Part shown: one piece after another, positions 1-63,879 of the stretch
How the letters are laid out: every line of letters starts with the position of its first letter
Numbering within the stretch: position 1 is the first letter of the stretch
Origin: a virus
Lineage: Duplodnaviria; Caudoviricetes
IMG/VR virus record: IMGVR_UViG_3300037088_000377
Span: 1-63,879 of that record
Direction: 5' to 3' (one strand)
DNA length: 63,879 bases
The notes under the pieces: model-generated
What the model was told of the DNA's origin: nothing
The model's input: the letters and a program-made list of their open reading frames with translations, nothing else
Databases searched by the model: none
Translations under genes and position numbers: made by a program

Positions 1-892
1 GCTCATGGTATTCGTCTCTGGCCGTTTTGCAGTCTACTTCCCCGTCCTTGGTGTGCTTAGCCTGTAGCTGTTGCCATGTGAGCGGTGTCGGGCACCCGGC
101 AGTGAGGGCGGTGTACTTGTCGTACTGCTTTGCAGCCGTCTCCCCGGATTCGTCCCTCATGCCGTCAATGTCGATGTCCCCCTTGCGGCATACATCGGCA
201 CGGCCAAGGGCGGGTGGCTTGTAGTCTCGGTCCATCGTTTGTAGTCCCGCCCGACCCAGTACCCCGCTTGCTGTCGGCTTGAGCTTGAAGAAGCCGTTCC
301 ACCTGCCGCCAATTTGAAACCAGTCCCATTCCTTTTCCGGGTTTGTGCGGTCAACAACCTTGATAACATCCCCAGCCTCATCCACCAAAACGTAGCCGTA
401 CTTGTGCTTATCCTGAAGGTCTGGGGCTTGTCCGAAAGGCACAATATTGGTACCGTAGTAGCCCTCGACGAACTCGGCAAAGCTCTCCTTGAGGCTGGTC
501 TTAGCCTCAACTTCCTTCCAGCCTTCCGGCAGGAATTTAAACTTCGCCCTATACCCCTCACCATCCTTCCAGTCCGTCGCGGTCCACTCAATGCCGTTCA
601 TCTTTCCGTAGCTGTCAAGCCTGTCTTTCAGCTTGAGGCCTTCCGCTTCCTCGGGGGTGGGGTTGCGCCAGAACTTCTGGTCCCATTTGCCGTCAATGAA
701 CCGGAGGTGCAGGTTGCCTTCCGAGTCTTGGTAGTAGGTAGTCTCGTCTTTGGCGAATTGCTCCCTCGCCTCTTCCGTGATATCAATATCCTTCACGAAC
801 TCGTCGTCTGTTCCGGTACACTCGAACTCGTGATATGGGGCGAGCTGCTTTTCTGGCTCAGGACCTATGACCAATACTGAAAAATGTGACAT
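1..892 (-). CDS. Phage hypothetical protein, partial (runs off the left edge)
   Basis: Absent from the ORF track because no stop lies in the window. ATG at 892 follows AAGGAGGA and reads MSHFSVLVIGPEPEKQLAPYHEFECTG...WDWFQIGGRWNGFF. The + strand ORF 314-880 is its shadow. Confidence 0.75.
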   Translation of the reverse strand, partial: MSHFSVLVIGPEPEKQLAPYHEFECTGTDDEFVKDIDITEEAREQFAKDETTYYQDSEGNLHLRFIDGKWDQKFWRNPTPEEAEGLKLKDRLDSYGKMNGIEWTATDWKDGEGYRAKFKFLPEGWKEVEAKTSLKESFAEFVEGYYGTNIVPFGQAPDLQDKHKYGYVLVDEAGDVIKVVDRTNPEKEWDWFQIGGRWNGFFKLKPTASGVLGRAGLQTMDRDYKPPALGRADVCRKGDIDIDGMRDESGETAAKQYDKYTALTAGCPTPLTWQQLQAKHTKDGEVDCKTARDEYHE

Positions 893-980
893 GATAATCC
901 TCCTTAAGTTTTAACTGCATCCATAGAAATACCGTGCCGTGAATAAAAGGCACAGCCAGTGATTGGTCATTACTCCCCTT

Positions 981-1199
981 TTAACCCATGTTTACGAGCA
1001 TTTTCCAAGCCATCGTAGACAGCATCAAACGATGCTCTGTGGGGCGTAATCCAAATTCATTCGCCACATCTATGACCCATTGATTGACTTTTATCCAGTT
1101 GTAGCCAAACTTTTCAGCACCTCGTTGATGCAACTCTTCAAACACTCGACGTTCCTTCCCGCTGCGCTTCATAACCTTCAGTTCTTGTCGAGTCATCAC
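981..1199 (-). CDS. Hypothetical protein
   Basis: 72 aa; ATGA overlap with the kinase gene upstream. Confidence 0.6.
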   Translation of the reverse strand: MMTRQELKVMKRSGKERRVFEELHQRGAEKFGYNWIKVNQWVIDVANEFGLRPTEHRLMLSTMAWKMLVNMG

Positions 1200-1741
1200 T
1201 CACCCTTCCCTTCCGTGTAGAACACATCCTCCCTGCCGAATGGCCGCACGGTCTTCTCTTGTAGTCGCTTGAATTGGAGGTCGATAGCCTCTTTGGGGAC
1301 AACCTCCTTGCCGGTGCGCAGGGCGTTACGGCGCAAGCACTCTTCCTTGTCGGTGTTCATCACGGTAAGGCAAAACTTCACCCGTGCCCCACGGGCAATC
1401 TCTTCAAACTTCTGGCGGGTTCGGGAGACACAGTTGGTGTCGTCCACGATGACATTCAGACCCATCCCGAGGCACATACGGATGGCTTCCTCTTCCAGCT
1501 TACGGACCACGTCCTCTTTCGCATGGTTCCACGGGGAGTCGGCAAACAGCATAGCCCGAAGGGTATCACGGTTCAGCCGCACGGTCTTGCCAGCGTGCCT
1601 GTTGACCACGCTCTTGGCGATGGTGCTCTTGCCAGAGCCCGCAGGACCGACCATAACGGTGAGCGTGGGGGCATCCTCCCGCCCGTTGCTGTAGTCGAAG
1701 TACTGTTCCGTGAACGATGCCTTTTCCTTTGAGCTTTGCAT
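1196..1741 (-). CDS. Polynucleotide kinase-like P-loop kinase (T4 PseT kinase domain / AAA_33 type)
   Basis: Walker A GPAGSGKST, LNRDTLR, VIVDDTN and CLRRNALR lid. No phosphatase domain. Confidence 0.85.
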   Translation of the reverse strand: MQSSKEKASFTEQYFDYSNGREDAPTLTVMVGPAGSGKSTIAKSVVNRHAGKTVRLNRDTLRAMLFADSPWNHAKEDVVRKLEEEAIRMCLGMGLNVIVDDTNCVSRTRQKFEEIARGARVKFCLTVMNTDKEECLRRNALRTGKEVVPKEAIDLQFKRLQEKTVRPFGREDVFYTEGKGE

Positions 1742-1756
1742 AGTGTCCTCTATTGA

Positions 1757-1990
1757 CTATGGGTTTTTGCAATCTTCACAGTCGCATAGCATAACGCTCG
1801 CCATCGCTCGGGAGCAATCAGACGGGGTGTCCTCGTGGATAGTGTGTCCAGCGCCCAAGGGGTCGGACCCATCCTTCCACCCATTATTTAAGTTTACCCA
1901 ATACCCGTTATCGCTGCCGCGTTCATCACTTACGCTTTCAATCTTGGCGGCGTATTGCTTAAGGGTTCCCGGAAGTTGAGAAATTCTCAT
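1757..1990 (-). CDS. Hypothetical protein
   Basis: Follows the early-type promoter/RBS motif at 2000-2018; C-terminal CDCEDC. Confidence 0.6.
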   Translation of the reverse strand: MRISQLPGTLKQYAAKIESVSDERGSDNGYWVNLNNGWKDGSDPLGAGHTIHEDTPSDCSRAMASVMLCDCEDCKNP

Positions 1991-2017
1991 AGTTACTCCC
2001 TCCACCTATAGTATACA

Positions 2018-2308
2018 TCAGACCTGAGCGGTTTTGGCGGGAAACTTTGAGCCGTCTGTGTCGGGGTTAATTACCCTGACATGGCGTACTCGCCCCTGGG
2101 AGTCAGTGGGGCAGAGGTCATTCCTTTCCAGCGAACGGATGTCAGGGAGGCTCTTCCACTTACGGTCGTCAACAAGGCGGCCGCAACAGGGGGTCTTGAA
2201 GGTCGTGCAGTCGGCGTACCGGCTGATGGGCACCACGGCGCACAGGTCATAGATTGCCCCGCAGTGCGTGCAGACGACAGGCGTCAGCATCCGTATCTTC
2301 TTTGCCAT
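2018..2308 (-). CDS. Zn-ribbon hypothetical protein
   Basis: GGAGGA RBS before MAKKIRM; CTHC...CC motifs. Confidence 0.6.
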   Translation of the reverse strand: MAKKIRMLTPVVCTHCGAIYDLCAVVPISRYADCTTFKTPCCGRLVDDRKWKSLPDIRSLERNDLCPTDSQGRVRHVRVINPDTDGSKFPAKTAQV

Positions 2309-2459
2309 ACTATCCTCCAGAGGGATGTGGCTCCTGTTATAAGGCACCACAATAGTATCAGACTCACCACTACGAGCAGGGGGAACGACAGGTCGTCCGC
2401 TGTGAGCATCAGGACCATCCACATCAGCAGAATGAATTCAGAATTGGGCGGTAGTATCG

Positions 2460-2882
2460 TCACTGGTAGTTCTCGTCCTGTATGATTCCGAACTTGTGGA
2501 AATAGCGTAACGGACGCCACTTATGGTCGTTCACGTAGAACCCCCACTTGTGATAGGGGCGACCGCAGAAGAGCAGCGTCCAAGCTCCCCCCTTGGGGAT
2601 TTCCAGGTAATGCCGCTTCAGTGCATCCGACTTCCATACCGACCCGGCCTTAACCTCAAAGGTTCCGTCTAGGGTGACGTTCTTGTAATGCCCTTTCAGG
2701 ATGATGGAGACGAAGTTCGAAGCATGGTCATGGAAGAAGCGCCGGTCGTCTGACCTCAGCCAGTGGTGGAGTCGGACGGAGAACCCGAAGATGATGAGCG
2801 TCCAACGATAGAGGTAAGGGCACTCGGGATGACCCATCGCCTCCTTCCATCGAATTTGGAAAATCTTGCCGAATGGCCCCAT
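2460..2882 (-). CDS. Cupin-fold phage protein
   Basis: RLHHWLRSDDRRFFHDHASNFVSIILKGHY...H...WTLLFCG matches the His pattern of phage cupin-like proteins. Confidence 0.65.
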   Translation of the reverse strand: MGPFGKIFQIRWKEAMGHPECPYLYRWTLIIFGFSVRLHHWLRSDDRRFFHDHASNFVSIILKGHYKNVTLDGTFEVKAGSVWKSDALKRHYLEIPKGGAWTLLFCGRPYHKWGFYVNDHKWRPLRYFHKFGIIQDENYQ

Positions 2883-2888
2883 ACATCC

Positions 2889-3167
2889 TTATCCACGGGA
2901 GCTTAGTCCCTTGTTCCACCATTCCCAGATGTCCTTGCCGTAGATGGTCATTAGGACTTCCTCGAACACAAAGTGGTCGAAATCTATGGTCCTACCCTTG
3001 GCAAGCTCCTCGATGCTTCCCACCACGAACCTCTTAAGCTTGTCCCAGTCGGGGTTGTCAAGCGGCTTGGGTGCTTGCTGTTGTTTCAGCTTCCGTGCTG
3101 CAATCTCCGCCTCCAAGGCCTCAGTGGTCAACTCCAAGAGAGCAGAGTTCAGTTTACTGTTTGCCAT
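2889..3167 (-). CDS. Hypothetical protein
   Basis: AAGGAG RBS; starts just downstream of the tRNA-like element. Confidence 0.65.
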   Translation of the reverse strand: MANSKLNSALLELTTEALEAEIAARKLKQQQAPKPLDNPDWDKLKRFVVGSIEELAKGRTIDFDHFVFEEVLMTIYGKDIWEWWNKGLSSRG

Positions 3168-3184
3168 GTATTTCTCCTTCAAAG

Positions 3185-3355
3185 TCAACGGAGAGGGACT
3201 CGAACCGCCCGACCTCTCTCAAGTAAATGAGAGCGCTCTTCAGTTAAACTCAGAGGTCGATGGCCATCGTGTTCCTCCGAGCCTAAAAGTCTCTCTAAAT
3301 CAAGGACGACGGCCATCGTCCTATAATTTAGAGAGCCCGCCTGAGCTATCCGTCG
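3185..3355 (-). ncRNA. tRNA-like RNA with a two-hairpin insertion of about 95 nt in the D-loop
   Basis: Acceptor CGACGGA/TCCGTTG plus A, then TA, D stem GCTC/GAGC, anticodon stem CTCTC/GAGAG with an 8-nt loop, variable loop AGGTC, T loop TTCGAGT. Hairpins at 3291-3335 and 3244-3286. No encoded CCA. Confidence 0.75.
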
Positions 3356-3932
3356 TAAACTTTCTTTTATTCCCAGGAACCCATTCAGCAAACAGTCCGA
3401 GTTCCCTAGCTTTACGCATTGCATCTGCGATGATAAGCCACGCTTTATAAGGCATTCCTCCGCGAACAAGATTACATCTTGTACAGCAGGGGATTACATT
3501 ACCTTTCAAGTGACCTTGTGCGTTATCTATTCGGTCTAAGCCAATATGTAAGTCATCTCGGGTTGCCCCACAGTACTGGCATCCTGTCGAAATCAAAGTT
3601 CTTACGTAATCTAGGTCAAGAACACAAGAAAATCCATGACGCTTATCCCACCTCCTGCAATCACTGATAACAAACCTTTCTTCGTTATTGTGCCTTCGGT
3701 TTTTTATAGTCTGGTTTCTTCGTTCATAGCCTGTTTCAGTCTTTCCCCACCGAGGCTTCCCATATCTACTATGTTTATTCCAGCAGGGGCGGCATAAAAA
3801 CCTGTAATACTTCTTCCCATTGCCTCCCCAGTGTGTGTGAAAATTACTGCCGTCCTCGGCTAACACTTTTCCACATTTTTTGCAGACATGTGGAAGTCTT
3901 ACGATTATTCCACCTACAATTTGACTTTTCAT
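3321..3932 (-). CDS. HNH-type (His-Me finger) homing endonuclease
   Basis: CKKC...CRPC Zn finger, then CQYCG...GLDRIDNAQGHLKGNVIPCCTRCN. The 3' end overlaps the tRNA-like element. Start codon uncertain. Confidence 0.8.
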   Translation of the reverse strand: MKSQIVGGIIVRLPHVCKKCGKVLAEDGSNFHTHWGGNGKKYYRFLCRPCWNKHSRYGKPRWGKTETGYERRNQTIKNRRHNNEERFVISDCRRWDKRHGFSCVLDLDYVRTLISTGCQYCGATRDDLHIGLDRIDNAQGHLKGNVIPCCTRCNLVRGGMPYKAWLIIADAMRKARELGLFAEWVPGNKRKFTTDSSGGLSKL

Positions 3933-4005
3933 ACTAAAGATATTGAAAGCCAAATTATTGGTCAGCGGGGTGTTTTGGTCAGGATACCCGCCGAAACTTG
4001 TTTGA

Positions 4006-4227
4006 TTATGCTTCATCCGCCTTCTTTTCAGTAGTACCGTGGCGCTCTTTCCGTAAGGCATACCGGAGAGCGTCGTCAACCGCTTGAGACAAAAGCTGAG
4101 CTTCCTCAATTAATGTGAGGTGGTGCGCCAGCGTCCAGTCAGTTAATAATCTTCCCAATTCGCCCTTGGCTTTCTGAACGAGGTTGAATCTTTCATGGAG
4201 CTTGGGAAGCGGACCAAGGTCTATCAT
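4006..4227 (-). CDS. Hypothetical protein
   Basis: AAGGAG RBS; 73 aa, in operon. Confidence 0.6.
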   Translation of the reverse strand: MIDLGPLPKLHERFNLVQKAKGELGRLLTDWTLAHHLTLIEEAQLLSQAVDDALRYALRKERHGTTEKKADEA

Positions 4228-4229
4228 AG

Positions 4230-4535
4230 TTACTCCTTAACGGTGGGCACAATCAAGCCAGCGGTGTCCCAACCAAGTTCTGTAAGCTTCCAGCCCGTGA
4301 TGCCATCCTGTGGTGACGGGGAACCCCGATAAAGCTTTTGGGTGATTAAGTTCTTATTGAATAAGGCACGGAAGGTGTCGTAGGACAAGCGCTTTCCGTC
4401 CATAATATAGTTGAGCTTAGCAGTCACTCGGTTTCCCAGTGAGCGGTAAGGGCTGTCCAAGGTAAGGTATTCGCACAAGTCTTCACCCTCGGAAAGCTTT
4501 TTCAGGACATGCTTTTGAGTTTTGGTTAACTTCAT
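4230..4535 (-). CDS. Hypothetical protein, possibly winged-helix
   Basis: MKLTKTQKHVLKKL...LFNKNLI...WKLTELG pattern. Confidence 0.55.
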   Translation of the reverse strand: MKLTKTQKHVLKKLSEGEDLCEYLTLDSPYRSLGNRVTAKLNYIMDGKRLSYDTFRALFNKNLITQKLYRGSPSPQDGITGWKLTELGWDTAGLIVPTVKE

Positions 4536-5065
4536 CACTTTCCTTTCCGGGACTTCTCCCATTGTTCTAATACCTTCTTTCGGATGCCTTTTGGCATCCT
4601 TTTTTTGTCGAAGAACATAATTCCAAAAGTGTGGTCCAACTCGTGGGAAGCACAGAAGGCGTCGTATCCGCTAAGTCGTACCGTCCAAGACTCACCCTTG
4701 AGCGGCTCTTGGTAGGTCAGATGGCATTCCGTCTGGCGGCTGACCATACCGTAGATATTGGGGAAGGACAAGCAGCCTTCCTGGTGGACTTGCCATTCGC
4801 CGAATGCCTCTACGGTGGGGTTGACGGCGATAATTTCTTCCCCATGATGGCCCCCCACCGACCGCCTCATAACAAAGAGCCTCTTCTCCAACCCGCATTG
4901 CGGAGCGGCGAGCCCTATGCCGTTCCCGTTTTTCATAGTCAATAACATCTGCTTGCCAAGGGTCTCTAGTCCTTCTCCAAATTCATCATCCTCCACTGGA
5001 GCACAGACGGTGGAAAGGATGGGGTCGTCCCAGATAGCGATTGTCAAAGGGGTTAACTCAGGCAA
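4535..5065 (-). CDS. def: Peptide deformylase
   Basis: All three PDF motifs: GIGLAAPQCG, EGCLS, HELDH. Probable TTG start after GGAGG. Confidence 0.92.
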   Translation of the reverse strand: MPELTPLTIAIWDDPILSTVCAPVEDDEFGEGLETLGKQMLLTMKNGNGIGLAAPQCGLEKRLFVMRRSVGGHHGEEIIAVNPTVEAFGEWQVHQEGCLSFPNIYGMVSRQTECHLTYQEPLKGESWTVRLSGYDAFCASHELDHTFGIMFFDKKRMPKGIRKKVLEQWEKSRKGK

Positions 5066-5537
5066 TTGGTCCTCCAGTAAGGCGCTCAACCTCTGACTTA
5101 TCAACGCCGTACCAGCCGACTCCGGCATAATAACGGTAGTATTCCTTTCCCGTTTTATGCTCTTCCTTGAACTCCACGATGGAGTAATCATCTTGGTTAG
5201 AACGGCTGGGATAGCTGTGGGCATCATAGTGCTCGACAAGGGTGCATGCCCGATTGGAAGAAGGACCAAATACATGTCCGAGACCAAACTTCTCCTCAAT
5301 GGCATCAGCGACCATCTCGGCTCCATTGGTGATGCTGCATCCCGGATTGTCTGCTATCTCTGTGACGATAAAGACTTTTCGGAGGTCCTGGTCGAAGTAG
5401 GCATCCAGATGGCAGGCGGCAATCTGCCGACCGTATCCTTTGTAGTTGAATCGCCCGGAAAACAGGCGGCTCATAGGTTCCTTGGCGGGAGTAATCTTGA
5501 GGTCTTCTAGGGTAATGGATTTCGGTGTAGTTTCCAT
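5058..5537 (-). CDS. Hypothetical protein
   Basis: 159 aa; preceded by the early-type promoter motif. Confidence 0.7.
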   Translation of the reverse strand: METTPKSITLEDLKITPAKEPMSRLFSGRFNYKGYGRQIAACHLDAYFDQDLRKVFIVTEIADNPGCSITNGAEMVADAIEEKFGLGHVFGPSSNRACTLVEHYDAHSYPSRSNQDDYSIVEFKEEHKTGKEYYRYYAGVGWYGVDKSEVERLTGGPIA

Positions 5538-5594
5538 GGTTTCTCCTCACTCATAGTATACATCGAACTTAGGTTGATGTTCAAGGATTCTGCA

Positions 5595-5993
5595 TTATTT
5601 GTTGAACCACGCCACGTGAGTCCATCGCCGGTCAATCCTCCCCCGCATGATATCCGAAGGATTGGCGGGAAAGCGCCAATAATGATGAGTGGGGCTGGCG
5701 TAGTATCCGCTTCCATCGTAGTCGTAAAAAGAGCCGCCCTTGCAGTCTTCAATGAATTCCTCCAAGGTGTACATATCTCCGTGCTCGGCGATGGGGTTGG
5801 GGTCACCTTTTCCCGTTAAAGCAGCCTCTAAGGCAGTAAGGTTGGGATAGACCTTGGGTCCCCAATACCGGTCAAACATTCGGTAGTACCGCCGCGTGCG
5901 CTCACGATTGTGCTGGCAGACAACACAACCTTTGCCCGTGCAGGGCACGGGGTCTCGGTGTATACGGCGGAAGTAGTGCATAGGTATGTACAT
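5595..5993 (-). CDS. Hypothetical protein
   Basis: Start re-called at MYIPMHY after the promoter/RBS motif at 6000-6045. Confidence 0.6.
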   Translation of the reverse strand: MYIPMHYFRRIHRDPVPCTGKGCVVCQHNRERTRRYYRMFDRYWGPKVYPNLTALEAALTGKGDPNPIAEHGDMYTLEEFIEDCKGGSFYDYDGSGYYASPTHHYWRFPANPSDIMRGRIDRRWTHVAWFNK

Positions 5994-6121
5994 TATAAGC
6001 CTCACTCTTAGTATACCTCGGGATGAGGGAATTTTCCAAGGATTCTTACAGGGATTGTATTCTCTTGCGGCAAAGCGGGGCGTGGGACTCCAGCCGGTCG
6101 AGAGGGCTGCCGTAGTGATGG

Positions 6122-6466
6122 CTAGCAAGTATGTCCGTTCCCTCCGCCTCTTGGGGAGGCTTGGGTTCCCCTTCCTTGTGCTTTGGGTTTTCGATACTCC
6201 TCCAGAACAAGCCCTTCTGTCTTCATCCATTCGGCAAACTTTGGAGATATTTCCCCCAATTTGTACAAGGTATGCCTTGTCGTGGCTGTCAGCGGGTTTT
6301 CGTCTGGAAGGAACTCAATGACGCTGCTCGTCACGATATGCTTACCTTCCTCAAACCGTTCGTCCCCATACACCTCTCCCTGCAAGTGGAGCCTCCGTAG
6401 TTCTGGGGCGACATAGTCTCCCCCTGTAAAGCTCCAGTTCTCAAGCCTTGGTGAAGTAACATCCAT
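6122..6466 (-). CDS. Conserved phage hypothetical protein
   Basis: RLENWS...YVAPE...LQGEVYGDERFEEGKHIVTS; GGAGGT RBS. Confidence 0.65.
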   Translation of the reverse strand: MDVTSPRLENWSFTGGDYVAPELRRLHLQGEVYGDERFEEGKHIVTSSVIEFLPDENPLTATTRHTLYKLGEISPKFAEWMKTEGLVLEEYRKPKAQGRGTQASPRGGGNGHTC

Positions 6467-6468
6467 AG

Positions 6469-7305
6469 CTATACCTCCCTCACAAACTTACCAGCAAGCT
6501 CCTTGAGCTTACCTCGAAAGCGGTTGAACTGTCTTTGTTCAATACCAAGCTGGTGCCCGGTATGTACACCAGACTGGATTTCCAGCAGATTGGACAGACT
6601 CCCACAGGTTACGCACCAATATCGTCGGGTGTCGGCGAAGCTCCCGCCTGCCTCCCACACAGCGCTTAGGAGCGGGGCTACCTCCGGTTCCTTCTCGTAC
6701 ACGAAATCAAGGAACTCCCCGGTGAACATTCGGTCGTCCTGTGTCTTGAAGTCCTTCTGGCTTGCCTTGGAGAGTTGCGTGGAGTGCTGGTAGACGAACT
6801 CCTCCGTGGAGGCCATGCGGTCATGGCTCATTTTCGTATCGTCTGCCTCGCTGCTAGACAGTGATACGTTATCCACCCGGCTCAGGGGGTTGCGGGAGAA
6901 TTTACTCCCAACCGTCCTGAACTTGTTCATAAGACAGAAGTTGATATAGTTGAGGAATCGGCGCTGGGACGCCCCGTACTGGCGGAACGGGTTGAACGTC
7001 TGGACCACGTCGCTTTTCCCGTCGTCTCGGTGCTTGGACTCCTCGGGCAGGGATTGCAGGTGGATGAGCAGGTCGTGCGCCCAGTCCTCTACCTCATCCT
7101 CGGAGCCGGTATACATCCGCTTCTTGACCCAGTTGTGGATGTGGTTCGGGAACCGAACATAGAACTCCGTGAAATCCTTGGGAACCACGAACCCGTCGTC
7201 TCCGACGTAGTGACCGTCTGTGGACACATAGAACTTATCTCCCGTATACCCGCTTTGTACGACTGCCACCGCCCCCTTGGGAGGAGGAGCAATGGGAGCG
7301 AACAT
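6469..7305 (-). CDS. Sigma-70/ECF-like phage transcription factor (putative)
   Basis: Region-2-like EDWAHDLLIHL...FLNYINFCLMNKFRT and a C-terminal HTH-like segment ending QFNRFRGKLKELA. Confidence 0.5.
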   Translation of the reverse strand: MFAPIAPPPKGAVAVVQSGYTGDKFYVSTDGHYVGDDGFVVPKDFTEFYVRFPNHIHNWVKKRMYTGSEDEVEDWAHDLLIHLQSLPEESKHRDDGKSDVVQTFNPFRQYGASQRRFLNYINFCLMNKFRTVGSKFSRNPLSRVDNVSLSSSEADDTKMSHDRMASTEEFVYQHSTQLSKASQKDFKTQDDRMFTGEFLDFVYEKEPEVAPLLSAVWEAGGSFADTRRYWCVTCGSLSNLLEIQSGVHTGHQLGIEQRQFNRFRGKLKELAGKFVREV

Positions 7306-7373
7306 TACCTTGAGTGGACCCGCACGTGCCTTGTGTGTTTTATTTTGACCTTAAATCTCTTGTTTCAGGGTAC

Positions 7374-8099
7374 TTAGCCGTCCTCCGAACCACTTGGACT
7401 GGCGTCGGTTTCCGGCGCTTCATCCTTCTGGTTCAGGAGGAGGTCCCACGATTCAGGTTGGGGGATAGTCGGTTTCCCGTGCTTCTTCAGCCAGTGGTTG
7501 TGCTGCTGGAAGTTCTTGCGAATTCGGAACAGCTTCTTCTTGCGCTCAAGTTCTTCGGGGGTTTCTTTCTTTTTTGGCTTCTTTTCGCCTTTCACCTTCT
7601 TCCCCTTGGCTTCCTTGGGGGCAGGCGGGGGAGAAATCTCAAGAGGCTGGGGCTGGGCAAGACGAGGGTCTGGCTCCACGGGAACCGGGTGAGACTCTTC
7701 CAGAAAGTCAGTGGCTTCCGCTACCAGCTCGGGAGCAGGTTTGGGTTCGAGAGCCAGGAAAACAGGCGGAGGGACTTTCTCGACCACGGGAGGAATCTCG
7801 ATGGGGGTGGGTCCAGGAAGAACCACGGGCTGGGGCACAAGGGCAACAGCAAGGGGGTCGATAGGTGTGGTCATGGTCAGGAGTCCGAGGCTGGCCAGCT
7901 TGTAAATCGTGGTTTCGATGGTCTTTTGGCGGTCGTTTTCAAGCCAACTCCTGAACCCCTTGACGAGCGTCAAGATAAGGCTCTCCAAGTCCACGGGAGG
8001 GTTTACTTCTGGCGCTATCCTCATGTACTCAGGGACATTAACCGATTCCTGCACAAAACTGTGAGGAATGAATGGAGCCTTAACTGGAGTATTTTCCAT
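7374..8099 (-). CDS. Pro/Glu/Lys-rich hypothetical protein
   Basis: GGAGG RBS before MENTPV; low-complexity middle region. Confidence 0.6.
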   Translation of the reverse strand: MENTPVKAPFIPHSFVQESVNVPEYMRIAPEVNPPVDLESLILTLVKGFRSWLENDRQKTIETTIYKLASLGLLTMTTPIDPLAVALVPQPVVLPGPTPIEIPPVVEKVPPPVFLALEPKPAPELVAEATDFLEESHPVPVEPDPRLAQPQPLEISPPPAPKEAKGKKVKGEKKPKKKETPEELERKKKLFRIRKNFQQHNHWLKKHGKPTIPQPESWDLLLNQKDEAPETDASPSGSEDG

Positions 8100-8357
8100 A
8101 CTCGACCCTCCTGGCTGTGGTTGTGGTTCCGTTTCAACTACTATGCCGCTGAACAGGCACTTATAGCATGAATCGGCTAATAATAATACCAAAAAACCGA
8201 TAAAAATCGGAAATTTCGTTTGGTCTGTCTGTTAGACGCATCAGAACCGCATATGGTTACACCCTCGCCTTCCGGCTTGAGTTTTCCCGTAGCTGCATGG
8301 ACGCATCCTTCCACCTACAGTATACACCAAAATGGGGTAGAAAAGCGGAAAATTTGA

Positions 8358-8377
8358 ACTACGCCTTACTTATATTG
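8358..8377 (+). promoter_or_regulatory. Putative late promoter, consensus ACTWY-N7-HTWWRTRG
   Basis: ACTAC-GCCTTAC-TTATATTG. Similar copies at 30590-30609(-), 31484-31503(-), 31508-31527(+), 41853-41872(-), 42921-42940(-), 46218-46237(-), 47536-47555(-) and 63386-63405(-). Confidence 0.6.
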
Positions 8378-8387
8378 GGAGCCGCGT

Positions 8388-8684
8388 ATGGGAAAGCTAA
8401 GGTTTCAGAGGTCGTTCGGGGTAGTCAGTTCGCAGGTCTTCAACCACCTGTCTGCCTCGTTGATGTCAAAGGAAGTCCTGAGAAAGGCTGCTGCTATGGG
8501 GATGTGGAGAGTGGCAGGAAATATTTTTGAGTGCCAGAGCCAATCAGAATTTTGGCAGGTACGGGGAAATAAGTTGGTCAGGCTGGTCGGGAACGAGGTT
8601 GATAACGGAGACCATCTTCCGGCCGCACCCTCTGAAAATCCTGAAGCCTTCATGTCAGATATCTTAGGAGACCTACAGTGGTAG
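8388..8684 (+). CDS. Hypothetical protein, first gene of the putative head-protein operon
   Basis: 98 aa; directly behind the late-type promoter. Confidence 0.65.
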   Translation: MGKLRFQRSFGVVSSQVFNHLSASLMSKEVLRKAAAMGMWRVAGNIFECQSQSEFWQVRGNKLVRLVGNEVDNGDHLPAAPSENPEAFMSDILGDLQW

Positions 8685-9331
8685 ATGTCCAAGTAAATTG
8701 CGGTGTCTACCGTTGGCTGAACACAATTAACGGAAAATCTTATGTGGGGAGTTCTAGAAACCTGCAAAAGCGAAAGAGTGAACATTTACGTTTTTTACAC
8801 TCTCATCGGCACCATAGCATTAAACTTCAACGAGCGTGGGATAAATATGGGTCAAATGCTTTTGAATTTCAGATACTTAAATCTTGTTTGAAGGAAAATT
8901 TGCTCGAACACGAACAGGTTACAATAAATGCTCTGGATGCTGTTAGCAATGGGTATAATGTAGCTTTAACTGCTGAAAGTCCAATGTATAACAGAAGGCA
9001 TTCGCAAGCAGCTAAAGATAAGATGAGTGCAGCCCATAAAGGACGCTCTTTTAGTTCTGAGCATAAACGAAAACTTGGTCTTGCCGCATTTGGACGTACC
9101 ATAAAGGTATCAGATGAGGGGGAAAAAAGACGAAGGGCTAACATAAAAGCTTTGTGGACATCAAGTGAGTTTAGAAATAAACAAAGTAAGGCTCGTTGTC
9201 AAGCTTGGGATAATGATGAGAAACGAAAAGAGACCGCTAGCGTTCGTAGCTATCTTAAAAATCACCAACGCTGGCATACGAGCCGAGGATTGGTAAATTC
9301 TGAATGCAGGCACTGTCAATTAGGAGAGTAA
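8678..9331 (+). CDS. GIY-YIG homing endonuclease with NUMOD3-like repeats
   Basis: GVYRWLNTINGKSYVGSS...R...E...GYN, then HSQAAKDKMS and FSSEHKRKLG. AT-rich relative to flanks. Confidence 0.9.
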   Translation: MVDVQVNCGVYRWLNTINGKSYVGSSRNLQKRKSEHLRFLHSHRHHSIKLQRAWDKYGSNAFEFQILKSCLKENLLEHEQVTINALDAVSNGYNVALTAESPMYNRRHSQAAKDKMSAAHKGRSFSSEHKRKLGLAAFGRTIKVSDEGEKRRRANIKALWTSSEFRNKQSKARCQAWDNDEKRKETASVRSYLKNHQRWHTSRGLVNSECRHCQLGE

Positions 9332-9332
9332 A

Positions 9333-11081
9333 ATGGCACAGGAGAAAGTTTACGCTTCAATCATCGACAATTTTTTGGACGACAGGGAGCCAAACTGGGA
9401 GCAAGTCGGCCTCACAGATGCCCAGAAGTCGGGCGAGGAGGTCAAGGACCGGGGCGACAAGTATGTTGATGATGCCTTTCTCAACGACCTGGCCGATGAG
9501 TCCCATCACACCGTCGTTCCCCCCAGCAGCAAGAGTGCCGTCCTGCTTAACCGTATGTCGGAAAAGGAATCTGCTCTCCCTCGCCTGAGCGCCGGGCGCA
9601 AAGCGGCTACCCCCGTCCGCTTGGAGGACTATCAATCGGAACTTGGGGACGATGAGTCCCTCGTAAATGAGGTCACTTATAGTATCGAACAGGCGGAGGG
9701 GAAAGCTCCTGAGAGCAAGCAATATGGGGCAGAACATCGGAACCAATCGGACGAGGAAATCCTCCGATATGTGAAGAAGCTCCTCAACCAGGGGACATCA
9801 CCTTCCAAGGTGGCCGCACAACTTGAGAAGATTGCGGTGATAGAACTCCTCGACAAGAAGGACAACATGGGGATGAACTATCTCAACGAGAACCAAGGCA
9901 CCCTTGGTATGGCGTATCTCGAACCTAATCAATTTATGGAGAGCAATCCTGCTGTTGGGCGGGAGAATGTCCACCTCGGCTCGGAAACCAAGCCATTTTG
10001 TTCAAACTGCAACAAGGATGTCACCCCTAAGTATCGGGATACCATCGCCCTGTGCCCGGAATGCCACAAGCCTCTTCCTCTTAAGCCCAAACAGGGTGCC
10101 CGTGAGCTATCGGTCCCTGAAAGGCATCAACTGGCTATCGCCAAGAAAACCCTTACCTACTCGGACGCAGGTGCCAAGATTATGGGTGGTCCGACCAAGG
10201 AAGAAGCACGGGAGATTATCCGCAGGCTTACCGGCAGACCGCCAAAGGAGTCCTCCCAGAAGACCTCTGCCGACTGCGTCCGCCAGTTCAACGCCTGGAA
10301 GGCGGCGGGCATCGTGCCCCGTGCCCAGAGCGTCAAGAAAATTGCTGCCTGCGACGGGTGTGCTATGTTCAAGAACAAGACCTGCACCCTCTATCATCTC
10401 CCCGTGGTGGCGAACGCACAGGAGCTTGCGATGGTCATCAACAAGATGACCCCAGGCGTGCCGGTCAGGTCCAAGCGAGCGGCCCTCGTTGCCCTTGCCA
10501 ACCGCCAGCCTATGCAAGTAGAGGTCAAGAAGCTCGGCAACCGTCCGATACAGAAGACCTCCGCACGGACTATTGAGAGCATCCGGGTGACCCGTGAGGA
10601 GCCAGCCTCCAGGTTTGATGTCAATACCGTGGAGGCGATGCACAAGAAGGGAGTTGCCATCAATGCCATCTATGACAAGGGCAGCCTCAAGGTAGGCTCT
10701 GTGCAGGCGGGCTACGCCATCAAGGCGTTCATAGCCTCGCTGAGAGAAAAGGGAACCAAGATTGCCCTCTCCCAGATTGACTGCAAGCTGCTCAAGCAGA
10801 AGCTCGGCATGAACAATGCTATCATGGGGGCGGTCAAGTGCGCCGACTGCACCTATCGGCAGGACATGCACTGCGGGCTGACTGGGGGCACCTTGGTCAA
10901 CTTCCCCGGCATGGAGAAGACGGGAAAGGTGGCGTCTTCGGCACCTCCCACGGATGCCATGAAACTGCTCAACGAGTACGACCTTACCAAGCGGCCAGTC
11001 GTCGGAGACATTGAGATTAACGAAGACCATCCCGAAGATAATATACAGATGGGTAGCCACATGAGCGCAGGAAACTTATGA
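9333..11081 (+). CDS. Putative head-associated protein with Cys clusters and K-x-A/S sites
   Basis: 582 aa; CSNC..CPEC ribbon, two C-x2-C-x7-C clusters, RKAA/QKTS/KRAA/GKVA motifs. Confidence 0.6.
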   Translation: MAQEKVYASIIDNFLDDREPNWEQVGLTDAQKSGEEVKDRGDKYVDDAFLNDLADESHHTVVPPSSKSAVLLNRMSEKESALPRLSAGRKAATPVRLEDYQSELGDDESLVNEVTYSIEQAEGKAPESKQYGAEHRNQSDEEILRYVKKLLNQGTSPSKVAAQLEKIAVIELLDKKDNMGMNYLNENQGTLGMAYLEPNQFMESNPAVGRENVHLGSETKPFCSNCNKDVTPKYRDTIALCPECHKPLPLKPKQGARELSVPERHQLAIAKKTLTYSDAGAKIMGGPTKEEAREIIRRLTGRPPKESSQKTSADCVRQFNAWKAAGIVPRAQSVKKIAACDGCAMFKNKTCTLYHLPVVANAQELAMVINKMTPGVPVRSKRAALVALANRQPMQVEVKKLGNRPIQKTSARTIESIRVTREEPASRFDVNTVEAMHKKGVAINAIYDKGSLKVGSVQAGYAIKAFIASLREKGTKIALSQIDCKLLKQKLGMNNAIMGAVKCADCTYRQDMHCGLTGGTLVNFPGMEKTGKVASSAPPTDAMKLLNEYDLTKRPVVGDIEINEDHPEDNIQMGSHMSAGNL

Positions 11082-11647
11082 GCGGCAAGGTAGTAGGCAC
11101 GATAACCGAACTGGAGCCAAAGGACGACGGGAAATTCGAGGCGGCCCTCCCTCCTCAGCAGGTTAGCGTGGATGCGGACGGGAAGAAGAAGGAGCCCGCT
11201 CCTCTCATAAACATGGAGAATCTTGACCTCATCTATGATATGCTCAAGAACCCCGAGTCTAACCCTGCGGAGATAAGCCGTCTCATCACGCAGGAAATAT
11301 ACTCTGTCGCGGCGGACTTGGTAAGGTTGAGGAATGACCCCACGATGAACGACACGTGGAAGATTAAAACCTATACCGAAGCGTACAAGGCATTAAAGGA
11401 GTTACGCCTATCTCTTATGGATACAGAAACGTTGAGTAAGAAGGATATGCTCAACTTTGATGGCGAAAAGCTCAGGGTCTACACCACCAAACTCCACTCG
11501 TGGTTCACCGAGGCCATGAAAGCAGCGGGTATGATGGAAGATTTGCGGAACAGCGTGATGAAACACTATCGTGACATCGTTATCGTAGGGGAGCCGTTGC
11601 TTCGTAGGGAAATTCAGCAGTTAGAATCAAGCTTAAGAAAGAGATAG
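11078..11647 (+). CDS. Hypothetical helical protein
   Basis: 189 aa; ATGA overlap with the upstream gene. Confidence 0.7.
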   Translation: MSGKVVGTITELEPKDDGKFEAALPPQQVSVDADGKKKEPAPLINMENLDLIYDMLKNPESNPAEISRLITQEIYSVAADLVRLRNDPTMNDTWKIKTYTEAYKALKELRLSLMDTETLSKKDMLNFDGEKLRVYTTKLHSWFTEAMKAAGMMEDLRNSVMKHYRDIVIVGEPLLRREIQQLESSLRKR

Positions 11648-11648
11648 G

Positions 11649-12491
11649 ATGAGGTTTAGAGATTTAACTGGGCAAAAATTCGGAATGTTGACAGTCTTGG
11701 AGAGACTAGATAAAATTTCGCCTGTAACATGGGTATGCGAATGCTCATGTGGAAACAAACACAATGTTCGTATCGGCAATCTGACAACAGGCAGTGTCAG
11801 AAGCTGTGGGGAATGCCGACCGAAAATGGAGAAGGGCTTCGGTTCCAACAGGTATAAAGAAAGCAGGATTGCCAACTTATGTGGCTGTTGCCGAGTAAAT
11901 CTGAGTATCCTCGGAAAGACCTCTTGCGAGAGGTGCAAGACCAAGATTGAAAAGTTGCGGAAAGAGAGAAGGTCAAAAGGATACTGTGCATACTGTGATA
12001 GCCCTGTAATAAGCGGGCATTCTCGTTGCCAAAAACATTTTGACAGCCATACCACAGGAGAAAAAAGGCGAATGGTTGATTTAGATAAAGAGCATCTGTG
12101 CAGACTTTGCTCCAACCCTGTTTTGGCAAATAGCAGAAAGTACTGTCCTGTATGCATCTTAAATGTTAAAGAACGTCATAAGCAATGGTATATGAGTCTT
12201 AAACTCCAAGTGATTGCTGGTTATGGGGGTCGGTGCCAATGTCCGGGATGTGATGTAGCGATTCCCGAGTTTCTAACCCTTGACCATATTAACAATGACG
12301 GGGCGTTTCGTCGGAAGATGTTGGGAACCAAGGAAATTGGGGCTAACCTATATCAAAGATTGATTAAGGAACAGTTTCCTAAAGGAACTTACCAACTTCT
12401 TTGCTTTAACTGTAATCTATCCAAGGGTTTCTTTGGGAAATGCCCACATACGGAGCAAACCAACTGTATGGTAGCGGCAGGAGGAGCATAA
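11649..12491 (+). CDS. HNH homing endonuclease with Cys-rich repeats
   Basis: DLTGQKFGMLTV...WVCECSCG N-terminus, several CxxC units, and LTLDHINNDG...LLCFNCN. Confidence 0.85.
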   Translation: MRFRDLTGQKFGMLTVLERLDKISPVTWVCECSCGNKHNVRIGNLTTGSVRSCGECRPKMEKGFGSNRYKESRIANLCGCCRVNLSILGKTSCERCKTKIEKLRKERRSKGYCAYCDSPVISGHSRCQKHFDSHTTGEKRRMVDLDKEHLCRLCSNPVLANSRKYCPVCILNVKERHKQWYMSLKLQVIAGYGGRCQCPGCDVAIPEFLTLDHINNDGAFRRKMLGTKEIGANLYQRLIKEQFPKGTYQLLCFNCNLSKGFFGKCPHTEQTNCMVAAGGA

Positions 12492-12492
12492 A

Positions 12493-15400
12493 ATGCCTGT
12501 TAGCGGAAATTCAATTGCAGCCAAATCGTTCCAGAGTTTTGCGGTCAATGAGGACCTGCTAAGGAAGGTCACCGAAGCTACCATAAAAGGAGAGAAGAAA
12601 GCCCGCTCTTCTGGAGAGGTCGTCTCCTATGAAGCCTTTGTTACGGGGTTTCGTCAAAATATTTCAATTGGCAGAATCTTCATTGTCCCCGCCTCGATAT
12701 GTGACAAGCCCAAGGAGTTCCCCATTGCTCTTCTGTACGGGACGGTGGTAAAGCTGCTCAATCTTGGTGAGGAGACGGCGACCCTTATCGCCATCAATAC
12801 TGGAAGCGAGTTTGACGAGGAAGAGGATGTCAAGGAACATCTCAAGTCCCTCAAGGAAAAGGCATTCACCGTGGACGGCAAGGAGGTCAGTCTCGTTGTG
12901 TTTGCCCCGGCGTGGAGTGGCATCCGTGAGTATGTGACGTTCCAGTTCGTGGATGACACATACAAGCTCACCAACCTGCTCCGCCACTTGGTGTTCTCTT
13001 GCTATTTCAATCCGGCTGTGTCTAGTGGCTTTGATGCTTTGCTTAGTAAAGTCGATACGTGGAAAATAGATGTCACCGATATCACCCCCAAGCTGACCTA
13101 CCCGGCGCTCACGGAAAGCCCACTCAAGAAGTACCCGGAGCTTATGAAGACGGCCAGCAAGCGGGACCGCATCTTCCTCACCGCCAAGACCGCCGACGCC
13201 ATCGCCCAGAACGAGCTTGAACCCGAGGAGATGGACGTGTTCCAAGCATTGGGGGAAGCAATGGGTGGGGCGCTCGACCACGGGACCACCACATCCGGGG
13301 AGGTAGCTGACAAGGACTACAAGACCCCGGCAGCCAACGCCGAGGTACCCCGTGCTGACGATGGCACCGGACCCAAGGCGGCAAAGAAGGTCGGCTACGA
13401 TAAGGAAGACCAGTATACTCCAAACGTTATGCCCGGAACAGGGATGACCGATGACGAGATGCTGGCGCAGCAGCACGCTGACATTATGAGTAAGGCGACC
13501 TATACCCTCAGTGAGGACGACCTTGAGTGGACCCCCGAGTACCGTAACCGGGCGCACGGTCGAATTGGCTCCGCTAAAACCGCCTTCATTGCCGAAGCCC
13601 CGACAAACGACAGTTATGTGGTCAAACAGAACGGGCAAATCAAGACCGGCCCCTGTCCGATGATGGAGTGCTTGGACTGGATTATGGAAGAGCAGGAGAA
13701 TGGCATCGGTATGAGTAGGGGAGGATACGAGATAGAGGAGGCGGGACAAGAAAGTGCTGCTCCTGTTCCCATCACGGCATCTATGCGGAAGCGAGCAGGG
13801 ATTGACCCATTCCTTGCCTCCTATATTGAGTCAGCATTGTGGTCCAGTGATGATGAGTCTACGCCGCAGGGCGGGGAGCCGTTGGACAAGAACCACAGCC
13901 TCTTGGACATCGCCCCCGAGACTCTTGAGGTGATGAAGCAGGACTGCGAGCGGTTCAGGACAGAAAATGACCAACTTCTCCAGCAGGCAATCGAGCAGGA
14001 CAATGCAAGTTGGGGCATCATAGCCCGCGACTTTTGGCTTACCCGCAACCGTCACGGGGCGGGATTCTGGGACGGGGACTACCCGGCTACCGGAGATGCC
14101 CTCACCGAGGCAGCACACGCCTTCGGCGAGGCAGCCTTGTACATCGGGGATGACGGCAGGATATACCAGTACGAGGATGCTTACTCCGGTCCCAAGGTGA
14201 CGGGCGAGGATATTGGGAATACACCGGGAGGATTCAATAACCCGGACGAGGAGGGGTTGCCTGGAGAGATTGGTGGTCATATCGGCAGCAAGAAAAAGGC
14301 AGACACGGAAGTTGTCGGGACTCCTTATGTGGTACGGATTAATGGGCACAAAACTCTCAAGGGAGAACTTGCTGAATGGTGCATAAAAGATGAGAGCGGG
14401 AAGCTTCACTCAGCTCATGCCACTCAAAAATGGGCCAACAAAATTGTTTCTAACTACCTACTTTCCAAGCAGGCCGATACCGCCGACAACCCCGCCAATC
14501 AGACCAGGGACGGCGAGGGGGCGATGGACCCAAAGACCAACAAGGAGAAGTCTGTGACAGCAAATGTTGTGTTCCCCCTAAAGTCCCCCGATAAATGCGC
14601 AGTCTGCAAGGCAGACCTGCCTGCGGGGACAAAGGTTATCAACAAGTCACAGTGGGCTGTAGTTTGCCTTCCTTGTGTCAATAGGCTACGAGATCAGAAT
14701 AAAGCACCAAAATTGTCGGCTGTCGCCAAAGTCAAGAAAGCTATGCAACTATATGTCGGGATTGATCCTTACACGAATGAACGCTCCATAAGCCGCTTAG
14801 ACAGGGACTCTGAGGGTAACAGGAACTTTCAACCTGTCTCGCTGGAACAGCTTGACGAGATTCTGCCACAAGCCACTGATTTTTATGTCGGCTATAGGTC
14901 CGTTGATGCCGATACATTCAGGCAGCAGGCTCAAGAAATCATGTTAGCTAATACCAACAAGAACAAGCCCGTGACGGCCGCTATCGCCAAGGTCGCCTAT
15001 GTCTCCCACTGCAAGGGACACAAGAACTCCAAGGGGGAGCTTGCCGAGTGGTGCGTGAAGTCCCACAAGGACGACCACATCATCTCCAGCCACGGCAGCG
15101 AGGCGGCAGCCAAGAAGCACTTGCAGGATATGCATGCCCATTCCGGCTCAACCGAAAAGACCGCCTACAAGACCCATGACGCCGACTGCACCTGTGGGTT
15201 CTGCGAGAAGAAGGGCGACATCGCCGAGAAGGACAAGGAGAAGAATGATTTGACCAAGTACGGAAGTGCATATGGTTACAGCTTTGACGATGACCTTACC
15301 CCGGAGCAAAGAAGTTGCACGCAGGGCTGTTTTATCCGGGGCGAGCGTGAGTGCCCCGCTAGTTGCACTTGTTCGATTTGCCACGGCAGCGGCAGGAAGC

Positions 15401-17415
15401 AGAATGACATTGCTGACGACCGGAACATCATGGTAATCCGCAGAGCCAAGCATGCCGAAGGCGCTCCGTATCAATGCCTGAACTGCTTGAAGCAGCATAA
15501 CAATCCTGTTAGGTGTCCCAATTGTGGTAGCAGTGAGAAGAAGCGAATGGGGGTTGAGTATCCGAAGACCGCCGACACAGTGGACAACCCGGCGAACGAG
15601 AAGGGTGGAGTAGGCTACATTCACCCCAAGACCGACGCCGAGAAGGTGAACACCCGTGGGGAAGAGCCTGAGATGGCTCCCGACAAGAACCCCGGTGGGA
15701 GCAAGACCGGGACGGTATGGTTGAACGACAAGAACTTGAGACCTGCTATGTCCATGAACGACATCTTCGCTGAGACAAACCGTCTGTCCGCAAAAGAGCA
15801 GGGAGGAGTGGACTTGTCACACCACCGCAACCACGCCAGCCTCAAGACAGCAGACGCCCAGATGCACTGCCCACAGTGTCAGGGAACCGCCTGTAAGGCG
15901 AACCCCTCGGACCCGCAGTATGTGTGCCAGTGCGGGTGGAAGTCCGGCCAGCCGCTCCATACGATGAGTGAGGGAGAGAGGGAAAACGAACTCAGGACAC
16001 AGGAAAGGCTGCGGGGTTTCCGTCCGCATCGTGGCACCAAGACCGCCGCCGAGGTTGTGGCCGACCTCCTCGCCGACCCCACCGGGGAAGATAAGGGCAT
16101 GGTGGCATCCTTACAGAGCAGGAAGGCGGGCAACAAGCGTGAGGAAGACCTCCGCAAGAAGCGCTCCAGCGTGGCCGAGGAGTTCGGCGACATTTTTGCT
16201 GATGTTTTGCCCCGATATGGAAAGACCGCAGACCAGTCTGTCGAGCCGGACGTGGCACAGGCAAGGGGCGCAATCAGCGGTCCTGGCAAGAACGACCTTG
16301 CCAATACGCCGGAAGCAACCAACACCACTGATGCCCGTGACCTGGAGAAGCAGAAGCCCTCGCCGAACGCCGGGGGGGTGCCGAGGCTCTCATCTAAGAA
16401 AAGGGGTGACCATGATGTCCAGCCCGACATCGCCGCCGCACGGGAGAGGCTTGACCACGGTGCCAAGGCACAGCTTGCCGACAACCCGGAGGCTACACAG
16501 ACCGAGGATATTGGCAAGTTCGCAGGCAAGATGGCTGACCAGTCCGTCGAGCCAGATGTAGCCCAAGCCAAGGCGGCCATCGAAGGTCAGTCCAAGGCAC
16601 AGCTTGCCGACAACCCGGAGGCTACACAGACCACGGACATCCGTGAGCTTGAGAAGCAAGCGGCATATCCTGAAGCACAGCCTACTTCTGAGCAGGTGGA
16701 CGTGGAGGTCAAGGACGAGGGTTCACTAATCCTCCTGATTCCCAAAAACTCGGAGGCAAAGCAGTGGATGAACGATAATCTCGGGCTGGAAGAGTGGCAA
16801 TGGTACGGCGGCGGGGCAGCAATTGAGTACCGCTATGCTGATGACATCATTGAGGGGATGCAGAATGACGGACTGACTGTGACCCCGACCAAGCGCATCA
16901 TCCCCGAGGAGCATGACCTTACCCCAGAGGACGAGCAGCGACTCATCAGTAAAGGTATCGTAGCACCTCCCGGCAAGCGTGCCTGTACTCCATTGGGCGA
17001 CGAGCAGGATGAAGCAATCGACATCGGGGCGCTCATCGGTGACCTTGCCGACCTCGGTGCCAACCTGCCCAATATCGCAGGAGGGACTATGGATGCCCCA
17101 CAGGTCGGGGAGGGTGGAATAAATAACTTGTCAGCCAAGAAGGAATCCTCTCGGAAGCAGGCGGCTTCTCCCGAGGCACTGATGCTTGCCCAAGAGCTTA
17201 TTGACAACGAGGACCCGCTTGTCTTCGATATTTGTTCCAACCATGGACAGATATTCGGGAATGTGCGGCACATGCGGTGGCTGCTTGAGGCTGTGGCGGA
17301 GGAGGCTGAAGCTGAGCATATGGTAGGAGACGAGGAGTCTATCTCTCCTGAACGGGATAGATTAGCCCTTGACGTGGATCCTGATACTTACTTGCCACCG
17401 TTTGAGGAGTTCTAA
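12493..17415 (+). CDS. Large modular putative virion protein or polyprotein with about 20 K-x-A/G sites
   Basis: 1640 aa; AGGAGG RBS; recurring KTAD, KKAD, KQAD, KVAY and KTAY boundaries; duplicated modules; Zn fingers. Confidence 0.7.
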   Translation: MPVSGNSIAAKSFQSFAVNEDLLRKVTEATIKGEKKARSSGEVVSYEAFVTGFRQNISIGRIFIVPASICDKPKEFPIALLYGTVVKLLNLGEETATLIAINTGSEFDEEEDVKEHLKSLKEKAFTVDGKEVSLVVFAPAWSGIREYVTFQFVDDTYKLTNLLRHLVFSCYFNPAVSSGFDALLSKVDTWKIDVTDITPKLTYPALTESPLKKYPELMKTASKRDRIFLTAKTADAIAQNELEPEEMDVFQALGEAMGGALDHGTTTSGEVADKDYKTPAANAEVPRADDGTGPKAAKKVGYDKEDQYTPNVMPGTGMTDDEMLAQQHADIMSKATYTLSEDDLEWTPEYRNRAHGRIGSAKTAFIAEAPTNDSYVVKQNGQIKTGPCPMMECLDWIMEEQENGIGMSRGGYEIEEAGQESAAPVPITASMRKRAGIDPFLASYIESALWSSDDESTPQGGEPLDKNHSLLDIAPETLEVMKQDCERFRTENDQLLQQAIEQDNASWGIIARDFWLTRNRHGAGFWDGDYPATGDALTEAAHAFGEAALYIGDDGRIYQYEDAYSGPKVTGEDIGNTPGGFNNPDEEGLPGEIGGHIGSKKKADTEVVGTPYVVRINGHKTLKGELAEWCIKDESGKLHSAHATQKWANKIVSNYLLSKQADTADNPANQTRDGEGAMDPKTNKEKSVTANVVFPLKSPDKCAVCKADLPAGTKVINKSQWAVVCLPCVNRLRDQNKAPKLSAVAKVKKAMQLYVGIDPYTNERSISRLDRDSEGNRNFQPVSLEQLDEILPQATDFYVGYRSVDADTFRQQAQEIMLANTNKNKPVTAAIAKVAYVSHCKGHKNSKGELAEWCVKSHKDDHIISSHGSEAAAKKHLQDMHAHSGSTEKTAYKTHDADCTCGFCEKKGDIAEKDKEKNDLTKYGSAYGYSFDDDLTPEQRSCTQGCFIRGERECPASCTCSICHGSGRKQNDIADDRNIMVIRRAKHAEGAPYQCLNCLKQHNNPVRCPNCGSSEKKRMGVEYPKTADTVDNPANEKGGVGYIHPKTDAEKVNTRGEEPEMAPDKNPGGSKTGTVWLNDKNLRPAMSMNDIFAETNRLSAKEQGGVDLSHHRNHASLKTADAQMHCPQCQGTACKANPSDPQYVCQCGWKSGQPLHTMSEGERENELRTQERLRGFRPHRGTKTAAEVVADLLADPTGEDKGMVASLQSRKAGNKREEDLRKKRSSVAEEFGDIFADVLPRYGKTADQSVEPDVAQARGAISGPGKNDLANTPEATNTTDARDLEKQKPSPNAGGVPRLSSKKRGDHDVQPDIAAARERLDHGAKAQLADNPEATQTEDIGKFAGKMADQSVEPDVAQAKAAIEGQSKAQLADNPEATQTTDIRELEKQAAYPEAQPTSEQVDVEVKDEGSLILLIPKNSEAKQWMNDNLGLEEWQWYGGGAAIEYRYADDIIEGMQNDGLTVTPTKRIIPEEHDLTPEDEQRLISKGIVAPPGKRACTPLGDEQDEAIDIGALIGDLADLGANLPNIAGGTMDAPQVGEGGINNLSAKKESSRKQAASPEALMLAQELIDNEDPLVFDICSNHGQIFGNVRHMRWLLEAVAEEAEAEHMVGDEESISPERDRLALDVDPDTYLPPFEEF
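16463..16632 (+). repeat. 41-bp exact direct repeat inside the 1640-aa gene
   Basis: CCAAGGCACAGCTTGCCGACAACCCGGAGGCTACACAGACC at 16463-16503 and 16592-16632, encoding KAQLADNPEATQT. Confidence 0.9.
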
Positions 17416-19607
17416 TGGGCTACGATAACTATCGGGATTGGCAGACCTTCGAAGTGCATATCCTTATGGGGAACGAGCGGAAATCCTATGAGCTGAAGAG
17501 GAAAATTGTCCAGCAAGCCTTGGCGATGGGCAAGTCGGACGATGTCACATATCAGATAGTGGCCAAGGAATTTGCCAAGCAGTTTCGCAAGCTGAGGGAC
17601 CAAGTAAAAGTAGAGTTTGACGAGAGTCTTAACGACACGATAACAGAGCGGGGAGAGTTTGAGGCTCGGCAGATAGAGGGAAAGAAGCCGACGCCCAGCG
17701 AATTTGGTCATAATGGCGATGTCCTCAACGAAGTCATGGATATGATTCGTAGCGATATGGGAAGCGGACTCTTGCCAAGGTGGGAAGAGCCTGACTGGCT
17801 GGAGCTTGCCGAGTGTGAGGTAGAGCAGGAGAAGCTGGAGAGGTCATCAGCGAAGGCAGTAATGCAAATGAAACAACAGCCCGGAGAGGATGTTGAGCTT
17901 CCTCCCGATATGACAGAGGGGCTAAAAGCAATGGGAATCAGGGGTTCCAAGGAGACAGTCATGACGAAGGTAGCGTTTGTCCTCAAGGGTCATAAATTCG
18001 TGTCATCTCTCCCGTCCGCAAAGGCGGCGGGAAGGTTCATCAAGGCGGCCAACGACAAATGGGGCAAGGAATTTAAGGTCGGGGGCATGGGGACGGACCA
18101 GGAATCCGAGCTGGTGACCTCCGGTGTCAACGTCCTTGATGCGGCCGTCGTGCCCGAGCACTTGGAAGACACCAAGTTTGCCGCAGGCGGGGGTGATACC
18201 TTCCAAGGGGCTTATATCGTGATGCAGCAGGACGCCTACAAACACCTGCAGGTCAGGGCGACCCCACAGGGAAGGCGTGAGGCCGAGACCCTAGCGGGCG
18301 AACCTACTGACAACGCCTTGGCGAGCCTGCTTGAGGATGCCACAGGCAATGGTTGGGAATGGAAGACACCCGAGGAGCTTGGGGCATTGACCTCCGCCCC
18401 CATCCTTGCCAGCCCGGCAGGCAATGTTTACTGGCACGAGCGATACCAAGTGGACGACCCTATCGAGATGCTGGCCAAGGGGGGAATGGTGCAGTTCAAC
18501 TATGCAGGGAACTTGAATGAGACCGAGGAAGTCCCGGTAGAGGGCAAGGCACCCGAGGCAGCAATCGGGGGAGGAATCATGGCATCGGCAAAGGCAAAAA
18601 TTGGAAAGAAGATGAAGAGCTTTGACTTCTTCTTCCCCCGACAGGTCTTACGAGAGTTTTATCCCAAGATACGGTTGGGTGCCTTCAACTTTTCCCCGGC
18701 GCACGTGCAGGGTCAGGTCGCCAGGGAATTCACGGACGAGATACCGGGAAACACCGTTGACAAGGTCAACCCCAATATCGGCGGATTCGGAAACGAGGAC
18801 AACCACCCGATGCTCAACCCCGAAATATCCGGGGATATGCACACCATAGCCGCCCTTGAAGACCTGTTCGACAACCTGACGAAGCTCAGCTACGTCAGTA
18901 CCTCTCCCGCAGGCGCAGCCGGGCTGGGCAGGGACTTCAAGCCTCAGACCCTCGAAGGACAGGCTTTCCGTTCCCCGGACGACGCACGTGGGGGCATGTT
19001 CGGGGAGGAGTTCTACCAGAACTATGGCATGGGACCGGACGGGGACGCCCTCAGTCACCTTGCTGCGATGATGGACGAGGATAAGCACGAGACTTGCGGG
19101 AAGTGCGGCCAGTGCATACACTGCGGTACCTGCCACTGCCCGGAGCCACAGCGTACCGGAAAGTTCGGGGAAAACAAGGAGGCACACCGGAAGCTGGCCG
19201 GGATGGGTAATGCCAAGGAGCAGTTCGGCACGTTCCTGAAGATGGTGATGATGGAGATTGCAACTACTCTCCTATCAGCATGGAAGGTAACAAATCGTCC
19301 CCCTTTGAACAAGATTCCGGGGACTGGGGAAGTTCAGCTTGACCAGATAGAGCAACAGCAGTACCAAGGTATTTCCAGCTTAAGCCTTACTGTCACGAAG
19401 AGCCAAGTGAAGTATCTTGTAGAAAAGCTAAACGATGGGGACCTTCAGGAAGTTCTCAACGATAGTTGGGCTCAGGCGGCTGCTTGGTGTGGTAGCCCTA
19501 ACGGGGGTGGGGTGCGGGAGGTATTCGTAAGGGCAGAAACACTTGACTCCGAGTCTCTCAGGCTCGTCTACAAGTTCGTGACTGGTACTCGTGACTCGGC
19601 GGCATAA
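17415..19607 (+). CDS. Large modular putative head-associated protein
   Basis: 730 aa; TAATG coupling; TKVAF, TKFAA, TKLSY and RKLAG motifs; CGKCGQCIHCGTCHC cluster. Confidence 0.65.
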   Translation: MGYDNYRDWQTFEVHILMGNERKSYELKRKIVQQALAMGKSDDVTYQIVAKEFAKQFRKLRDQVKVEFDESLNDTITERGEFEARQIEGKKPTPSEFGHNGDVLNEVMDMIRSDMGSGLLPRWEEPDWLELAECEVEQEKLERSSAKAVMQMKQQPGEDVELPPDMTEGLKAMGIRGSKETVMTKVAFVLKGHKFVSSLPSAKAAGRFIKAANDKWGKEFKVGGMGTDQESELVTSGVNVLDAAVVPEHLEDTKFAAGGGDTFQGAYIVMQQDAYKHLQVRATPQGRREAETLAGEPTDNALASLLEDATGNGWEWKTPEELGALTSAPILASPAGNVYWHERYQVDDPIEMLAKGGMVQFNYAGNLNETEEVPVEGKAPEAAIGGGIMASAKAKIGKKMKSFDFFFPRQVLREFYPKIRLGAFNFSPAHVQGQVAREFTDEIPGNTVDKVNPNIGGFGNEDNHPMLNPEISGDMHTIAALEDLFDNLTKLSYVSTSPAGAAGLGRDFKPQTLEGQAFRSPDDARGGMFGEEFYQNYGMGPDGDALSHLAAMMDEDKHETCGKCGQCIHCGTCHCPEPQRTGKFGENKEAHRKLAGMGNAKEQFGTFLKMVMMEIATTLLSAWKVTNRPPLNKIPGTGEVQLDQIEQQQYQGISSLSLTVTKSQVKYLVEKLNDGDLQEVLNDSWAQAAAWCGSPNGGGVREVFVRAETLDSESLRLVYKFVTGTRDSAA

Positions 19608-19912
19608 TGGTTATCCTCAAGCGGTCAGGACAGGCGATAGAGTTCACGCCGTGGCGGATTGCCTTGGAGCAGCTTGGCATTGACGACATGGCGGTGACCC
19701 CTGATGTGTTTCCCGACCTGCTTGACGAGGTCACGGAAAAATGCCTCTCGTGGCTCTACGACCATCCCGACGAACCGGAGGATATCGAGTTTGAGGAAAC
19801 GGTTCGACAGCCTGTGGGAATTCATCGGACTGGCCGCATCGTGCAGGTTGCCCCGATGCGAAGGCAGCCCATAACCGGGGTTGTGAATATCCGGTCATTC
19901 CTACGCCGCTAG
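19607..19912 (+). CDS. Hypothetical protein
   Basis: TAATG coupling; last gene of the rightward block. Confidence 0.65.
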   Translation: MVILKRSGQAIEFTPWRIALEQLGIDDMAVTPDVFPDLLDEVTEKCLSWLYDHPDEPEDIEFEETVRQPVGIHRTGRIVQVAPMRRQPITGVVNIRSFLRR

Positions 19913-20349
19913 CCCCAATTGCTGCAAAGAAGCCACTGTGGTTCCTCGTATTTTATGCCAGCCTTTTTGCAGAAGTCCTTAAGTGTATCCTTCCACTCCT
20001 TCTTGGCAACTATTTCCTGACCTAGTTTCTCGGGACAGCCCCGGTGTGCCCGGTGCTTGGATTCAAGGATGGCGAGGATGTGCATTGGGTAATCTCCACT
20101 GCAATGATACACAAGTTCGATGCCATATTTTTCCTCCAACCCATTCTTCTTATCCCAGTACTTCTTGTAGAGTGGCTTGGTGTCGTCCGAGTAGGGAACC
20201 TTCGGGGATTCTATCCCCTCCAGCTTGGCGAGGAAGTCCTCAAACTCCATTCCCTCACCCCCAATCCCCTGTAAGAACTTTGGGGAACCCTCGTCCTCCT
20301 TGTTCAAGTCGATTCCATAACACAGGATACCGTCAGTGCTCACGCCCAT
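19909..20349 (-). CDS. Hypothetical protein
   Basis: 146 aa, MGVSTDGILCYG; purine-rich RBS. Confidence 0.7.
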   Translation of the reverse strand: MGVSTDGILCYGIDLNKEDEGSPKFLQGIGGEGMEFEDFLAKLEGIESPKVPYSDDTKPLYKKYWDKKNGLEEKYGIELVYHCSGDYPMHILAILESKHRAHRGCPEKLGQEIVAKKEWKDTLKDFCKKAGIKYEEPQWLLCSNWG

Positions 20350-20359
20350 TAATCCCCCT

Positions 20360-20710
20360 TTATCGTTTCAAATGGTGCTTTTCTTTTAGGTTGGAGGAGT
20401 ATTGTGCTCCCCGCTCCGCCCCTGAGCCGCCCTTCGACGACTCATAATCATCCTTCTGCGGTCGGTTCCCAAATGTCGCCAATGGTCCAATCCCATTGCG
20501 GGACTGCGCCTTGTTAAAAGCCTCGGCTTCCTGTCGATTTGCGGTGATTTCAAGGAGTTGAGTGTGTTTACCATCCCAGGAAACTTTGGCCATCAATAAT
20601 TCAGTGGTCTCTTCTGAACAGGCGGGGCAATGAATCGACAATCCGGGTTTGTTCGGCATAAGGTCAAACTCACCTTCACATTTTTGGCATACTCGTTGCT
20701 GTGCTGGCAT
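20360..20710 (-). CDS. Zn-ribbon hypothetical protein
   Basis: CQKC...CPAC; early-type promoter motif upstream. Confidence 0.65.
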   Translation of the reverse strand: MPAQQRVCQKCEGEFDLMPNKPGLSIHCPACSEETTELLMAKVSWDGKHTQLLEITANRQEAEAFNKAQSRNGIGPLATFGNRPQKDDYESSKGGSGAERGAQYSSNLKEKHHLKR

Positions 20711-20797
20711 AAATCCTCCACTCATATTATACAACCCGTAAGTAAAAAATCCCTGGGAAAGTTACCTGAGCTGGTGTATGATAATAGTGGAGGGTTT

Positions 20798-21223
20798 ATG
20801 AAACGAGCGAAGGCTACCGATGGGATGCTGCCGTCATTGACGAAATCCGATGAGAAGTTCCTGCACGAGCTATGTGTATCGTGGAACCCAGACCTTATTC
20901 CGGGGTTCATCGTTCCCAGAACCCTCAGGGGTTACCTGAAAAAATATCCCAATGATATCAGGTCCTACACGGAGGTTGCGGCCAAGCAACTTGGATATAC
21001 CCCTTTTGACGAATCTTTTTACGATGATTGGTCGCAGGATTTAATTTTGATGTTTCTCAACTTCGCCAAGGATGACTTGGAAGATATTGTCGAGATGTAC
21101 ATCACCGCCCCCGAGAGGACACCTGGCCAGCCGGTATCAGACCACTTCAACGCCTACATTCAGTTTCGGGTGACGGCCGCACTGCCGACCTCGCTGTACG
21201 GTATTAACCCAGCAGGGGAATAG
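20798..21223 (+). CDS. Short paralog of the N-terminal half of the sigma-like protein at 6469-7305
   Basis: GFIVPRTL..Y...YPNDI / DDWSQDLILMF / FNAYIQF aligns by eye with GFVVPKDF..F...FPNHI / EDWAHDLLIHL / FLNYINF. Confidence 0.6.
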   Translation: MKRAKATDGMLPSLTKSDEKFLHELCVSWNPDLIPGFIVPRTLRGYLKKYPNDIRSYTEVAAKQLGYTPFDESFYDDWSQDLILMFLNFAKDDLEDIVEMYITAPERTPGQPVSDHFNAYIQFRVTAALPTSLYGINPAGE

Positions 21224-21370
21224 CGTGGGGATATGGCCAAGTACCAGTCTGTGTCGAAGCTGGAGATTGTGGCCATACGGAGGTCACAGGCAAGATATCT
21301 AAAAGGTCTGGTTCTAGCGGTCGGTGCCTACCACGGGAGGTGCATGGATAGGGGTCAAGATGGACCTTTA

Positions 21371-21420
21371 AAAATTTCTTGGATTTTTGGTCCGAAGTGG
21401 TGTATAATATAGGTGGAGGG
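21371..21420 (+). promoter_or_regulatory. Putative early promoter fused to an RBS, consensus RAATCCYY-N~20-TGTATAMTATRRGTGGAGG
   Basis: Copies at about 2000-2045(-), 5543-5590(-), 6000-6045(-), 8305-8355(-), 20713-20740(-), 20745-20795(+), 23405-23430(+), 46239-46285(+), 47641-47690(+), 48548-48595(+), 48779-48825(+) and 50518-50565(+). Each has an extended -10 (TG-TATAAT or TG-TATACT); the upstream AATCC element is degenerate or absent in some. Confidence 0.75.
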
Positions 21421-21424
21421 AAAA

Positions 21425-22324
21425 ATGACAAAAAAGATACCGTGGAAGAGGATAGAAGCAACGCCTGGTCTTACTTTTCCAGAAGCGACCCTTGGGACAG
21501 AGTACTTCAGCGGAGGGAATCCGCAGGACCAGACTGACCGGCTTATCAAGGAGCTTATTCCTAACTCTAAGGATGCCAGTACCAATGGCTTTATAGAGAT
21601 TGCCATCTCCATAGGAGAAGTTTCTGGAGACGCCATACGCAGGCATTTCGGGGACCTTTCCGATGACCTAAAGGCTGAGGGAGCCACTGGCAGAGCAAGA
21701 TACCAGCACATTGATATGGATGCCGACCGTATCCGTGCGATGGTGTTTGAGGATTTTGGCACCATGGGTTTGGCAGGAGACATCCACAATACCGTGATAG
21801 CAACGAAGAAAGACCTCGAAGGCAACAACTGGGGGGGGTTTTGGTTCTTGGATGGAGCTTCCTCGGGGGCAGGGAAAGGTGGCAGGGGGGGAAAGCACGG
21901 GATAGGGAAGAACTCGCTTCTCCTGAATAGTGGCATCAGTGCCTTTGCGGTGAACACTGTATGGAACCCATCGAAGGGATTGGGTAATTTTGACCTGTTG
22001 ATGGGGCGTGCTGCTCTGTTTACTCGAAAAGTCAAGGAAAAGGTGTATCTTCCCCCTGCATGGATGTGCGAGAATCCTACAGCAGTGAACTTCGCACCGT
22101 TGCCTATCGAAGATGTGGTGACCATCGACCAGTTCCGCAAGGACTTCGGGTTGGTCAGAACGAACGGAGAGGCAGGAACCAGTATCGTTGTCCCGTTCCT
22201 CAACGAACAGATAACCATAGACACCGTGGAAGCGGCAGTGGCTACGCAGTTCACAAGGCTCCTGCTTGAAGGTAAGGTAAGGTGCGAGATAGGACCGATA
22301 GGAGGATTGAGCCATGGCAAGTAG
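21425..22324 (+). CDS. GHKL (Hsp90/MORC-like) ATPase domain protein
   Basis: N box LIKELIPNSKDA, G1 FEDFGTMGL, G2 GKGGRGGKHGIGK, G3 GTSIVVP. Confidence 0.75.
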   Translation: MTKKIPWKRIEATPGLTFPEATLGTEYFSGGNPQDQTDRLIKELIPNSKDASTNGFIEIAISIGEVSGDAIRRHFGDLSDDLKAEGATGRARYQHIDMDADRIRAMVFEDFGTMGLAGDIHNTVIATKKDLEGNNWGGFWFLDGASSGAGKGGRGGKHGIGKNSLLLNSGISAFAVNTVWNPSKGLGNFDLLMGRAALFTRKVKEKVYLPPAWMCENPTAVNFAPLPIEDVVTIDQFRKDFGLVRTNGEAGTSIVVPFLNEQITIDTVEAAVATQFTRLLLEGKVRCEIGPIGGLSHGK

Positions 22325-23381
22325 CATACTGGATAGCAACACCATCCTGCCGCTGCTCGAAGGAAAGCTCATAGAGCATAAGGACGGAGTTGGGGAGACT
22401 GGATTCATCGTTCTAGCAAGGCTTATGGAGTTTTACCTGAAAGGCAGCGGAGCGAACCTTGTCCTCCAGCAAACTATGCCCTCGACGGCGTGGCGGGGAG
22501 ATTTCGTCCTAGTCCAAGGAGCCTATGAGGACTCTTGGGGCAGGCTATGCAAGGGACAGCCCATAGAGGTAAGGGTACAGACCACGATTGCAAGGACGGA
22601 CGGGACCAAGCAGGGGACTTACATCACAGTCCTCTTGATGCATGACCCTGACCGGCTTTGGCGACCTCATGTGAGTCGGAATGGGCTTCCAATCACTGAA
22701 GCGTGCAGTGGGCAAAACCGCAGTGAGTATATCGTCGAGATACTCGTTGACGACGACCCCATAGCCGAGTTTGTGGGAGATGCTGAAGACCCCTCCCATC
22801 GCAAGCTGAACACCAGGGAACTCAAGACGAAGTATGAGAATGCTGACAGGATGCTGGAGTTCGTAACTGGTGCGGCTGTGGGGATTCTCAAACGGCTGCG
22901 GCCACCAGACACGAAAATCAACCGTGATGCATTCGCAGACTTTCTCCCCGCTCCTGGGGCTGTCCCCGCTGCACCTGACCCTCCTCTTGCTGGTAAGGGC
23001 AAGGGCGGGATGGAAATTCCTCACGGAAATAGTGATGACCCAGTATGCCTCAGTTACAAGGACGGGGTTCTGGAGATAGGGCAGAATGGAGACATCGTTC
23101 CTCGTCGTTTTATCATCAAGGCGAGCTTCCATGGGCTTCCTCACGATAGGAACGACTTCGATTTCAAGAACATGGAGGATTCCGAAGACATCGAGTATGA
23201 AGGAATCAAGCGCATCGAAGCACTTTCATCCAACAGGCTCTTGGTGATTCCTAAGAAAAAAAATGCCAAGAAGTTTCGTTTGACCATCAAGGGGTTGGAT
23301 GACGAGACGGCGCTTCGCCAACTCGATGTTCGTGTCAGGGCCACGTTAAATGACGAAGAGAAAGAGGGGGATGAGGAATAA
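22314..23381 (+). CDS. Hypothetical protein, probably the C-terminal half of a split GHKL protein
   Basis: Overlaps the GHKL ORF and has its own GGAGG RBS; contains FVGDAEDPSH. Confidence 0.6.
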   Translation: MASSILDSNTILPLLEGKLIEHKDGVGETGFIVLARLMEFYLKGSGANLVLQQTMPSTAWRGDFVLVQGAYEDSWGRLCKGQPIEVRVQTTIARTDGTKQGTYITVLLMHDPDRLWRPHVSRNGLPITEACSGQNRSEYIVEILVDDDPIAEFVGDAEDPSHRKLNTRELKTKYENADRMLEFVTGAAVGILKRLRPPDTKINRDAFADFLPAPGAVPAAPDPPLAGKGKGGMEIPHGNSDDPVCLSYKDGVLEIGQNGDIVPRRFIIKASFHGLPHDRNDFDFKNMEDSEDIEYEGIKRIEALSSNRLLVIPKKKNAKKFRLTIKGLDDETALRQLDVRVRATLNDEEKEGDEE

Positions 23382-23435
23382 TCTCCTCCAATCCCGTATC
23401 CAGAAATGTATACTACATACAGAGGAGGAAAGGCT

Positions 23436-24281
23436 ATGGAAGCAGGCACAGCAACAGCGGAGGAAAAACAGGGGAAGAAGGTAAAGCCCTGCGTTAAGAT
23501 GAGCCTCAGCGGTCTGAAGGTAGAAAACCTCCCCCAGTCCTCGGTCATCGTCCGAGTGACAGATGACGGAAAGAGTGCGGAATTCGACCTGTCCGCCATT
23601 AGGAAGAAACTATCTTCCTATGCTGATGAAATCGAAGTGCATCTTATTGTGACGCATTCCGACGCCGACAGGTTCCAAGCACGGCATAGGATGGGAACTT
23701 GGAAGGACATCGAAAACAACATCAGGATACCCATCCCCGATAGGTTGCCACCGAAAGGGCTGCGCTTTGAGCTACGGATGGTGGACGAGGCTAACTATGG
23801 GAGAATCCGAGGAACGTGCAAGGACCTAAGGCTTCCGCAGCTTACGGAGGGGAGCCTTCTATGTCTAGCCGTGGATATGGACTTGGGGGGTATTCCGTAC
23901 ACATTGCGTTATCCCGTTGGGGACTATCCGAGATTGGTTCTGTCCTCTGACCTTCTAAAGGCGGCGGGAGACCAGACCGTAGACGAGTACATGAGCCTAC
24001 TGGACAACCAAGTGAAGATTTTCCTGCCCGCAGTCCACAGGGTCCTTTCTCACATCGCTAGGAAGATGGGGATGGAAGGAAGGGAAGAATTAACTTCAGA
24101 GGAAGAGAACTGGGTAGTAGCCTTCGAGAAGTACGGCGCTCCACCAGAGGAATCCGACGAGCCTGCGACCATGGCTGTCATGGAGAAAGAAGAAGATTGG
24201 GTTTACTGTGTAGTATCACAGTGGGCCAAGGGAACAAGGTTCATGGAGGGATTCGTGAGGAGAGGAGAAAAGCAATGCTGA
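23436..24281 (+). CDS. Hypothetical protein of the GHKL operon
   Basis: GGAGG RBS; 281 aa. Confidence 0.7.
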   Translation: MEAGTATAEEKQGKKVKPCVKMSLSGLKVENLPQSSVIVRVTDDGKSAEFDLSAIRKKLSSYADEIEVHLIVTHSDADRFQARHRMGTWKDIENNIRIPIPDRLPPKGLRFELRMVDEANYGRIRGTCKDLRLPQLTEGSLLCLAVDMDLGGIPYTLRYPVGDYPRLVLSSDLLKAAGDQTVDEYMSLLDNQVKIFLPAVHRVLSHIARKMGMEGREELTSEEENWVVAFEKYGAPPEESDEPATMAVMEKEEDWVYCVVSQWAKGTRFMEGFVRRGEKQC

Positions 24282-25060
24282 TGAGGATACGGAGATTCAA
24301 CCAGAGGGGGCTGGACAAGATACGGGAGGTCTACGCTAGTATCCGACAGACCGGCGTGATGCCAGACCAAGGGCAGAGAACCACAATCTTGATTGATGGC
24401 AACCTTACGGAGGAGTTACGCCCTGCGGCAAGCATCGACCCCGACAGGCGGTTTGCCTTAAGTTTTGAGTTGGGGCACCATTTGTCAGATGCCGTAGGGG
24501 CTGCCGGGCTGATGTTCAGAAAGGAGGAGTGGGAATGGCTGAGGTTTTTGTACTTGGACCAGATTTGCCAGAGGAATAAGAAGGGGAGTTCCTGGAATCC
24601 TCCCCAAGACGAGCACATCGCTGGACGGAGGGGTCGCCACAAGATTAGGACAGCCTACGAACTGTATGAGGGTGCAAAAGACATGGATGAAGCGGATAAG
24701 AGTATCTTGTCTAAGATTCCGCTGCAACAGGGAACCAGCGACGTATGGGATGTTATCTTTGCAGTGAAGTTCCCAATGTTACAGTATCACGAGGTGCTGT
24801 GGGCAATGACTATGGTGTACGTGAATGAGGATGGTGCCCTTCGTAAAGGGTTGAGCAGCAGGTCTCCGTGGGCTTCTAGGTACTTCCCTCGCTCTCTTGC
24901 GCATAACGCTGCCTACGGATTCGACTTTTCCTTCCTTGACCGGTATGCAGTTCTGGCGATGCTGCCCAAGAAGAACTTCGGAACGCTTTTGTCGAAACTC
25001 CCGAGGAAGGACAGGGACAGGGTCGAGGAAGCCAGAAACAGGTTAAAAAGGGTTCGGTAA
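24275..25060 (+). CDS. Hypothetical protein of the GHKL operon
   Basis: MLMRIRRFNQRG...WEWLRFLYLDQIC; overlaps the previous gene. Confidence 0.7.
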   Translation: MLMRIRRFNQRGLDKIREVYASIRQTGVMPDQGQRTTILIDGNLTEELRPAASIDPDRRFALSFELGHHLSDAVGAAGLMFRKEEWEWLRFLYLDQICQRNKKGSSWNPPQDEHIAGRRGRHKIRTAYELYEGAKDMDEADKSILSKIPLQQGTSDVWDVIFAVKFPMLQYHEVLWAMTMVYVNEDGALRKGLSSRSPWASRYFPRSLAHNAAYGFDFSFLDRYAVLAMLPKKNFGTLLSKLPRKDRDRVEEARNRLKRVR

Positions 25061-25086
25061 CGATATCCAAAACTGGAGGAAATGAC

Positions 25087-25449
25087 ATGGCAAAAAAGCA
25101 TATGACTATCAGAATGCGTATAAAGGGCACGAGGGCGGTACTCCGGTCAAAAAAGACTCCCGCCCATACCAAACCGGGGCTACAGAAGTACTTAGATGGG
25201 CTGCTCACCCCCAAGCATTCCATACCCCTGACCACACGGATAAAGGGCACAGTGGCTTCATTGGGCTCCCCCCATACCCCGGAGATTTTCAAGAAAGGGG
25301 CAGAGGAGAGAGTGAGCCTCCTTCTTGAACAGCGCCTTGAGGAGCTTTTCGGATGCGACCAAGCTCGTCTTCAACGCTTCTTCTCGAAACTTATTGGCTA
25401 TGACCAGTCCGTTCCCAAAAACTTTTTCTCTAAACTTGTTGGACGCTGA
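25087..25449 (+). CDS. Small basic protein with an internal duplication
   Basis: GGAGG RBS; RIKGTRAVLRSKKTP and RIKGTVASLGSPHTP. The 3' part overlaps the methyltransferase gene antisense. Confidence 0.5.
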   Translation: MAKKHMTIRMRIKGTRAVLRSKKTPAHTKPGLQKYLDGLLTPKHSIPLTTRIKGTVASLGSPHTPEIFKKGAEERVSLLLEQRLEELFGCDQARLQRFFSKLIGYDQSVPKNFFSKLVGR

Positions 25450-26415
25450 CTGGTCAACCATTTCTATTCTTTCACCTAGCCACCTCATTACTGGCACAGC
25501 CATGCTGTTACCAAGTGCCATGTAGCGTAGCATGTCGGGGCACTCCTCCTCGGGTCTACCTTCCCAAGATATCCGGGTGAAGTTGTCTTCGAATCCCATA
25601 AGCCTTTCCCACTCGACAGGAGTGAGGTGGCGGGTTCTACCGTCAGCCTCGGTGATGTAAGTCTCAGACGTAGGATTGTAGCAGCCTATACCTCGTGCTT
25701 TAAGGCAGAAGGAGAGACTTCCTCCGTTGGTAGTTAATTCTGAGTATTGACTGCTCTTTGGAGAGATTCTCGGAGTCTTGGGTACAGGTTGTAAGCTGTC
25801 TTCCCCATTGCCTTGTACTTCTTCTCCCGATTCAGGAGTCCTTGGGCCGCTTTCTTCCCCAAATAAAACTTCCCAGGCAGGTTGGCTATCTCCAAGATAC
25901 CCCACAACGAACACTCTTTTGCGTCTTTGGGCGACCTCGAAGAATCTAGCATCCAGCACCCTGTAAGCGAACCCGTACCCGCATTTGCCCAATTCCCAGA
26001 GGAAGGCTCCAAAATCGTGATGCTTTGTCCCGTTTTCAGCTTCAAGCGAATTGGAGGACAGAACTCCGGGGACGTTCTCCCAGAGGACCCAGCGTGCCCT
26101 GGACCTCTTGGCAAGTTTGCAGAAAGCCAGCATAAGGCTTCCTCGTTCGTCGGAGAGACCTTGTTTTTTACCGTTAATGCTGTAGGGCTGGCAGGGGGTT
26201 CCTCCGACGAGCAGGTCGATTTTAGAGTCTCTGAATTTCTTTTTTCTTTCAAGGGTCGTCATGTCTCCTAAGTCTTCAATGGTGGGAAACCTATTGTGCA
26301 GTACTGCTTTGGGGAACTTCTTTATCTCCGAGAACCAAGCAGCTTTCCATCCAAGTGGCTCCCAAGCGACGGTGGTCGCCTCGATTCCGCTGCAAACGCT
26401 GCCATAGGTTATCAT
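25258..26415 (-). CDS. DNA (cytosine-5) methyltransferase
   Basis: Motif I SVCSGIE, IV GGTPCQ, VI WENV, VIII QRRKRVF, IX RHLTPVEWERLMGF, X ALGNS. Confidence 0.92.
   Translation of the reverse strand: MITYGSVCSGIEATTVAWEPLGWKAAWFSEIKKFPKAVLHNRFPTIEDLGDMTTLERKKKFRDSKIDLLVGGTPCQPYSINGKKQGLSDERGSLMLAFCKLAKRSRARWVLWENVPGVLSSNSLEAENGTKHHDFGAFLWELGKCGYGFAYRVLDARFFEVAQRRKRVFVVGYLGDSQPAWEVLFGEESGPRTPESGEEVQGNGEDSLQPVPKTPRISPKSSQYSELTTNGGSLSFCLKARGIGCYNPTSETYITEADGRTRHLTPVEWERLMGFEDNFTRISWEGRPEEECPDMLRYMALGNSMAVPVMRWLGERIEMVDQSASNKFREKVFGNGLVIANKFREEALKTSLVASEKLLKALFKKEAHSLLCPFLENLRGMGGAQ
25734..26252 (-). CDS. Alternate-frame ORF nested in the C5 methyltransferase (putative beta-like subunit)
   Basis: Ends CSLWGILEIANLPGKFYLGKKAAQGLL, resembling the SL.DILE...KYYLS segment of C5 methyltransferases. 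True start unknown. Confidence 0.5.
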   Translation of the reverse strand: MKEKRNSETLKSTCSSEEPPASPTALTVKNKVSPTNEEALCWLSANLPRGPGHAGSSGRTSPEFCPPIRLKLKTGQSITILEPSSGNWANAGTGSLTGCWMLDSSRSPKDAKECSLWGILEIANLPGKFYLGKKAAQGLLNREKKYKAMGKTAYNLYPRLRESLQRAVNTQN

Positions 26416-26441
26416 CAGGGTTTAATACCTAGTTTTCAATC

Positions 26442-27473
26442 TTACTTTAGAAGCGTCTTGGCCTTGGCATCGGCAATCAACTCGTCGAAGCTTTCTAAGA
26501 CTTCCTCACACTCTGCTTTGATGGCGGTAATCTTCTGGTCACGTGCCACTTTAACTGATGCTTTTTGCATCTCTAAAATTTGAATCGCCCTTGTCATACC
26601 CTTGCTTTTTAATGGGGTTAAACTTGTCGGTGTCGCCTTCTTAGTTTCATATCTTTTGCGCCTTTCTTCCGACCAAGTCCGTTTGGTGGGAGATGGCGTC
26701 ACGGTGGTTTCTACAGTTCCTACTGCTGTGGTCACATCATTCGTATTCATAGTTGTTTTCTCCTTAGGTACTAATACTGCTTCCATGACCTTTCCTCTCT
26801 TTCTCGACTTGGACGATGAACATCCCGATGAGCGCCGGGATGACCCAGACGACAGAATTCCCGCAGCACTTAACTCTGTCCACCCATTTGGTATACCCAT
26901 GAACTGTTCGCAGGCTTCGGCGGTAGGCATTAAATTCGGATTCTTCTGGAGTATTGCTCTGGCCAGCATTTCCTGTGCCCAACTGGCGCTTCCAGTAATC
27001 CCAGTATTGGCTTTTTTCCTTAATCTCCCCCCAGAAGTTATCGGGAAGGTCTTTCTGAAAGACCAGTTTGACTTCTTCAAAAGAATTGCGGTGGCTGAAG
27101 GGGTAGTTGTTACAAGCGATAATCCAGACACGGGGTCGAGAGTGGGGGATTCCGAAGACCTCACTCTCCAATATGGTCGTCCCCCAAGCGTAGCCTTCTT
27201 TTTCCAAGTCGGAGAGGACCCTGTCCCCATCTGACGTATGCAAAAGTCTAGCCACGTTTTCAACGATGACCCAAGGTGGGCGGATTTCTCGGATAAGCCT
27301 GAGAAAGTGGTACCAGAGCCCGGATGTAGAGGTTGGCTGTTCGGGGGTGCCGATACCGAGCTTTTTTCTTCCTGCACCAGAAATACTGGTGCAGGGGAAT
27401 CCCCCTGACAGGATGTCAACATGTCCAAGCTCTTCTCCCTTGCACTGCTTAATATCCTCATACTGTCGTACAT
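26442..27473 (-). CDS. Alternate-frame ORF carrying methyltransferase motif IX, in frame with a separately startable 102-aa basic coiled-coil ORF (26442-26750)
   Basis: PTAEACEQFMGIPNGWTEL is motif IX-like. An internal TAAGGAG RBS precedes MNTNDVT. Confidence 0.6.
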   Translation of the reverse strand: MYDSMRILSSAREKSLDMLTSCQGDSPAPVFLVQEEKSSVSAPPNSQPLHPGSGTTFSGLSEKSAHLGSSLKTWLDFCIRQMGTGSSPTWKKKATLGGRPYWRVRSSESPTLDPVSGLSLVTTTPSATAILLKKSNWSFRKTFPITSGGRLRKKANTGITGSASWAQEMLARAILQKNPNLMPTAEACEQFMGIPNGWTELSAAGILSSGSSRRSSGCSSSKSRKRGKVMEAVLVPKEKTTMNTNDVTTAVGTVETTVTPSPTKRTWSEERRKRYETKKATPTSLTPLKSKGMTRAIQILEMQKASVKVARDQKITAIKAECEEVLESFDELIADAKAKTLLK

Positions 27474-27612
27474 CGGGCCAATGCTTCTTCAGGATAGCTT
27501 TAGGGTAGGGGGCAATCTCTACCTGGAAGACCGTCTTGATTTCAGGGGACACCTCAAGACCCCAGTCTATCATCCCCACGCCTGAAAACAGGCTGCCGTG
27601 CTTAAGTGTCAT
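26764..27612 (-). CDS. DNA (cytosine-5) methyltransferase alpha-type polypeptide lacking motif IX
   Basis: SLFSGVG, GGFPC, VENV, HSRPRVWI and RVKCCGNSVV; no motif IX in this frame. Confidence 0.88.
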   Translation of the reverse strand: MTLKHGSLFSGVGMIDWGLEVSPEIKTVFQVEIAPYPKAILKKHWPDVRQYEDIKQCKGEELGHVDILSGGFPCTSISGAGRKKLGIGTPEQPTSTSGLWYHFLRLIREIRPPWVIVENVARLLHTSDGDRVLSDLEKEGYAWGTTILESEVFGIPHSRPRVWIIACNNYPFSHRNSFEEVKLVFQKDLPDNFWGEIKEKSQYWDYWKRQLGTGNAGQSNTPEESEFNAYRRSLRTVHGYTKWVDRVKCCGNSVVWVIPALIGMFIVQVEKERKGHGSSIST

Positions 27613-27650
27613 GTGCCCTCAAGGGATAATACTAAGGGGAAGTTGTTTCT

Positions 27651-29423
27651 CTAGCGGTTGGCGCGTGAGACAAACAAAGATTCAAATGACGGCTCGTCTA
27701 TCTTGACGATGAAGCTCCCGAGGATATCTGGGTCGGTTCTGTAAAGGTGCCCCTCTTTCATCATCTTTCGCTTGGAGTACCCCGACCCAATGGGGGATGA
27801 CTTATCCACCAAGCTGTGAATCCACGCCGCCATAGCCGCTTCTCTGCTGTCCTTGGACCCCATCAACGCCCGTGCCGCCCGACTCATTCCCCGGCGCACA
27901 TCCGGCCTGTGCAGCCCGAGGACATCCGCCACCTGCTGGAACGACCTGTACTTTGAATACTCGATAATAGCCCTGGACAAACCTCCTTTGAGAGAGTCCT
28001 CCAGCCCCGCCTTGGTCAGTACTTGCGACAAGACCTCAACAGTAGGCTCTCCGAAGAGCAGGAAAGCGCCAATGACCCGGATGGCCATACGGATGCGGAA
28101 TGAGCATACCGTCTGGGTAGATTTGAAGATGGTGGCCAGCGTGGTTTGGGTGTTGTGGGTGGGAATCATACTCTTACCACATAAATAAAGGTGGGAGGGG
28201 GAATCCACGGTGAGACAACGCATCAGCTTGGGTGCAACCTTAGTTACCTTATTGATATGATGGCTAAGCGAATCTCCCTTAAGATTTAACCGTTTTTGTC
28301 TGGCTAACTTTCTCGGTAAGCGAAAACACGGGACGGTAGTGGTAAACGCTGTTCCCCATCCATCGGAGTAACGCTTTTCCCCTTTGTAAATGCAATAGCT
28401 CCGCTTGGGTCTGAATTGATGTTTGATGCCTAATGACCATAGTAGTTCGTCAATTCCTCCTATGATGGCGGGCGAACAGTTTGTAAATGAGCATGTACCC
28501 AACTTAGTACATGAGCCATCTGTGTCCATTAGACCTTGGAGTAGAGCTAACCTTTGGCGTGCGGAGGCACGTAAGTATATTGACGGGATATGCTTGTTCT
28601 TTATAACTCCGAGCTTCTTTAGGGAAGACCAGAGACCCAAGATATGCCAACGCTGTGGGTCTTTGTCACTCTGATACCACTTATACCCAGCAGCCGAAAA
28701 ATGAGACAGTATTTCTTTGACATCTTCAGCGCTTCCTGTCAGGATGCCGCAATCGCTGTTTCCATCCCCAAGCCAAGCTCCAAGACAATATGGGTCCACA
28801 AGCAGGGGTTGGTCCGGCAATTCCAACTCATGCGTAAGGGCAATATGGTGATTCGCCAGGTATTTACCCTGTCTTGAACTTGCACAGTAGCGTTGTGTTT
28901 CGTATATCTCCTGTGTGGTACGGACAGTTTTGTCTAAACGGTACACATTTCTATGCTTGGCATTTTGACGGTCATTGTAGGTTGTCGTAAGCCAAAGATG
29001 GTCGTTCCCTGCATAGAGTTTTTCTCCAGTGTCCAATTCAATTTCATAAGTTATATCGGGGTAGCAAGTCGGATGAGCTTTCAATACACGAGTCGGCAGT
29101 CCGTTATCGTCAAGCACCAAGTCCCCGTCTACAATGTCCCCGTTACGTTTCCATCCATCAGGGGTGGGTATCGGGGTATCAACATCCAATAACTTTCCCA
29201 AGAGATAATAGGATAAAAGTATATCCTGGTCCTCCTGGCTGAGGTACTTGAGCATCTTCAGGAACCCTGTAAAGTTCTCCTGGATGTAGGTGAAGATGTC
29301 ATCCTCTTGGAGGTCCCGCTGAGTCTCCAAACTTATCGTTGTAGCCCCCTCCAGCGCCTCCTCTTCGCTTAACAGGAGAGACCTAGCACTGGTAATTGAG
29401 GTCATATACGGGGTTTGCTCCAA
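27651..29423 (-). CDS. Tandem sigma70-region-4-like HTH protein interrupted by an intein
   Basis: Joined exteins read LSQEDQDILLSYYLLGK|TQTTLATIFKSTQTVCSFRIRMA; a second HTH reads SFQQVADVLGLHRPDVRRGMSRA. Confidence 0.7.
   Translation of the reverse strand: MEQTPYMTSITSARSLLLSEEEALEGATTISLETQRDLQEDDIFTYIQENFTGFLKMLKYLSQEDQDILLSYYLLGKLLDVDTPIPTPDGWKRNGDIVDGDLVLDDNGLPTRVLKAHPTCYPDITYEIELDTGEKLYAGNDHLWLTTTYNDRQNAKHRNVYRLDKTVRTTQEIYETQRYCASSRQGKYLANHHIALTHELELPDQPLLVDPYCLGAWLGDGNSDCGILTGSAEDVKEILSHFSAAGYKWYQSDKDPQRWHILGLWSSLKKLGVIKNKHIPSIYLRASARQRLALLQGLMDTDGSCTKLGTCSFTNCSPAIIGGIDELLWSLGIKHQFRPKRSYCIYKGEKRYSDGWGTAFTTTVPCFRLPRKLARQKRLNLKGDSLSHHINKVTKVAPKLMRCLTVDSPSHLYLCGKSMIPTHNTQTTLATIFKSTQTVCSFRIRMAIRVIGAFLLFGEPTVEVLSQVLTKAGLEDSLKGGLSRAIIEYSKYRSFQQVADVLGLHRPDVRRGMSRAARALMGSKDSREAAMAAWIHSLVDKSSPIGSGYSKRKMMKEGHLYRTDPDILGSFIVKIDEPSFESLFVSRANR
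28152..29192 (-). mobile_element. Class 3-type intein with LAGLIDADG endonuclease (347 aa)
   Basis: Starts LLDVDTPIPTPDGW; DHLW, MRCLTVD, PTHN/T; LGAWLGDG and LLQGLMDTDG. Confidence 0.88.
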
Positions 29424-29610
29424 TTTTCCCTCCGGCCATTCTATATAATGGCCACATTTCCGGCTGTCGCACCGAAACTTGCAAAAGCAATAGGGAATTT
29501 TGCGAATTTTATGGAAAAATTGTGTATTGGGGTATTAAGGAGAAGTGTGTCCAAAATCATCATACCTGATAAATACTGTAAATCCAAGGAAATCCCTGAT
29601 GTAGAAACGA

Positions 29611-29639
29611 AAAGGGCGGGGGACTGGCCCCCGCCCTTT
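29611..29639 (-). terminator. Rho-independent terminator, possibly bidirectional
   Basis: AAAGGGCGGGGG-ACTGG-CCCCCGCCCTTT perfect stem at the end of the GIY-YIG gene. Confidence 0.75.
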
Positions 29640-30576
29640 AGCCGTGAGTGATAGGGGGTTCTGTTGGCGGCAAGTGGCGACCTTCTCTTATTGCGGCTAC
29701 CCGCTTGACCCGTATCTCAGGATTAGCCCACGATTTCCTCATAGCCTCTACCCATTTGGCGTGCCGCTCGGGGTAAGCCATCGCCTTCTCACGGGCTTCC
29801 AATAGGTTGGTGCGGCATTCTGAAGACTGTGAGGCTTTCAAAACTGCTGAACGATAATCTTCATCCTTCCACTTATCCTTTATTGACTCAGATAGTTTAG
29901 AACGAACTTCTGGTGACTGCATAGCTTTTGTATGTTTAATGCAGTACTCGGGGTTGGAAAGGGCTTCTCGAAGTGCTTTAATTTTTTTAGCACGGATTTC
30001 AGGATTAGACCAACTACGCTTGGTAACTTTACTAAGTTTAGCACGGACCATAGGGTCGGCGTTCGCCGACGCCTGCGCTGCCATTATCTTAGAACGAAAC
30101 TTAATATTAGCCCAATTCCTTCTACTTAAAATGCTTCTTTTTTCATGATATTCTGGATTAAGAAGTGCCTTTTTCATAGACTCTGCGTGTCGAATACGAA
30201 ATTGAGGGTCTTTCCACATCTGCTTGCTATGGATAGCCATTTTCTGACGAGTTTCAAGACCAAGGGGTCCGGTACGTCCTTCTCCACCCCGACAAATGTT
30301 ATAACCATACTCAGGGTCCTGTGACCGCAGGAATTTGATAAATTCCCGCTCGGTCTCATCAAGCTCTTTACGAGTTTGGATATCGGAGCAGAGGGCATGA
30401 ATGGACCACAAAGAAGATTGTGGGTACTTTCGCATTGAATTAAAAAGGTGGGAACTGCCTGTTTTATGTCGGGCAGAGGACATCTTCTGTTGAAGGTAAT
30501 GCTGAAGATTTTTTCCTTTGTGCTGCCCGACATAGTACTTACCGGTTTCGTGGTTAACGATGAGATAGATAAACAT
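29638..30576 (-). CDS. GIY-YIG homing endonuclease with W-x-[ND]-P-E helical repeats
   Basis: MFIYLIVNHETGKYYVGQ...YGYNICRGGEG, followed by repeats WKDPQ, WSNPE, WANPE. Confidence 0.88.
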   Translation of the reverse strand: MFIYLIVNHETGKYYVGQHKGKNLQHYLQQKMSSARHKTGSSHLFNSMRKYPQSSLWSIHALCSDIQTRKELDETEREFIKFLRSQDPEYGYNICRGGEGRTGPLGLETRQKMAIHSKQMWKDPQFRIRHAESMKKALLNPEYHEKRSILSRRNWANIKFRSKIMAAQASANADPMVRAKLSKVTKRSWSNPEIRAKKIKALREALSNPEYCIKHTKAMQSPEVRSKLSESIKDKWKDEDYRSAVLKASQSSECRTNLLEAREKAMAYPERHAKWVEAMRKSWANPEIRVKRVAAIREGRHLPPTEPPITHG

Positions 30577-30624
30577 ATGAACTTCCCTTCTATAAATACT
30601 TTGGAAAGTTCAAAATGTAAGTCG

Positions 30625-31452
30625 TCACGAAACGCTGATTGCGAGGACCCCGCCCGTATACTCAATCGGGTTGAGATATCCCTTGCTGGCATATGCTGTG
30701 GACTGCCCGACAGTGGAGAAGATAATCCATGACGAGCTTCCGGCCGGGAACCTTCCGGCGTGCGCGTACCCGCTGACCGCAGGCAGGACCGCTGCTGCGG
30801 GAGTAATCGAGGAGCTATCCATCAGGATGGCTGCCTCAAGGATGGCAGTGATAGATGCTGCCGTAGTGATAAGCCCGGCACCGATGGTCGCCTGGTCGCT
30901 GCTGGCCGAGGCGGCTGCGTTGAATGACGAGGAAGCCCCCAGTGTTGAGCCGCCCACTGCGGTGACATGAGCGACCTCGAACACGACCGCTTGGATACCG
31001 GAATCGAACACCGGACGACCGGCCTCAATGGGCGGTGTGCTTGGCGGAGAGGTGACCAGTCCAGGGTCAATGATGAAGATTTGCTGTGTTCCCACGGCTG
31101 CCTGAGCAAAGAAAGCATAGGCGCTTAAGTAGTTGCCTGAGACATCAGGAGAGACGACAGGCGGAGAAAGTGGGGGGCTCATCGAGCCTTCTTGAGTCAG
31201 GTTAACAATTTGGGTCTTCTGGGAGTACGAGCTTGACTTGTCGTCAAGGATGTTAGGGGCGGGGGTTTCGGCAGAAAGCTGACCCACATTGAACCCATAG
31301 CTGGTCCGATGGGCGAACACGAATACCACTAGACCGGTCTTGTTGGAAACGGTGCTAAGAACGGGGGCTGGGAGCCACACGCTGAGTGGGACTTCCGGGT
31401 ATACATTGAAGTTCTTTGCACTTTGGACGATTCTGTAGACGTTGGCTGCCAT
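30625..31452 (-). CDS. Putative virion structural protein
   Basis: Ser/Pro/Ala/Val-rich, beta-like composition; late-type promoter; SPP motifs. Confidence 0.55.
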   Translation of the reverse strand: MAANVYRIVQSAKNFNVYPEVPLSVWLPAPVLSTVSNKTGLVVFVFAHRTSYGFNVGQLSAETPAPNILDDKSSSYSQKTQIVNLTQEGSMSPPLSPPVVSPDVSGNYLSAYAFFAQAAVGTQQIFIIDPGLVTSPPSTPPIEAGRPVFDSGIQAVVFEVAHVTAVGGSTLGASSSFNAAASASSDQATIGAGLITTAASITAILEAAILMDSSSITPAAAVLPAVSGYAHAGRFPAGSSSWIIFSTVGQSTAYASKGYLNPIEYTGGVLAISVS

Positions 31453-31537
31453 GTTTGTCTCCTATGCCCTAGTTGGGCTGCCTCTATATATAATTCCGAT
31501 AGTCGGAACTATAGCCCCCCTTTATAGAGGAACTATT

Positions 31538-32008
31538 ATGGGAAGGCGGATGTTCGATAGCCAAAAGAAATGGTGCCCAGGCTGCAAAGATTGGCTTCTC
31601 TTGGACCGCTTCCACAATTGCAAGAGCGAGCCGAGTGGGAGGCGAACCCGCTGCAAGCTGTGCTTCAAGAAGCAGAACGACCCACACGTTAGAAAGTACC
31701 TGTACGGGTTGGACGACGCCCAGCTTATGGCGCTCTGGGAGAAGCAGGGGAAGTGTTGCGCCATCTGCCGGGAACCAATCCCCTTCCGAGGAGGACAAGC
31801 GTCCCATATTGACCATGACCATGCCACAAGAGAGGTCAGGGGCATCCTCTGCTCTCGGTGCAACCGTGGGTTGAGGGCTTTCCAGGACAACCAAGCGCTT
31901 CTCGCCGAGGCGACTCGGTATCTGCGAACCTTTGAGAAGGAACGCAAGGAACGCAGGAAGAGAGGTATTGAACCTATATGCTCGTCTCATGCCTACAAGA
32001 GACCTTAA
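31538..32008 (+). CDS. Endonuclease VII-like (His-Me finger) endonuclease
   Basis: YGL...QGKCCAIC...HIDHDHATREVRGILCSRCNRGL. Confidence 0.88.
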   Translation: MGRRMFDSQKKWCPGCKDWLLLDRFHNCKSEPSGRRTRCKLCFKKQNDPHVRKYLYGLDDAQLMALWEKQGKCCAICREPIPFRGGQASHIDHDHATREVRGILCSRCNRGLRAFQDNQALLAEATRYLRTFEKERKERRKRGIEPICSSHAYKRP

Positions 32009-32160
32009 CCGCCCGTATTCCTGGGGTAGACTTCTCTCCATTTGTGTGTCTCCAATCATCCGATGTTCAGGAAGAAACGCCCTGACTTGGCGCAACGAAA
32101 TAGAGCTAGAGGAGAGGAAAATTATAAGAGGAAAAACGAATAATGATGACATCAACCTTA

Positions 32161-32826
32161 ATGCCCGCCTCCCCCTTAGTTTCATGCTTAACTCCAACTT
32201 ACAATCGGCGTGATTTCTGGCCGAAATGTATCCAATGTTTCCTTTCGCAGGACTACACCAATTTAGAATGGGTAATTGTTGATAATAGTGAAACCCCCAT
32301 CAAGGACCTCCTCCCCGCCGACCCCCGCATCCGGTATGTCCGGCACCCCGGAGAACGCCTGTCCCACGGGAACCTCATGAACCTGTGCATGGGATGCTCC
32401 ACGGGCGCTCTGGCGTGCGTTCTTGACGATGACGACTGGTATGCCCCGGACAGGGTCAGGAAGCAGGTTCAACCACTCATAGATAATCCCGCAAAGGACA
32501 TCGTAGGGACGAGTCGGCTATTTTATTACGTCTTAGGAACCCAGAAGGCATTTCGGTATGTCAACCAGACTCACCAGAAGTGGCTGGCCGCACCCGCTTG
32601 GAGGCGGTCGGCTTGGGAGAACAACAAGTTTGACAACCTCACACGTGGGGCGGACACAAACTTTATGAACCGGATTCCTAAGAATCGCTGGGTGGACTTG
32701 GAGGATGAGCGGCTGATAGCAAGCACGATACATCCCGGAAATGCATCGCCAAAAAGGCTGCTTCCGCCTTCTTTTGTAGGAGTACCTTGGGCAAGCGTGG
32801 AAGAAATCACGAAAGGAACACTGTAG
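32161..32826 (+). CDS. Glycosyltransferase family 2
   Basis: VSCLTPTYNR, VIVDNS, LDDDDWY, GAD. Confidence 0.88.
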   Translation: MPASPLVSCLTPTYNRRDFWPKCIQCFLSQDYTNLEWVIVDNSETPIKDLLPADPRIRYVRHPGERLSHGNLMNLCMGCSTGALACVLDDDDWYAPDRVRKQVQPLIDNPAKDIVGTSRLFYYVLGTQKAFRYVNQTHQKWLAAPAWRRSAWENNKFDNLTRGADTNFMNRIPKNRWVDLEDERLIASTIHPGNASPKRLLPPSFVGVPWASVEEITKGTL

Positions 32827-32840
32827 AGTAGGAGAACAAC

Positions 32841-33815
32841 ATGAAAAAGGCACTCGTCTGTGGAGCAGGGGGCTTCATTGGTGGTCACCTGATAAAGAGG
32901 TTGAAACGAGAGGGTTATTGGGTTCGTGGCGTGGATATCAAGGAGCATGAATTTTGTCCGACCGCTGCAGACACATTCTTTCGTCTTGACCTTCGAGATA
33001 AATATAGTTGTCACGCTGCACTCAGCTTAGACACGGAGAAGTTTGATGAGGTCTATCAGTTGGCCGCCGATATGGGTGGGATGGGCTTCATACATTCTGC
33101 TGAGTGTGAAATCATGCATAACAATGCACTGATAAACATTCATATGACGCAGGCAGCGGCGACAATGGGCATCTCTCGGTACTTCTTCTCTTCGTCTGTC
33201 TGCGTCTACCGTGATATGATATTCGGAGAGCCGGAAATGATGGAAACAGAGGCCACTCCCGCCAATCCGGACAATGAGTATGGGTGGGAAAAACTCTATT
33301 CTGAGCGTGTGGCAATGGCATACGAGCGCCGCTATGGGGTGCAGGTGCGTATCGCCCGCTTCCAGAACTGCTATGGTGCGGAGGGTACTTGGCGTGGGGG
33401 GCGGGAAAAGGCTCCTGCGGCCATCTGTCGCAAGGTGGCTGAGGCTGCGGATGGGGATACGATTGAGGTTTGGGGTGACGGAACCGCTGTGCGCTCATAC
33501 ACACACGTCAACGATATGGTTGACGGCATTTTTAGGCTTATGCATTCCGACTTGCACGGAGCTGCCAATATCGGGTGCCCGCAGTATGCGACAGTGAATG
33601 AACTGGTGGCTACGGTTGCCGATGTAGCCGGTAAGAAAATCTGTATTACACACATCAACGGTCCGGTCGGTGTTCAATCCCGTAACTTCAGCAATGCCCG
33701 CATCTACTCAACGGGTTGGAAACCCAAGATATTCCTTAAAGAGGGCATCCAACTAACCTACCCTTGGATTGAGACCCAAGTCAAAGCGGCTGAGACCGTA
33801 AAAGGAACCCTATGA
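32841..33815 (+). CDS. NAD-dependent epimerase, GDP-mannose 3',5'-epimerase-like
   Basis: GAGGFIG, LAADMGGMGFI, YGWEK and GGREKAPAAICRK, a GME-type signature. Confidence 0.85.
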   Translation: MKKALVCGAGGFIGGHLIKRLKREGYWVRGVDIKEHEFCPTAADTFFRLDLRDKYSCHAALSLDTEKFDEVYQLAADMGGMGFIHSAECEIMHNNALINIHMTQAAATMGISRYFFSSSVCVYRDMIFGEPEMMETEATPANPDNEYGWEKLYSERVAMAYERRYGVQVRIARFQNCYGAEGTWRGGREKAPAAICRKVAEAADGDTIEVWGDGTAVRSYTHVNDMVDGIFRLMHSDLHGAANIGCPQYATVNELVATVADVAGKKICITHINGPVGVQSRNFSNARIYSTGWKPKIFLKEGIQLTYPWIETQVKAAETVKGTL

Positions 33816-34450
33816 GTAATCCCCGCCTGCTCATCGCCATCACCAGTTGTCATAAACACAGGGAGTGGCAATTTGCACAAAGGCAAACATGGGTACGGGA
33901 CATACCCCACGGGGTATCCTATCGGTTCTTCCTCGGCAACCCCATCGTTCAGGATGCTTTGGAAGACGAGGTCTTCTTGGACGCCCCGGACGACTACTCG
34001 TTAATACCCGTTAAGATGAAGGGTATCTTCCAGTGGGCATTGGATCAAGGGTTTAACTTTGCCTTCAAGGTGGACATTGACACCTTGGTAAATGTCCAAA
34101 ACCTTTTGGATAGTGGGTTCGACAAGCATGATTATGTCGGCGGTCTTTATAGCCAAGGGGTCGCTACCCCGTTCGCCAGCGGAGGGTCGGGATTCATGCT
34201 GAGTGAGAAGGCGATGCGTCTCGTAGTAGAGGAGCCTGTAAGAGATGACGGGTATGACGACGTGCTTGTGGCTTTGGCGATGAAGAGAGGCAATATTCCT
34301 TTGCATGCCGACAGCAGGTATAGGTTTTCCCCCGGATACACGATGGACGGGAAAGGTATCTCCTATCATCTTAGCTCCATCTCTAAATGGAAGGAGAGTT
34401 ACTTCCCAACAGTGATGTTTGAGAAATACTTGGAGATGAAAAGGCTATGA
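33812..34450 (+). CDS. GT31/Fringe-like glycosyltransferase
   Basis: RQTW, DDY...K, FKVDIDT, SGGSGFMLS, DDV. Confidence 0.75.
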   Translation: MSNPRLLIAITSCHKHREWQFAQRQTWVRDIPHGVSYRFFLGNPIVQDALEDEVFLDAPDDYSLIPVKMKGIFQWALDQGFNFAFKVDIDTLVNVQNLLDSGFDKHDYVGGLYSQGVATPFASGGSGFMLSEKAMRLVVEEPVRDDGYDDVLVALAMKRGNIPLHADSRYRFSPGYTMDGKGISYHLSSISKWKESYFPTVMFEKYLEMKRL

Positions 34451-35229
34451 GCTTATCGAGCGGCTTTACATTAGAACAGGAAAGAAGACAAGAGGAGCTT
34501 CAATCAATGTTCCAGAACGCCCGCCGTGGGATGAACTTCGGGATGGGTGGCGGGTTTGAGTCTAGCGGAGAATATCAAGCGATTCAAAAAATAAGAGGTG
34601 AATTGCTGAAAAAGTATTGTGAGCCCTATATTTTGTTTGATGTGGGAGCTAACGAAGGGGAATACACCCGGTTTTTATCGAACATCTTTGCTGGCGAGGC
34701 GGTAATTCACGCTTTTGAGCCATCGTTAGGTACCTTTGAGGTCCTGCGGCAGCGGCTTGGCGAGGCGGCTGAGCTTCACCGGCTAGCCTTCGGGGAACAA
34801 AGTGGTTTCGCTTTGCTATACTCAAATAGTAACTCCGGGCTTTCGTCTTTCTATAACCGCAATCTTAAACATTTTGGGATAGTGTTGGACAAGACGGAGA
34901 GTATTTCTGTACTGACACTCGACGAATTTTGTCAAACGATGGGCATCCAGCATATCCACTTTCTGAAGATGGATGTTGAAGGACATGAGCTTCAGGTTCT
35001 CAAGGGAGCTAAGAAGATTCTGGAGCAACGGGGGGTTGACTTCATCCAGTTTGAGTTTGGTGGATGCAATATCGACTCAAGGACCTTCTTCCAAGACTTT
35101 TTCTATCTGCTCTCTCCTCAATATCGCCTCTTCCGAGTCCTGGCAGACGGCTTGTGGCCGGTAGAGTCTTACAGGGAGTCGGAGGAATTTTTTGACGGTC
35201 CGACTAATTACATGTGTGAACTTATATGA
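34447..35229 (+). CDS. FkbM-family SAM methyltransferase
   Basis: FDVGANEG, HAFEP, LKMDVEGHE. Confidence 0.9.
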   Translation: MSLSSGFTLEQERRQEELQSMFQNARRGMNFGMGGGFESSGEYQAIQKIRGELLKKYCEPYILFDVGANEGEYTRFLSNIFAGEAVIHAFEPSLGTFEVLRQRLGEAAELHRLAFGEQSGFALLYSNSNSGLSSFYNRNLKHFGIVLDKTESISVLTLDEFCQTMGIQHIHFLKMDVEGHELQVLKGAKKILEQRGVDFIQFEFGGCNIDSRTFFQDFFYLLSPQYRLFRVLADGLWPVESYRESEEFFDGPTNYMCELI

Positions 35230-35242
35230 AAAAGAAAATTCT

Positions 35243-36061
35243 ATGATAGTGCGTCTTAAAGGGGGACTCGGCAACCAGATGTTCCAGTATGCCTTCGGGA
35301 GGTCAGTGTCGCTGGCAAAGAAGGAGGACCTGTTCTTCACCCGTGATTACTGTGACTCCGACCCCAAGAGGTGCTACGCTTTGGGGGTCTTCGATGTCCC
35401 AATAAAATTTGTGTCGGAACCTAAAAACCCTGTATACCACGAATCCCCCTTTTCCTTTAATCCACAAGTCTATACGATGCCAAAAAACGTGCTGTTTGAG
35501 GGGTACTGGTTTACAGAGAAGTACTTCAATAGGCCTATTATAAGAGTTTGTTTTTCTCCCCGTACTATGAGCGACAAATCCCAAGCGGTGGCGGAAGAGA
35601 TTATCTCTCTTGATGAGAAGAGCGCCTTCCTGCATATCCGTAGAACAGACTTCACAACGCTATCAGAATACCATACGAACCTGACGATGAATTACTATGC
35701 CGCCGCCATGAAGCTTATCTGCCAGAAGGTTCCGAACGCCAAATTCTTCGTCTTCTCCGACGACCCTGAATGGTGCAAGGTGGCTTTTCCCTCCGAGTTT
35801 ACGGTTGTGGCTCACAATAAGCCGGGCGGCAGGATGTTCGGCTCTGACCAGTCAGGCACGGAGCACGAGGATTTGTGGTTGATGAGCCTGTGCCGTCATG
35901 CCGTCATCGCTAATAGCTCATTTTCATGGTGGGGTGCTTGGCTGGGGGACGAGCAGGAAAACAGGATTGTGGTGGGTCCAAAGCGGTGGTTCGGTCCCGC
36001 CCTTGCTGGCTTGGATACCGGGGACATCACCCCTGAGAGATGGATAAAGGTGGGATACTGA
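35243..36061 (+). CDS. GT11 alpha-1,2-fucosyltransferase-like protein
   Basis: GGLGNQMFQY, HIRRTD, FSDD, IANSSFSWWGAWL. Confidence 0.9.
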   Translation: MIVRLKGGLGNQMFQYAFGRSVSLAKKEDLFFTRDYCDSDPKRCYALGVFDVPIKFVSEPKNPVYHESPFSFNPQVYTMPKNVLFEGYWFTEKYFNRPIIRVCFSPRTMSDKSQAVAEEIISLDEKSAFLHIRRTDFTTLSEYHTNLTMNYYAAAMKLICQKVPNAKFFVFSDDPEWCKVAFPSEFTVVAHNKPGGRMFGSDQSGTEHEDLWLMSLCRHAVIANSSFSWWGAWLGDEQENRIVVGPKRWFGPALAGLDTGDITPERWIKVGY

Positions 36062-36064
36062 ACA

Positions 36065-36778
36065 ATGGAAACAAGCAGAGTTATCATAACCACCGCACCG
36101 GGAGAAGATAGGCACCGTCCTGGAAGACCATTTGCTGATAAGCTAAAGCGGTGGACGGTGGGGTTTCTAACATACGGAGAGGATGCGGCGATATTGGTCT
36201 ATAAGGTAGTGCCTTCTGGCTGCCCGAAGCCGGAAGACATACCGTATGCATCTAAGGTCTACGCCGTTCAAGCAGCAGTAAGGGCGGGGTTCACATCAAT
36301 CCTGTGGGCGGATACGTCTGTCGTGGCGTGCAGGTCGCTTTCGCCGATATGGGAACTGGTGGAGAGGGTCGGGTATTGGTTTCCACGTGCTCCCCAGCCA
36401 AATGTGGGAAACTGGACCAGCGATGCAGCCCTGCCCTTGCTGGGTATCACCCGTGAGCAGTCATTTAAGATTCCGAAGCTCGCTACACATTCGTTAGGAT
36501 TGGACCTCAAAACGAATATTGCCCGTGACTTTCTCTCCCAGTGGATGGATGCGGCTAATAACGGATCATTCCGTGGGGCGTGGACCAACAATAACCATGA
36601 GGTCTCCCAAGACCCCCGAGTCTGTGGGCACAGGCATGATTTGTCCGCAGCGTCAGTTATAGCCGATAGGCTAGGAATGACCGCCACAACGGGAGCTTTC
36701 CTGACTTATGAGAGTCAAATACCCGAAACCATCTTAAAGACAGACTACGGACTGGAGGAAAAGTGGATGAGGCTCTGA
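36065..36778 (+). CDS. Putative GT-A fold glycosyltransferase
   Basis: YASK...LWADTS...HRHDLS motifs; position inside the glycan cluster. Confidence 0.5.
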   Translation: METSRVIITTAPGEDRHRPGRPFADKLKRWTVGFLTYGEDAAILVYKVVPSGCPKPEDIPYASKVYAVQAAVRAGFTSILWADTSVVACRSLSPIWELVERVGYWFPRAPQPNVGNWTSDAALPLLGITREQSFKIPKLATHSLGLDLKTNIARDFLSQWMDAANNGSFRGAWTNNNHEVSQDPRVCGHRHDLSAASVIADRLGMTATTGAFLTYESQIPETILKTDYGLEEKWMRL

Positions 36779-37356
36779 TTGGGTTCATCCCTACGACCTC
36801 CTTGCCGAACGACTGGGGCTATACGATAAAGCACGCTACAATCGTAGAGTACGCCAAAATATTCGGCTTGAATATCCTCGTCGAAACCGGCACTTACTTG
36901 GGGCTAACCGTCTCTGCCATGCTCCCGTATTTTTCCAACATTTATTCGATAGAACTAGGACTCAATTTCTATGCGCGTGCAAAGTACATATTCAACGGGA
37001 ATCCCAAGGTTCACCTGTTTTTGGGGGATAGCGGGAAGGTTCTAAAGGAGATGCTCCCCCTGTTGACCAAAAAACCCCTCTTCTGGCTAGACGCCCATTA
37101 TTCCGCAGGTGATACGGCACGGGGAGACATTGACACCCCGATTTTGCAAGAATTGGACACCATATTTTCCTTGTGTCCGAGCTGTGTTATCCTGATTGAC
37201 GATGCCAGGGAGTTCAATGGAATAAACTCTTATCCAACACTGCCAGACTTGGAGAGCTACGTCTTGGGCAGACTCCCAACCTGGGTGTTTGAAATCAAGG
37301 ATGACATCATCCGACTCCATGAAAAGACGAATCCTCTGGTTTGCAGATTCGGCTAA
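36763..37356 (+). CDS. Class I SAM-dependent methyltransferase-like protein
   Basis: LVETGTYLG, SIEL, GDS, FWLDAH, ILIDD. Confidence 0.75.
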   Translation: MDEALIGFIPTTSLPNDWGYTIKHATIVEYAKIFGLNILVETGTYLGLTVSAMLPYFSNIYSIELGLNFYARAKYIFNGNPKVHLFLGDSGKVLKEMLPLLTKKPLFWLDAHYSAGDTARGDIDTPILQELDTIFSLCPSCVILIDDAREFNGINSYPTLPDLESYVLGRLPTWVFEIKDDIIRLHEKTNPLVCRFG

Positions 37357-37374
37357 GGAAGACTCAAAAAGCGT

Positions 37375-38247
37375 ATGGCTCAGATAAATGTTATTCTTGC
37401 TAACGGTCTAGGAAACCAAATGCTTCAATATGCCTTTGGGCGGGCGCACCAGTTGCGGGGCCATACCGTAACCTTTAGCCTGAATCCTGATGGCTGCCAT
37501 AATAGAGAAGATTCCCGACTGTGCCTCCCGCTCAGGTCTCATGAGGTCTACGGGCTTGACCTGCTCAACACCAAGGTGGAATTTGGACCTCGGCTAGAGT
37601 TTGGTCCCTGGCGGATGGAAAACTATGTCTATGCGGAAGTAGCCTTTGACCCCAAGTGGCTGAAAATAGAGCACCCTACGAATGTGTACGGGCTGTTCTG
37701 GAGTGAGGATTACTTCAAGGAGTTCCAAGACACGATACGGAAGGAGTTTCTGCCTGCTCCCTCTCTTTTCATTCCTCCTGAAGCGGAAGCTCTTGCCGCA
37801 AAGATGAGAAACTCCAATAGCGTATTCGTGCATGTAAGGCGTAGCGATTGGTACCTCTCTCCACAAGGTGCGGAAGAGTGGCTCCTGATGAGCATGGAGT
37901 ACTATCAAAAAGCGGTGGCAAAAATCTCTGAGAGGTTCCCCTCACCGAATGTCTTCGTCTTTTCTGACAATGTCGGCTGGTGCAGGGAGAATATGCCAGG
38001 ATGGGAAACGGTTACCGTAGGGGGAGGGAGTCCCCAGATTGACCTCTGGTTGATGCGCCAATGCCGCCATGCCGTCATCGCCAACAGTTCCTTCTCGTGG
38101 TGGGGGGCTTGGCTCGGGGACAATCAGAAGGACAGGATGGTGGTGGGTCCTAGAAAGTGGTGGGCTAAAGCGGGGGGAGCGATTAAGGATGGAACTCAGG
38201 ATAGCCTGCACATCATGCCAGACCGGTGGGTGTGCTTGGATTCTTAA
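37375..38247 (+). CDS. Second GT11 alpha-1,2-fucosyltransferase-like protein
   Basis: GLGNQMLQY, HVRRSD, IANSSFSWWGAWL. Confidence 0.9.
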   Translation: MAQINVILANGLGNQMLQYAFGRAHQLRGHTVTFSLNPDGCHNREDSRLCLPLRSHEVYGLDLLNTKVEFGPRLEFGPWRMENYVYAEVAFDPKWLKIEHPTNVYGLFWSEDYFKEFQDTIRKEFLPAPSLFIPPEAEALAAKMRNSNSVFVHVRRSDWYLSPQGAEEWLLMSMEYYQKAVAKISERFPSPNVFVFSDNVGWCRENMPGWETVTVGGGSPQIDLWLMRQCRHAVIANSSFSWWGAWLGDNQKDRMVVGPRKWWAKAGGAIKDGTQDSLHIMPDRWVCLDS

Positions 38248-38271
38248 GGAAACTGAAAAGGTAAAACACTT

Positions 38272-38883
38272 ATGAATATGAGATTCGTTGGCAGCATCGA
38301 CGATGTGCTAACACTACCGGAGGGAAAGACCGGCATTACGCTTGACGGAAGCGGTCTTGTCTGGGGGGATATGTTAAACCCGCCCGGCATGGCCCTTCTC
38401 TGCCGGTTGGCGGCATCGGGATACTCCCCGGTCTTTGAGTTCGGCACATTCCGGGGAAACACCGCCTACAAGATTGCACAGAACTTAGAGAGCGGCGTGG
38501 TAGTTACTTTAGACATTCCCACGGATGACTCAATGTCCAACATAGAACAGGCATCCTACGGGGATTACACGGTTATTGAAATAGCCAAGAGCTGTCCACG
38601 GATAGAGTTCCTGTCAGGCAATTCCTTGACGTTTGATTTCGTGCCACACCTCAACAGGTATGGTCTGGTTTTTGTGGATGGCGGTCATTCGTATGAGGTA
38701 TGCAAGCATGACAGTGAAGCAGCTCTCAAAATTGCTCGTCCTAACGGAGTGGTTCTCTGGGATGATTACGGGGACTACTGGCCGGGGGTAAGGCAAGCGT
38801 TGAACGAACTCGCAAAGAGGGTTTCCTTGGTATATTTACAGAAAGAGCGTGTTGTAATTCACATAGTTCCAGCGAAGACATAG
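38272..38883 (+). CDS. Class I SAM methyltransferase (Methyltransf_24-like)
   Basis: FEFGTFRG, FVDGGHSY, LWDDY. Confidence 0.85.
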   Translation: MNMRFVGSIDDVLTLPEGKTGITLDGSGLVWGDMLNPPGMALLCRLAASGYSPVFEFGTFRGNTAYKIAQNLESGVVVTLDIPTDDSMSNIEQASYGDYTVIEIAKSCPRIEFLSGNSLTFDFVPHLNRYGLVFVDGGHSYEVCKHDSEAALKIARPNGVVLWDDYGDYWPGVRQALNELAKRVSLVYLQKERVVIHIVPAKT

Positions 38884-38899
38884 AGGAGAAACACTCCCG

Positions 38900-40702
38900 A
38901 TGACCGATAATCATGTGGTTCAAAGCTTATGGATAGGTCCGGTGCTCTCCCCTATGGAACGCCTCGGGATATCCTCGTTCCTCCGCCATGGGCACGATTT
39001 CCACCTTTACACCTACACCGATGTCAGCAATGTGCCGAAGGGGACAACTCTCAAGGACGCAAAGGAAATCATCCCCCCATCCTTGATAGACTACACAAAG
39101 TTCCCCAAGCTCGCCATCTTCGCCGACCTATTCCGCTACAAGCTGCTTCTTGACCGAGGCGGCTGGTGGGTGGACACCGACACCGTATGTATGCGCTCCT
39201 TCGACTTCCCGGAGGAATATGTGTTCTCCAGCGAGATTGTGTCCGCCAACCGAGGCATAACCATCCTCGGCACGCAGGTCAACAATGGCAACATCAAAGC
39301 ACCTGCGAGAAGCCCCGTCATGAAGCGCCTCTGGGAGAAATGCCAAACGCTAGTGGGAAACCCAAACAATGTCAAGTGGAGCACGACTGGTCCCATGCTG
39401 ATGGTCCCAGCCGTGGAGGAGTTCGGGCTGAGAAAGTATGTCCAGCCGCCACAGGACCTCTGCCCAGTGATGGCGTGGGACATTGCCAAGCTCACTCAAG
39501 TTACTCCCCTACCAGTTTCGAATACTGCCCATGCTGTGCATCTCTGGAACGAGATGTGGAACTGGGAAAAGCTGGACAAAGGGAGGACGTTCCCGCCCGG
39601 ATGCGCCTACGAACAACTAAAGTACAGGTTCATGGACAGGGGGGAACCCAACATCATCCAGTCTCTCTGGGTGGGCGGCAGGCTGTCAAACATGGAAAAG
39701 CTCTCCATAGCCTCCTACCTCCACTACGGGGAGGAGTTCCACCTCTACACCTACGAACCTGTAGAGGGCATCCCGAAGGGCACAGTCGTCAAGGATGCCA
39801 ACGAAATAGTCCCGCAGTCCGATATCGCCAAGTTCCAGAACATGGCCAACTTCTCCGACTGGTTCCGCTATAACCTGCTGTTCAAGAAAGGAAACTGGTG
39901 GGTGGATATTGACACTGTACTTGTCCGCCCGTTTGACTTCGAAGGCGAACATATTTTCGTGAACCAGTACCCTGACCAAGGGCACAAAGACCAAGTCAAC
40001 GGCGACTATATCAAGGCACCGGCTGGTTCTGAAGCCATGAAGTGGCTTATTGACAAGGGCTGGAGGATGGACTGGAAGAGGATTGCTTGGTCCGACATAG
40101 GACCGAACCTCGTCACTGAGGCCATACAGCAGTTCGCCATGACCCCCCTTCCCTCCAGCGTGTCATTCAACCCATGGTCACGGACATGTATAGAGGGTAC
40201 CACTCAAGTCCCCGACACTGCCTACGCCATCCACTTGGTGAGGAACAACTGGAAAGGTAAGTGGGACACCGGCAAACCTTTGGATTTAGATGCCGTGTAC
40301 CCGAGGACATGCCTCTATGAGCAGCTTAAGGAAACGTATATCCCTTCCTTGAATGCGGACATCCAGCTTAGCGCTCCTTGGCTGGGAAACAAGCGCCACG
40401 CCGTCCCTGACTCTTACGCAAGAGGAAACCCCAATGACCCCCTAAGGAACAGGGGGCGCTTCGTCTCGGTAAGAGCTGTCCCCAACCCAGCCCCCGTCTC
40501 TGTTGGTGCCTTGGCGGACTGGAAGGGGACCTTAATCGGGGCGAAGGTGAATCACGCCATCGCCAAGGGGTTCAAGGTGGTTGCGGTGTGCCCGCTTGAC
40601 TCCTCCTACCACAAGGAACTCCAGAAGACGATGCCGGGAGCCATAGAAGAGGTGGTTGAAACACCAACTGGGCGTCGAGTACTTTTTTTGGTAAAAAATT
40701 AG
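38900..40702 (+). CDS. Tandem GT32-like (DXD) glycosyltransferase
   Basis: Two homologous domains, QSLWIG..LS.ME..SF / FADLFRY..WVDTD and QSLWVG..LSNME / FSDWFRY..WVDID, plus a C-terminal extension. Confidence 0.82.
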   Translation: MTDNHVVQSLWIGPVLSPMERLGISSFLRHGHDFHLYTYTDVSNVPKGTTLKDAKEIIPPSLIDYTKFPKLAIFADLFRYKLLLDRGGWWVDTDTVCMRSFDFPEEYVFSSEIVSANRGITILGTQVNNGNIKAPARSPVMKRLWEKCQTLVGNPNNVKWSTTGPMLMVPAVEEFGLRKYVQPPQDLCPVMAWDIAKLTQVTPLPVSNTAHAVHLWNEMWNWEKLDKGRTFPPGCAYEQLKYRFMDRGEPNIIQSLWVGGRLSNMEKLSIASYLHYGEEFHLYTYEPVEGIPKGTVVKDANEIVPQSDIAKFQNMANFSDWFRYNLLFKKGNWWVDIDTVLVRPFDFEGEHIFVNQYPDQGHKDQVNGDYIKAPAGSEAMKWLIDKGWRMDWKRIAWSDIGPNLVTEAIQQFAMTPLPSSVSFNPWSRTCIEGTTQVPDTAYAIHLVRNNWKGKWDTGKPLDLDAVYPRTCLYEQLKETYIPSLNADIQLSAPWLGNKRHAVPDSYARGNPNDPLRNRGRFVSVRAVPNPAPVSVGALADWKGTLIGAKVNHAIAKGFKVVAVCPLDSSYHKELQKTMPGAIEEVVETPTGRRVLFLVKN

Positions 40703-40712
40703 GTAAGGAAAT

Positions 40713-40872
40713 AGGACGGCGACAATAATCCCGGTCAGAGCCGCCGTCCCAGTTTCCACGGAGCGAGAACCCATTCAAGGGTCATCTCTGTGCCCATGGT
40801 TAGAGGGGGGCTAAAGTCCCCCTGTTAGCGTCAAACACGCTAGGTCAATTCCATCTCAGCGTCCCTGACCGG
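40713..40872 (-). ncRNA. Candidate structured, pseudoknotted ncRNA
   Basis: CCGGTCAGGG/CTCTGACCGG crosses GGGACGGCGG/TCGCCGTCCT, with three hairpins enclosed and a late-promoter-like motif at about 40880-40900. Strand is tentative. Confidence 0.5.
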
Positions 40873-40903
40873 AAAGCCTCTATTCAATGATACTGATATT
40901 TAC

Positions 40904-41839
40904 TCAATTGCGAAGTAGATTATTTTTGTTTGGAGGTTTACGGTTTCCTTGACCCAGAATCCATCCAGCGCAAAGATAAGCTCCCACTTCAGTGGTATTT
41001 ATGCGACGTTTTTCATCACCCCTGTGTATCCACTTCAAACCCAGCGTGGCGGTTGCCAAAGTTCCCAAAATAGATTTCCTATTTTCAGGGTTAGCCCACA
41101 TCCTTTTGCTGGCTTCTCCAATTTTAATGCGGGCTTCTGAGGAGTAGTGGCGGTTTGAGTAACTTTCTAAGTTATTTCTCTTTTCTACCATAATCCTCTT
41201 CATTTCAGGATTAGCCCACATTTGCTGCATTACCTTGACCCCAGTCATCTCGCTATGTAACATGTTTTGCCGTTGCTTCTCTTTGGACTCTTCCTTGTGA
41301 TGCGTACCTGTTCTAATTTTCCGTATCTTCTCACATGTCTCCGGCGTATGATGTTTTCCAAAACTTCCTTGTCGAACTAACTCAGACACTTTACTTTTGT
41401 ATTCAGGATTAGCCCACAATCTTTTGAAACGAACAGAGGTTTCTTGACGAATCCCCTGAGAGTCGGGACTGCCATAAAATTTCTGCAATGCTGCGGAAAT
41501 TTTGATTCGAGCTTCGGGAGAGTTGGGTCCTGTATGTCCCTCACCACCTCGACAGATGTTATACCCATACTCAGGGTCCTGCGACCGCAGGAATCTAATA
41601 AAATCCCTCTCGGTTTCGTCAAGCTCTGTTTTATTCTGGATATCAGAACGGAGGGCATGGATGGACCAGAGATGAGGGAAAGGGTGCTTGCGCATAGAAT
41701 TATAAAGGCAAGAATTTCCATTGCGTTTACGCTTCGCATCCCATAATTTCTTCTGAAGATACTGTTTTAAGTTCTCGCCTTTATGCTGACCGACATAATA
41801 CTTCTCGGTCTCGTGGTTAACAATTAGATATATGAACAT
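40904..41839 (-). CDS. GIY-YIG homing endonuclease, paralog of 29638-30576
   Basis: Nearly identical N-terminal ~100 aa; NUMOD3-like HTPETCEKI and WANPE repeats. Confidence 0.88.
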   Translation of the reverse strand: MFIYLIVNHETEKYYVGQHKGENLKQYLQKKLWDAKRKRNGNSCLYNSMRKHPFPHLWSIHALRSDIQNKTELDETERDFIRFLRSQDPEYGYNICRGGEGHTGPNSPEARIKISAALQKFYGSPDSQGIRQETSVRFKRLWANPEYKSKVSELVRQGSFGKHHTPETCEKIRKIRTGTHHKEESKEKQRQNMLHSEMTGVKVMQQMWANPEMKRIMVEKRNNLESYSNRHYSSEARIKIGEASKRMWANPENRKSILGTLATATLGLKWIHRGDEKRRINTTEVGAYLCAGWILGQGNRKPPNKNNLLRN

Positions 41840-41885
41840 ACAAACCTTCCTCTTATAAATACTCTGGAAAGTTCGTTTTTTCGTT

Positions 41886-42290
41886 TCAGGAATTTATTTG
41901 TCCAAAAAGTTGGGCGACGGTCTCGTCTACCGGTGTCCCGCTGGACGACTTGCACACTCGGATATAGTTCCATACGAGACACGACGGGGACCACATCGCT
42001 TGCGTCCCGTCTAGTGAATAGGCAAGGTCCGCCTCGTCGGTGATGTTAGTAGGGGGCGAGGTAATGCCTCCCGTGGTTATCCAAGCAACAGGCACGCCAG
42101 CGGTGGTAATGGGTGGGCTGGACCCATAGTTGGGGTCGTTCTCGGGGTTGTTCGAGACCTCAATCCAAATGGCACAGCTTGCCTCCAGCCCCATAAGGTG
42201 GACGGACAGGGCGGAGTAGTTGGCAATCTTATACCACCTGCCGTCCAAAGCAGCAGTGGAGTCAAAAATCGTTAGGTTTGGTCCAAGCAT
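41886..42290 (-). CDS. Putative virion structural protein, beta-sandwich-like
   Basis: IEVSN...WNYIRVC pattern; SSPP and TSPP motifs. Confidence 0.55.
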   Translation of the reverse strand: MLGPNLTIFDSTAALDGRWYKIANYSALSVHLMGLEASCAIWIEVSNNPENDPNYGSSPPITTAGVPVAWITTGGITSPPTNITDEADLAYSLDGTQAMWSPSCLVWNYIRVCKSSSGTPVDETVAQLFGQINS

Positions 42291-42299
42291 GGTTATCTC

Positions 42300-42911
42300 C
42301 TACTTCTTTACGAACGAGTAAATCATTCCCAGCATCCCTACCAGGCTGAACAGGAAGCTCAATGCCATGCCTATGTAGAAGACGGTCTTGCTGATATCCT
42401 TCTCCGTCGCTACTGTGGTACTGATTATCCTAGCGATGCTGGTTTCCAGTAGGCTAATCTTTTCCTTAAGATTCTCTATCGCTGGAGTAATAGTAGCCCA
42501 ACCGATGATAGTATTTTCTATCTTGCTGACCCGACTCTTGATGTCCTCCAGCTTGTCATCTTGCGTCTTGAACCCTTGGAACGCCTCGGTACGGCTTAAC
42601 TGCAGCTTCGTCTGGTCGTCCAACGCTTGTCGGAATTCATTGGAGCGCTCGTTATAGGCGGTCTGGGCAGTCTCGGCCTTGAGGATGGCACGCTCGGAGG
42701 TTAAAAAGGCAACGGCAACGGCCTCCTTCTGGGCCGCCAAGGCTGCGGCCACGGCAGTCTCGTTTGCCTTAAACCTGTCCTCATACCGCTTGTTTCGTTC
42801 GTCCGCCCGGATTTCTAGCTTATCCATCCCCTCTTTGATAACCTCACGGATGAGTGATATCTCACCATGGGTCAGGTGGTAGCTGTTGCCGGGGGTCTTG
42901 TCGGTTTCCAT
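42300..42911 (-). CDS. Coiled-coil protein with a C-terminal transmembrane helix, possibly lysis-associated
   Basis: Long heptad region, then VFYIGMALSFLFSLVGMLGMIYSF; late-type promoter. Confidence 0.6.
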   Translation of the reverse strand: METDKTPGNSYHLTHGEISLIREVIKEGMDKLEIRADERNKRYEDRFKANETAVAAALAAQKEAVAVAFLTSERAILKAETAQTAYNERSNEFRQALDDQTKLQLSRTEAFQGFKTQDDKLEDIKSRVSKIENTIIGWATITPAIENLKEKISLLETSIARIISTTVATEKDISKTVFYIGMALSFLFSLVGMLGMIYSFVKK

Positions 42912-43102
42912 GGCTATCCCTCATTTATGAAGAAGAAAGTGGTAAAACACCGGAACTCCATCGGTCACCCGATGGTAGGCAGCCACTTCAGCAGGAGCTC
43001 GAACGGTCCTCCGAGCTGTGGGTCGGCAAAAATAAACATAGCGTAAGTCCTCTCAGGGTGAATCCTCCCCTAATAGGGGCTTGGTATACAGGATTATGTT
43101 CC

Positions 43103-46100
43103 TTATCTCCGCCCCCGGTGGTAGAAAGGATTCTTCACCACCGTAGTTCCGGGCGTCATCATCAATCTCATTTGTATCTTATGCGCCCTTTCAAGGAACT
43201 TGAGGTCCTGCATAGATACATCGTCCAAGGACACTATGGGTTTGGCGGGCTTCATCATCTGTTCCTGTATGGCGAGGCTTGACCCGCTCGGGTCCTGTTT
43301 CAGCCCACCCTCCTCGATGAGCCACTTCTGGGCTACATAGGCGACCTCCTCAACAGCATCGCACATGTCGTCCGTCGCCCCCCTTTCTTCGGGTGCCTGA
43401 ACCCTAATCTGGTAGTTCCCGACGAACTCAGCCTCCACTAACCTCAACTCGTCCATGAACTTAGGGACAAACGGGAACCTGCACCTCAGGTTGTCAATGT
43501 ATCCTTTCAGGGCGAATGCCATCTGGCTGTTTATGGCGGTGGTTATGTTGACAAGCTCAACATGCTTAATGTCGTTGAGTTCAAGGTTCTGGATAAGCTG
43601 CTGCCCGCCGTGTTGGTCAGTAGCCCCTCGGAAACAAGGCATGACTCGGTTGAGCGCCCGGAGCCACTGGATAATGTCGTCAATCGGCAAAGCCTTGTAG
43701 CCCACATACTTGGTGATTCCCGGAAGGATGGGAACGCCGGGTCCCTCGAACTTTTCCCCCACCATCATGCGGTCAATATAGTCGTAGACAAGCTCAATAG
43801 GGTTCTTGCCGCCCCGGTGCTCTAAGTGTCCGATGGCCACAGCCGTGGCGTTGTTCATCATGCCGAGGTCAACTCCCCAGAAGTACCGGCGGCCGATGCA
43901 GGAGGGGTGGAACGATGTTAGGTTAAGCCGGGCGGTGGAGAGGATGGGCTTGGGGAATGGCTCCTCGGTGTACTGTACGTCCGTGCAGGCACGAATTTGC
44001 GATTCGGTGACATAGGATTCTGAGGAGTCAAGGAACTGGCCGCCGTATTCCGCCCGGAACGTGAGCGGGTTCTCCTCATACGCTCCACGCAGGAACTTGG
44101 GAAGGATGCCGGGGTTCATCTCCGCCGTAGAGACCCTCATCGTGAAGGTATCGGAGCTTTCCCCCTTGTCTAGGGCGAGGCGGTGGAGGTCGTACATCTT
44201 TCCGACCTTGGTCCACGGGCTGGAGATGCTGAGAATGAGGGAGTCCTGGAACTCCCGGTAGTCCTTGGATTCAAGGAGGGCTTGGGTCTCCTTGCTTATC
44301 CACGTGCCATCCAGGAGCTCGGCATGGTGGAAGTTAGCGCAGGACGGCGTGGCCGCACCGTAGACCTCATCCGAGGTACTGCCCTTCTCCGACCGGAAGT
44401 GGGCGAACTCATCAAGGGCCAGGAATACATTGGAGGGGGAACGGGTGGCATTGGTTGTACAGGGGCGGGATTCGCAGTTAATCGTGGGGGTGATGTCACG
44501 CTTTCCCCGGTCCGCCTCCGTTATAAAGTCCAAGCGGCTACCGCTCGATGATTTTAGGTAGGGACCGAAGAACGGCGCACGGTTGACACCCTCTCTCAGC
44601 TTGTCATAGAGGCGGCTTGATCCGGAGTCGTCTTGGGCGAGGAAGGTGAAGTCTATGTGGGAGTTCGGAACGAGGCCAAAGTACTCCTGCGGGCTCTTAT
44701 GGTTGAGGAGAAGATAGAGCTTGAAGCCGCCGCAACCGGCGACGACCTCGCTTTTCCCGGCTCGTCTTCCTGCTATCACGCACGCCTTGTTATACCCTTT
44801 CTCGGGTATGTCCCTCCAGTCCCCTATGTTGCAATTGTGTGTAACATTAAAATTCTTACCAAACAAAAACAACCCAGAAGGGTGCTTTATCGAAATACAC
44901 CGTACCAAGGCTTTCCCAGCGGGCACAATATCGGTAACATAACGAAAATGGCTTTTTGACTTTGGCTTAGTGTCCACCAGCAGAGCAAGTTTTCTACTAA
45001 GTCGAAATACAGGTAGGGGGGATGTCCATCGTACTCTATATTGTCGTTGTTTTCGGTCGTGTATAGAGTGCCTCACTACGGGCGGAGGTTTTTCTTTCCA
45101 TCCTGGCTTGATGCCTAGAGATGCCGCTAGTATGTAGACTCCTTCTGAAAGTTCTTGATTCGCATTAGAGAATTCTACCTGTCCGCGCTTTGATGCCCCC
45201 CCATCAGAGTCCAACAATCCTTGTAAAAGCGCCAATCGTTGACTTGCCGAAGCCCAAAGGTATATGTCTGGTATATGCTTATTACCAATTAAGCCTAATG
45301 AATTCATAGCTTTAAGCAATGGGTTTTCTTCACGAGATGAAAGGTCCCCACCTCTCTTTCCAGTTGTAATATAATAGACGGGGGCGGATTTATTGATTCC
45401 GGCAGGTGACACTTGAAGCCCAAGGTTCTCAGCATATTGATACAGGAATTCCACTGTTTCTGCATCTGCACTGGTAATCCCTGGTCTAAGTGTGATTCCA
45501 TCCCCCAGCCACAACCCTAAGAAATAAGGGTCTATCGGAAGTGCCTGAGGTGGCATCTCAATCACGTTGGAAAGTTTTATTGCATGATTAGAAAATAGGG
45601 TTTTACCGTATTTTATTTTTAACGAAGACATTAGTTCTTTAGTAGTCTTTGTAGAAAAAGAACGATAGTATACCGGTCTATTCTTAGAACCATAAAGATA
45701 TCGGGCGTGTTTTTCTCGAAAAGACGATGTTTCCCATAGATGTTCTCCATGCGCTAAAACAGAAGTTCCATCGTCAAACGATACCCTGTAAACATCATCC
45801 ATAAACGGTTCTTGTACCCAGCAAACTTCTGTAGGTTTACCATCCTGAGAAAAAACCGTGTCTCCAATTTTTAAATCCCCTATTTTTACAAACCCATTCG
45901 GGGTAGGTATAGGTTCGTTAACCTCTAATGCTCTTCCTTCTTCGTACAGGATATGCAGGCATTCCTCCTCAGACACAATCCTCAGTAATTTTTCCCGGAA
46001 CATATCGTACATCGGGACCTTACCCATATTGTAGTCCACCGGGACGGCGAAGATGCACTTGACGATGAGCCTCTGGATGGGATACAGCTTGATGTTGAAT

Positions 46101-46210
46101 CCCTGCCGGGACTCGATGAAGTCTATGGCGTTCAGGAGTTCTGGGTTTCCGCTGATTTCTCGGTCTACAAGGGGTCCTATCATCCCGCCTTTGCTTTTGA
46201 TTCTAGGCAT
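43103..46210 (-). CDS. terL: Terminase large subunit with intein
   Basis: Q motif LYPIQ, Walker A AGRRAGKS, Walker B LALDEFAH, ISS coupling motif, RNase H-like GVDLG...DDMCDA. Confidence 0.92.
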   Translation of the reverse strand: MPRIKSKGGMIGPLVDREISGNPELLNAIDFIESRQGFNIKLYPIQRLIVKCIFAVPVDYNMGKVPMYDMFREKLLRIVSEEECLHILYEEGRALEVNEPIPTPNGFVKIGDLKIGDTVFSQDGKPTEVCWVQEPFMDDVYRVSFDDGTSVLAHGEHLWETSSFREKHARYLYGSKNRPVYYRSFSTKTTKELMSSLKIKYGKTLFSNHAIKLSNVIEMPPQALPIDPYFLGLWLGDGITLRPGITSADAETVEFLYQYAENLGLQVSPAGINKSAPVYYITTGKRGGDLSSREENPLLKAMNSLGLIGNKHIPDIYLWASASQRLALLQGLLDSDGGASKRGQVEFSNANQELSEGVYILAASLGIKPGWKEKPPPVVRHSIHDRKQRQYRVRWTSPLPVFRLSRKLALLVDTKPKSKSHFRYVTDIVPAGKALVRCISIKHPSGLFLFGKNFNVTHNCNIGDWRDIPEKGYNKACVIAGRRAGKSEVVAGCGGFKLYLLLNHKSPQEYFGLVPNSHIDFTFLAQDDSGSSRLYDKLREGVNRAPFFGPYLKSSSGSRLDFITEADRGKRDITPTINCESRPCTTNATRSPSNVFLALDEFAHFRSEKGSTSDEVYGAATPSCANFHHAELLDGTWISKETQALLESKDYREFQDSLILSISSPWTKVGKMYDLHRLALDKGESSDTFTMRVSTAEMNPGILPKFLRGAYEENPLTFRAEYGGQFLDSSESYVTESQIRACTDVQYTEEPFPKPILSTARLNLTSFHPSCIGRRYFWGVDLGMMNNATAVAIGHLEHRGGKNPIELVYDYIDRMMVGEKFEGPGVPILPGITKYVGYKALPIDDIIQWLRALNRVMPCFRGATDQHGGQQLIQNLELNDIKHVELVNITTAINSQMAFALKGYIDNLRCRFPFVPKFMDELRLVEAEFVGNYQIRVQAPEERGATDDMCDAVEEVAYVAQKWLIEEGGLKQDPSGSSLAIQEQMMKPAKPIVSLDDVSMQDLKFLERAHKIQMRLMMTPGTTVVKNPFYHRGRR
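44834..45931 (-). mobile_element. Class 3-type intein with LAGLIDADG endonuclease (366 aa)
   Basis: Starts ALEVNEPIPTPNGF; EHLW, VRCISI, VTHN/C; LGLWLGDG and LLQGLLDSDG. Confidence 0.9.
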
Positions 46211-46293
46211 AATCCTCCTACATATGGAAATCGTAGTAAAATCCCCGAAAAGAGGGTCGGACCGTTGTATACTATAGGTGAGGAGAAACCACT

Positions 46294-46626
46294 ATGAGCA
46301 AACTAAGCGAGATTCAGAAGGTGCTGGTTGATATCACTAAGGGCTGCCGCTCCGACATGCACGAGCCGGGCGAGCAGGGTTTGTACGGCGAGGTCTACGG
46401 CAAGTCTCTGGACAACGCCTGTTGTCCTCGTCTTAAGACCAGCAGGACGAAGGTCTTGGAGTACGCCGAGACTTGTGACCTGTTCGTGTCCTTGGTTCGG
46501 GGGCGGAGGACCGTCAATGTGAACCTGTGCGACCTCATCAACCTTGCCCGGCATGCCGACCCTAAGTTGCTGGAAGGACTGGAGTACCCGTGGCTAAAAG
46601 GAAAGAGTACTGCTACAATGGACTAG
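46294..46626 (+). CDS. Hypothetical early protein
   Basis: Directly behind the early-type promoter/RBS motif. Confidence 0.7.
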   Translation: MSKLSEIQKVLVDITKGCRSDMHEPGEQGLYGEVYGKSLDNACCPRLKTSRTKVLEYAETCDLFVSLVRGRRTVNVNLCDLINLARHADPKLLEGLEYPWLKGKSTATMD

Positions 46627-46723
46627 CTTACATGCGCCCTTGCGGCCGAGGCATCAATGGGGTGGCTCAGGACTATCAGAAGATTTTCGGCGGGACGGTC
46701 GTAAGGGCATACAGGAGGGGACG

Positions 46724-47146
46724 ATGAGGGCATCCAGAACGGATGACAGCCGCTTGCTCGACTACAGCGCTGTATCTAAATTTGATGGGATGAAGGGGCT
46801 GCAGAACCAGATTGCACGCAGGGTGGGGAAGCATGCGAACGGCATGACGGTTTCCCAACTGCAAAGATGGTTTGCGGCCACTCCCCCCGATTTTGTCCTG
46901 AACGCTATCCATGCCGCCGCCAGCAACGACATGGTAGTGCTGGACCACTTCCGGGTCAGGCGGGAGTCCAAGTCCGACATGACGCTCCTGCGGTACAAGC
47001 TGCCCTTGGTCCTCAAGGAGGTCCAGAACAACTTGCAGGAATGCCACCGGGACGACCCTGACCGCCCCTATGCTGCCGGGTATGCCGCCGCCATAACCGA
47101 CACCCTCGCCGCCATCGACAGCGGCAAGGTACCTGACGGATACTAG
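46724..47146 (+). CDS. Hypothetical protein
   Basis: AGGAGG RBS before MRASRTD. Confidence 0.65.
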   Translation: MRASRTDDSRLLDYSAVSKFDGMKGLQNQIARRVGKHANGMTVSQLQRWFAATPPDFVLNAIHAAASNDMVVLDHFRVRRESKSDMTLLRYKLPLVLKEVQNNLQECHRDDPDRPYAAGYAAAITDTLAAIDSGKVPDGY

Positions 47147-47169
47147 TACCGAGCAATGCGGAGGCTCTA

Positions 47170-47436
47170 ATGCCCTACATCAAGCTATGGCTCAAGGCGG
47201 AGGGAACCAACAAGCGCCCACGCACCATGGTCCTTGAACTCATCGGGGAGACCCCCCAGTTCTACCACGGCCGCAAGGTGAACCGCTTCGGCGAGGACAA
47301 CAGCTTCATGCGCAAGGACGGGGTCGTGGTGGACTTGCAGGAGCTTATAGACAAGGCTCTGGTAACCAAGACCAAGGCTCTGGAGATGAACAGGAAGCAC
47401 GGCTGGCTGGTCGCCAAGGAGGAGAAAAGCTCCTAG
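47170..47436 (+). CDS. Hypothetical protein
   Basis: GGAGG RBS; 88 aa. Confidence 0.65.
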   Translation: MPYIKLWLKAEGTNKRPRTMVLELIGETPQFYHGRKVNRFGEDNSFMRKDGVVVDLQELIDKALVTKTKALEMNRKHGWLVAKEEKSS

Positions 47437-47522
47437 CGGTGTGCCCGGCGAGACAGCCTGTGCTGGCAGTAATCGACCAGCATGCACCCCACGAACATGA
47501 TTGTGACGAATAGAACGACCAT
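47433..47522 (-). CDS. 29-aa single-pass membrane micro-protein
   Basis: MVVLFVTIMFVGCMLVDYCQHRLSRRAHR, with a GAGGAG RBS and a late-type promoter. Too short for the ORF track. Confidence 0.5.
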   Translation of the reverse strand: MVVLFVTIMFVGCMLVDYCQHRLSRRAHR

Positions 47523-47698
47523 AAACTCTCCTCTTCCATATATGGTCGTTAAAGTCTTTTGTTTCAAGTATTTAATAATTCATTGAAAATTCTCAAATCA
47601 GGGGACAAATAGTCTGGATGAGATTGTGCATCTGGTGCTAAAAATCCTTTCCAAAAACCAATTTTCCGATGTATAATATAGGTGGAGGGAAAAACACT

Positions 47699-48001
47699 AT
47701 GGCAAAGATGACCAAAGAAGCGGTTGCTAGCAAAATTGCAGGGCTCGTAGCCAAGGCAGACGAGGAGGCGATAGTGAAGATGAGTTCCGACGAACGCAAG
47801 CAAGTCATCGCCGCCGCCAAGAGTTTGATTGCCGCCGATGATGCCGCCGAGACCAAGGCGGTTGCAGAGGGGCGGCAGGGGCTTACCGACGAAGAACTTG
47901 CAGCTCTTGGGTATATTGAGTATGACGGGGGCACATGGGGTCTTCCCATATCTGACCGTGTAGCGATGCTACTCGTAGAAGAAAGCAAGGCGGGGAGATA
48001 G
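47699..48001 (+). CDS. Hypothetical early protein
   Basis: Early promoter motif at 47641-47690. Confidence 0.7.
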   Translation: MAKMTKEAVASKIAGLVAKADEEAIVKMSSDERKQVIAAAKSLIAADDAAETKAVAEGRQGLTDEELAALGYIEYDGGTWGLPISDRVAMLLVEESKAGR

Positions 48002-48003
48002 TC

Positions 48004-48405
48004 GTGAATGACAAGACTTTAAAAGTACGCATCCAGTTTGACCCCGAGTGCTGGCCCAAGAGTACTTACGGCGGCAGGGGGACAGAGTACCATTTATGGT
48101 ATGAGCAACCCACCCCTCCGCCTCCTGCCCTACGAGATGTAGCCATCCCCGCCCTGATGAAAATTAAGCGAAGAGTTGAGCCTTTCCAGAAGTGGTGGAG
48201 GGACCTTTCTGAATTTGACCCCTCACTCAAGGGATGGAAGCTGGTAGGAAACGGGAACATGCCAACCAGCATCCTTATCCCCGGAGAAAGGCCAGCAAAG
48301 AGTGACCTTAAGCTGGCAATGGCCTTGGCCGCTCTATCTGGTCCCGACCCCGACGACAAGTTTAATGACGTGGACCCGCATCCAGGAAGCCTTGACCTAC
48401 CATGA
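48004..48405 (+). CDS. Hypothetical protein
   Basis: GTG start, in operon; 133 aa. Confidence 0.6.
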   Translation: MNDKTLKVRIQFDPECWPKSTYGGRGTEYHLWYEQPTPPPPALRDVAIPALMKIKRRVEPFQKWWRDLSEFDPSLKGWKLVGNGNMPTSILIPGERPAKSDLKLAMALAALSGPDPDDKFNDVDPHPGSLDLP

Positions 48406-48830
48406 AGCCCAAGACCGAGCGATATCTCGCCAAGCTGTCCGCCCGACTGGAGGGCGAGTACCTTGCCGTGCGTGCCCTGCACTTCGGCAACCTCCCGGCG
48501 TGGAAGGTAGCGATGCGGGCGGCTGGCTCCAAGTTCCCCCGCAAGAAGAATCCTTCCAAAAAGTAAGCCTCCCGATGTATAATAGTAATGAGGAGATGCC
48601 TATGCTCGAACCAGAAGCCCCAAGCCCGGTGACCGTCTTGTCTACAGGCTAGGAGACATAGAAGTGGCACAGGGCATCGTGAAGAAGCCCCATTGGGCGG
48701 CGTTCACCATCCTGTGGGACGACGAGATAGAGCAGGTAGTCAGCTACAACGAGGCTCACTACATCGAAAAATTTTAAGAATCCTTGGGATTTCTCCCCGC
48801 TTTGATGTATATTATAGGTGGATGGACACG

Positions 48831-49181
48831 ATGAATCCACAATCACAACGGGTAACAGTCAAGCCAGTCGGCAAACGCAGTGTCGGGCGTCCTCACTGTG
48901 CTCTATGTGGGCATGTTCAGAGAACCAATGAGATAATATGCCCTAACGGTTGTTTCTGGAACCTGATAGGTTGGACTGGGTATAGAGGAACGGACGGTGT
49001 CACCGTGTTTACCGACCACCGGGCGCTCTCGCTCGCCAAGATGCACCGCTGGAACCCCGAGACGAGGCGCAGGAGCGCCAAGTCCTTCCCCAAGATTGTC
49101 GCGGCTGCGGCCATTCTTGGCTGGTCTGGAAATAATTCTAGTCCGTCGCAGCCGACATTCTTTGACCCGGAGGAGTTCTGA
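48831..49181 (+). CDS. Zn-ribbon hypothetical early protein
   Basis: CALC...CPNGC; promoter motif upstream. Confidence 0.6.
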   Translation: MNPQSQRVTVKPVGKRSVGRPHCALCGHVQRTNEIICPNGCFWNLIGWTGYRGTDGVTVFTDHRALSLAKMHRWNPETRRRSAKSFPKIVAAAAILGWSGNNSSPSQPTFFDPEEF

Positions 49182-49364
49182 TGGCAAAGCGAAGAAAGAG
49201 CAAAGAAAATGCGCCCCTGCGGGCACATTCAGGACCATAAAATTGAAGAACAAGAGTGGTCACGTATTCACGGTGGAACAGGTGAAGGCGTTTGCCCTCA
49301 AGAGTTACCCCGAAGCCATCTTCATCGAGACTTACGAGCAGTTCACCGGAAAGGCGGTGTAGCA

Positions 49365-49622
49365 ATGAAAATCTTCGTGACGAAGTACGCCCTGTCGGAG
49401 GGCATCTTGGAAGCGGAAGCCGAGGACCTAAACCCCGCGTACAAGGACATGGTGATAGTCAAGGGCGTGCCAGGAAAGACCTATGACCAGTACTTCCACG
49501 GCGAAGGCAAGAACTGGCACCGTGACATACAGAGCGCCCGTGCTCGTGCGGCCAAGATGGTCGTCAGTAAGATTATCAGCCTCAAGAAGCAGATTTCAAA
49601 ATTGGAAGCTATCGTATTCTAA
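49365..49622 (+). CDS. Conserved phage hypothetical protein
   Basis: MKIFVTKYALSEGI...W...A...M...KI.SLKKQI.KLE pattern. Confidence 0.7.
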   Translation: MKIFVTKYALSEGILEAEAEDLNPAYKDMVIVKGVPGKTYDQYFHGEGKNWHRDIQSARARAAKMVVSKIISLKKQISKLEAIVF

Positions 49623-49646
49623 ACCTTTGACTGACGGAGGATAACC

Positions 49647-49877
49647 ATGTCAGAAACAAAAGAATGCCCCCATGATGTAATGGGAAAGTACCTTGTGGCT
49701 CAGGGAACCCTTGGTCATTCTACCGGCTATCTTGCCTGTGAGGAATGCCTCACCAATACTGACTTCAAGACCCATCCCGGCTGGAAGGAACGGCTGGCGA
49801 CACGGGATAAGAGAGCAGAGCAGCTTAACCCCAACCTCGGTCGGACTCCTGCAGATGTGGTCACGGTCGTCGAATAA
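49647..49877 (+). CDS. Hypothetical protein
   Basis: GGAGG RBS; CPH...CEEC. Confidence 0.6.
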   Translation: MSETKECPHDVMGKYLVAQGTLGHSTGYLACEECLTNTDFKTHPGWKERLATRDKRAEQLNPNLGRTPADVVTVVE

Positions 49878-49900
49878 CTCTCTGATAGGAGAAGGCACCT

Positions 49901-50122
49901 ATGGCAGAAAAGGGAACCCAGTTTGACACCATGCTGGCACAGGCAAAGAAGCTTGTCGTCCTGATGGAACAGCGGGAGTTCGGCTGCCTCACGTGGCACC
50001 AGATGATTAACGAGGGGATGAACGAACTCAACATCATCTACTATGAAAGGGAGTTTGAGGAGGAAAGCCCCGGCGTTGCCTCCCATAGGTTAGACATGGT
50101 TGGGGACCCTCGCCAAGAGTGA
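49901..50122 (+). CDS. Hypothetical protein
   Basis: AGGAG RBS; 73 aa. Confidence 0.55.
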   Translation: MAEKGTQFDTMLAQAKKLVVLMEQREFGCLTWHQMINEGMNELNIIYYEREFEEESPGVASHRLDMVGDPRQE

Positions 50123-50137
50123 CCGGCTCCTACATCG

Positions 50138-50401
50138 TTGCCGAGGGATAAAATGAGATGGAGGAATAAAATGAAATGGAGAACTTCAAGACCAGAGTAT
50201 GTGCATCATCCTGTCCAGGATGAACGGCAAGAGCGGATGGTGTTTGCCTTTCTCCCTAAAAAGTGTATAGATGGTTACACCCGTTGGCTCTGCAATCTGG
50301 TTGTAGAAGAACGTTATTTTGAATGGCCAAACACATGTGGTATGGCCCCTTACTGGCAAAAAGAGCGATATCGTCCGGCGAGGGGACTGGGGGTGGAATG
50401 A
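50138..50401 (+). CDS. Hypothetical protein
   Basis: FAFLP...RWL motif; the true start is probably the internal MKW. Confidence 0.55.
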   Translation: MPRDKMRWRNKMKWRTSRPEYVHHPVQDERQERMVFAFLPKKCIDGYTRWLCNLVVEERYFEWPNTCGMAPYWQKERYRPARGLGVE

Positions 50402-50593
50402 CCGACTCAGGTTTTTACAAGCCCGAGAACCATTCCTATACGGAGAACCCGACCTACACGGGACCCGGATGCTGCCACTGCGGCAAGCCTTTGGAGGCTC
50501 ACCCGCAGGGCAAGAAAGAATCCCCCCAAAAACTCTCGTGACCGGTGTATACTATAGGTGGAGAGAGATTCAAATCTTTGAGGAGACCTTCTG

Positions 50594-51232
50594 ATGCAAA
50601 TCAAGCAAATGGACCGCACGACCGTAAAACTTTTGAGCGATGCCATCAATGCCGCCCTCCAGCCCCTCGCCGTGCAGTACGGCGTTAACATCAAGCGTGG
50701 AAGCGCTTCCTTCACCGACCAGAATTTCACCCTTAAGGTTGAGGTCGCCGTAATCGGTGCTGGCGGCGTGGCTGTCAGCAAGGAAGTCACTGACTTCAAG
50801 CGTTATGCCGAGTTCCAAGGGATGAAGGCGGACGACTTCGGCAAGACTGTCAGCATCAGCGGCAAGCTCTATACCATCGCCGGGTATCTGGTGCGCAGCA
50901 CCCGCAACCCCATCCTCGTGAAGGATGTGAAGGGCAAGTCGTGGCGGATGCCCCTCCACTTGGTGACCGAGGCTCTGGACAAGGTTCGGAGTCCATCAAA
51001 AAATAAGGTTACGATTACCGAAGCCACGCTGGACAAGGTAATGCCTCGGACGAATCCGAGCATGCCATCTTTGGAGAAATTCAGCAAGCGGGGTGTTGCA
51101 GGCGAGAACGACGAAGGTTCACGCCAAGAGATGGCTGACGACAACCAGTACGGCTGGGTGGCTAATATTATTCACAATATCGACAACGGCAAGGCGGAAG
51201 CTGATGAGCGCGACGCCAAAAGGACCCCATGA
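50594..51232 (+). CDS. Hypothetical early protein
   Basis: Early promoter at 50518-50565 and GAGGAG RBS. Confidence 0.7.
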   Translation: MQIKQMDRTTVKLLSDAINAALQPLAVQYGVNIKRGSASFTDQNFTLKVEVAVIGAGGVAVSKEVTDFKRYAEFQGMKADDFGKTVSISGKLYTIAGYLVRSTRNPILVKDVKGKSWRMPLHLVTEALDKVRSPSKNKVTITEATLDKVMPRTNPSMPSLEKFSKRGVAGENDEGSRQEMADDNQYGWVANIIHNIDNGKAEADERDAKRTP

Positions 51233-51501
51233 GGATCTTTCTGTTAAAGCGTAATGAAGATGTCCACGGGATGAGCGGCACAGGGATTGTTGCCGAGGGC
51301 GTCCAATTTAGGGATGGCGCAGTGGTGATGCGCTGGCTCGGGGACGAGCCGACCTTCGAGATATTGAAGGACATCGGGGCGGTGGCATACCTTCATGGGC
51401 ACGGGGGGAAGACCGTGGTGGTGTGGCTTGAGACATCCTTTGCCGTCGAGGCTACGAACAGCTTTATGACCGTGGACCTGGCATTAAAGAAAACAGGATA
51501 G
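51229..51501 (+). CDS. Conserved phage hypothetical protein
   Basis: R.EDV.G.SGTG.VAEGVQF.DG...RW...HGHGG.T motif. Confidence 0.75.
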   Translation: MRIFLLKRNEDVHGMSGTGIVAEGVQFRDGAVVMRWLGDEPTFEILKDIGAVAYLHGHGGKTVVVWLETSFAVEATNSFMTVDLALKKTG

Positions 51502-51521
51502 AATGGAATGGAGCGATTGTT

Positions 51522-52976
51522 ATGAGGTCATATAAAGTAAAAGAGCCTCTTGAAAGGTACGCTCTCGCTCAGATGTATGCGCAAGGGGGTGACATCAAGG
51601 AGTTGTGCCAACGCTATAGCATATCTCCGCGCACACTCAGGCGGCTGACGCAACGAGAGGGATTTAGCAGGAGGAAACAAATATATGAAGGTTCAAAACC
51701 TTACATTGGACCTGCTTGGCGCTTTGATGCGCTTGCCGAAGAAGAGAAGGAAGCGGAAAGGCTGGTTACCGATACCATCTCGATTATGGAGGGGCACGAA
51801 AGGATGACGACCAGCGAGCTTGTCCAAGGGCTCCGGGCGCTGCCTACCTCGCCCTGGCGGACGTACCGGGGCAGCGGCATCACCGACGATGCCTCAGGAG
51901 CCATGCTCCTAGCCAGCCTCCTCAAACACTTTGGGGTTAGACCGAAGACCATCAGGGTCAAACCCAAGGGTGAGGCGAACTCCACGGCCAAAGGCTACAG
52001 ATACGCTGACCTCATCGTGGGTGCAGAGGAGGCGGGGCTGCCGCTTGTGGGTAAGGAAGCGGTTGCACGGCTCAAGACAACTCTTCCTTCCCTCCCTGAC
52101 CCTTCCCGCAATGAGGAAATTGCCCGACGCTATGCCACAGGAGAACCGTCCAGAAAGCTGGCAAAAGATTACCATCTCACAGTCAACTCTATCCGTAGGA
52201 TTTCAAAGAACGCCGGGGTCGCCCCGCATAAAAGGGGTCCTCAATCTCACCACCTGAAATTGAATGAAACAGAAAGAGACAAGCTCGTTGCTGAATACCT
52301 TGCTTGCCGCAATGCTTCCGAGGTAGCGGCAAAGAACGGTGTCTCACTCAATGCCGTATACCGTGCAGCGTGGAGCAAGGGGATATCAACAGAAGGTAGG
52401 CAAATCCGTTCCCGTGATAGATTCATGGAGATTGTTGAGGATTACAAGCTCGGTCTGACGGTAGAGCAAATAATGGCAAAGAGAGACCTCTGTTACACGA
52501 GCGTATACCAGCATCTTTATCGGGTGGGAATCAAGAGAGCGAGAACTGACCATGACATGGAAATGAAGATGCAGGATGCAGTAATCATAGGGGGATTCCG
52601 TTCTGGAAAAGACCAAGGTATGCTGATGGAAGATACGGGATTGACAAGGAGTTGCATTCAAAAACTCTTGCATAAGGCCGGAGTGACTCACAAAGAACTT
52701 ATTGACTCTAATTGGAGAGAGAAGGACAGATTGGGATGCCTACAATCCATAGACAGAAGAGGGATTTTTTGGAAAGAAAGGGAGAGACTGGTAGAACTAC
52801 AAGTTAGGGAAGCGGTGTCTAAGGTTCAATCGGTTCCTGATTTGGTGGTTCAGCCTGCCTCCATATCCGAGCCGACATCTTTCTCGGAGGTCAAGTCAAC
52901 CCCCATATCGACCCCATGGTACAAGAGATTGACCGACCTCGTGTTCAAGACCGTTAGTTCGGAACCTCGACCTTAA
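51522..52976 (+). CDS. Multi-HTH DNA-binding protein with a DUF3631-like domain
   Basis: About five short HTH units plus TSELVQGL...SPWRTY...LASLLKHFGVRPKTIR...KGY. Confidence 0.65.
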   Translation: MRSYKVKEPLERYALAQMYAQGGDIKELCQRYSISPRTLRRLTQREGFSRRKQIYEGSKPYIGPAWRFDALAEEEKEAERLVTDTISIMEGHERMTTSELVQGLRALPTSPWRTYRGSGITDDASGAMLLASLLKHFGVRPKTIRVKPKGEANSTAKGYRYADLIVGAEEAGLPLVGKEAVARLKTTLPSLPDPSRNEEIARRYATGEPSRKLAKDYHLTVNSIRRISKNAGVAPHKRGPQSHHLKLNETERDKLVAEYLACRNASEVAAKNGVSLNAVYRAAWSKGISTEGRQIRSRDRFMEIVEDYKLGLTVEQIMAKRDLCYTSVYQHLYRVGIKRARTDHDMEMKMQDAVIIGGFRSGKDQGMLMEDTGLTRSCIQKLLHKAGVTHKELIDSNWREKDRLGCLQSIDRRGIFWKERERLVELQVREAVSKVQSVPDLVVQPASISEPTSFSEVKSTPISTPWYKRLTDLVFKTVSSEPRP

Positions 52977-53748
52977 GCTCATGGTCGGCGATGACCATGA
53001 TATCCTCCCCAAAGTATGGTCCCTGACCCTTTACCTCAATCGTATGCTGACCTACCGAGAGCCTAAAGCTCTTTAGCTCACCGGTATACCCAGCAAGGGC
53101 CTTGTCGATGAAGATGGAGTCGCCCTCGGTACGGCTTATGACCTTGACCGTCCCCGTGTCCTCTTTCTCAGCCGGGGTAAGGGCTATCTGCCGCTCCGGA
53201 TGGGCATCGTCCTTGGCATAGTAGGTGTCGTTCTCAACGACAATGTAAATGGAGTCGTCATAGTCCCAGTAATATGGCCAGACCTCATATGGCCAAGCAG
53301 AAAAACCCCAGTATAGCCCCCCATACCAGAAGTGCGGACGACCGCCCCATCCCCAGCCCCCATATCCAAGATACGGATGGGAATGCCACGGATGAAACGA
53401 GTGCCCCTGTCCAAAATAGGCGTTGTAATGGTTCTGTGGGATGCGGTAGGACCTGCCGGACGGGTTGTATCCACGCTGGCCTTCCCCGTCTCGGTTCCCT
53501 TGGTAGGCTTGCCCTCCCCGGTTGCCTTGGTGAACCTGACCGCCCCGGACTTCCTCATGACCGCCACGGACCTCGCCAGAATGCCCCGCAAGTGCCCCAG
53601 AATGCCCTCCTGAAGGCGCTGAGGACGTTACCGCCCCTCTGCCCCCTCCCGAAGAACCACCGCCGTGCGAGCCACCGCCGTGCTGGGAAGCAAACATTGG
53701 TACACAAAGACTTAGGAACAAAATTAGACTAAGTGTCTGGATTCTCAT
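52954..53748 (-). CDS. Secreted Gly/His- and Trp/Tyr-rich protein with a C-terminal PEGA-like domain
   Basis: Signal peptide MRIQTLSLILFLSLCVPMFA; GTVKV......IFID....G........LSVGQHTIEV. Confidence 0.7.
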   Translation of the reverse strand: MRIQTLSLILFLSLCVPMFASQHGGGSHGGGSSGGGRGAVTSSAPSGGHSGALAGHSGEVRGGHEEVRGGQVHQGNRGGQAYQGNRDGEGQRGYNPSGRSYRIPQNHYNAYFGQGHSFHPWHSHPYLGYGGWGWGGRPHFWYGGLYWGFSAWPYEVWPYYWDYDDSIYIVVENDTYYAKDDAHPERQIALTPAEKEDTGTVKVISRTEGDSIFIDKALAGYTGELKSFRLSVGQHTIEVKGQGPYFGEDIMVIADHELKVEVPN

Positions 53749-53977
53749 TGAGATTCCTCCATACTATCCCAATACGGGACTTTAGATTGTTTTGACGTTC
53801 TGCAACCAGAATAGGTTGCGTGTGCATTGTAAAGAGTGCGTTACCGCTACCCCTATGCGGGGAGCTTGGTGTTGCGTTCATCCCTAGACCAGCAATTCAA
53901 ACGTATGCAGTCTTACCGTGGTACTGCATCACAGCCGGTAGAAATCCCTATCCCCCAACTTTGCTTATTTTAGAGTC

Positions 53978-55201
53978 CTACCAACCGGCTTGGTTCCTTA
54001 GGGATGACAGGCGGACATGAGCTTCCCCCTCACTGACTGGAATTTCAGCTTTTTCAACAGGCTTAGGTTCAGCATTTTGGTCTCTGTTCGTTGTAAAGCC
54101 CGCCCCCGTCGCCTTCTTCCCCTCGGATACTTGGTTCTTGACCTTATCAGGGGCTTTTGGCTTGGCGTCTTCGTCCCTGTCGTCAGTGAATCCCTCTCCT
54201 GCAGCTGCCTTGGCAAGCTCCTCGTCCTGTCTTAGGTCCGCTTCGGTGCCTTCGGCCCCCTCTGCTTCTTCTGTTGCCTGCTCAGCATCGGACTCCAGCC
54301 GTTCACCCTTTGCTTCCAACGGGTTATCAGCAGGCTCCTCGGGCAGTCCTTCCGGTCTGCCTATGGGCATCTCACCGTGCAACCCCTCGTCCCCATCTCC
54401 TCCGCCCAGGTTGGCATCTAACATCTCCTCCTCGGGTCCTGGAAGTTCAATTCCTAAGTTAGTAGCAAAGTTCTCGATTCCGCTCACGATTTCGTCAAGG
54501 GAACGGTAAAGCTCGATGACGGAGTCGGCAAGCTGTTCCGGGCTTGCCTCAGCAATGCGGCGGAACTCGACGGCATACTTCTTCCGAGCGGCCACACGAG
54601 CCCTGAGCGAGGCGGCTCGGGGCGGCTCATTGAGGTCTAGGTTCTCCTTAAGAGCGGCAAACGAAGTTGCCATGATGCCTGCAGAGTGTGCAAGCTCCCC
54701 GAGGGCTTCCCCCACTTTTCCCGGTGCCTTCTTGGCTACCTCACGCAAGCGACCATACTGGCTCGCCTTCTTGCTCTCGACCAATACCGCAAGCTTCTCA
54801 CGCAGTGCTTCCCTTGCTGATTTCTTTTCGTTTGCCATATGCCCCTCTCCTACTATGGGTTTGGTAGTCTTTGATGCAGAACCTACAAATCCTGTAGCCT
54901 TTCCGATGTATCCTCCGCTGTCGGTGTCTCCCGTCCAGCCACTCCGCCAAGATGCCATGTTTATTCGGGTCTTAAGTTCGGCGTTGGGCAGTTCCTTGAG
55001 GTTAGTCGTTTGGGGGTTGCCCGGAGGTTTTTGGGTGCTCTTCTCTTCCGAGCCATTTCCCGTGTCGTCAGGAGGACCTCCCAGCAAATTCTGGGCTGCC
55101 CCCAAGGGGTCTGCCCCGAATGCTGCCGTGTCCTGCGGGTCAACCCCTGGTCGGGTCAGAGGAACCGGTGCGGCATATTTTTTGAGAAATGTGGACAGCA
55201 T
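53978..55201 (-). CDS. Acidic helical putative scaffold or head protein
   Basis: Coiled-coil core, acidic tail, duplicated GFT..RD..A.PK, and KYAA/KKAS/KKAT motifs. Confidence 0.55.
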   Translation of the reverse strand: MLSTFLKKYAAPVPLTRPGVDPQDTAAFGADPLGAAQNLLGGPPDDTGNGSEEKSTQKPPGNPQTTNLKELPNAELKTRINMASWRSGWTGDTDSGGYIGKATGFVGSASKTTKPIVGEGHMANEKKSAREALREKLAVLVESKKASQYGRLREVAKKAPGKVGEALGELAHSAGIMATSFAALKENLDLNEPPRAASLRARVAARKKYAVEFRRIAEASPEQLADSVIELYRSLDEIVSGIENFATNLGIELPGPEEEMLDANLGGGDGDEGLHGEMPIGRPEGLPEEPADNPLEAKGERLESDAEQATEEAEGAEGTEADLRQDEELAKAAAGEGFTDDRDEDAKPKAPDKVKNQVSEGKKATGAGFTTNRDQNAEPKPVEKAEIPVSEGEAHVRLSSLRNQAGW

Positions 55202-56574
55202 TATAGAACTCCATCATGCGAGGGATTATTACTCACATGGTCCCTCATGCACCCCGAGCAGAAAAACTCTTGGCAGCCCTTGCAACGCTTGGGCTCCTTG
55301 CCGCTGCCGCAGTTCCTGCACTTGGGTGGCTCCCACTGCTTCTTCTGAGCGGACACGTGACTCTCGGGCGGAGAGTCTTTCAGAGCTGCCTCCTCGGTGG
55401 ACGGGATAGGCTCCGGGGCGGGTACCTCCTCCTTCTTCTGCTTGTGCCGGTTCTCCATACCCCGCTGGGACTCCTCAAGCCTCTTTTTCCGTCTTTCCTG
55501 TCCCTGTCGGTTGAGGAGTCGGATGAGGTCAGGAAGGGCATGCTCCTGTCCATGAAAGTGTGTCCTGACGTAGATTTCCACGACTTCAGGAAGACTTTGG
55601 AAGAGCTTCTCAAACCTATCGTGGTTCAAGCGGTTGCGGCTAGGCTCGTTTCGGTCTTGTAGCTTCTTCCACTCTTCCTCTATGTCTCTCAGCTTGAGCA
55701 TCTTGCCCTCGACCTCGGTCTGGTCGTACAGCAGGGTGAGAAGGCGCATGGACTGGCGGACGGCGGGCAGGCGGTACTTCTTGAGGAGCCAGTCCTTGAA
55801 CCCCTCGGCGAAGTGCCCCTTCGTGACCTTGTTCCATCTCCCACGATAGTCGCCAAGCTCGGCGTTATTCTCTGCCCGGTTGAGGTCCCGTGTATAGTTG
55901 GGGGACTGCATGATGTCGAGGAGACCTGGTTCACCCTCCTCCTCCGGGGTCATGGACAGGAGGCTGTCGCCAGTGACGTTCTCGGACACGTCCTGTCCTT
56001 GGATGACCTCCCTGGCATATTTCTGGGCCTCTCCGACCCTGTCGATAAAGTTGGACTTCAACACCTTTGTGATTTGCTTTTCAAGGGGGAGACCAGCGAA
56101 GTCGGGTTGCTTCGGGGATTTGGTAAAGTTCTCTATAATGTGGGGAAGCTGCTGGTCGAGGATGTGCCGCTGGAACATCAGGTAGATGACATGATGGATG
56201 GTCTCGTCTATGTCCTCTTCGTCGATAATCCCCACCTTTTTAAGGCTCTTGGCGAATATTTCATAGAGGTAATTGTCCCACTGCATCGACTGGTCAACAG
56301 GAAGCCCAGCATCCCGGATTCCGTCCTTCACGTAGGCATCGACCTGCTTGTTGTAGGCGAGCTTCAGAAGGGTTGCGATGCGGGCTATGCGCATAGGAAC
56401 GGGGTCGAAGTCGGAAGGGGTGAGGACGGGCTTCCCCATGAGGTCGGCAAGCTTGCACACGACGCCGTCCTTGGTGCTTATGCGGGAGAGGACGAGCCGA
56501 GGCTGGCCATCGGTCGAGCCGACGATACATCCCGGCACGAGGAGGCGGCTTGCCGCCAGCTTGCTGATAACCAT
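55201..56574 (-). CDS. Hypothetical protein with K-x-A sites and a weakly sigma-like core
   Basis: SKLAA, RIARIA and LKLAY, then EEDIDETIHHV...SLLSM..EEEGEPGLLDI; C-terminal CRNC..CKGC..CSGC..H finger. Confidence 0.55.
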   Translation of the reverse strand: MVISKLAASRLLVPGCIVGSTDGQPRLVLSRISTKDGVVCKLADLMGKPVLTPSDFDPVPMRIARIATLLKLAYNKQVDAYVKDGIRDAGLPVDQSMQWDNYLYEIFAKSLKKVGIIDEEDIDETIHHVIYLMFQRHILDQQLPHIIENFTKSPKQPDFAGLPLEKQITKVLKSNFIDRVGEAQKYAREVIQGQDVSENVTGDSLLSMTPEEEGEPGLLDIMQSPNYTRDLNRAENNAELGDYRGRWNKVTKGHFAEGFKDWLLKKYRLPAVRQSMRLLTLLYDQTEVEGKMLKLRDIEEEWKKLQDRNEPSRNRLNHDRFEKLFQSLPEVVEIYVRTHFHGQEHALPDLIRLLNRQGQERRKKRLEESQRGMENRHKQKKEEVPAPEPIPSTEEAALKDSPPESHVSAQKKQWEPPKCRNCGSGKEPKRCKGCQEFFCSGCMRDHVSNNPSHDGVL

Positions 56575-56587
56575 GGTTTCTCCACGA

Positions 56588-56821
56588 CTAATCCACTAAA
56601 ACTGAATTTGGGTCGTTACCCTCGACGTTTTTGTCGCTCTTCAACGCCGATTTGATGTTATCCAAGTATTCTGCGTGGTCTGCAAAGGCTTGGTCCCCGT
56701 GGGGAGCACCCTTCTCATCGGTGAGTGCATCGGCGGCGACCTTCATGCCGACCTTGGCTAGCTCCGCCCCATAAAGGGCATTCATAACCTGAGCGTCAAC
56801 TGCTGCGAGTTTCTTTCCCAT
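56588..56821 (-). CDS. Small putative head protein
   Basis: AAGGAG RBS, late-like promoter, KKLAA and MKVAA motifs. Confidence 0.6.
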   Translation of the reverse strand: MGKKLAAVDAQVMNALYGAELAKVGMKVAADALTDEKGAPHGDQAFADHAEYLDNIKSALKSDKNVEGNDPNSVLVD

Positions 56822-56888
56822 ATCTGTCTCCTTGGGGGCAGTGTGCCCTATTAAAGGGATAGCATAGCTGGATTTTGGCTCCGCCCCC

Positions 56889-58532
56889 TTAGGTTATTGT
56901 TATCAGGACGTTCTCCGTAGCCACGGCATTGCCCAAGCTGTCGAACCCCGTGCAGGCAAGAACGGTGGACGTGGGAAACCCGCTCGTGAAGTCATATATG
57001 CCCGAGCCTTCTGTGGCGATGAGCACGCTGAAGAGTGGGATAGAGCCAACCTCATATATCTCCACCGCCGCCACATTATTGCTGGTCCACAGGATGTATA
57101 CCGGCATCCCTGCGGTAGTGGTGGTGGGAACCGCCGTGAAACTCGCCCATGATAGCAGGTTCGTGTCTCCTTGGCTATTGTAGCTGGCCAGTATGGCGAA
57201 TCCGGGCATGTCCAACAAAGTATTGCCCCTCGGGGTGAGGACAAGCTGGACAAGCGACTGCTGGACCGACTGGAAGTTAGAGTCCCCGCCGTAGGTTGCT
57301 GTTATGCTGTGGCTTCCGGCAACGAGGGTACTTATGGAACCATATGATACCGTGGGTATTCCTCCAATTGGGCTAAGCGTGAGGAGTTGGTCGGAAAAGC
57401 CTCCCAGGCTGTCATGGAGGAGGACGGTTCCCGTGGGCGTGCCATGCGTGCTCTGGACTGTCACCGTGAACGTCACGCCGTCCCCGACAAACGATGGGTT
57501 CTCGCTGCTGGCGGCGGCAATTGCCGGGGCGTACAGGTCGATAACATGCTCCACCGTATCCCCAGAGCTTGGGGAGTAGTTTACATCCCCGCTGTAGTTG
57601 GCAGTGATGGTGTGGTCTCCGGCAGTCAGGGCACTTGTCACATAGGTCAGACTGCCGCTGACTGGAAGGGTTTGGGGAGAGAAGTCCACATGGCTGTCTG
57701 TAAGGACAACATTGCCTGTGATGCTTGGGGGGGAAGGCGAGGTCATGACAACCGTGGTATAGACTGGACCAGGGGCAACATACCCGTTTGATGTCGTCAC
57801 AACGCTGTTAGGAAGGGGGTTGGCGTTACCCTCGAATGAGATGGCATAATGGTTCCCCGCCACTGTGCCCCCGGTAAAGCTGTTCGTGACGCTGTAGGGC
57901 GGGTCGGGAGAAACCCCCCCAAATCCCGTATTGTCATTGACTTGGAACATGCCTATAAGGATTGCCTGCCCGGCTATATTGATGACATTGGTGGTAAAGG
58001 ATGGAAAGCTCACGGGACATAGTCCAGTGGCTATAGTCAAGACGGGCTGACCAGCAAGCTCGTACAGAGCGAAGTTCTGCCCCCCTCCGGGATGGTCGAT
58101 GGAGAAGGTCCACGAGGTTCCGTCCCCTGGCTGAACCACCCTTGACCATACCCCTATGCATTGGTAAGAAGGGGCACCGCTGGCCCAATCATCGGAATAG
58201 GAGTAGTAGGAAAGCGGGGCGAATCCGGGAAGTGAGAAATCATTTGGGTATAACCGACCATGCGGGGGGTCACCGGGATTATATGGAACATTGTCGCTCT
58301 TCTTGAACCCGGAATGGATGACCAAGAGGGTATCCCCAAGCGTGGGGGGGTTGACTAGGGTTAGAATATCGGATGAGTTGTTATCCCCGTCCCGGACATA
58401 GACCTGCTGGACAATGGACAACGGGGTGCCGCCATATGGCGTGACAGACGCCGTGAAGGTGACGGCATTGCCTGTACGAACGGGGTTAGGAGCGCCCGAT
58501 ACGGAAGTGACGGAAGTGACGGTGAAATACAC
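56889..58532 (-). CDS. Ig-like repeat (Big_3-type) virion protein
   Basis: NP...G..VTFT..V....GTPTG.V...D...L.AG.H.ITA.Y.GD.N repeats. The first Ig domain appears split by an inserted domain of about 240 aa. Confidence 0.8.
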   Translation of the reverse strand: MYFTVTSVTSVSGAPNPVRTGNAVTFTASVTPYGGTPLSIVQQVYVRDGDNNSSDILTLVNPPTLGDTLLVIHSGFKKSDNVPYNPGDPPHGRLYPNDFSLPGFAPLSYYSYSDDWASGAPSYQCIGVWSRVVQPGDGTSWTFSIDHPGGGQNFALYELAGQPVLTIATGLCPVSFPSFTTNVINIAGQAILIGMFQVNDNTGFGGVSPDPPYSVTNSFTGGTVAGNHYAISFEGNANPLPNSVVTTSNGYVAPGPVYTTVVMTSPSPPSITGNVVLTDSHVDFSPQTLPVSGSLTYVTSALTAGDHTITANYSGDVNYSPSSGDTVEHVIDLYAPAIAAASSENPSFVGDGVTFTVTVQSTHGTPTGTVLLHDSLGGFSDQLLTLSPIGGIPTVSYGSISTLVAGSHSITATYGGDSNFQSVQQSLVQLVLTPRGNTLLDMPGFAILASYNSQGDTNLLSWASFTAVPTTTTAGMPVYILWTSNNVAAVEIYEVGSIPLFSVLIATEGSGIYDFTSGFPTSTVLACTGFDSLGNAVATENVLITIT

Positions 58533-58547
58533 TGGATGCTTCCTCCA

Positions 58548-59522
58548 TTAGTCTATAGCCCACTTGAATGCCGTGCAGATGGCGGCGTAGGACTGGCCAT
58601 CCGTACCGCTCCATAGGGCGGATATGCTATCGGCAGAGGTCTGCAGCTTGTACTCAAAGATGCCGCTTAGTCCAATGGCAGTAAAGCCTCCAGACGATGT
58701 GACCGTCCCTTCCGGTCCGATAAAGCCGATGACCAGCTCGCCATCCTGTATGGTCGTAATCAAGGGAGTGGTGAAATTATCCACCCCGCCTGAAGTGCTT
58801 ATCTGTTGTGAGCACCCAGCGTAACCAAGCGGTGATGCGTCGTTAAGACCAATGAAATGATACCCCGAAAGACAAAATTCCACAGCAAATGCAGTTATAC
58901 CCCCTCCTCCCAACCAAAGAGGGGTTGAGACAGAGATGGTGTTCCCTCCCTGATTAGTGGAGTTCAAAGCATAGAGCAGTTGAATGTTGTCATATGCTAC
59001 AATTGGTTGATAGTACTGTGAGCCCGGACCAGCATCCAAATAGTTATTTTCCGCTGTATCTACAATAACAGCAGAAGAAAACTGCTTATTCCCACGCAGT
59101 ACTCCCACCACAATTATACTACCTGGGGTTAGGGGGTTGGAAAATGCCGGAACTATGCAACTGTCCCCTGATATGTAGGGTGCAAACTGATAGTTTGACT
59201 GACTTAAAACCACGGGAGGCACGGGAGGCACGGGAGGCACGCCACATTGGAATGGGGGATCGGGCATGTGGTGGATGACCTGCACCACGCCTTGTAGGTT
59301 GAACTGCTTGTCTGCGAACAAAAGGTAGCGATTATTGACAGAGTCAAAAGAGACATTCTGAATAATCAAAGGAAGTCCATCTACATACACCTCAAGGTGC
59401 TCAGGATTGGTCGGGTCAAACTCCACGGGCGGACTGCTGGGCTGGATAAGCGGACCAATCCAATCACCCAGCACAAGCTGGATACGGTTAGGGTACGGCG
59501 CATTGGTCTGGGCTACGAGCAC
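58548..59522 (-). CDS. Putative virion structural protein
   Basis: N-terminal domain, (VPP)3 linker encoded by (CACGGGAGG)3, and a beta-rich C-terminal domain. Confidence 0.6.
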   Translation of the reverse strand: MLVAQTNAPYPNRIQLVLGDWIGPLIQPSSPPVEFDPTNPEHLEVYVDGLPLIIQNVSFDSVNNRYLLFADKQFNLQGVVQVIHHMPDPPFQCGVPPVPPVPPVVLSQSNYQFAPYISGDSCIVPAFSNPLTPGSIIVVGVLRGNKQFSSAVIVDTAENNYLDAGPGSQYYQPIVAYDNIQLLYALNSTNQGGNTISVSTPLWLGGGGITAFAVEFCLSGYHFIGLNDASPLGYAGCSQQISTSGGVDNFTTPLITTIQDGELVIGFIGPEGTVTSSGGFTAIGLSGIFEYKLQTSADSISALWSGTDGQSYAAICTAFKWAID

Positions 59523-62320
59523 TATTTTATCCGCATCCCCTTCATGAGTTCTTGGTCAGCGTAGCTGAGTTCCGGCTCCCACGAGGTGTTCTCCGGGGTA
59601 GCCTTGACAATGGCGAGGTTCAGGAAATTACCGTTGACGATGCCAGCCTCGGGATGCTGACGGACCCAATCGCTGCACTCCTGATAAGTCATGGGGTCGG
59701 TAAGAATCCGTCCGCCGCTCCCGCCCTCCTCCACGACGAACTTCATGTCGTCCGTGGGGACTATCCATTTCTCTCCATCCCAAGCCTTCTCTGGACCAAA
59801 ACGCTTTCGTGGCGGGGCTATGTCGCCCCAGTTGAGACCTGTCGCCGTGATGGAACCCAGTAGCTCCTTCTCCAGGCTCGTGCGCTTGCGCCTGCGGTGG
59901 AGGTTCTCTATCTGGTCCTCGGTGAGCCAGACCCACTTCTTCCCGTTCCACACCTGCTTGGGGGCGTGCTTCTGCTCCTTCTGCTGGAGCTTCACCTCCT
60001 CTTGGTGGATGAGGTCCTCCATGCTCGGCTGCTGGTAGGGGGCCGGTGAGGGCGCTGGGGTCTGCGGCTCCGTGGCCTTCTCGTCCCGCTTGACCACCTT
60101 CATCTTCGGCGGTTCCGGGGCTGGCGTCAATTCCGGGGGCTTGGACATGGGAGGGGCGGCCAAGGGCGGCAAGGCAGGTGCCTCTCTGGGCTTCCCCGGC
60201 TCACCCTCTTCTTCCTTTAGAAGCTCATCAATCATCTGCTTCTGTTTGTCCGGGTCTTTTATCTTGACAATCTTCTCGATTTCCTTCTTTTTGCGCATTT
60301 CCTCCTGCCGCTCCCGGAGCTTCTTCTCCTTCCCGGTCGGCGGTGCCTCCTCAAGGCGCTTCTTGTTCAGTTCCACCTCACGCTTGCGGACGATGTTCTG
60401 AATGTTGTTCTGCACGGCTGGAAGGATGCGCTCGAAGACAGCCTTGCAGTTGTGTACAACGATGCGGTTGGCTATAAAGGACTCATCCTCGTCCACCGAT
60501 ATGTCGTGGAAATAGGAAGGGGCTGGGACATGCTCTATCTCATGTAGGCAACGGAGGAATCCGTCGTCCCAATAATCGGTTTCTTGAACACATTCTCCCA
60601 CCAATTCTACTATCGCCAACACATGTGGGCGCAATCTATCTCGCATTTTATCAAGTACTTGGGGGTACCTGCGGAAATCCCAATAGAGCCTGTGGTAACG
60701 GTTTTTCTTCCTCTTTTCAGTAATTTTCTTCCCTTGCCAATCTTGGTAGAGATGTGCGTTCCAAACCCCAAGGCTGAACAGGATGGTTGAAATCTGTGAT
60801 ATCAGAGAACGGGAAATGGAGAATACATACTGCTGCCCACTTTCCTCAAGATGCCCGTCTCCCAGAGCATAGGAAGATACTACCTCCTTTATTGCATCAA
60901 GATTCCATGACCATGCTTCGGACGACAACTCCTTGGTTTTGGAGCCCTGCCCGCCAAGGCGAAGCATGTCTACTGCGAATTGAGGGTAATTTATACTTAC
61001 GTTCAACCATTTTCTCTTGCCAAAAAATTGAGGTTTCACCGAAATATCGGTAGTGTCTCCAAGAAGAATCTTGGCTTTTGCCACGATATCGGAAGCCAGT
61101 GTATCTTGCTCATCCAGATTGAGGGTAAACTGGACTCCATAAAGATTGTAATCGTTTCCATTTAGCTTACATACGATGCCTCTTTTATTCTTCCACTGAT
61201 ACTTCTTACCGGTTTTGCACTTAATGAGGCTGCCTTCTGCGAGATAATATCCCAGCAATGAGGCAAGATTAAGGTTAACGGGAGTATTTCCTTGCCATTC
61301 AATCTTTGGAAAATACAAAAATTCCCTTGGAGACAATTCCTTGGAATCCAACCACCTAAGCCTTCCGTTTGAGCAATCTTCAACATCTGGGTCATCGAGG
61401 CGTTCAATTCGATTGCGAATCCTGGAAATGGTCGCTTGACCTACCCCAAATCTTACCGCTAACACATCTTGATTTTCAGTGCTTGAATGTATTTCCAGCA
61501 TATCAGCAGCAGAAAGCTTAAACGGTGGATGCCCGTTGCCGCTGTGTCCTTGCAGGTACTTACGTTCCCATTCTACCCTCTTGTAATTGTAAGGAAGCTT
61601 ACCCTTGCAACCACAAAAACATATTTCGTTTCCTCTGACGGCAGCCAGCAGGTGGTCTTCCGATGCTACCAGCGGCTCAAAGCATCCCTTGGCGTGTATA
61701 CTGACGGCCACTTCATCTTGTTTGGTAGGTCGGCTTGAGACCGCGATGACCTGTCGTGCTCTTCCTTTATGGGTAATAACCCAATCTCCGACTTGCACAT
61801 CTTCAATATTTTTTTCTGTGCCATCTGCCATCAAAACCTTAGAGCCGGGACTGAGGCAATGTTTGCATATTACAAAATTGCCACGGAGGTCAAGCCTCTC
61901 GGTTGGGGCTTGCAGGAGGGGTCGAGCCTCGCCGTGGAGGCCATCCCTCTGGTGGAGGTTCCATTGCGCACCCCAATAAAGAAAAGCAGGACAGCTACAG
62001 TTGCAGCGGACATCCAAGGTCTTGGCGTCCTGCGTCTTCTCTACCTGCGACAGGTCGAACTGGACCTGCACATCGTGCCCGCTGGGGTCCGAGTAGTTCT
62101 CGTGACAGACCACCTTGTATTCAAGGAAAAGCTCTTTGGGTCTTGATTTCGTTAGGGTTGGCTCGCACCCAGCCCGACGCTTCACGCTGAACGCATTTGT
62201 TTGTCTAATTATTTCCGGCAGGCTGATGGCCACCTTGGTGTAGGGCGGGCGGAGCTTGATTACAGGTATGGTCACCCAGAGCTTGTTAGCCAGGTGGGAT
62301 GGTAGAGCAGCGAAAGCCAT
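59522..62320 (-). CDS. SWIM-type Zn-finger protein interrupted by an intein
   Basis: CNCSCPAFLYWG...VICKH|intein|CKAV; charged, Pro-rich C-terminus. Confidence 0.75.
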   Translation of the reverse strand: MAFAALPSHLANKLWVTIPVIKLRPPYTKVAISLPEIIRQTNAFSVKRRAGCEPTLTKSRPKELFLEYKVVCHENYSDPSGHDVQVQFDLSQVEKTQDAKTLDVRCNCSCPAFLYWGAQWNLHQRDGLHGEARPLLQAPTERLDLRGNFVICKHCLSPGSKVLMADGTEKNIEDVQVGDWVITHKGRARQVIAVSSRPTKQDEVAVSIHAKGCFEPLVASEDHLLAAVRGNEICFCGCKGKLPYNYKRVEWERKYLQGHSGNGHPPFKLSAADMLEIHSSTENQDVLAVRFGVGQATISRIRNRIERLDDPDVEDCSNGRLRWLDSKELSPREFLYFPKIEWQGNTPVNLNLASLLGYYLAEGSLIKCKTGKKYQWKNKRGIVCKLNGNDYNLYGVQFTLNLDEQDTLASDIVAKAKILLGDTTDISVKPQFFGKRKWLNVSINYPQFAVDMLRLGGQGSKTKELSSEAWSWNLDAIKEVVSSYALGDGHLEESGQQYVFSISRSLISQISTILFSLGVWNAHLYQDWQGKKITEKRKKNRYHRLYWDFRRYPQVLDKMRDRLRPHVLAIVELVGECVQETDYWDDGFLRCLHEIEHVPAPSYFHDISVDEDESFIANRIVVHNCKAVFERILPAVQNNIQNIVRKREVELNKKRLEEAPPTGKEKKLRERQEEMRKKKEIEKIVKIKDPDKQKQMIDELLKEEEGEPGKPREAPALPPLAAPPMSKPPELTPAPEPPKMKVVKRDEKATEPQTPAPSPAPYQQPSMEDLIHQEEVKLQQKEQKHAPKQVWNGKKWVWLTEDQIENLHRRRKRTSLEKELLGSITATGLNWGDIAPPRKRFGPEKAWDGEKWIVPTDDMKFVVEEGGSGGRILTDPMTYQECSDWVRQHPEAGIVNGNFLNLAIVKATPENTSWEPELSYADQELMKGMRIK
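60449..61858 (-). mobile_element. Class 1 intein with LAGLIDADG and extra HTH/Cys inserts (470 aa)
   Basis: CLSPGSKVLMADG start, SEDH, HDISV, VVHN/C; LLGYYLAEG and SSYALGDG. Confidence 0.9.
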
Positions 62321-62391
62321 AATCCCCTCATTAAGGAGCCATGTAGATAAAATCTTCTATATAACAATCTCTTTTATTAGGAGAATGCTAT

Positions 62392-62862
62392 ATGAAGCCG
62401 GGAATTGTAAAATGCCCAAAATGTGGAGAGATGGACAACTCAAAATTTGCAAAATGTGCTGCTCGAAAAACAGGGTTGCAAGCTTATTGTAAATCGTGCC
62501 TCAACAGGATGATAGACACAACACGAAAAGGGGTTCCTCCAGAATTAAGAATACCTTGGAACTGGAGATGTAGATATCATCTTACAGCAGAGAGGTACAA
62601 TGAACTTCTTACTAAGCAGGGCGGCGTATGCGGAATATGCAAACAACCGGAGAGTACAATTATGTACGGAAAGGCGATTAGACTTGCTGTTGACCACGAC
62701 CATTCCTGTTGTCCAGAAAAAAAGTCATGTGGAAAATGTATACGTGGGCTGCTTTGCAGTCGTTGTAACAAAATATTGGCTTACTGGAAAGACAGCGTTC
62801 AACTACTTCAACAGGCTGTTTGTTATCTGGAAACTCCATTAAGTGTCAATGCGGTTTCGTAG
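62392..62862 (+). CDS. Endonuclease VII-like endonuclease
   Basis: QGGVCGIC...LAVDHDH...IRGLLCSRCN. Confidence 0.88.
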   Translation: MKPGIVKCPKCGEMDNSKFAKCAARKTGLQAYCKSCLNRMIDTTRKGVPPELRIPWNWRCRYHLTAERYNELLTKQGGVCGICKQPESTIMYGKAIRLAVDHDHSCCPEKKSCGKCIRGLLCSRCNKILAYWKDSVQLLQQAVCYLETPLSVNAVS

Positions 62863-63378
62863 GGGTTCATCCTCAGGCTCATCCAGACCGATAACTTGCG
62901 AGGGTGAAAGGGGCGGGACCGGGGGGTGGACGGCGAAGTCTATCTCCGCCGCAGGCTTGGACTTGCGCCTCTTCTCGGGCTTGGGCGGCTGGCCCATAAG
63001 CTCGTCGTGCTGCTTGGCGAGGGCGTTCATGTCCGCCTGTGTGGCCGGGGTGTTTTCAAGGTCATTGACAAGCAAGGTTTTGACATAGGCATCGGCTAGG
63101 ACCTCCGGGGTGATGGCCTCGGTGTCGGCAGGCTTGGGGGCAATCTGAATCGTTGTTGGCTTCTTGGCGGGCTGCCGCTTGACCTCAGTAATGAACCTGC
63201 TCTTCAGGAATGCTTCAATGACGAGAGAATCGACCGCGAGAACCTTGTCAAGATGGCCATTGCGGTACACGGCCAAGGAGTTCCCATGCTGGGCACCATG
63301 GGTAAGCAGGTCCCCCGGACGCACGTAAAATCCTGACCCCTCAAAGCTGATAGTCGTAGCAGCGATATAATTTTTCAT
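62839..63378 (-). CDS. Hypothetical late protein
   Basis: GGAGG RBS and late-type promoter. Confidence 0.65.
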   Translation of the reverse strand: MKNYIAATTISFEGSGFYVRPGDLLTHGAQHGNSLAVYRNGHLDKVLAVDSLVIEAFLKSRFITEVKRQPAKKPTTIQIAPKPADTEAITPEVLADAYVKTLLVNDLENTPATQADMNALAKQHDELMGQPPKPEKRRKSKPAAEIDFAVHPPVPPLSPSQVIGLDEPEDEPLRNRIDT

Positions 63379-63460
63379 ACGCCTCCCAACAAAGGGCGGA
63401 ATAGTGCGGCTTTTCCCATATACTGGGATAATACTAGATTTTGGGGGGATAAAAAGAAAC

Positions 63461-63879
63461 GGAAGTATGTACTTAGCGCAAACAGGCTAAAATCCTAAGA
63501 AGCTGTAATTTTTTACTTGACAAACATTTTCGTTAAGTATAAAATTACAACATGAATGAACAACATCATCTTTCCAAGTCCGAAGTTATTGAAGCTATTC
63601 CACTTGCTTGCTCCGATGAACTAGCCGCCGTAGAGTTTTTCGAGGCATTGCGATGGGCAGGTAATCCAGTCTGCGTCCATTGCGGGTCAGGGGAAGTTTA
63701 CAAGATGCTTGACCCTAAGACTGGCAGCCGGAACAAGCGATTTCTATGGCGTTGCCGTGGCTGCGGGAAGCAATACACCGTGCGCATCGGTATGGTGTGG
63801 GAGGAATCCCGCCTCCCCCTGCGCCATTGGTGCTATGCCTTCTGGCGTGCTTCTACGTCCAAGAAGGGCGTTGCCGCCC
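63461..63879 (+). mobile_element. IS1595-family element, partial (transposase ORF from 63552, truncated by the window edge)
   Basis: MNEQ...AVEFFEALRWAGNPVCVHCGS...WRCRGCGKQYTVRIGMVWEESRLPLRHW...KKG. Promoter TTGACA-N17-TAAAAT. Possible left end GGAAGTATGTAC. Confidence 0.82.

What the first reader, a model, noticed from the sequence alone, without database searches (positions are those of the whole stretch)
3185..3355. tRNA-shaped RNA with two GGCC-capped hairpins inserted in its D-loop
Seen: the minus strand forms a complete cloverleaf (7-bp acceptor CGACGGA/TCCGTTG, TA-GCTC...GAGC D stem, CTCTC/GAGAG, AGGTC, TTCGAGT). The D-loop holds two hairpins of similar size: 3291-3335 (about 20 bp) and 3244-3286 (13+4 bp). 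Their lower stems are unrelated in sequence, but both end in CGAT-GGCC-RTCG. G-U pairs form in the minus orientation, which points to RNA-level selection. The anticodon loop is 8 nt (ATTTACTT), the T stem has a bulge and CCA is not encoded, so ordinary decoding is unlikely. Inference: a tRNA-scaffolded ncRNA whose two palindromic loops could pair within or between molecules, as the hand-in-hand loops of phi29 pRNA do. It could instead be a decoy for anticodon nucleases, or a tRNA with a non-canonical D-loop intron. A polynucleotide kinase lies downstream on the same strand, and an HNH gene overlaps the 5' end.
Basis: partly seen in the sequence, partly recalled or inferred. Interest (0 to 1): 0.88.

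Follow-up and report, generated by a model that had tools for sequence, protein, structure and literature searches.

The report
Expanded tRNA-Val-like phage RNA gene
This is a real, conserved phage gene for a tRNA-valine-like RNA whose D-loop carries two long hairpins tipped with the self-pairing sequence GGCC; it belongs to a family I could not find described, and it may be a tRNA-shaped RNA that sticks to copies of itself.

Summary
The minus strand 3185-3355 is a tRNA cloverleaf with a 104-nt D-loop made of two hairpins, each tipped by GGCC, and an 8-nt anticodon loop. Standard finders miss it. It is not chance or a dead tRNA. Five lineages of related jumbo-phage contigs carry the same design at the same place, with different hairpin sequences, compensatory changes and GGCC kept at the tips. 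It belongs to a family of at least 35 distinct tRNA-Val-like genes. All have C1:G72, A73 and A35-C36, but only 16 of 36 have U33. 32 are expanded in the D-loop or just 5' of the anticodon. They lie beside a conserved viral cupin gene, and in some lineages near PNK/phosphatase and RNA ligase genes. A 99%-complete relative also has 60 normal tRNAs, three of them tRNA-Val, so ordinary decoding is unlikely. Across the family, 37 of 62 hairpin tips hold a self-complementary hexamer or longer, against 10% in shuffles. That points to loop-loop pairing. The function is inferred; no RNA data exist. Three cultured phages carry unannotated expanded tRNA-like genes beside their cupin gene, one of them Val-like.

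The parts
3185..3355 (-). Whole tRNA-Val-like RNA gene (positions 1-72 = 3355-3186; discriminator A73 = 3185)
   Evidence: Sequence; fold; ARAGORN -i and deletion scan; homologs
3349..3355 (-). Acceptor stem, 5' strand CGACGGA (C1)
   Evidence: Pairs with 3186-3192. Pairs 3-70 and 7-66 show G-C to A-U double changes against homologs
3343..3346 (-). D stem, 5' strand GCTC, preceded by T8 A9 (3348-3347)
   Evidence: nearly invariant in the family
3239..3342 (-). 104-nt D-loop: AGGCGG (G18 G19 equivalents), two hairpins, then CTGAA (A21 equivalent)
   Evidence: z -6.58. Four lineages have a 103-104-nt D-loop (win, L003, L024, L029); L026/L034 have 121 nt
3291..3335 (-). Hairpin 1, about 20 bp with 2 G-U pairs; apical GGCC at 3311-3314
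   Evidence: GGCC lies in the hairpin 1 tip in 5 of 5 type-A lineages
3244..3286 (-). Hairpin 2, 13+4 bp with G-U pairs; apical GGCC at 3262-3265 inside the perfect 12-nt palindrome CGATGGCCATCG
   Evidence: GGCC lies in the hairpin 2 tip in 3 of 5 type-A lineages
3235..3238 (-). D stem, 3' strand GAGC
3216..3233 (-). Anticodon arm CTCTC-ATTTACTT-GAGAG: 8-nt loop, read as one extra A plus TTTACTT with T33, TAC, T37
   Evidence: The stem covaries with homologs (CCCTC/GAGGG, CATCC/GGGTG). A35-C36 is invariant in the family set
3211..3215 (-). Variable loop AGGTC (G45 equivalent)
3193..3210 (-). T arm GGGCGG-TTCGAGT-CCCTC, with one extra C or a C.C mismatch
   Evidence: The same 6-on-5 T stem is seen in L029, L034, L010, L066, L041 and L078
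3186..3192 (-). Acceptor stem, 3' strand TCCGTTG (G72)
3321..4109 (-). HNH / endonuclease VII-like ORF whose last 35 nt run into the RNA gene; context only, not part of the element
   Evidence: PHROG hits. No homolog in any of 95 related loci or in G001
2889..3167 (-). 92-aa ORF with a Shine-Dalgarno motif, starting 17 nt after A73; syntenic in the L003-L009 lineages
2460..2882 (-). Conserved viral cupin ('cysteine dioxygenase' in PHROGs), the constant neighbour of the RNA family
1196..1741 (-). Polynucleotide kinase, kinase domain only. Relatives have kinase plus HAD phosphatase, followed by an Rnl1-like RNA ligase

Best explanation
It is a phage gene for a stable RNA of about 171 nt derived from tRNA-Val. 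It keeps the parts that make an L-shaped tRNA that could be recognised as valine-specific: a 7-bp acceptor stem with C1:G72, A73, the D stem, the G18-G19 and A21 equivalents, AGGTC with G45, the T loop, and A35-C36. It is not an ordinary decoder. D-loop position 20 is replaced by two 17-20-bp hairpins that would project from the elbow, and the anticodon loop has 8 nt. How it most likely works: (1) it is transcribed with the surrounding minus-strand operon and cut out by tRNA-processing enzymes (inferred); (2) the tRNA body gives stability and serves as a handle for tRNA-binding proteins such as ValRS, repair enzymes or nucleases (inferred from the conserved identity nucleotides); (3) the two GGCC tips pair with GGCC tips of other copies, or with each other, by loop-loop kissing, so the RNA forms dimers or larger assemblies (inferred from conserved self-complementary tips across the family); (4) it acts together with the neighbouring cupin and, in relatives, with the PNK/phosphatase and RNA ligase genes, in a tRNA-centred phage-host process whose nature is not known. 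Shown: the structure, its conservation, the family, the synteny and the palindromic tips. Not shown: expression, processing, aminoacylation and self-association.
For: The architecture is conserved while the sequence is not. L003/L004/L022, L024, L029/L030 and L026/L034 have the same acceptor/D/anticodon/T framework, a 103-121-nt D-loop with two hairpins, and an ATTTACAT or ATTACAT loop. RNAalifold on 6 type-A sequences predicts 45 pairs, 16 of them with compensatory double changes. Sense-strand z-scores of the D-loop inserts are -6.6, -4.0, -3.3, -3.0 and +0.2, against -3.3, -0.2, -2.8, -1.8 and -1.5 for antisense. Between L003 and L024, 13 substitution events at paired positions keep the pair and 4 break it. 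Between L003 and L005, 3 of 3 keep it. Family: of 46 distinct parsed tRNA-like sequences, 36 have A35-C36. Of those, 35 have C1:G72, 36 have A73, 15 encode CCA, only 16 have U33, and 32 are expanded. A35, C36, A73, G20 and G45 are the E. coli valine identity set (PMC9976931, passages read). A 99%-complete relative (G001) has 60 canonical tRNAs, including Val-GAC, Val-CAC and Val-TAC, far from the element. Self-complementary tips: 37 of 62 tips have a Watson-Crick palindrome of 6 nt or more centred in the loop, against 203 of 1946 in shuffles. For stems of 6 bp or more the figures are 23 of 38, against 70 of 1554 in native random segments. In L038/L041/L044 the loops GTTCGAAA and TCTAGA are invariant, while 20 of 47 predicted pairs show compensatory changes. 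GGCC is under-represented in the window (117 seen, 316 expected), yet it sits at both tips. Synteny: 50 of 95 cupin loci have a strictly parsed element, 48 of them within 570 nt, on either side of the cupin gene. The order PDF - element - cupin - PNKP - Rnl1 holds in type-A lineages. A cultured Paraglaciecola phage has RNA ligase - phosphatase - element - cupin.
Against: No RNA evidence exists. All 18 sequencing runs that hold the region are DNA. Palindromic tips are strand-symmetric, so they fit DNA-level palindromes as well as RNA kissing. The 4-nt GGCC loops here are small for a kissing complex unless the closing U.G or U-A pairs open. One lineage (L026/L034) has a D-loop insert with no excess stability (z +0.16), and its antisense strand folds better. 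One lineage (L005-L009, L023) has replaced the T arm and the 3' acceptor strand with unrelated sequence that still closes a 6-bp stem. That argues against a strict need for the tRNA L-shape. My family parse required canonical stems, so the 99.6% pairing it reports is partly circular. The 95 loci are not independent, because some are the same contig in two collections. The cupin is a generic metal cupin with no known RNA link. In Caulobacter and Brevundimonas phages the expanded tRNA-like genes next to the cupin carry GAA rather than NAC, so valine identity is not general. The window itself has lost the phosphatase domain and shows no RNA ligase in its 64 kb.
Confidence: 0.5

Rival explanations
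1. It is a decoy or preferred substrate in the conflict over tRNA cleavage. The RNA mimics tRNA-Val for a host anticodon nuclease or another tRNA-targeting defence, soaks it up, and may be resealed by the phage PNK/phosphatase and RNA ligase. This overlaps with the best explanation as one possible role.
For: In two distant clades the element lies in one block with healing-and-sealing genes: PNKP plus an Rnl1-like ligase in type-A lineages, and RNA ligase plus phosphatase in the Paraglaciecola phage. All variation in the family sits in the 5' half of the anticodon loop or in the D-loop, while positions 34-38 stay fixed. Phage tRNAs are proposed to evade host tRNases through anticodon-loop changes (PMC10264068, abstract read). 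Jumbo phages pair tRNAs with RNA ligases and PNK-HAD enzymes (PMC7824862, passages read).
Against: I recall no valine-specific anticodon nuclease, and my searches surfaced none. PNKP homologs were found only beside type-A elements and in L013, not in the 4-kb flanks of L014-L021. This idea does not explain the palindromic hairpin tips.
Confidence: 0.2
2. The hairpins are intron-like inserts that are removed after transcription, for example by RNase III or an unknown endonuclease. The ends are then healed and sealed by the neighbouring PNK/phosphatase and RNA ligase to give a tRNA-Val of about 80 nt. This would be protein-catalysed tRNA splicing in a phage.
For: Removing the two hairpins would leave D-loops of normal size in L003 and L029 (sequence). 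The inserts sit at only two positions in the family: D-loop position 20, or between positions 31 and 32. Kinase, phosphatase and Rnl1-like ligase genes are linked. ARAGORN calls a tRNA once the insert is deleted.
Against: No group I intron or ribozyme family matches any insert. At 34-160 nt they are too small for group I introns. By inspection the exon-intron junctions cannot form a bulge-helix-bulge. In 20 of 36 members excision cannot restore U33, and no junction rule gives a canonical 7-nt loop. G001 already has three normal tRNA-Val genes. After excision the window copy would still have an 8-nt loop with U37. No RNA data exist.
Confidence: 0.12
3. It is a working tRNA-Val(UAC) isoacceptor that tolerates a large D-loop expansion. 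With its 8-nt loop (UUAC) it may read a four-base codon or shift the frame.
For: Type-A loops keep U33 and TAC. L026/L034 have a fully canonical 7-nt loop, ATTACAT. The acceptor stem, A73, the T loop and G18-G19 are intact. CCA is encoded in 4 type-A lineages.
Against: The 8-nt loop is conserved in 4 of 5 type-A lineages, and the window copy has U37. Across the family U33 is present in only 16 of 36, and most members carry 31-160 nt next to the anticodon. G001 has a separate canonical tRNA-Val(UAC). Two 20-bp helices at the elbow would probably clash with ribosome contacts; this is my inference and was not tested.
Confidence: 0.1
4. It is a decaying tRNA-Val pseudogene that has been invaded by DNA palindromes, either from snap-back replication errors or from a small selfish element. 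No RNA function exists.
For: The hairpin tips are palindromes, as the centres of DNA inverted repeats must be. The same roughly 40-nt hairpin module occurs in two adjacent tRNA-like genes at different positions in L049/L050 (86-90% identity). A homing-type HNH gene sits next to the window copy. One lineage lost its T arm.
Against: The gene is kept next to the cupin across cupin identities from 91% down to 55%, with every tRNA core stem intact and covarying. The stems hold many G-U pairs and are more stable in the sense strand in 4 of 5 type-A lineages. The palindromic loops stay fixed while the stems next to them change. No copies of any insert lie outside these genes in the window, in G001 or in the 95 loci.
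Confidence: 0.08

Closest known systems
Canonical (phage-encoded) tRNA-Val
   Same: 7-bp acceptor stem, A73, D stem GCTC/GAGC, G18-G19, AGGTC variable loop, TTCGAGT T loop and a TAC anticodon. It is the positional equivalent of normal or near-normal tRNA-Val genes beside the cupin in L011/L012/L036, L068 and L093.
   Different: 104-nt D-loop, 8-nt anticodon loop with U37, a mismatch or bulge in the T stem, and C1:G72. Rfam RF00005 and default ARAGORN do not detect it. A relative has a full normal tRNA set in addition.
Valylatable tRNA-like structure of turnip yellow mosaic virus (TLS-Val)
   Same: A viral RNA that keeps valine identity nucleotides (A35, C36, discriminator) and does not act in decoding (PMC9976931, passages read).
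   Different: TLS-Val is the pseudoknotted 3' end of a plant RNA virus genome. This element is a separate gene in a DNA phage with a true acceptor stem and large hairpin inserts. Valylation was not tested here.
   Same: Hairpin loops whose sequences can pair between molecules. Many family members have 8-nt loops that hold a 6-nt self-complementary core, as the DIS does.
   Different: pRNA loops are complementary to each other, not self-complementary, and pRNA is not tRNA-shaped. No Rfam pRNA match was found. The loops in the window are only 4 nt.
GOLLD and ROOL RNAs of phages
   Same: Phage or prophage RNAs of unknown function, often near tRNA islands and sometimes with a tRNA inside them. They form homo-oligomers through kissing loops (PMC12286853, passages read).
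   Different: They are 500-800 nt or more, with their own conserved folds. No Rfam match to either was found in the window or the loci. Here the tRNA is the scaffold itself.
YrlA (bacterial Y RNA-like) tRNA mimics
   Same: A non-coding RNA with a tRNA-like module, linked to RNA repair and quality-control genes in bacteria and some phages (PMC7824862, passage read).
   Different: In YrlA the ends lie in the Ro-binding stem and the tRNA-like part is permuted (recalled). There is no YrlA match in the window. The only hit is a chance-level one, E 0.25, across two tandem elements in CcrPW.
Engineered 'tRNA scaffold' for expressing structured RNAs (recalled; papers seen only as a search listing)
   Same: A tRNA body carries a foreign structured insert and gives it processing and stability.
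   Different: The engineered version replaces the anticodon arm. This is a natural gene whose inserts lie in the D-loop or 5' of a retained anticodon.

Membership tests
tRNA (Rfam RF00005 / ARAGORN) | Detected by the family model at its gathering score, or by ARAGORN with default settings | tested here: not met
   0 Rfam matches in the window. No tRNA match even at E<=10 in 3100-3450. ARAGORN by default finds 0 genes.
tRNA (Rfam RF00005 / ARAGORN) | Cloverleaf with a 7-bp acceptor stem, D stem, 5-bp anticodon stem and T arm with a TTCRA loop | tested here: met
   ARAGORN calls a tRNA in 133 of 500 in-silico insert deletions.
tRNA (Rfam RF00005 / ARAGORN) | 7-nt anticodon loop with U33 and a purine at position 37; D-loop of about 7-11 nt | tested here: not met
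   8-nt loop ATTTACTT with T at position 37; 104-nt D-loop.
tRNA gene with a group I intron | Intron of about 200 nt or more in the anticodon loop that matches the group I intron model | tested here: not met
   The insert is in the D-loop and is two simple hairpins of about 90 nt. No Rfam intron match.
Archaeal-type tRNA intron | Bulge-helix-bulge motif at the exon-intron junctions | tested here: inconclusive
   By inspection the flanks (GG / CTGAA-GAGC) cannot form it. No dedicated tool was run. The peptide deformylase gene suggests a bacterial host, because deformylation of new proteins is a bacterial trait (recalled).
tmRNA | tRNA-like domain plus a tag reading frame, detected by ARAGORN -m | tested here: not met
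YrlA / Y RNA-like (RF02553) | Match to the family model | tested here: not met
GOLLD / ROOL | Match to the family models | tested here: not met
Dispersed palindromic repeat (MITE / REP-like) | Several copies of the unit scattered in the genome | tested here: not met
   The motif occurs only at these 2 sites in the window. No insert has a copy outside the family genes in the window, in G001 (317 kb) or in 95 loci. The one exception of kind is a module shared by two adjacent tRNA-like genes in L049/L050.
Expanded tRNA-Val-like family defined here | C1:G72, A73, TA-GCTC D arm, A35-C36 two nt before the 3' anticodon-stem strand, T arm, and a position beside the viral cupin gene | tested here: met
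   The window copy lies 304 nt from the cupin stop-to-start side (3186 against 2882).
Valylatable tRNA mimic | Aminoacylation by ValRS | not testable with these tools
   Only the identity nucleotides can be read (A35, C36, A73, G45 present; position 20 replaced by the insert)..
Kissing-loop self-associating RNA | Loop-loop pairing between molecules | not testable with these tools
   Only the self-complementary tips and their conservation can be shown.

The most novel reading that the evidence does not exclude
These phages encode a family of tRNA-scaffolded RNAs that self-assemble. Each tRNA-like body carries mostly two, sometimes one or three, hairpins tipped with a self-complementary 4-8-nt motif. 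Copies would link tip to tip into dimers, rings or chains, as a small tRNA-based cousin of the ROOL/GOLLD assemblies. The assembly would work with the conserved cupin and RNA healing-and-sealing enzymes, possibly as a multivalent, valine-identity tRNA mimic.
Probability: 0.3. Interest if true: 0.9.

Novelty: new variant of a known kind. Interest (0 to 1): 0.8.

Why it matters
tRNA genes in phages are usually treated as plain decoders. Annotation tools drop anything that breaks the cloverleaf rules. In every genome looked at here, including three cultured phages, the expanded elements went uncalled by default ARAGORN, and the isolates' records annotate nothing there. If the RNA is expressed, it shows that a tRNA body can carry 100-nt structured payloads at two defined sites in nature. 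It also adds a compact, sequence-simple candidate to the very short list of natural RNAs thought to self-associate. Its constant pairing with one viral cupin and, in some lineages, with kinase/phosphatase and ligase genes gives a concrete module to test in the current work on tRNA-targeting defences. Cultured hosts exist (Caulobacter, Brevundimonas, Paraglaciecola), so the question can be tested directly.

Tried and rejected
DNA similarity of window 2900-3700 to 50,697 phage records found no match.

Scans of the viral collection gave little. The double GGCC-palindrome motif returned one unrelated repetitive stretch. The 21-nt T-arm/acceptor string returned none. The 92-aa ORF and the PNK each returned no confirmed relatives.

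Only 2 hits had a paired stem and a T loop, and both are the known G001 and G002 contigs. No host prophage copy was found, but the genome scan was incomplete.

Sequencing runs: no RNA holder is listed. All 18 runs are DNA or unknown, mostly peat metagenomes. Laying 4 DNA runs showed identical sequence where covered (X7 across the whole stretch, X9 over 3186-3736). There were no variants, no joints and no insert-less form. X12 and X14 did not cover the element.

The promoter and terminator scan of 2400-4700 gave nothing above the shuffle level near the element.

Cupin: no Pfam or NCBIfam hit and no PDB sequence hit. The AlphaFold model (pLDDT 87.5) matches only generic metal cupins, TM-score about 0.5-0.6. 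The protein atlas returned only viral hypothetical clusters. I therefore claim no RNA-related activity for it.

An ungapped positional alignment of the four 103-104-nt D-loops is out of register: 15-25 of 35-40 pairs transfer. I therefore used per-sequence folds, close-pair substitution counts and RNAalifold instead. I did not build a covariance model or run R-scape.

I considered reading the ARAGORN -i call 'tRNA-Val(aac) with an 81-nt intron' at face value. I rejected it because it pairs part of hairpin 1 as an anticodon stem.

Eight literature searches found no description of phage tRNA genes with D-loop or 31/32 inserts. Tables of odd tRNAs in huge-phage papers could exist that I could not see.

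Full report
THE OBSERVATION

On the minus strand, 3355-3185 reads as follows. CGACGGA-TA-GCTC-AGGCGG opens the molecule, followed by hairpin 1, hairpin 2 and CTGAA. Then come GAGC, G, CTCTC-ATTTACTT-GAGAG, AGGTC, GGGCGG-TTCGAGT-CCCTC, TCCGTTG and A.

This is a full cloverleaf with a 104-nt D-loop. The RNA folds at -75.0 kcal/mol (z -4.98), against -61.5 for the other strand. The D-loop alone has z -6.58 in sense and -3.31 in antisense. The fold contains 7 G-U pairs among 40.

Both hairpins end in CGAT-GGCC-RTCG. That motif occurs nowhere else in the 63,879 bases, and chance expects 0.61 strand-matches against the 4 seen.

Default ARAGORN and Rfam find nothing. ARAGORN with introns allowed reports the same ends but through a forced fold. 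After in-silico removal of the insert, 133 of 500 deletion variants are called a tRNA with the same 5' end. The description is therefore correct.

CONTEXT

The window is a viral contig estimated at 35% complete. The genes around the element all lie on the minus strand, in this order:

- peptide deformylase (4535-5326)
- a 110-aa ORF
- an HNH/endonuclease VII-like ORF (3321-4109), whose last 35 nt run into the RNA gene
- the element
- a 92-aa ORF with a Shine-Dalgarno motif 17 nt downstream
- a 140-aa cupin that PHROGs labels 'cysteine dioxygenase' (2460-2882)
- a 134-aa ORF
- a polynucleotide kinase (1196-1741)

No DNA relative exists among 50,697 deposited phage records.

HOMOLOGS

I used the cupin as a probe. 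It returned 19 viral loci and 76 metagenome loci. Four further lineages carry the same architecture as the window: L003/L004/L022, L024, L029/L030 and L026/L034. I call this type A.

All five type-A lineages, the window included, share these features:

- the same acceptor, D, anticodon and T framework
- a D-loop of 103-121 nt that opens with A-N3-GG and closes with A before GAGC
- two adjacent hairpins in the D-loop
- an anticodon loop ATTTAC(A/T)T, or the canonical 7-nt ATTACAT in L026/L034

The hairpin stems differ in sequence between lineages, except that L003 and L024 keep 81% identity over a 63-nt stretch of the inserts. RNAalifold on six type-A sequences predicts 45 pairs, 16 with compensatory double changes; these include acceptor pairs 3-70 and 7-66 and two anticodon-stem pairs.

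Sense-strand z-scores of the inserts are -6.6, -4.0, -3.3, -3.0 and +0.2. The antisense strand is weaker in four of the five. Between L003 and L024, 13 substitution events at paired positions keep the pair and 4 break it. Between L003 and L005, 3 of 3 keep it.

GGCC lies in the tip of hairpin 1 in 5 of 5 lineages and of hairpin 2 in 3 of 5. L003 has GACC in hairpin 2.

One more lineage (L005-L009, L023) has the same 5' two-thirds but an unrelated 3' part. That part still closes a 6-bp terminal stem.

A WIDER FAMILY

A finder anchored on the acceptor stem, D stem, anticodon stem and T arm parsed 46 distinct tRNA-like sequences in these loci. Of these, 36 have A-C at the positions that correspond to 35-36.

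Of those 36:

- 35 have C1:G72; the exception is an ordinary tRNA-Val(GAC).
- 36 have A73.
- 15 encode CCA.
- Position 34 is any base.
- Position 37 is A in 28.
- U33 is present in only 16.
- 32 are expanded.

The expansions are of three kinds. Type A has the D-loop insert. L010/L027 have a 34-36-nt D-loop hairpin plus a 31-nt anticodon loop. Type B has a normal D arm with 43-160 nt inserted between position 31 and the retained 32-38 segment. Even the unexpanded members have odd loops: AGAACTT, ATGTACAT and AATGTACAT.

A35, C36, A73, G20 and G45 are the experimentally defined valine identity set of E. coli (PMC9976931, passages read). The family keeps all of these except G20.

Sixteen of the 21 core stem pairs show double changes. 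My parse demanded canonical stems, however, so the pairing percentage itself is circular.

The Rfam tRNA model, aligned locally, does span four of the type-B members end to end at 32-52 bits.

NOT NEEDED FOR DECODING

G001 is the 317-kb, 99%-complete contig that holds L003. It has 60 canonical tRNAs in four arrays, including Val-GAC, Val-CAC and Val-TAC. The type-A element sits alone about 22 kb from the nearest array, and it is the only intron-type ARAGORN call in that genome.

SYNTENY

Of the 95 cupin loci, 50 have a strictly parsed element. In 48 of those it lies within 570 nt of the cupin gene, upstream in most and downstream in some. About 20 more loci show the 5' signature at that place. 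The loci are partly redundant.

In type-A lineages the order is deformylase - element - (92-aa ORF) - cupin - 134-aa ORF - PNKP (kinase plus HAD phosphatase) - 137-aa ORF - Rnl1-like RNA ligase.

The window differs in two ways. An HNH gene with no homolog in any relative has been inserted next to the element. The kinase has also lost its phosphatase domain, and no ligase lies in the 64 kb.

The cupin is a well-folded generic metal cupin with no informative relative.

THE INSERTS

Inserts of different lineages are unrelated in sequence. None has a copy outside these genes in the window, in G001 or in the loci. There is one exception of kind. In L049/L050 the D-loop insert of a neighbouring tRNA(GGA)-like gene and the anticodon-side insert of the Val-like gene share a hairpin of about 40 nt at 86-90% identity. 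No ribozyme or intron family matches any insert.

The hairpin tips are self-complementary. Of 62 tips in 30 distinct inserts, 37 have a Watson-Crick palindrome of 6 nt or more centred in the loop. In mononucleotide shuffles the figure is 203 of 1946. With stems of 6 bp or more it is 23 of 38, against 70 of 1554 in random native segments of the window and G001. Fisher's test gives p = 2e-20, but the sequences are not independent.

The motifs include GGCC, GTTAAC, TTCGAA, TCTAGA, TGATCA, TGCGCA, TTGCAA, TACGTA and AGTACT. They often form a 6-nt core inside an 8-nt loop.

In the trio L038/L041/L044 the loops GTTCGAAA and TCTAGA are invariant, while 20 of 47 predicted pairs carry compensatory changes. 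GGCC is under-represented in the window, with 117 seen against 316 expected.

INTERPRETATION

The conserved parts are those that define an L-shaped tRNA of valine identity. The variable parts are those that the ribosome needs. I therefore read the RNA as a tRNA mimic, not a decoder.

Palindromic tips that stay fixed over covarying, G-U-rich stems fit a selected RNA-RNA contact best: loop-loop kissing between copies.

The tips fit DNA palindromes equally well on symmetry grounds alone, and nothing was measured. The 4-nt loops of the window copy are small for kissing.

The block of cupin, kinase/phosphatase and ligase genes recurs in a cultured Paraglaciecola phage whose cupin is only 44% identical. 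There the order is RNA ligase - phosphatase - small ORF - an unannotated 127-nt Val-like element with an AGTACT tip - cupin. This ties the RNA to RNA healing and sealing. It keeps two rivals alive: a nuclease decoy, and protein-catalysed removal of the insert.

Excision cannot restore a normal anticodon loop in most members. That weighs against splicing as the general rule.

Caulobacter phage CcrPW and Brevundimonas phage Bajun each have two tandem, unannotated tRNA-like genes of 250-280 nt upstream of their cupin. These carry GAA anticodon segments. The association is therefore with expanded tRNA-like genes in general, and valine identity is not universal.

COMPARISON WITH WHAT IS KNOWN

The element is not a member of any Rfam family. 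It resembles several known RNAs in part:

- a tRNA, in its core
- TYMV TLS-Val, in keeping valine marks without decoding
- GOLLD and ROOL, as a phage RNA linked to tRNA loci that may self-associate (PMC12286853, passages read)
- short RNAs recently shown to form assemblies (bioRxiv 10.64898/2026.07.01.735769, abstract read)
- the engineered tRNA scaffold (recalled)

Phage tRNAs with altered anticodon loops have been proposed to evade host tRNases (PMC10264068, abstract read). Jumbo phages link tRNAs with ligases and PNK-HAD enzymes (PMC7824862, passages read).

Eight full-text searches found no report of such expanded phage tRNA genes. Supplementary files and many journals were out of reach.

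VERDICT

The feature is real, conserved and, as far as I could search, undescribed. I am about 85% sure that it is a selected tRNA-Val-derived RNA gene with D-loop hairpin modules. I am far less sure how it works. I score it a new variant of a known kind (tRNA-derived non-coding RNAs), interest 0.8.

Noticed in passing
window, whole; also G001 (L098-L113): GATC is almost absent: 8 seen against 218 expected in the window, and 4 against 1128 in G001. CTAG and GGCC are also depleted. This suggests strong avoidance of GATC-specific restriction.
   Followed up: partly
window 3321-4109 (-): The HNH / endonuclease VII-like ORF has no homolog in any of the 95 related loci or in G001. It is inserted between the deformylase block and the RNA gene, and its reading frame ends inside hairpin 1. 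It looks like a free-standing homing endonuclease next to a tRNA-like gene.
   Followed up: partly
window 2460-2882 (-) and L003-L097: A 140-aa viral cupin, highly conserved (H-H-W, S-D-D, H-D-H and H-K-W-G-F motifs), is the constant neighbour of the expanded tRNA-like genes, on either side of them. Its function is unknown, and databases call it 'cysteine dioxygenase'.
   Followed up: partly
window 1196-1741 (-): The polynucleotide kinase here has the kinase domain only. Relatives have kinase plus HAD phosphatase (373 aa), followed by an Rnl1-like RNA ligase.
   Followed up: partly
L049 1702-1824 and L050 1613-1733: A second kind of expanded tRNA-like gene (T1:A72, loop ATGGAAG, anticodon GGA) has a 60-62-nt D-loop insert. 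It lies directly upstream of the Val-like gene and shares a hairpin module with it.
   Followed up: partly
L270 1412-1691 and 1700-1949 (Caulobacter phage CcrPW); L271 1398-1671 and 1695-1954 (Brevundimonas phage Bajun): Two tandem, unannotated tRNA-like genes of 250-280 nt lie upstream of the cupin gene. They have normal D and T arms, encoded CCA, and 173-200 nt inserted before a retained T-GAA-GA (Phe-like) loop segment. No Rfam intron match was found.
   Followed up: partly
L021 4801-4875 and 5886-5959; L080 2884-2959; L090; L091 2999-3073: ARAGORN calls tRNAs with anticodon CTA (labelled 'Pyl'). These are amber-suppressor-type tRNAs in some relatives, which hints at stop-codon reassignment in those phages.
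   Followed up: no
L070 2026-2205: A HEARO RNA (HNH endonuclease-associated RNA and ORF, RF02033) matches at 68 bits, cut off by the locus end, directly after the cupin gene.
   Followed up: no
L016/L017 87-1121 (-): ARAGORN -i calls a tRNA-Asn with a 936-nt insert at position 37. Rfam gave no group I intron match at gathering score. I did not examine it further.
   Followed up: no
L005-L009, L023 (about 3493-3690 in L005): This variant of the type-A element replaces the T arm and 3' acceptor strand with two small unrelated hairpins, and the ends still pair over 6 bp. The sequence is identical in six contigs.
   Followed up: partly
window 16236-16325 (-): At a lowered ARAGORN score threshold (-ps90) a 90-nt 'tRNA-Gly(gcc)' is called. 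I did not examine it.
   Followed up: no

Follow-up and report, generated by a model that had tools for sequence, protein, structure and literature searches.

A cassette array punctuated by K-x-A sites in jumbo phages related to Tunturi_5: a candidate head-protease polyprotein

Cargo proteins joined by protease sites are already known in giant phages from T4, phiKZ and SPN3US. T4 brings its small internal proteins IPI-III and Alt into the prohead by means of an N-terminal tag that gp21 removes; the head protease motif is L/I-x-E, and the internal proteins are encoded by separate genes. In the available part of a published account (PMC10052503), the SPN3US prohead protease recognises one short motif, at which it cuts MCP, portal and ejection proteins and also its own chain. 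The same text describes one short motif with many sites in MCP, portal, ejection proteins and protease for phiKZ, 201phi2-1 and SPN3US (gp175/gp245), together with long regions that are cut several times and cargo that is ejected with the DNA. A second class to consider is that of the polyvalent proteins of phages and conjugative elements (Iyer et al. 2017; PMC5512222), in which, according to the available part of that study, unrelated domains are combined in one rapidly evolving, mosaic chain. These proteins are predicted to be delivered together with the DNA, and some of their domains to be released by peptidases.

The locus described here lies in a window of 63,879 nt, i.e. the whole stretch of DNA that was analysed, and the genes, modules and joints placed by coordinates below are on the + strand. 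The ORF at 12493..17415 is open throughout and encodes P0001 (1640 aa), which consists of an N-terminal domain (N-domain) and a cassette array and has 36 long orthologs of 986-2249 aa. A profile search with the N-domain delimits a family of 105 clusters, in all of which this domain is N-terminal. The family belongs to soil jumbo phages related to the Tunturiibacter phage Tunturi_5, and its anatomy is a conserved 215-aa N-domain, then a hypervariable cassette array, then a conserved C-terminal domain (C-domain). In the window the C-domain (...KYKFVTGT; 18603..19604) is carried by the next ORF, P0005 (17415..19607), together with further modules. The original prediction treated the array as a single-gene unit. 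The array is indeed in P0001, but the unit runs past 17415 into this second ORF. Both halves are fused into one protein in Tunturi_5 gp350, P0036, P0041 and P0042. In eight of the 11 other distinct related loci the second ORF comes directly after the N-domain ORF, overlapping or spaced; a gap or an extra ORF separates the two halves in L014 and L021, and they are fused in L017/L018. The start of P0005 overlaps the stop of P0001 by one base. A programmed frameshift was rejected at this junction (...TTC TAA TGG...), where the stop and the ATG share one base, and together with the variable spacing in relatives this is read as ordinary coupling.

Upstream of P0001 are two conserved partners. P0003 (9333..11081) is modular and rich in K-x-A (10 versus 5.1 expected), with relatives 497-1046 aa long; its homolog in the related genome G001 is the most enriched ORF there (14 versus 5.9 expected). 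It is not the portal, which is another gene (gp7 in Tunturi_5; 853 aa in G001). P0004 (11078..11647; about 170-190 aa) retains its position in 16 of the 20 listed related loci (the exceptions are L005, L006, L016 and L021), and its Tunturi_5 counterpart is gp349. An HNH homing-endonuclease gene (11649..12491; phrog_374, E 8e-14) lies between P0004 and P0001. It is an insertion outside the polyprotein system and is missing from the same spot in several relatives.

All 21 of the K-x-A/G sites initially proposed to punctuate P0001 are found among its K-x-[AG] positions. Such a position need not be a joint: K384 (KTG) lies inside a segment conserved in orthologs. Nor are the joints uniformly K-x-A/G, two being V-T-A (aa 688-690 and 827-829). 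KTA occurs eight times in P0001 against a shuffle mean of 0.75, and K-x-A 24 times against 12.3; neither count was reached by any of 2000 shuffles. The loose form K-x-[AG] is weakly enriched (33 versus 21.5), as nine of the 2000 shuffles reach 33. In the other 65 ORFs of the window (16,622 aa) K-x-A is at background (68 versus 65.8 expected, ratio 1.03) and KTA is absent. The motif is thus about twice as frequent as expected in P0001 and about as frequent as expected in the rest of the window, as had been anticipated. P0005 is barely enriched (6 versus 4.4 expected). In G001 only the polyprotein genes, the P0003 homolog and the portal show such enrichment, and the ratio for the other ORFs (n=348) is 1.06. 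To look at the family as a whole, P0001 and P0008-P0042 were pooled (36 proteins, 40,716 aa past the N-domain; the near-identical P0007 was dropped). KTA is the most enriched tripeptide of this pool (159 versus 21.9 expected), and K.A is the top gapped pair (746 versus 407.5, z 16.8). K.A is also enriched in 41 nearer cluster representatives (639 versus 324) and in 25 distant ones (239 versus 132). The P0001 family does not carry the Glu-ending prohead-protease motif (L/I-x-E or A/S/G-x-E): none is among the top enriched patterns of the 36-protein pool.

The N-domain (aa 1-218; 12493..13146), conserved in related loci, is immediately followed by the first joint, K219-T-A221 (13147..13155). This column is K-x-[AGS] in 15 of 16 aligned loci, and the motif is also present there in distant family members. 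About 22 joints divide P0001 into 23 pieces. Joint K433-R-A435 (13789..13797) opens a phrog_1915 module (aa 436-603, DPFLASY...GHGAGFWD; 13798..14301; E 3.3e-25), for which the PHROG match starts at aa 434 and spans profile positions 6-139 of 141. Joint K601-K-A603 (14293..14301) borders a stretch of 53-58 aa that is extra compared with P0008 and P0009; the first copy of the GHK..KGELAEWC module (aa 604-661; 14302..14475), ending in joint K659-Q-A661, is missing from both. Next comes the acidic peptide ADTADNPAN... (aa 662-690; 14476..14562), which ends in a V-T-A that is again an insertion boundary. The second GHK copy (aa 836-891; 14998..15165) is flanked by K833-V-A and K889-T-A. Two zinc-ribbon modules follow. 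The one at aa 989-1027 (15457..15573), between K986-H-A and K1025-T-A, weakly matches Zn_ribbon_9 and is missing from P0008. The other at aa 1121-1185 (15853..16047) lies between K1118-T-A and K1183-T-A, and P0008 has a 91-aa insertion right behind K-T-A 1185. P0008 also has an 87-aa insertion right behind K1244-T-A1246 (16222..16230). Three acidic repeats, DQSVEPDVAQA... (aa 1247-1390; 16231..16662), are each opened by K-x-[AG]; P0007, nearly identical but 43 aa shorter, has a different number of them. The VKDEGSLILLIP module (aa 1391-1497; 16663..16983), flanked by K1388-Q-A and K1495-R-A, is missing as a whole block from P0008, P0009 and P0012, and is also found at the N-terminus of P0052, a protein of 276 aa in its own right. 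The last module (aa 1558-1640; 17164..17412), opened by K1555-Q-A, recurs in Tunturi_5 gp328, a 'DNA ejection protein' of the head and tail gene cluster that has three modules in common with P0001 or P0005.

The duplications that had been noticed in P0001 are present, namely DT[AV]DNPAN twice, the DQSVEPD/DHDVQPD unit three times and the GHK..KGELAEWC module twice, and they extend to the family. The ADTADNPAN peptide has 35 copies in 22 of the 36 orthologs, every one immediately preceded by K-x-[AGS], and 32 copies of the DQSVEPD type are found in 18 of 36. Several modules also exist as small separate phage proteins, in agreement with the expectation of stand-alone homologs. Thus phrog_1915 occurs as stand-alone hypothetical proteins (matches in 148 of 149 phage records), and the GHK module occurs alone in P0068 and P0069 (65 and 67 aa) and as N-terminal copies in other proteins. 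Stand-alone GHK proteins have a leader of 6-11 residues that ends in K-x-A, and K-x-[AS] directly precedes the GHK module in nine of 20 fetched matches. Modules of the orthologs that likewise have stand-alone forms belong to phrog_22197, phrog_8738 and phrog_6353. By domain scan, the orthologs contain an Xre/MbcA/ParS antitoxin-type toxin-binding domain (in P0017), a WGR domain and many zinc ribbons.

If the pieces are units of exchange, orthologs should gain and lose them at the motif, and this is what we found. From 630 pairs among the 36 orthologs, 99 distinct insertions of at least 25 aa were counted. K-x-[AGS] is within two residues of 45 starts and 42 ends (13.6 expected for each), and 25 of the 99 have both ends on the site where 1.9 would be expected; 54 starts and 57 ends are off the motif. 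The control patterns gave 14 starts and 4 ends versus 9.2 expected for E.[AG], 5 and 2 versus 3.9 for R.[AG], and 2 and 4 versus 3.9 for K.[LV]. The pattern [AG].K also scores at the boundaries (27 starts and 21 ends versus 8.9), so the true site probably extends beyond three residues. Between P0001 and P0008/P0009, ten K-x-A and two V-T-A joints coincide with insertion or deletion boundaries.

The two end domains frame this variation. The N-domain shares 53-77% identity with its counterparts in 15 related viral loci and 39% with Tunturi_5 gp350; for the C-domain the figure is 45-59% in 11 loci. K-x-A-G precedes the C-domain in 11 of 12 loci; the window's own junction is K-M-K-S, with K-I-G five residues upstream. 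Neither end domain matched a recognisable fold in low-confidence AF2 models and sequence searches. The N-domain model (pLDDT 57, pTM 0.61) had a best structural match at background level (Z 8.8), and an ESM Atlas look-up of this domain gave no usable match. The C-domain model (pLDDT 50) folds in its last ~130 residues only and had a best match of Z 4.8; a BFVD search with it returned nothing. PDB sequence searches with P0001, P0005 and the N-domain and C-domain profiles returned nothing meaningful. As no fold can be assigned to either domain, capsid binding by either has no support. A prohead protease in the N-domain is not favoured, as the low-confidence model has no protease-like match and P0042 has Gln for His165 and Thr for Ser45. 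The C-domain is likewise not favoured as an HK97-fold MCP given its best Z of 4.8 and the empty BFVD search. A protease-scaffold-MCP fusion is further disfavoured because a real MCP (phrog_2522) and a protease are found elsewhere in relatives.

Where, then, is the enzyme that could cut such a protein? A 'head maturation protease' of the phrog_18299 family is encoded in seven of the ten related records searched, and in this lineage it lies beside the genes for a scaffold-position protein and the MCP: the order protease, scaffold-position protein, MCP is seen in Tunturi_5, G002, G003, G004 and G005. Of the relatives with this gene, G004 is the nearest to the window (N-domain 77% identical). The label is based on the PHROG name, a Phold call in the Tunturi paper and gene order; the protein has neither a Pfam nor a PDB sequence match, and its alignment contains invariant His and Ser residues. 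The five proteases inspected contain 28 K-x-A where 9.5 are expected, with conserved sites at aa 5-8, about aa 33 and near the C-terminus. The same motif occurs at maturation-type positions of other head proteins. The MCP starts with ...LLK[TS]A|[GA]GRQKLA|A in five of five genomes, and in the portal three K-x-[AG] sites, at borders of variable and conserved segments, are conserved in four of four. Four scaffold-position proteins are enriched in K-x-A (observed/expected 16/5.6, 23/11.5, 21/11.5 and 18/10.4); that of G004 is not (12 versus 10.8). Tunturi_5 gp328, whose gene lies between those of the tail sheath and the head protease, has 19 K-x-A versus 8.8 expected. Conservation at the MCP N-terminus, the protease ends and the portal borders of relatives lends circumstantial support to the proposed involvement of a prohead protease. 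The analogy with T4 gp21 has to be adjusted, as the candidate is phrog_18299 and not a recognisable T4 gp21 or HK97 type.

The window itself contains neither a protease gene nor an MCP gene in its 63,879 nt. A gp335-like match is seen at 63190-63375, and together with the G004 gene order it suggests that the protease-scaffold-MCP block is located just beyond 63879. In G001, a close relative rated 99% complete, neither gene was found and BLAST with Tunturi_5 head proteins returned no homologs; we assume that this contig was cut in the head module, so that the head region is missing. Among known families, PF03420 (Peptidase_S77) matched nothing in five records, nor any of 14 control genomes, and PF04586 (Peptidase_S78) had no match in five records, versus matches in four control genomes; the window itself is a 35% fragment. 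A Lon-like processing protease was also rejected, as the G001 phrog_4871 'ATP-dependent protease' is a ClpB/ClpX-type AAA+ module without peptidase domain.

Considering these data, we give an even chance to the reading that P0001 is a polyprotein loaded into the prohead and cut at K-x-A by the phrog_18299 protease, which keeps the core of the original prediction of a protease-processed capsid cargo polyprotein. It would probably be cut into many small proteins in the capsid, since K-x-A also marks likely trimming sites of head proteins. From the motif and its positions we infer that the chain is cleaved, by which protease, and that it is packaged and delivered, as follows. The precursor, P0001 with P0005, would be incorporated into the prohead. 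There, the head maturation protease would cut after the Ala of the joints, which are K-x-A or less often K-x-G, K-x-S or V-T-A, and free the pieces, i.e. the zinc ribbons, mini-domains and conserved acidic peptides, about 20 of them between the N- and C-domains. The folded modules may accompany the DNA into the host and act early there, and the acidic peptides may serve as core or spacer material. New cargo would be gained by insertion of a small gene between two joints.

Such a system would resemble T4 in part. The stand-alone GHK proteins, with their short leader ending in K-x-A, are reminiscent of IPI-III and Alt. It differs in that most of the cargo is strung together within one to three giant genes, and the T4 tag has about 10 residues, whereas the sole conserved N-terminal element here is a 215-aa domain. 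From phiKZ and SPN3US, as far as described in the available text (PMC10052503), it differs in the motif (A/S/G-x-E, cut after Glu, versus K-x-A, presumably cut after Ala) and in the substrates, which mostly lose one N-terminal propeptide there and carry about 20 exchangeable modules between conserved end domains here. The candidate protease family, phrog_18299, has no Pfam model. The comparison with polyvalent proteins is mixed. Members of the class unite distinct domains, from two to fifteen or more, in a single chain, and P0001 agrees with this in having 23 pieces, with distinct PHROG and Pfam modules in its orthologs. The hallmark domains of the class (zincin-like MPTase, ART-PolyVal, SNF2 helicase, methylase, ParB, LPD) were all missing from a Pfam scan of P0001, 32 orthologs, gp350, P0005 and P0003, which in P0001 gave a sub-threshold zinc ribbon alone. 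Relatives do have ART-PolyVal and InPase domains, though in proteins other than this one. No peptidase was detected within the chain, most modules measure 40-170 aa and have no family match, and a uniform junction motif is no part of the class description in the available text (PMC5512222). As for the name 'DarB' given to Tunturi_5 gp350, it stems from a Phold structural match to phrog_10089 (Table S3 in the available part of PMC11924767). P1 DarB is, like gp350, large, possibly capsid-borne and encoded by a myovirus. A DarB-like identity was rejected, because PHROG HMM scans gave no match to phrog_10089 from P0001 (E up to 0.1) or gp350/P0005 (E up to 1e-5) and domain scans found no methyltransferase or helicase domain; in G001, phrog_10089 is matched by a different protein of 278 aa.

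A bolder version, which we put forward tentatively and hold to be possible rather than probable, is that N-domain, C-domain and K-x-A code form a plug-and-play delivery platform, and that the array consists of fast-evolving anti-defence effectors acting in the first minute. The product of a small gene placed between joints would be translated as part of the chain, reach the capsid by virtue of the end domains, be freed by the head protease and be injected with the DNA. The Xre/MbcA/ParS domain of P0017 would be an example of an anti-defence effector, and one phage would use the code in several polyprotein genes, namely those of the P0003 and gp328 families and the large ORF that precedes the protease.

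It is unlikely, in our view, that the chain is cut in the prohead at K-x-A merely to yield scaffolding or core filler, with pieces that leave the head or stay inert instead of being delivered as effectors. The most conserved pieces are repeated, acidic and probably unstructured peptides, the scaffold-position proteins beside the protease have the same composition and site density, and T4 core proteins are also cut into small acidic internal peptides. However, rapidly exchanged folded mini-domains are not usual in scaffolds; the modules include Xre/MbcA/ParS and WGR domains and many zinc ribbons, and several stand alone as phage genes outside head modules. The 99 distinct insertions in 36 orthologs suggest diversifying cargo and not a fixed structural role.

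We regard as quite unlikely an uncleaved polyvalent protein, i.e. one multidomain chain in which K-x-A is a linker or hinge, or a microhomology footprint of cassette shuffling. Polyvalent proteins of phages are often delivered unprocessed, as exemplified in the available part of the study by the N4 virion RNA polymerase and ArdC (PMC5512222), and domain scans detected no protease embedded in P0001 or the scanned orthologs. Five of the eight KTA sites of P0001 have the identical nine bases AAG ACC GCC, which could serve as microhomology. On the other hand, the codons at 23 sites match the gene's own usage and the middle residue and its codon vary, which places the constraint on the protein and not on the DNA. 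Places without cassette exchange, namely the MCP N-terminus, the protease ends and the portal borders, have the motif conserved as well, and a leader ending in K-x-A would be useless as a linker in stand-alone GHK proteins.

Cleavage at K-x-A in the cytoplasm, by a protease of the host or another one of the phage, with many small proteins made from one gene and nothing packaged, would fit a locus that adjoins the large terminase gene outside the head gene cluster, ~27 kb from the head maturation protease in Tunturi_5, and end domains without demonstrable capsid-binding feature, but it is very unlikely given that enrichment in G001 is confined to the polyprotein genes, P0003 homolog and portal, that ClpP, S49 and S78 peptidases were not found in five records, and that the motif at the termini of MCP, portal and protease points to the head protease.

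A non-exhaustive literature search, with subscription journals outside its scope, returned no description of a K-x-A head-protease code or of this family. If the prohead polyprotein reading holds, what is new is the code, the enzyme family and an unusually clean cassette architecture. K-x-A with cleavage after Ala would represent a new head-protease specificity, in a family without Pfam model. As the phage lineage with this protease family has a cultured member, Tunturi_5 on Tunturiibacter psychrotolerans X4BP1, the prediction is directly testable. As a guide to annotation, the joint would resolve over 100 giant 'hypothetical' proteins into hundreds of small candidate early-acting proteins, and the 'DarB-like' name that is being passed on from the Tunturi_5 record would be put right. 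Finally, it would define a route by which stand-alone small genes are recruited into, and released from, a capsid-delivered array, and would thus bear on how the sets of proteins injected by jumbo phages are assembled and diversified.

The interpretation best supported by our analysis is that P0001, the 1640-residue product of an open ORF (12493-17415, +), and P0005, encoded by the next ORF (17415-19607, +), constitute a cassette polyprotein whose precursor would be loaded into the prohead and which the phrog_18299 protease would cut after K-x-A into many small proteins and peptides. Cleavage, the identity of the enzyme, packaging and delivery are the parts that we infer. Protease-jointed head cargo is an established idea for T4, phiKZ and SPN3US. 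The window, a 63.9-kb viral contig from IMG/VR that is estimated to cover 35% of a genome, shows jumbo-phage traits: two terminase-like ORFs, many GIY-YIG/HNH homing endonucleases, methyltransferases and glycosyltransferases. Both terminase-like ORFs, which are separate, match the large-terminase family phrog_36964 (27651-29423, -, E 1.6e-46; 43103-46210, -, E 1.2e-32) and may represent a duplicated or split terminase; GIY-YIG homing-endonuclease genes are located near them, at 29638-30576 and 40904-41839. Auxiliary genes encode a peptide deformylase (4535-5326, -) and a cysteine-dioxygenase-like protein (2460-2882, -); others, for a sugar epimerase, methyltransferases and two glycosyltransferases, are clustered at 32143-38883 (+). 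P0046 (59522-62320, -; 932 aa), which matches PHROGs only weakly, has a SWIM-like Cys/His motif that appears by eye to be split by an intein-like insert, from about ...ICKHC/LSPGSKV to ...VVHN/C.

A Pfam scan of P0001 gave no family above threshold, and a PHROG scan gave a single domain, phrog_1915 (residues 434-558). The original prediction described this protein as modules separated by K-x-A/G sites and as a candidate protease-processed capsid cargo polyprotein; all 21 sites that it listed are indeed present. KTA occurs 8 times against a shuffle mean of 0.75 and K-x-A 24 times against 12.3, counts reached by none of 2000 shuffles, and K-x-[AG] 33 times against 21.5, reached by 9 of 2000. The window's 65 remaining ORFs (16,622 aa) contain 68 K-x-A where 65.8 are expected, and no KTA. 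For the 348 ORFs of the 317-kb relative G001 the K-x-A ratio is 1.06, the most enriched being the homolog of P0003 (14 vs 5.9), the polyprotein (27 vs 15.3) and the portal (12 vs 5.8). Because P0001 is enriched while other ORFs stay near expectation, the motif frequency does not equal background. Searching with residues 1-230 of P0001 retrieved 36 long proteins (986-2249 aa, 40–100% identity in the N-domain, residues 1-218 of P0001), and an N-domain profile found 105 clusters among 1.84 billion cluster representatives; in every cluster the domain starts no later than about residue 27, except for some short or cut matches covering its later part only. In a pooled set of 36 proteins (P0001 and P0008-P0042, the near-identical P0007 being excluded; 40,716 aa past the N-domain), no tripeptide is more over-represented than KTA (159 vs 21.9), and K.A is by far the top gapped pair (746 vs 407.5, z 16.8). 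K.A is also enriched in cluster representatives of at least 600 aa, both the 41 nearer (639 vs 324) and the 25 distant ones (239 vs 132). At 23 sites of P0001 codon choice matches that of the gene as a whole, and the middle codon is variable, hence the constraint acts on the protein.

The pieces fall into two classes, conserved repeated acidic peptides and variable small folded modules. They could serve only as core or scaffold material, which would be a rival to cargo. The ADTADNPAN-type acidic peptide is present in 35 copies in 22 of the 36 proteins, each directly preceded by K-x-[AGS], and the DQSVEPD-type in 32 copies in 18 of 36, with the motif before 28. Several modules have stand-alone counterparts. 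The phrog_1915 module is the sole match in 148 of the 149 phage records found with P0001, mostly as small hypothetical genes. The GHK..KGELAEWC module exists as complete proteins of 65 and 67 aa and as N-terminal copies in other proteins; K-x-[AS] directly precedes it in 9 of the 20 retrieved matches, in 5 as the end of a 6-11-residue leader. Orthologs carry further modules, namely phrog_22197, phrog_8738, phrog_6353, an Xre/MbcA/ParS antitoxin-type domain, a WGR domain and a DnaJ-type zinc finger. P0006 (53978-55201, -; 407 aa) is Lys/Glu/Ala-rich and scaffold-like, with 8 K-x-A for 4.0 expected. The N-terminus of P0052, a homolog of P0006 in another phage, consists of the VKDEG module also present in P0001; modules thus move from one putative head protein to another.

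Global alignment of all 630 protein pairs yielded 99 distinct clean insertions of at least 25 aa, whose boundaries were scored when at most 2 residues from a site. K-x-[AGS] was found at 45 starts and 42 ends (13.6 expected each) and at both ends of 25 insertions (1.9 expected). The controls gave 14 starts and 4 ends for E.[AG] (9.2 expected each), 5 and 2 for R.[AG] and 2 and 4 for K.[LV] (3.9 expected each for both). [AG].K scored 27 starts and 21 ends (8.9 expected each), in agreement with a preference for S/A just upstream of the joint Lys. The expectation that module boundaries in orthologs follow the motif is thus borne out for these 45 starts and 42 ends, whereas over half of the boundaries lie elsewhere. 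A second rival is an uncleaved polyvalent protein in which K-x-A is a favoured linker; multi-domain 'polyvalent' phage proteins have been described by Iyer et al. 2017 (PMC5512222). G001 encodes, as separate proteins (L032:845-2491, -; L033:6888-7721, -), ART-PolyVal and InPase domains typical of such proteins; the former ORF is mildly rich in K-x-A (7 vs 2.8) and adjoins a 3027-aa ORF. As for the processed polyprotein that we favour, 10 K-x-A and 2 V-T-A joints of P0001 are insertion/deletion borders relative to its orthologs P0008 or P0009, and if the chain were cut at 22 joints, 23 pieces (13-221 aa) would result. The database variant P0007 lacks exactly one 43-aa acidic repeat of P0001 (residues 1325-1367), a difference showing that unequal recombination within the repeats has changed their copy number. 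At L004 10001-15844 (G007 contig), and also in L003, the polyprotein gene is interrupted after 624 aa, where an ORF of 316 aa has been inserted, and continues in an ORF of 1048 aa; this is a mobile-element insertion inside the array.

Among 20 related viral loci retrieved for gene-order comparison, the common order is a ~110-aa protein, a homolog of P0003 (9333-11081, +; 497-1046 aa in the loci), a homolog of P0004 (11078-11647, +; ~170 aa), in some loci a homing endonuclease, the polyprotein with the N-domain, and a further polyprotein with a conserved C-domain at its end. The P0001 stop and the P0005 start have one base in common. The only cultured relative is the Tunturiibacter phage Tunturi_5, a 309-kb myovirus, whose gp350 (1080 aa) is 39% identical to the P0001 N-domain (E 3e-53) and also matches the P0005 C-domain (E 2e-40). 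Since the halves are fused likewise in the orthologs P0036, P0041 and P0042, P0001 and P0005 are two halves of one unit. The large terminase gene of Tunturi_5 is directly downstream of this unit. The 'DarB-like antirestriction' label of gp350 was not supported by HMM scans. Confidence in the N-domain model is middling (pLDDT 57, pTM 0.61), and its best structural match is YkuJ, at a Z of 8.8 that is background level by the tool's own note; in the C-domain model only the last ~130 residues fold (best match Z 4.8). Roles such as capsid anchor, targeting or core component are therefore guesses.

Pfam models for S78, ClpP and S49 had no match in the window, three near-complete relatives and Tunturi_5, with control genomes positive; the S77 model was silent in these five records, but in the controls too. 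G001 encodes a ClpB/ClpX-type AAA+ protein (L031:5860-6876, +; AAA_2 and ClpB_D2-small) labelled 'ATP-dependent protease' in PHROGs, and no ClpP partner was detected in that genome. Table S3 of the Tunturi paper (PMC11924767) gives gp331 as head maturation protease (phrog_18299) and gp334 as major head protein (MCP, phrog_2522), and both families are found in Tunturi_5, G002 and G003. The protease family, for which we obtained no Pfam match and no PDB sequence match, was found in 7 of the 10 records searched (Tunturi_5, G002, G003, G004, G005, G006 and G008) and not in the window, G001 or G007. Of the relatives that have the protease gene, G004, whose polyprotein is the same as that of G001, is nearest to the window. 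Genomes with this block have the order large ORF, protease, scaffold-position protein, gp333-like protein, MCP. The window ORF 62839-63378 (-) has its match in gp335 of Tunturi_5, whose gene immediately follows that of the MCP, and the ORFs that follow at the right end (P0045, 'APYPNRIQL...') match genes located downstream of the MCP in G004; the protease-scaffold-MCP block is probably just beyond base 63879.

Processing in the cytoplasm by another protease is the last rival. K-x-A stands at the predicted maturation positions of head proteins. The MCP N-terminus reads ...LLK[TS]A/[GA]GRQKLA/A in 5 of 5 genomes. The five proteases together have 28 K-x-A for 9.5 expected, with conserved sites at residues 5-8, about residue 33 and near the C-terminus (M-T-A or A-T-A there in one genome). 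Three K-x-[AG] sites common to all four portals border the variable N-terminal stretch, the low-complexity insert and the conserved core. Scaffold-position proteins have observed/expected counts of 16/5.6, 23/11.5, 21/11.5 and 18/10.4, and 12/10.8 in G004. Tunturi_5 gp328 ('DNA ejection protein'), encoded between the tail sheath and protease genes, has 19 K-x-A for 8.8 expected and three modules in common with P0001 or P0005. The large ORF directly before the protease (G004 L057:1147-4260, G005, G002, G003; 948-1650 aa) is K-x-A-rich, e.g. 13 vs 4.6 in G002; it includes zinc ribbons as well as a TPR segment and probably encodes a further head polyprotein that is processed. The sequences show the motif, the cassette behaviour and a code that the polyprotein shares with head proteins. 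For SPN3US, mass spectrometry has shown a single prohead protease cutting the MCP, portal, ejection proteins and itself at A-x-E (PMC10052503); the likeness is one motif across MCP, portal, ejection protein and protease, here K-x-A.

Our search of open-access papers and preprints found no description of this polyprotein family or of a K-x-A code. What appears new is the K-x-A code itself, a protease family for which no curated model exists, an architecture, encoded by one or two genes, in which conserved end domains flank a cassette array, and a module pool common to several polyprotein genes.

Follow-up and report, generated by a model that had tools for sequence, protein, structure and literature searches.

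GHKL ATPases function as dimers, and phage T4 makes the GyrB-like ATPase subunit of its topoisomerase II as two polypeptides, gp39 and gp60. The paraMORC families, in which a GHKL domain is combined with an S5 domain, were predicted in the description by Iyer et al. 2008 (PMC2292703) to act in restriction-modification (RM) systems together with cytosine methylases and Vsr, and for paraMORC2 this description gives an ExxxH motif toward the end of the S5 domain. PDC-M33, which includes a gene A, is presented as one of 145 'phage defence candidates' obtained by guilt-by-embedding (Payne et al. 2024, 10.1101/2024.01.29.577857). Tiamat and VcSduA/paraMORC3, which join a GHKL ATPase with a PD-(D/E)xK or Shedu nuclease in one protein, are described as having antiphage activity (10.64898/2026.09.30.754977, PMC12137116). 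Finally, a link to C5 methylases is reported for HEF_HK/Response_reg_2 pairs with HATPase_c_3 (Bellieny-Rabelo et al. 2021, PMC8011034).

Here, we analysed a four-gene block in a stretch of 63,879 nucleotides (the window) from a large peat-soil phage and found that it very likely represents an intact, split member of a methylase-linked family of three-gene operons (A-B-C). When compared by published description, it resembles paraMORC, and paraMORC2 in particular, in the order of its domains, an S5-like domain coming after an N-terminal GHKL domain whose ATP motifs are intact, in the late-S5 ExxxH (here E158/H162 of ORF2), in its cytosine methylase and Vsr neighbours and in its sporadic spread over phyla. 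It differs in that the partners described for paraMORC are SFII helicases and RE-fold nucleases and not a B-C pair, and in that family A adds a C-terminal beta-sandwich and is split in the phage. All 24 fused relatives tested matched a single PADLOC candidate, the model PDC-M33A (E 7e-7 to 2e-40), which is of similar length (627 positions), but most of these matches span only its N-terminal 270-300 positions; ORF1 and ORF2 of the window were below detection with this model. As far as their descriptions go, Tiamat and VcSduA share with family A the N-terminal GHKL ATPase, the proposed dimeric clamp and, for some members, methyltransferase neighbours. However, they carry the nuclease in the same chain and are associated mainly with adenine methylases, whereas family A has no recognisable nuclease, needs two extra genes and is tied to cytosine methylases. 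HEF_HK/Response_reg_2 are likewise described as a paraMORC-related GHKL gene plus conserved partner in the neighbourhood of C5 methylases and type II RM systems, but in our Pfam scans no A, B or C member reached PF19191, PF19192 or PF13589. The phage-specific split of a GHKL-type ATPase chain into separate polypeptides, which in T4 reassemble, recalls gp39/gp60; enzyme, cut site and biology differ and this is a parallel only.

Results

Gene organization of the phage block

The block at 21425..25060 consists of four ORFs, all on the plus strand in the window ORF listing. The sequence-only reading, which had described a GHKL ORF, an overlapping second ORF and two further ORFs converging on two C5 methyltransferase genes, was right at the level of the genes; both methyltransferases match PF00145 and lie on the minus strand.

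21379..21408, plus strand: promoter-like site, candidate only (TTGGAT, 18 nt, TATAAT), upstream of ORF1
21425..22324, plus strand: ORF1, 299 aa, predicted GHKL (Bergerat-fold) ATP-binding domain
22301..22324, plus strand: split junction with AGGAGG, ATG at 22314, 11-nt overlap and the ORF1 stop at 22322-22324
22314..23381, plus strand: ORF2, 355 aa, predicted remainder of family A (transducer and beta-sandwich)
23436..24281, plus strand: ORF3, 281 aa, putative diverged family B member
24275..25060, plus strand: ORF4, 261 aa, putative diverged family C member
25258..26415, minus strand: M1, C5 cytosine DNA methyltransferase, 385 aa, PF00145
26764..27612, minus strand: M2, C5 cytosine DNA methyltransferase, compact 282-aa form, PF00145

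Strong ribosome-binding sites precede all four ORFs. GGAGG lies 5 nt before the ATG of ORF1, the likeliest start of ORF3 (23436) has AGGAGG ahead, and ORF4, with its likeliest start at 24275, overlaps ORF3 by 7 nt. ORF4 and M1 are convergent with a stop-to-stop gap of 197 nt.

An early-type promoter had been proposed in front of ORF1. The sequence is present, yet it does not exceed chance and the term 'early' found no support. TTGGAT matches the consensus TTGACA at three of six positions, and a consensus promoter scan did not list the site (4 sites found, 4.0 expected). With up to two mismatches, the TTGGAT/TATAAT pattern occurred six times in the window as compared with 3.45 expected occurrences, and 13 of 100 shuffles reached this number.

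Gene A is split between two domains

An exhaustive search with ORF1 yielded 937 library relatives at E<=1e-3, which were mostly 600-660 aa long and matched with their N-termini. Among the best 149 of these 937 (the phage's own protein excluded), 125 were at least 580 aa long and aligned to ORF1 in the same way. ORF2 is collinear with the C-terminal half of the fused relative P0002, and in BLASTP its residues 122-223 aligned with residues 402-498 of this protein (E 2e-8). By sequence comparison, ORF1 and ORF2 together correspond to a single protein of about 640 aa (family A), of which ORF1 is the N-terminal third to half. That the first two ORFs form one protein in related loci had been stated before, and in 67 of 80 genome loci family A indeed occupies a single uninterrupted frame; by tblastn, ORF2 was detected in 68 of the 80.

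The cut in the phage gene separates the GHKL domain (ORF1) precisely from the transducer (ORF2); it coincides with a domain boundary and is located in a variable linker. The first 11 nt of ORF2, which is in the +1 frame, are shared with the end of ORF1, an overlap of the type found with translational coupling, and ORF2 has its own AGGAGG 7 nt upstream. When we checked the junction at about 22320, contigs from four independent peat runs (four studies) bridged it with 0 differences and 0 gaps, which confirms the split. The same sequence recurred across these studies with one SNP in 4 kb, and the exact 299-aa and 355-aa products were present in 5 and 7 contigs, respectively, from three sources. 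An assembly error is ruled out by the identical junction in four independent runs, and an obvious lesion is contradicted by the separate ribosome-binding site of ORF2 and by the retention of every family-invariant residue in both halves of A (sets of 24 and 61 sequences). No stand-alone GHKL domain was found among the 80 genome loci and no other split form of A among the relatives examined; one bacterial locus (L045) has an A that is broken by an in-frame TAG.

ORF1 contains E43..N47..D50-A51, E109-D110-x-G-T-x-G-L-x-G, G156..G159-x-G161-K162 and G251-T-S-I-V-V, which we read as GHKL motifs I-IV. In an alignment of 24 family members, these four motifs sit in invariant or near-invariant columns, and all 18 invariant columns are kept in ORF1, including the residues of motifs I-III. 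The predicted model (pLDDT 83.9) gave 159 PDB matches in Foldseek at E<=1e-3; the 46 of them that were listed are Topo VI-B, Hsp90, TRAP1 and HtpG, all of them GHKL proteins. In VIA comparisons, 432 chains reached Z>=8, with SMCHD1 (chain 6mw7_C; Z 12.1, rmsd 3.8, 207 aligned residues) as best match and Hsp90 N-domains at Z 11.5-12.1. Motifs and fold search together identify ORF1 as a predicted Bergerat-fold GHKL ATPase domain, in agreement with the N, G1, G2 and G3 boxes that had been assigned to it. In the label 'MORC/GHKL' the second term holds, whereas the first is too specific, the architecture being only MORC-like (paraMORC-like).

The predicted model of ORF2 (pLDDT 78.8) comprises an S5-like transducer (~28-198), a low-confidence linker and a C-terminal beta-sandwich (~234-351). 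Residues R122, E158, H162, D281 and R335 are invariant in 61 sequences, and E158 and H162 form an ExxxH in the S5-like domain. In VIA, ORF2 ~7-198 aligned to MORC4, MORC3 and MORC2 in the region C-terminal to their GHKL domain (rmsd 3.0-3.3, 97-101 aligned residues). The individual values were Z 6.2 for MORC4 (7k7t_A; rmsd 3.3, 101 aligned), Z 6.2 for MORC3 (5ix2_B, chain residues 258-384; rmsd 3.0, 100 aligned) and Z 5.0 for MORC2; the Topo VI-B transducer gave Z 4.6. Foldseek ranked Topo VI-B (2q2e_B, E 4.9e-4) first. The S5 match of the model is of middling strength (Z about 6), and the matches of the beta-sandwich (Z 5-6.4) are generic. Taken together, sequence and predicted structure suggest that A is a paraMORC-like ATPase composed of a GHKL domain, an S5-like transducer and a beta-sandwich.

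ORF3 and ORF4 as counterparts of families B and C

From sequence profiles, ORF3 and ORF4 appear as the counterparts of B and C, the genes that follow A and encode conserved proteins. For ORF3, hhalign against the B alignment gave 96.3% (E 1.7e-9, 222 columns), although identity to B proteins was 13-18%; the invariant Trp of B is kept and its N-terminal N-x-T-x-R is lost. ORF4 was aligned to family C with 99.2% (E 2.5e-19, 225 columns), and tblastn detected it in 30 of the 80 loci, in third position every time. Its suggested resemblance to proteins of such loci was well founded, since it belongs to the operon-ending family. ORF4 keeps G12 and H122, and several near-invariant C positions, including Q211 and E233, are changed. 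ORF3 had no match in Pfam, PADLOC or PHROGs; neither Pfam nor PADLOC has a family for B and C, and ORF4 matched no PADLOC model. Because identity to bacterial B and C proteins is only 13-23% and near-invariant residues are lost, ORF3 and ORF4 may work differently or not at all.

Complex prediction for B and C fell into the class 'weak support' with a score of 0.60 (best control 0.00); the runs agreed in at least 62% of the contacts and partner pLDDT was at least 76. The mark applied is reached by 116 of 157 solved complexes and by 2 of 215 mismatched pairs, counts that are approximate as our own alignments were used. At scores <=0.60 only 18 of the 157 solved complexes passed, and both passing mismatches lie in the same range.

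Age and integrity of the module

The module had been described as captured. Capture is plausible because the family is overwhelmingly cellular, but it was not recent: the closest cellular relative is 33% identical, GC, GC3 and codon usage do not depart from the spread of 29 other genes of the phage, and a quick tree places the phage on a very long branch (4.53 changes per column). We consider the four ORFs to be a complete, intact and probably working A-B-C copy that has long resided in the phage.

The long branch would also fit a decaying passenger, in which a pseudogenising lesion would have given rise to the split and drift would affect ORF3 and ORF4. The conserved residues missing from these two ORFs, the lack of a second split form and the broken A of L045 point in this direction. 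However, four frames have stayed open across 3.6 kb although no relative is more than 33% identical, a consensus ribosome-binding site and a coupling-type overlap are located exactly at the split, the cut respects a domain boundary and spares the invariant residues of both A halves, codon usage and GC3 resemble those of real phage genes, and the sequence recurs almost unchanged in four studies. Decay is therefore very improbable.

Retention of invariant residues in the A halves and loss of near-invariant ones from ORF3 and ORF4 could alternatively indicate counter-defence, with the phage proteins, especially the free GHKL domain, mixing into a host A-B-C system with its methyltransferase and poisoning it. 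The poisoning could come about through dead heterodimers of the GHKL domain or through titration of host partners by the diverged B and C. The split does free a stand-alone dimerisation and ATP-binding domain such as none of the 80 genome loci has, and the phage comes from peat while the A family is present in soil phyla including Acidobacteriota (L013, L031, L049, L074). A pure decoy would not need the full catalytic motif set of ORF1, though, 33% identity is far for subunit mixing, and all three genes are retained in native order. We regard such a decoy as unlikely.

Bacterial A-B-C loci and methyltransferase linkage

A-B-C is a widespread, unstudied prokaryotic three-gene module of defence and mobile regions, which occurs in bacteria and a few archaea with a patchy distribution over phyla. 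The three genes are on one strand and tightly packed in 53 of the 68 loci with room for B and C. Scanning the neighbourhoods bore out the proposed link of the homologs to RM and defence loci. With our own HMMs, we detected a C5 methyltransferase, in most cases directly next to the operon, in 34 of 80 loci and Vsr in 20; our own table count places about 27 of the 36 methyltransferase ORFs no farther than about 800 nt from the operon ends. Among the 52 wide-flank loci, a methyltransferase was present in 23 of 41 with B and C vs 2 of 11 without them. The apparent enrichment is based on the abutting position and on the comparison with A-only loci. These gene maps suggest that in roughly half of the loci A-B-C abuts a C5 methyltransferase, often together with Vsr. 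The 36 linked methyltransferases include 23 that form one clade (>=35% identity, >=300 aa) and 10 that form a second. Further neighbours include MvaI/BcnI, TdeIII, EcoRII-C and HNH nucleases, and HamA with a helicase, Z1 with AIPR, PLD-SNF2, DruA, PIN, integrases and resolvases were also encountered.

Vsr usually accompanies Dcm-type methylases. Its presence with a methyltransferase in a quarter of the loci, HhH-GPD glycosylases in L003 and L009, the fold akin to Topo VI-B, MutL and Hsp90-type engines and the two phage C5 methyltransferases would also suit a MutL- or topoisomerase-like ATPase serving the repair or processing of 5-methylcytosine DNA and not immunity. It might, for example, aid very-short-patch repair beside Dcm/Vsr, with the phage maintaining its own methylated genome; a MutL parallel in mismatch and VSP repair is noted in Iyer et al. 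2008 (PMC2292703). We judge this role to be unlikely, since Vsr is to be expected with Dcm-type methylases anyway, 18 of the 41 wide-flank A-B-C loci have no methyltransferase nearby, and the patchy phyla together with restriction nucleases, Hachiman, AIPR and Druantia-type genes, integrases and resolvases are more in keeping with mobile defence cargo than with housekeeping repair.

Several loci have a methyltransferase neighbour that is already paired with a restriction nuclease of its own (MvaI/BcnI in L007, EcoRII-C in L034, TdeIII in L009), so that A-B-C is a third party beside a complete RM system. Together with the lack of a recognised nuclease in A-B-C, this is compatible with a methylation guard or addiction module. 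Such a module would sense when the methyltransferase or RM system is lost or inhibited and respond with cell death or arrest; for the phage, it would serve to keep the methyltransferase genes stable or to set the timing of host shut-off. On the other hand, the 23-member clade has no restriction nuclease among the neighbours scanned, TdeIII in L009 excepted, which fits A-B-C as the partner, and no toxin-like domain was found in A-B-C. Sequence data do not separate such a guard, which appears quite improbable to us, from the restriction-type reading preferred here.

Discussion

The location of A-B-C in defence and mobile regions and the abutting C5 methyltransferase, often with Vsr, lead us to propose that the module forms the ATP-dependent 'restriction' arm of a self/non-self system linked to methylation. 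In the phage, ORF1 and ORF2 would be translated separately from overlapping, coupled frames and re-associate to the ATPase, which upon ATP binding may close as a dimeric clamp on DNA. B and C would form a heteromeric partner that provides recognition or effector activity. DNA with the right 5-methylcytosine marks, such as phage DNA methylated by M1 or M2, would be spared, and the target would be unmethylated DNA, from either the host or a co-infecting phage. We infer that the phage may use the module against host or rival DNA or as counter-defence. Comparison of A, B and C with Pfam, PADLOC, NCBIfam and PHROGs revealed no nuclease or other effector domain, and PDB profile searches were empty; the 'restriction' step is therefore without a recognised catalyst. 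For the explanation as a whole, an intact, long-resident, methylation-linked paraMORC-like module of restriction type working in this way, we put the chances at about even.

M1 matches PF00145 (E 1.1e-46) and phrog_116 (4.8e-72) and has the PC and ENV motifs in its translation. M2 matches PF00145 (E 4e-35) and, over residues 1-275, phrog_363 (2e-55), and according to our own HMM its single frame holds both the N- and C-terminal methyltransferase parts. Phages often carry C5 methyltransferase genes, and M1 and M2 fall outside both operon-linked clades (25-31% identity), so that their adjacency to the block may be coincidence. The phage-like convergent layout, with A-B-C facing the methyltransferase, was seen in L016, L019, L022, L032, L046, L069 and L070.

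Organization of the gene block

When we annotated the region beside the two C5 methyltransferase genes, we found four plus-strand open reading frames (ORF1–ORF4), which we rate as a phage-borne split form of methylase-linked GHKL/paraMORC modules. The arrangement described in the sequence-only reading, in which a GHKL ATPase ORF, an overlapping second ORF and two more ORFs converge on two C5 methyltransferases, is present at the following coordinates.

Genes and signals of the region
21379–21408, plus strand: promoter-like sequence TTGGAT-18-TATAAT, candidate only
21425–22324, plus strand: ORF1, ATG 5 nt past GGAGG
22314–23381, plus strand: ORF2, +1 frame, 11-nt overlap with the end of ORF1, own AGGAGG 7 nt upstream
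23436–24281 (most likely start), plus strand: ORF3, AGGAGG in front
24275–25060 (most likely start), plus strand: ORF4, 7-nt overlap with ORF3
25258–26415, minus strand: M1, C5 methyltransferase of 385 aa (PF00145), convergent, gene end 197 nt past the ORF4 stop
26764–27612, minus strand: M2, compact C5 methyltransferase of 282 aa (PF00145)

The early-type promoter proposed in the same reading did not hold up. Its sequence exists, but it does not stand out from chance, and no feature identifies it as early. Downstream of ORF4 lies a candidate fifth gene, a 120-aa ORF (25087–25449, plus strand) preceded by GGAGG as ribosome-binding site; on the opposite strand, the tail of M1, which is not conserved, runs over it. 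The ORF contains a 14-nt direct repeat (25117 and 25237, 120 nt apart), which gives a repeated R-I-K-G-T peptide, and no relative of this ORF was detected in 80 genome loci. A 343-aa ORF (26442–27473, minus strand) lies in another frame over M2 and shows a methylase-like motif by eye. It gave no match to the methyltransferase HMM and none in Pfam, and it is probably spurious. A frameshift in M2, which this overlapping ORF had led us to suspect, was rejected, as the 282-aa frame has both the N-terminal and the C-terminal parts; the HMM used for this check included M2 itself, and the phrog_363 match agrees.

ORF1 carries a GHKL ATPase domain

None of the four ORFs matched a family in Pfam, PADLOC, PHROGs or NCBIfam. 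A relaxed Pfam scan (E ≤ 1) returned sub-threshold noise only, including a match of one ORF4-type homologue to DUF6339 (19.6 bits, cut-off 23.2), and PDB sequence and profile searches with ORF1 and with profiles of its bacterial counterpart and the two genes following it (A, B and C, see below) yielded nothing usable. Relatives of ORF1 were recovered when 1.84 billion representatives, a library clustered at 50% identity, were searched exhaustively with HMMER: 937 had E ≤ 1e-3, and 309 reached E ≤ 1e-10. When ORF1 was aligned with 23 of them, it kept all 18 invariant columns of these 24 sequences. We read E43, N47 and D50 (pattern E-x3-N-x2-D), D110, G115 and G118 (D-x-G-x-G) and G156, G159 and G161 (G-x2-G-x-G) as Bergerat motifs I–III, and the strand G251-T-S-I-V-V would fit motif IV (G-T-x-V type). 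All of these residues fall into invariant or near-invariant columns of the alignment.

The AlphaFold model calculated from the same alignment (pLDDT 83.9, pTM 0.87) gave 159 Foldseek matches in the PDB at E ≤ 1e-3, and the 46 listed among them were Topo VI-B, Hsp90, TRAP1 and HtpG. VIA aligned the model with SMCHD1 (6mw7_C, Z 12.1, rmsd 3.8, 207 aligned residues) and with Hsp90 N-domains (Z 11.5–12.1; 5uch_D, Z 12.1, rmsd 3.5, 169 aligned residues), and 432 chains reached Z ≥ 8. Both the motifs and the predicted fold place ORF1 in the GHKL (Bergerat-fold) ATPase superfamily. One run carried a G>T exchange at position 21878, which turns Gly152 of ORF1 into Cys. This residue lies in the lid, a region modelled with low confidence, and the variant protein is on record as P0152.

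ORF2 is the second half of a protein that is fused in cells

Among the best 149 relatives of ORF1 (the phage's own protein excluded), 125 had at least 580 residues, the first 260–300 of which match ORF1. Residues 122–223 of ORF2 align with residues 402–498 of P0002, the best fused relative of ORF1 (E 2e-8). The offset of this alignment is approximately that predicted for a fusion of ORF1 and ORF2, and thus ORF2 represents the rest of the same protein (A, about 640 aa). Of the 80 genome loci, 68 have ORF2-like sequence behind their ORF1-like part by tblastn; both parts share a single open frame in 67, and 12 loci gave no ORF2 match. At one pseudomonadotal locus (L045:8165), an in-frame TAG lies within the S5-like part of A and indicates either a broken copy or a sequencing error. 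R122, E158, H162, D281 and R335 of ORF2 are invariant in 61 sequences.

The structural model of ORF2 (pLDDT 78.8) comprises two domains. Residues 7–198 (approximate borders) resemble the segment that follows the GHKL domain in MORC4 (7k7t_A, Z 6.2, rmsd 3.3, 101 aligned residues; VIA) and in MORC3 (5ix2_B, chain positions 258–384, Z 6.2, rmsd 3.0, 100 aligned residues; VIA). For the N-terminal alpha/beta domain, Z-scores of 5.0 and 4.6 were obtained with MORC2 and with the Topo VI-B transducer, and Topo VI-B was also the best Foldseek match of ORF2 (E 4.9e-4, probability 0.54). These middling Z-scores point, not strongly, to an S5-fold transducer directly after the GHKL domain. The E158-x3-H162 pair is located late in the modelled S5-like domain, and the C-terminal beta-sandwich gave generic matches only (Z 5–6.4).

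ORF1 ends just past the last conserved GHKL block, at the point from which the fused proteins become variable. The sequence-only reading had asked for the split at about 22320 to be confirmed with reads. Here, we found that 22314–22324 is spanned with 0 differences and 0 gaps by Logan contigs of four peat runs, which come from four studies, and across the whole 4 kb these four runs show a single SNP, present in one run. The exact products of 299 aa and 355 aa occur on 5 and 7 contigs, respectively, from three sources. The split is real and clean. Other split forms of A were not observed in the 80 genome loci. When 8000 candidates were searched with a profile of the C-terminal half, 14 proteins were scored, of which 12 were fused; the other two were the phage's own protein and a fragment, whose contig is 1.4 kb long. 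Of the best 149 ORF1 relatives, 14 had fewer than 400 residues; these may be fragments or splits, and no gene context was available for them.

ORF3 and ORF4 correspond to two conserved downstream genes

Cellular loci were collected by a pattern scan with one genome per species, which gave 202 confirmed relatives, and the best 80 of these were kept. These 80 loci are spread over many bacterial phyla and a few archaea. Their gene maps show A followed by two genes, B (about 255 aa) and C (about 245 aa), tightly spaced and on the same strand. Searches with profiles detected both B and C in 53 of the 68 loci with enough downstream sequence and neither of them in 12, most of which belong to one Planctomycetota clade. 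In a quick tree, this A-only clade branches within the A-B-C forms, which suggests that the partners were lost secondarily or moved elsewhere. Its 14 members (L005, L012, L015, L017, L020, L025, L027, L037, L039, L044, L051, L058, L066, L068) carry A without nearby B, C or methyltransferase.

ORF3 matched the B profile (hhalign 96.3%, E 1.7e-9) and ORF4 the C profile (99.2%, E 2.5e-19), at identities to the bacterial relatives of 13–23% and with some near-invariant residues gone. ORF1 plus ORF2, ORF3 and ORF4 are therefore by sequence comparison the counterparts of A, B and C, and their order and tight spacing are those of the 53 loci. The homology stated in the sequence-only reading, with ORF4 resembling hypothetical proteins of such loci and the first two ORFs forming one protein there, was correct. 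Neither B nor C has a family in Pfam, NCBIfam or PADLOC, profile searches of the PDB gave no relative, and every relative in the databases is annotated as a hypothetical protein. The idea that B and C are paralogues was ruled out by an hhalign probability of 0.2%.

Co-folding of ORF3 with ORF4 reached a score of 0.60 (best control 0.00), which is graded as weak support for a predicted contact. Of 157 solved complexes, 116 attained the mark for support, as did 2 of 215 mismatches, counts that hold only roughly here, where our own alignments were used; only 18 of the 157 solved complexes passed with scores of 0.60 or lower, and both passing mismatches fall into that range. Between runs the contacts agreed to at least 62%, and the partner pLDDT was at least 76.

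Directly upstream of A, a conserved gene of about 75–80 aa is found on the same strand in 13 loci (L003, L007, L008, L009, L013, L016, L022, L036, L038, L046, L053, L069, L070), and in L062 it precedes the methyltransferase. With 14 occurrences among the 75 loci that have at least 500 nt of upstream sequence, this gene may encode a regulator or a fourth part of the system. The window gave no match to it at E ≤ 0.01.

Methyltransferases and defence genes in the neighborhood

Inspection of 133 flanking proteins revealed a PF00145 methyltransferase within three genes in 12 of 26 A-B-C loci and Vsr in 6 of 26. Other neighbors were MvaI/BcnI, TdeIII, EcoRII-C and HNH nucleases, HamA with a helicase, Z1 with AIPR, PLD-SNF2 proteins, DruA, PIN toxins, integrases and resolvases. 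When the best 80 of the 202 loci were scanned with HMMs, 34 had a C5 methyltransferase and 20 had Vsr. Counting in the resulting table, we placed about 27 of the 36 methyltransferase ORFs no more than about 800 nt from an end of the operon. The link to restriction-modification on which the sequence-only reading had relied thus holds for the family, and most of the linked genes abut the operon. Among loci with wide flanks, a methyltransferase was present in 23 of 41 with B and C vs 2 of 11 without them. The physical linkage of A-B-C to C5 methyltransferases, judged from the abutting position and from the comparison with loci lacking B and C, and to defence and mobile genes is strong.

The linked methyltransferases fall mainly into one clade of 23 and another of 10 members, which suggests a dedicated methyltransferase partner in the larger group. 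The convergent layout of the phage, with A-B-C facing a methyltransferase, recurs in seven loci. M1 and M2 belong to neither of the operon-linked clades (25–31% identity), and for this reason their adjacency in the phage is suggestive and no proof.

Relation to described systems

The paraMORC concept of Iyer et al. (2008; PMC2292703) fits the architecture of family A and its restriction-modification neighborhood. In that paper, paraMORCs lack the family-specific motif that unites the MORCs, and paraMORC2 is characterized by an ExxxH motif that is strongly conserved and lies toward the C-terminus of the S5 domain; E158/H162 of ORF2, invariant in the 61 sequences, fit this description. The paraMORC neighborhood is outlined there as cytosine methylase, Vsr, nucleases and helicases, and the A loci share with it the C5 methyltransferase, Vsr and restriction nucleases, next to PLD-SNF2, Z1 and AIPR.

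The PADLOC candidate model PDC-M33A was matched by all 24 fused A relatives tested, mostly with the N-domain only. ORF1 and ORF2 did not match this model at E ≤ 0.01, and PADLOC models gave no match with B, C, ORF3 or ORF4. According to the preprint (10.1101/2024.01.29.577857), a guilt-by-embedding screen yielded the PDC systems, a set of 145 candidates that are untested; the name PDC-M33 was not found in the literature searched.

For Tiamat and the GHKL-Shedu protein VcSduA, antiphage activity is described as experimentally established, with a nuclease in the same chain (10.64898/2026.09.30.754977, PMC12137116). Family A differs from both in having no recognisable nuclease in its chain; for Tiamat's C-terminal PD-(D/E)xK nuclease (NOV_C/DUF3883) no counterpart was detected, as ORF1, ORF2 and the 24 fused relatives matched no Pfam family at E ≤ 0.01. 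The HEF_HK/Response_reg_2 pairs (PMC8011034) are a different family, to which A, B and C had no Pfam matches. A classical type II system combines a methyltransferase with an endonuclease; the window has two PF00145 genes, and Pfam, PADLOC and PHROGs detected no known nuclease family in ORF1–ORF4, where a nuclease of unrecognised fold may still be present.

Viral relatives and age of the module

Among 50,697 GenBank phage records, neither blastn of the region nor tblastn of P0002 and ORF1 gave a match. A word-based search with ORF1 returned the phage's own protein only, an Atlas search with ORF4 gave scores of at most 0.87, which are leads without a family, and an IMG/VR scan with ORF1 gave no match. 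When IMG/VR was scanned with the A alignment, one partial match was obtained, a 187-aa ORF (L082) that is not part of an A-B-C operon. A metagenome scan with ORF1 gave no match, and near-identical records may lie outside the scanned set. On plasmids, six records showed N-domain matches only.

The sequence-only reading had pictured a captured module. GC content, GC3 and codon usage of ORF1–ORF4 lie inside the spread of 29 other window genes, the nearest relative of ORF1 is 33% identical, and in the quick tree the phage branch is the longest (4.53 changes per column). Phage-like codon use, low best identity and branch length argue against a recent capture. The phage is loosely placed (SH-aLRT 88, unstarred) beside a methyltransferase-linked clade. 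The fact that the module is still open and has consensus ribosome-binding sites argues for selection.

Possible mode of action

In the phage, the GHKL and S5-like domains are encoded on two polypeptides, the catalytic and ExxxH residues are kept and the A-B-C operon is conserved. By analogy with MutL, GyrB, Topo VI-B, Hsp90 and MORC, ATP binding would dimerise the GHKL domains, the transducer would complete the ATP site, for which R122 of ORF2 is our candidate residue, and the dimer would clamp DNA. Judging from gene context, B and C may bind each other and the ATPase and provide recognition or cleavage, self DNA might be protected by 5-methylcytosine marks, and the phage could turn the module on unmethylated host or rival DNA.

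A more far-reaching reading, which we consider possible and put forward with considerable doubt, is that the methyltransferase-linked operon, M-(D)-A-B-C, constitutes an immune system that is tied to 5-methylcytosine, has no name as yet and is widespread in bacteria and archaea, and in which a paraMORC-like GHKL clamp and two partners of new fold would replace the classical restriction enzyme. The peat phage would then use its split version as an offensive weapon, directed at rival phages or at the host chromosome, which is unmethylated, with its own DNA marked by the two C5 methylases, and the cut between GHKL domain and transducer would place the ATPase under the control of two-polypeptide assembly.

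With MORC, Tiamat and GHKL-Shedu, a role of GHKL ATPases as engines of immunity is becoming apparent in bacteria, plants and animals alike, and the working of methylase-linked paraMORC systems has been an open prediction since 2008. The module is now delimited and very common, with 937 relatives and two partner families for which Pfam, NCBIfam and PADLOC have no model, and it offers an entry point to an unstudied system. Since an apparently dedicated C5 methylase clade accompanies the delimited module, it is directly testable. The phage copy shows a virus carrying such a module, and its separate ATP-binding and transducer proteins represent a natural experiment that is useful for dissecting the ATPase cycle.

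The phage and its other cargo

The stretch is present in peat metagenome runs (17 runs listed, no RNA run among them). CheckV estimated the 63,879-base record to be 35% complete, and contigs reaching 201,562 bases likewise carry proteins of the window. One protein of the structural region has a partial match of 42% identity in the Tunturiibacter phage Tunturi_5 (308 kb). Family scans of the window revealed cargo typical of phages, namely inteins, homing endonucleases, a peptide deformylase, endonuclease VII and a group of genes for enzymes that modify sugars. Some of these elements are as follows.

Other cargo genes in the window
8678–9331: GIY-YIG gene
27651–29423, minus strand: 590-aa ORF with LAGLIDADG intein (PF14528; intein-type PHROG matches)
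32143–40702, plus strand: nine-gene same-strand run with GT2, Galactosyl_T and two GT11 (four glycosyltransferase-type genes)
43103–46210 and 59522–62320, minus strand: two large intein-bearing genes (LAGLIDADG_3/Hom_end and Hint/Intein_splicing matches)
62392–62862: endonuclease VII

Because of the intein genes, the GIY-YIG gene and endonuclease VII, the phage can be called rich in selfish elements. The flanks of the intein in the 590-aa ORF resemble, by eye, the helix-turn-helix region 4 of a sigma-type factor, and the DNA-binding helix of this putative factor seems to be interrupted. The nine-gene run also encodes a DXD-motif sugar transferase, an NAD-dependent epimerase/dehydratase and FkbM-type and other methyltransferases, and from these family matches it looks like a phage-borne polysaccharide-modification cluster.
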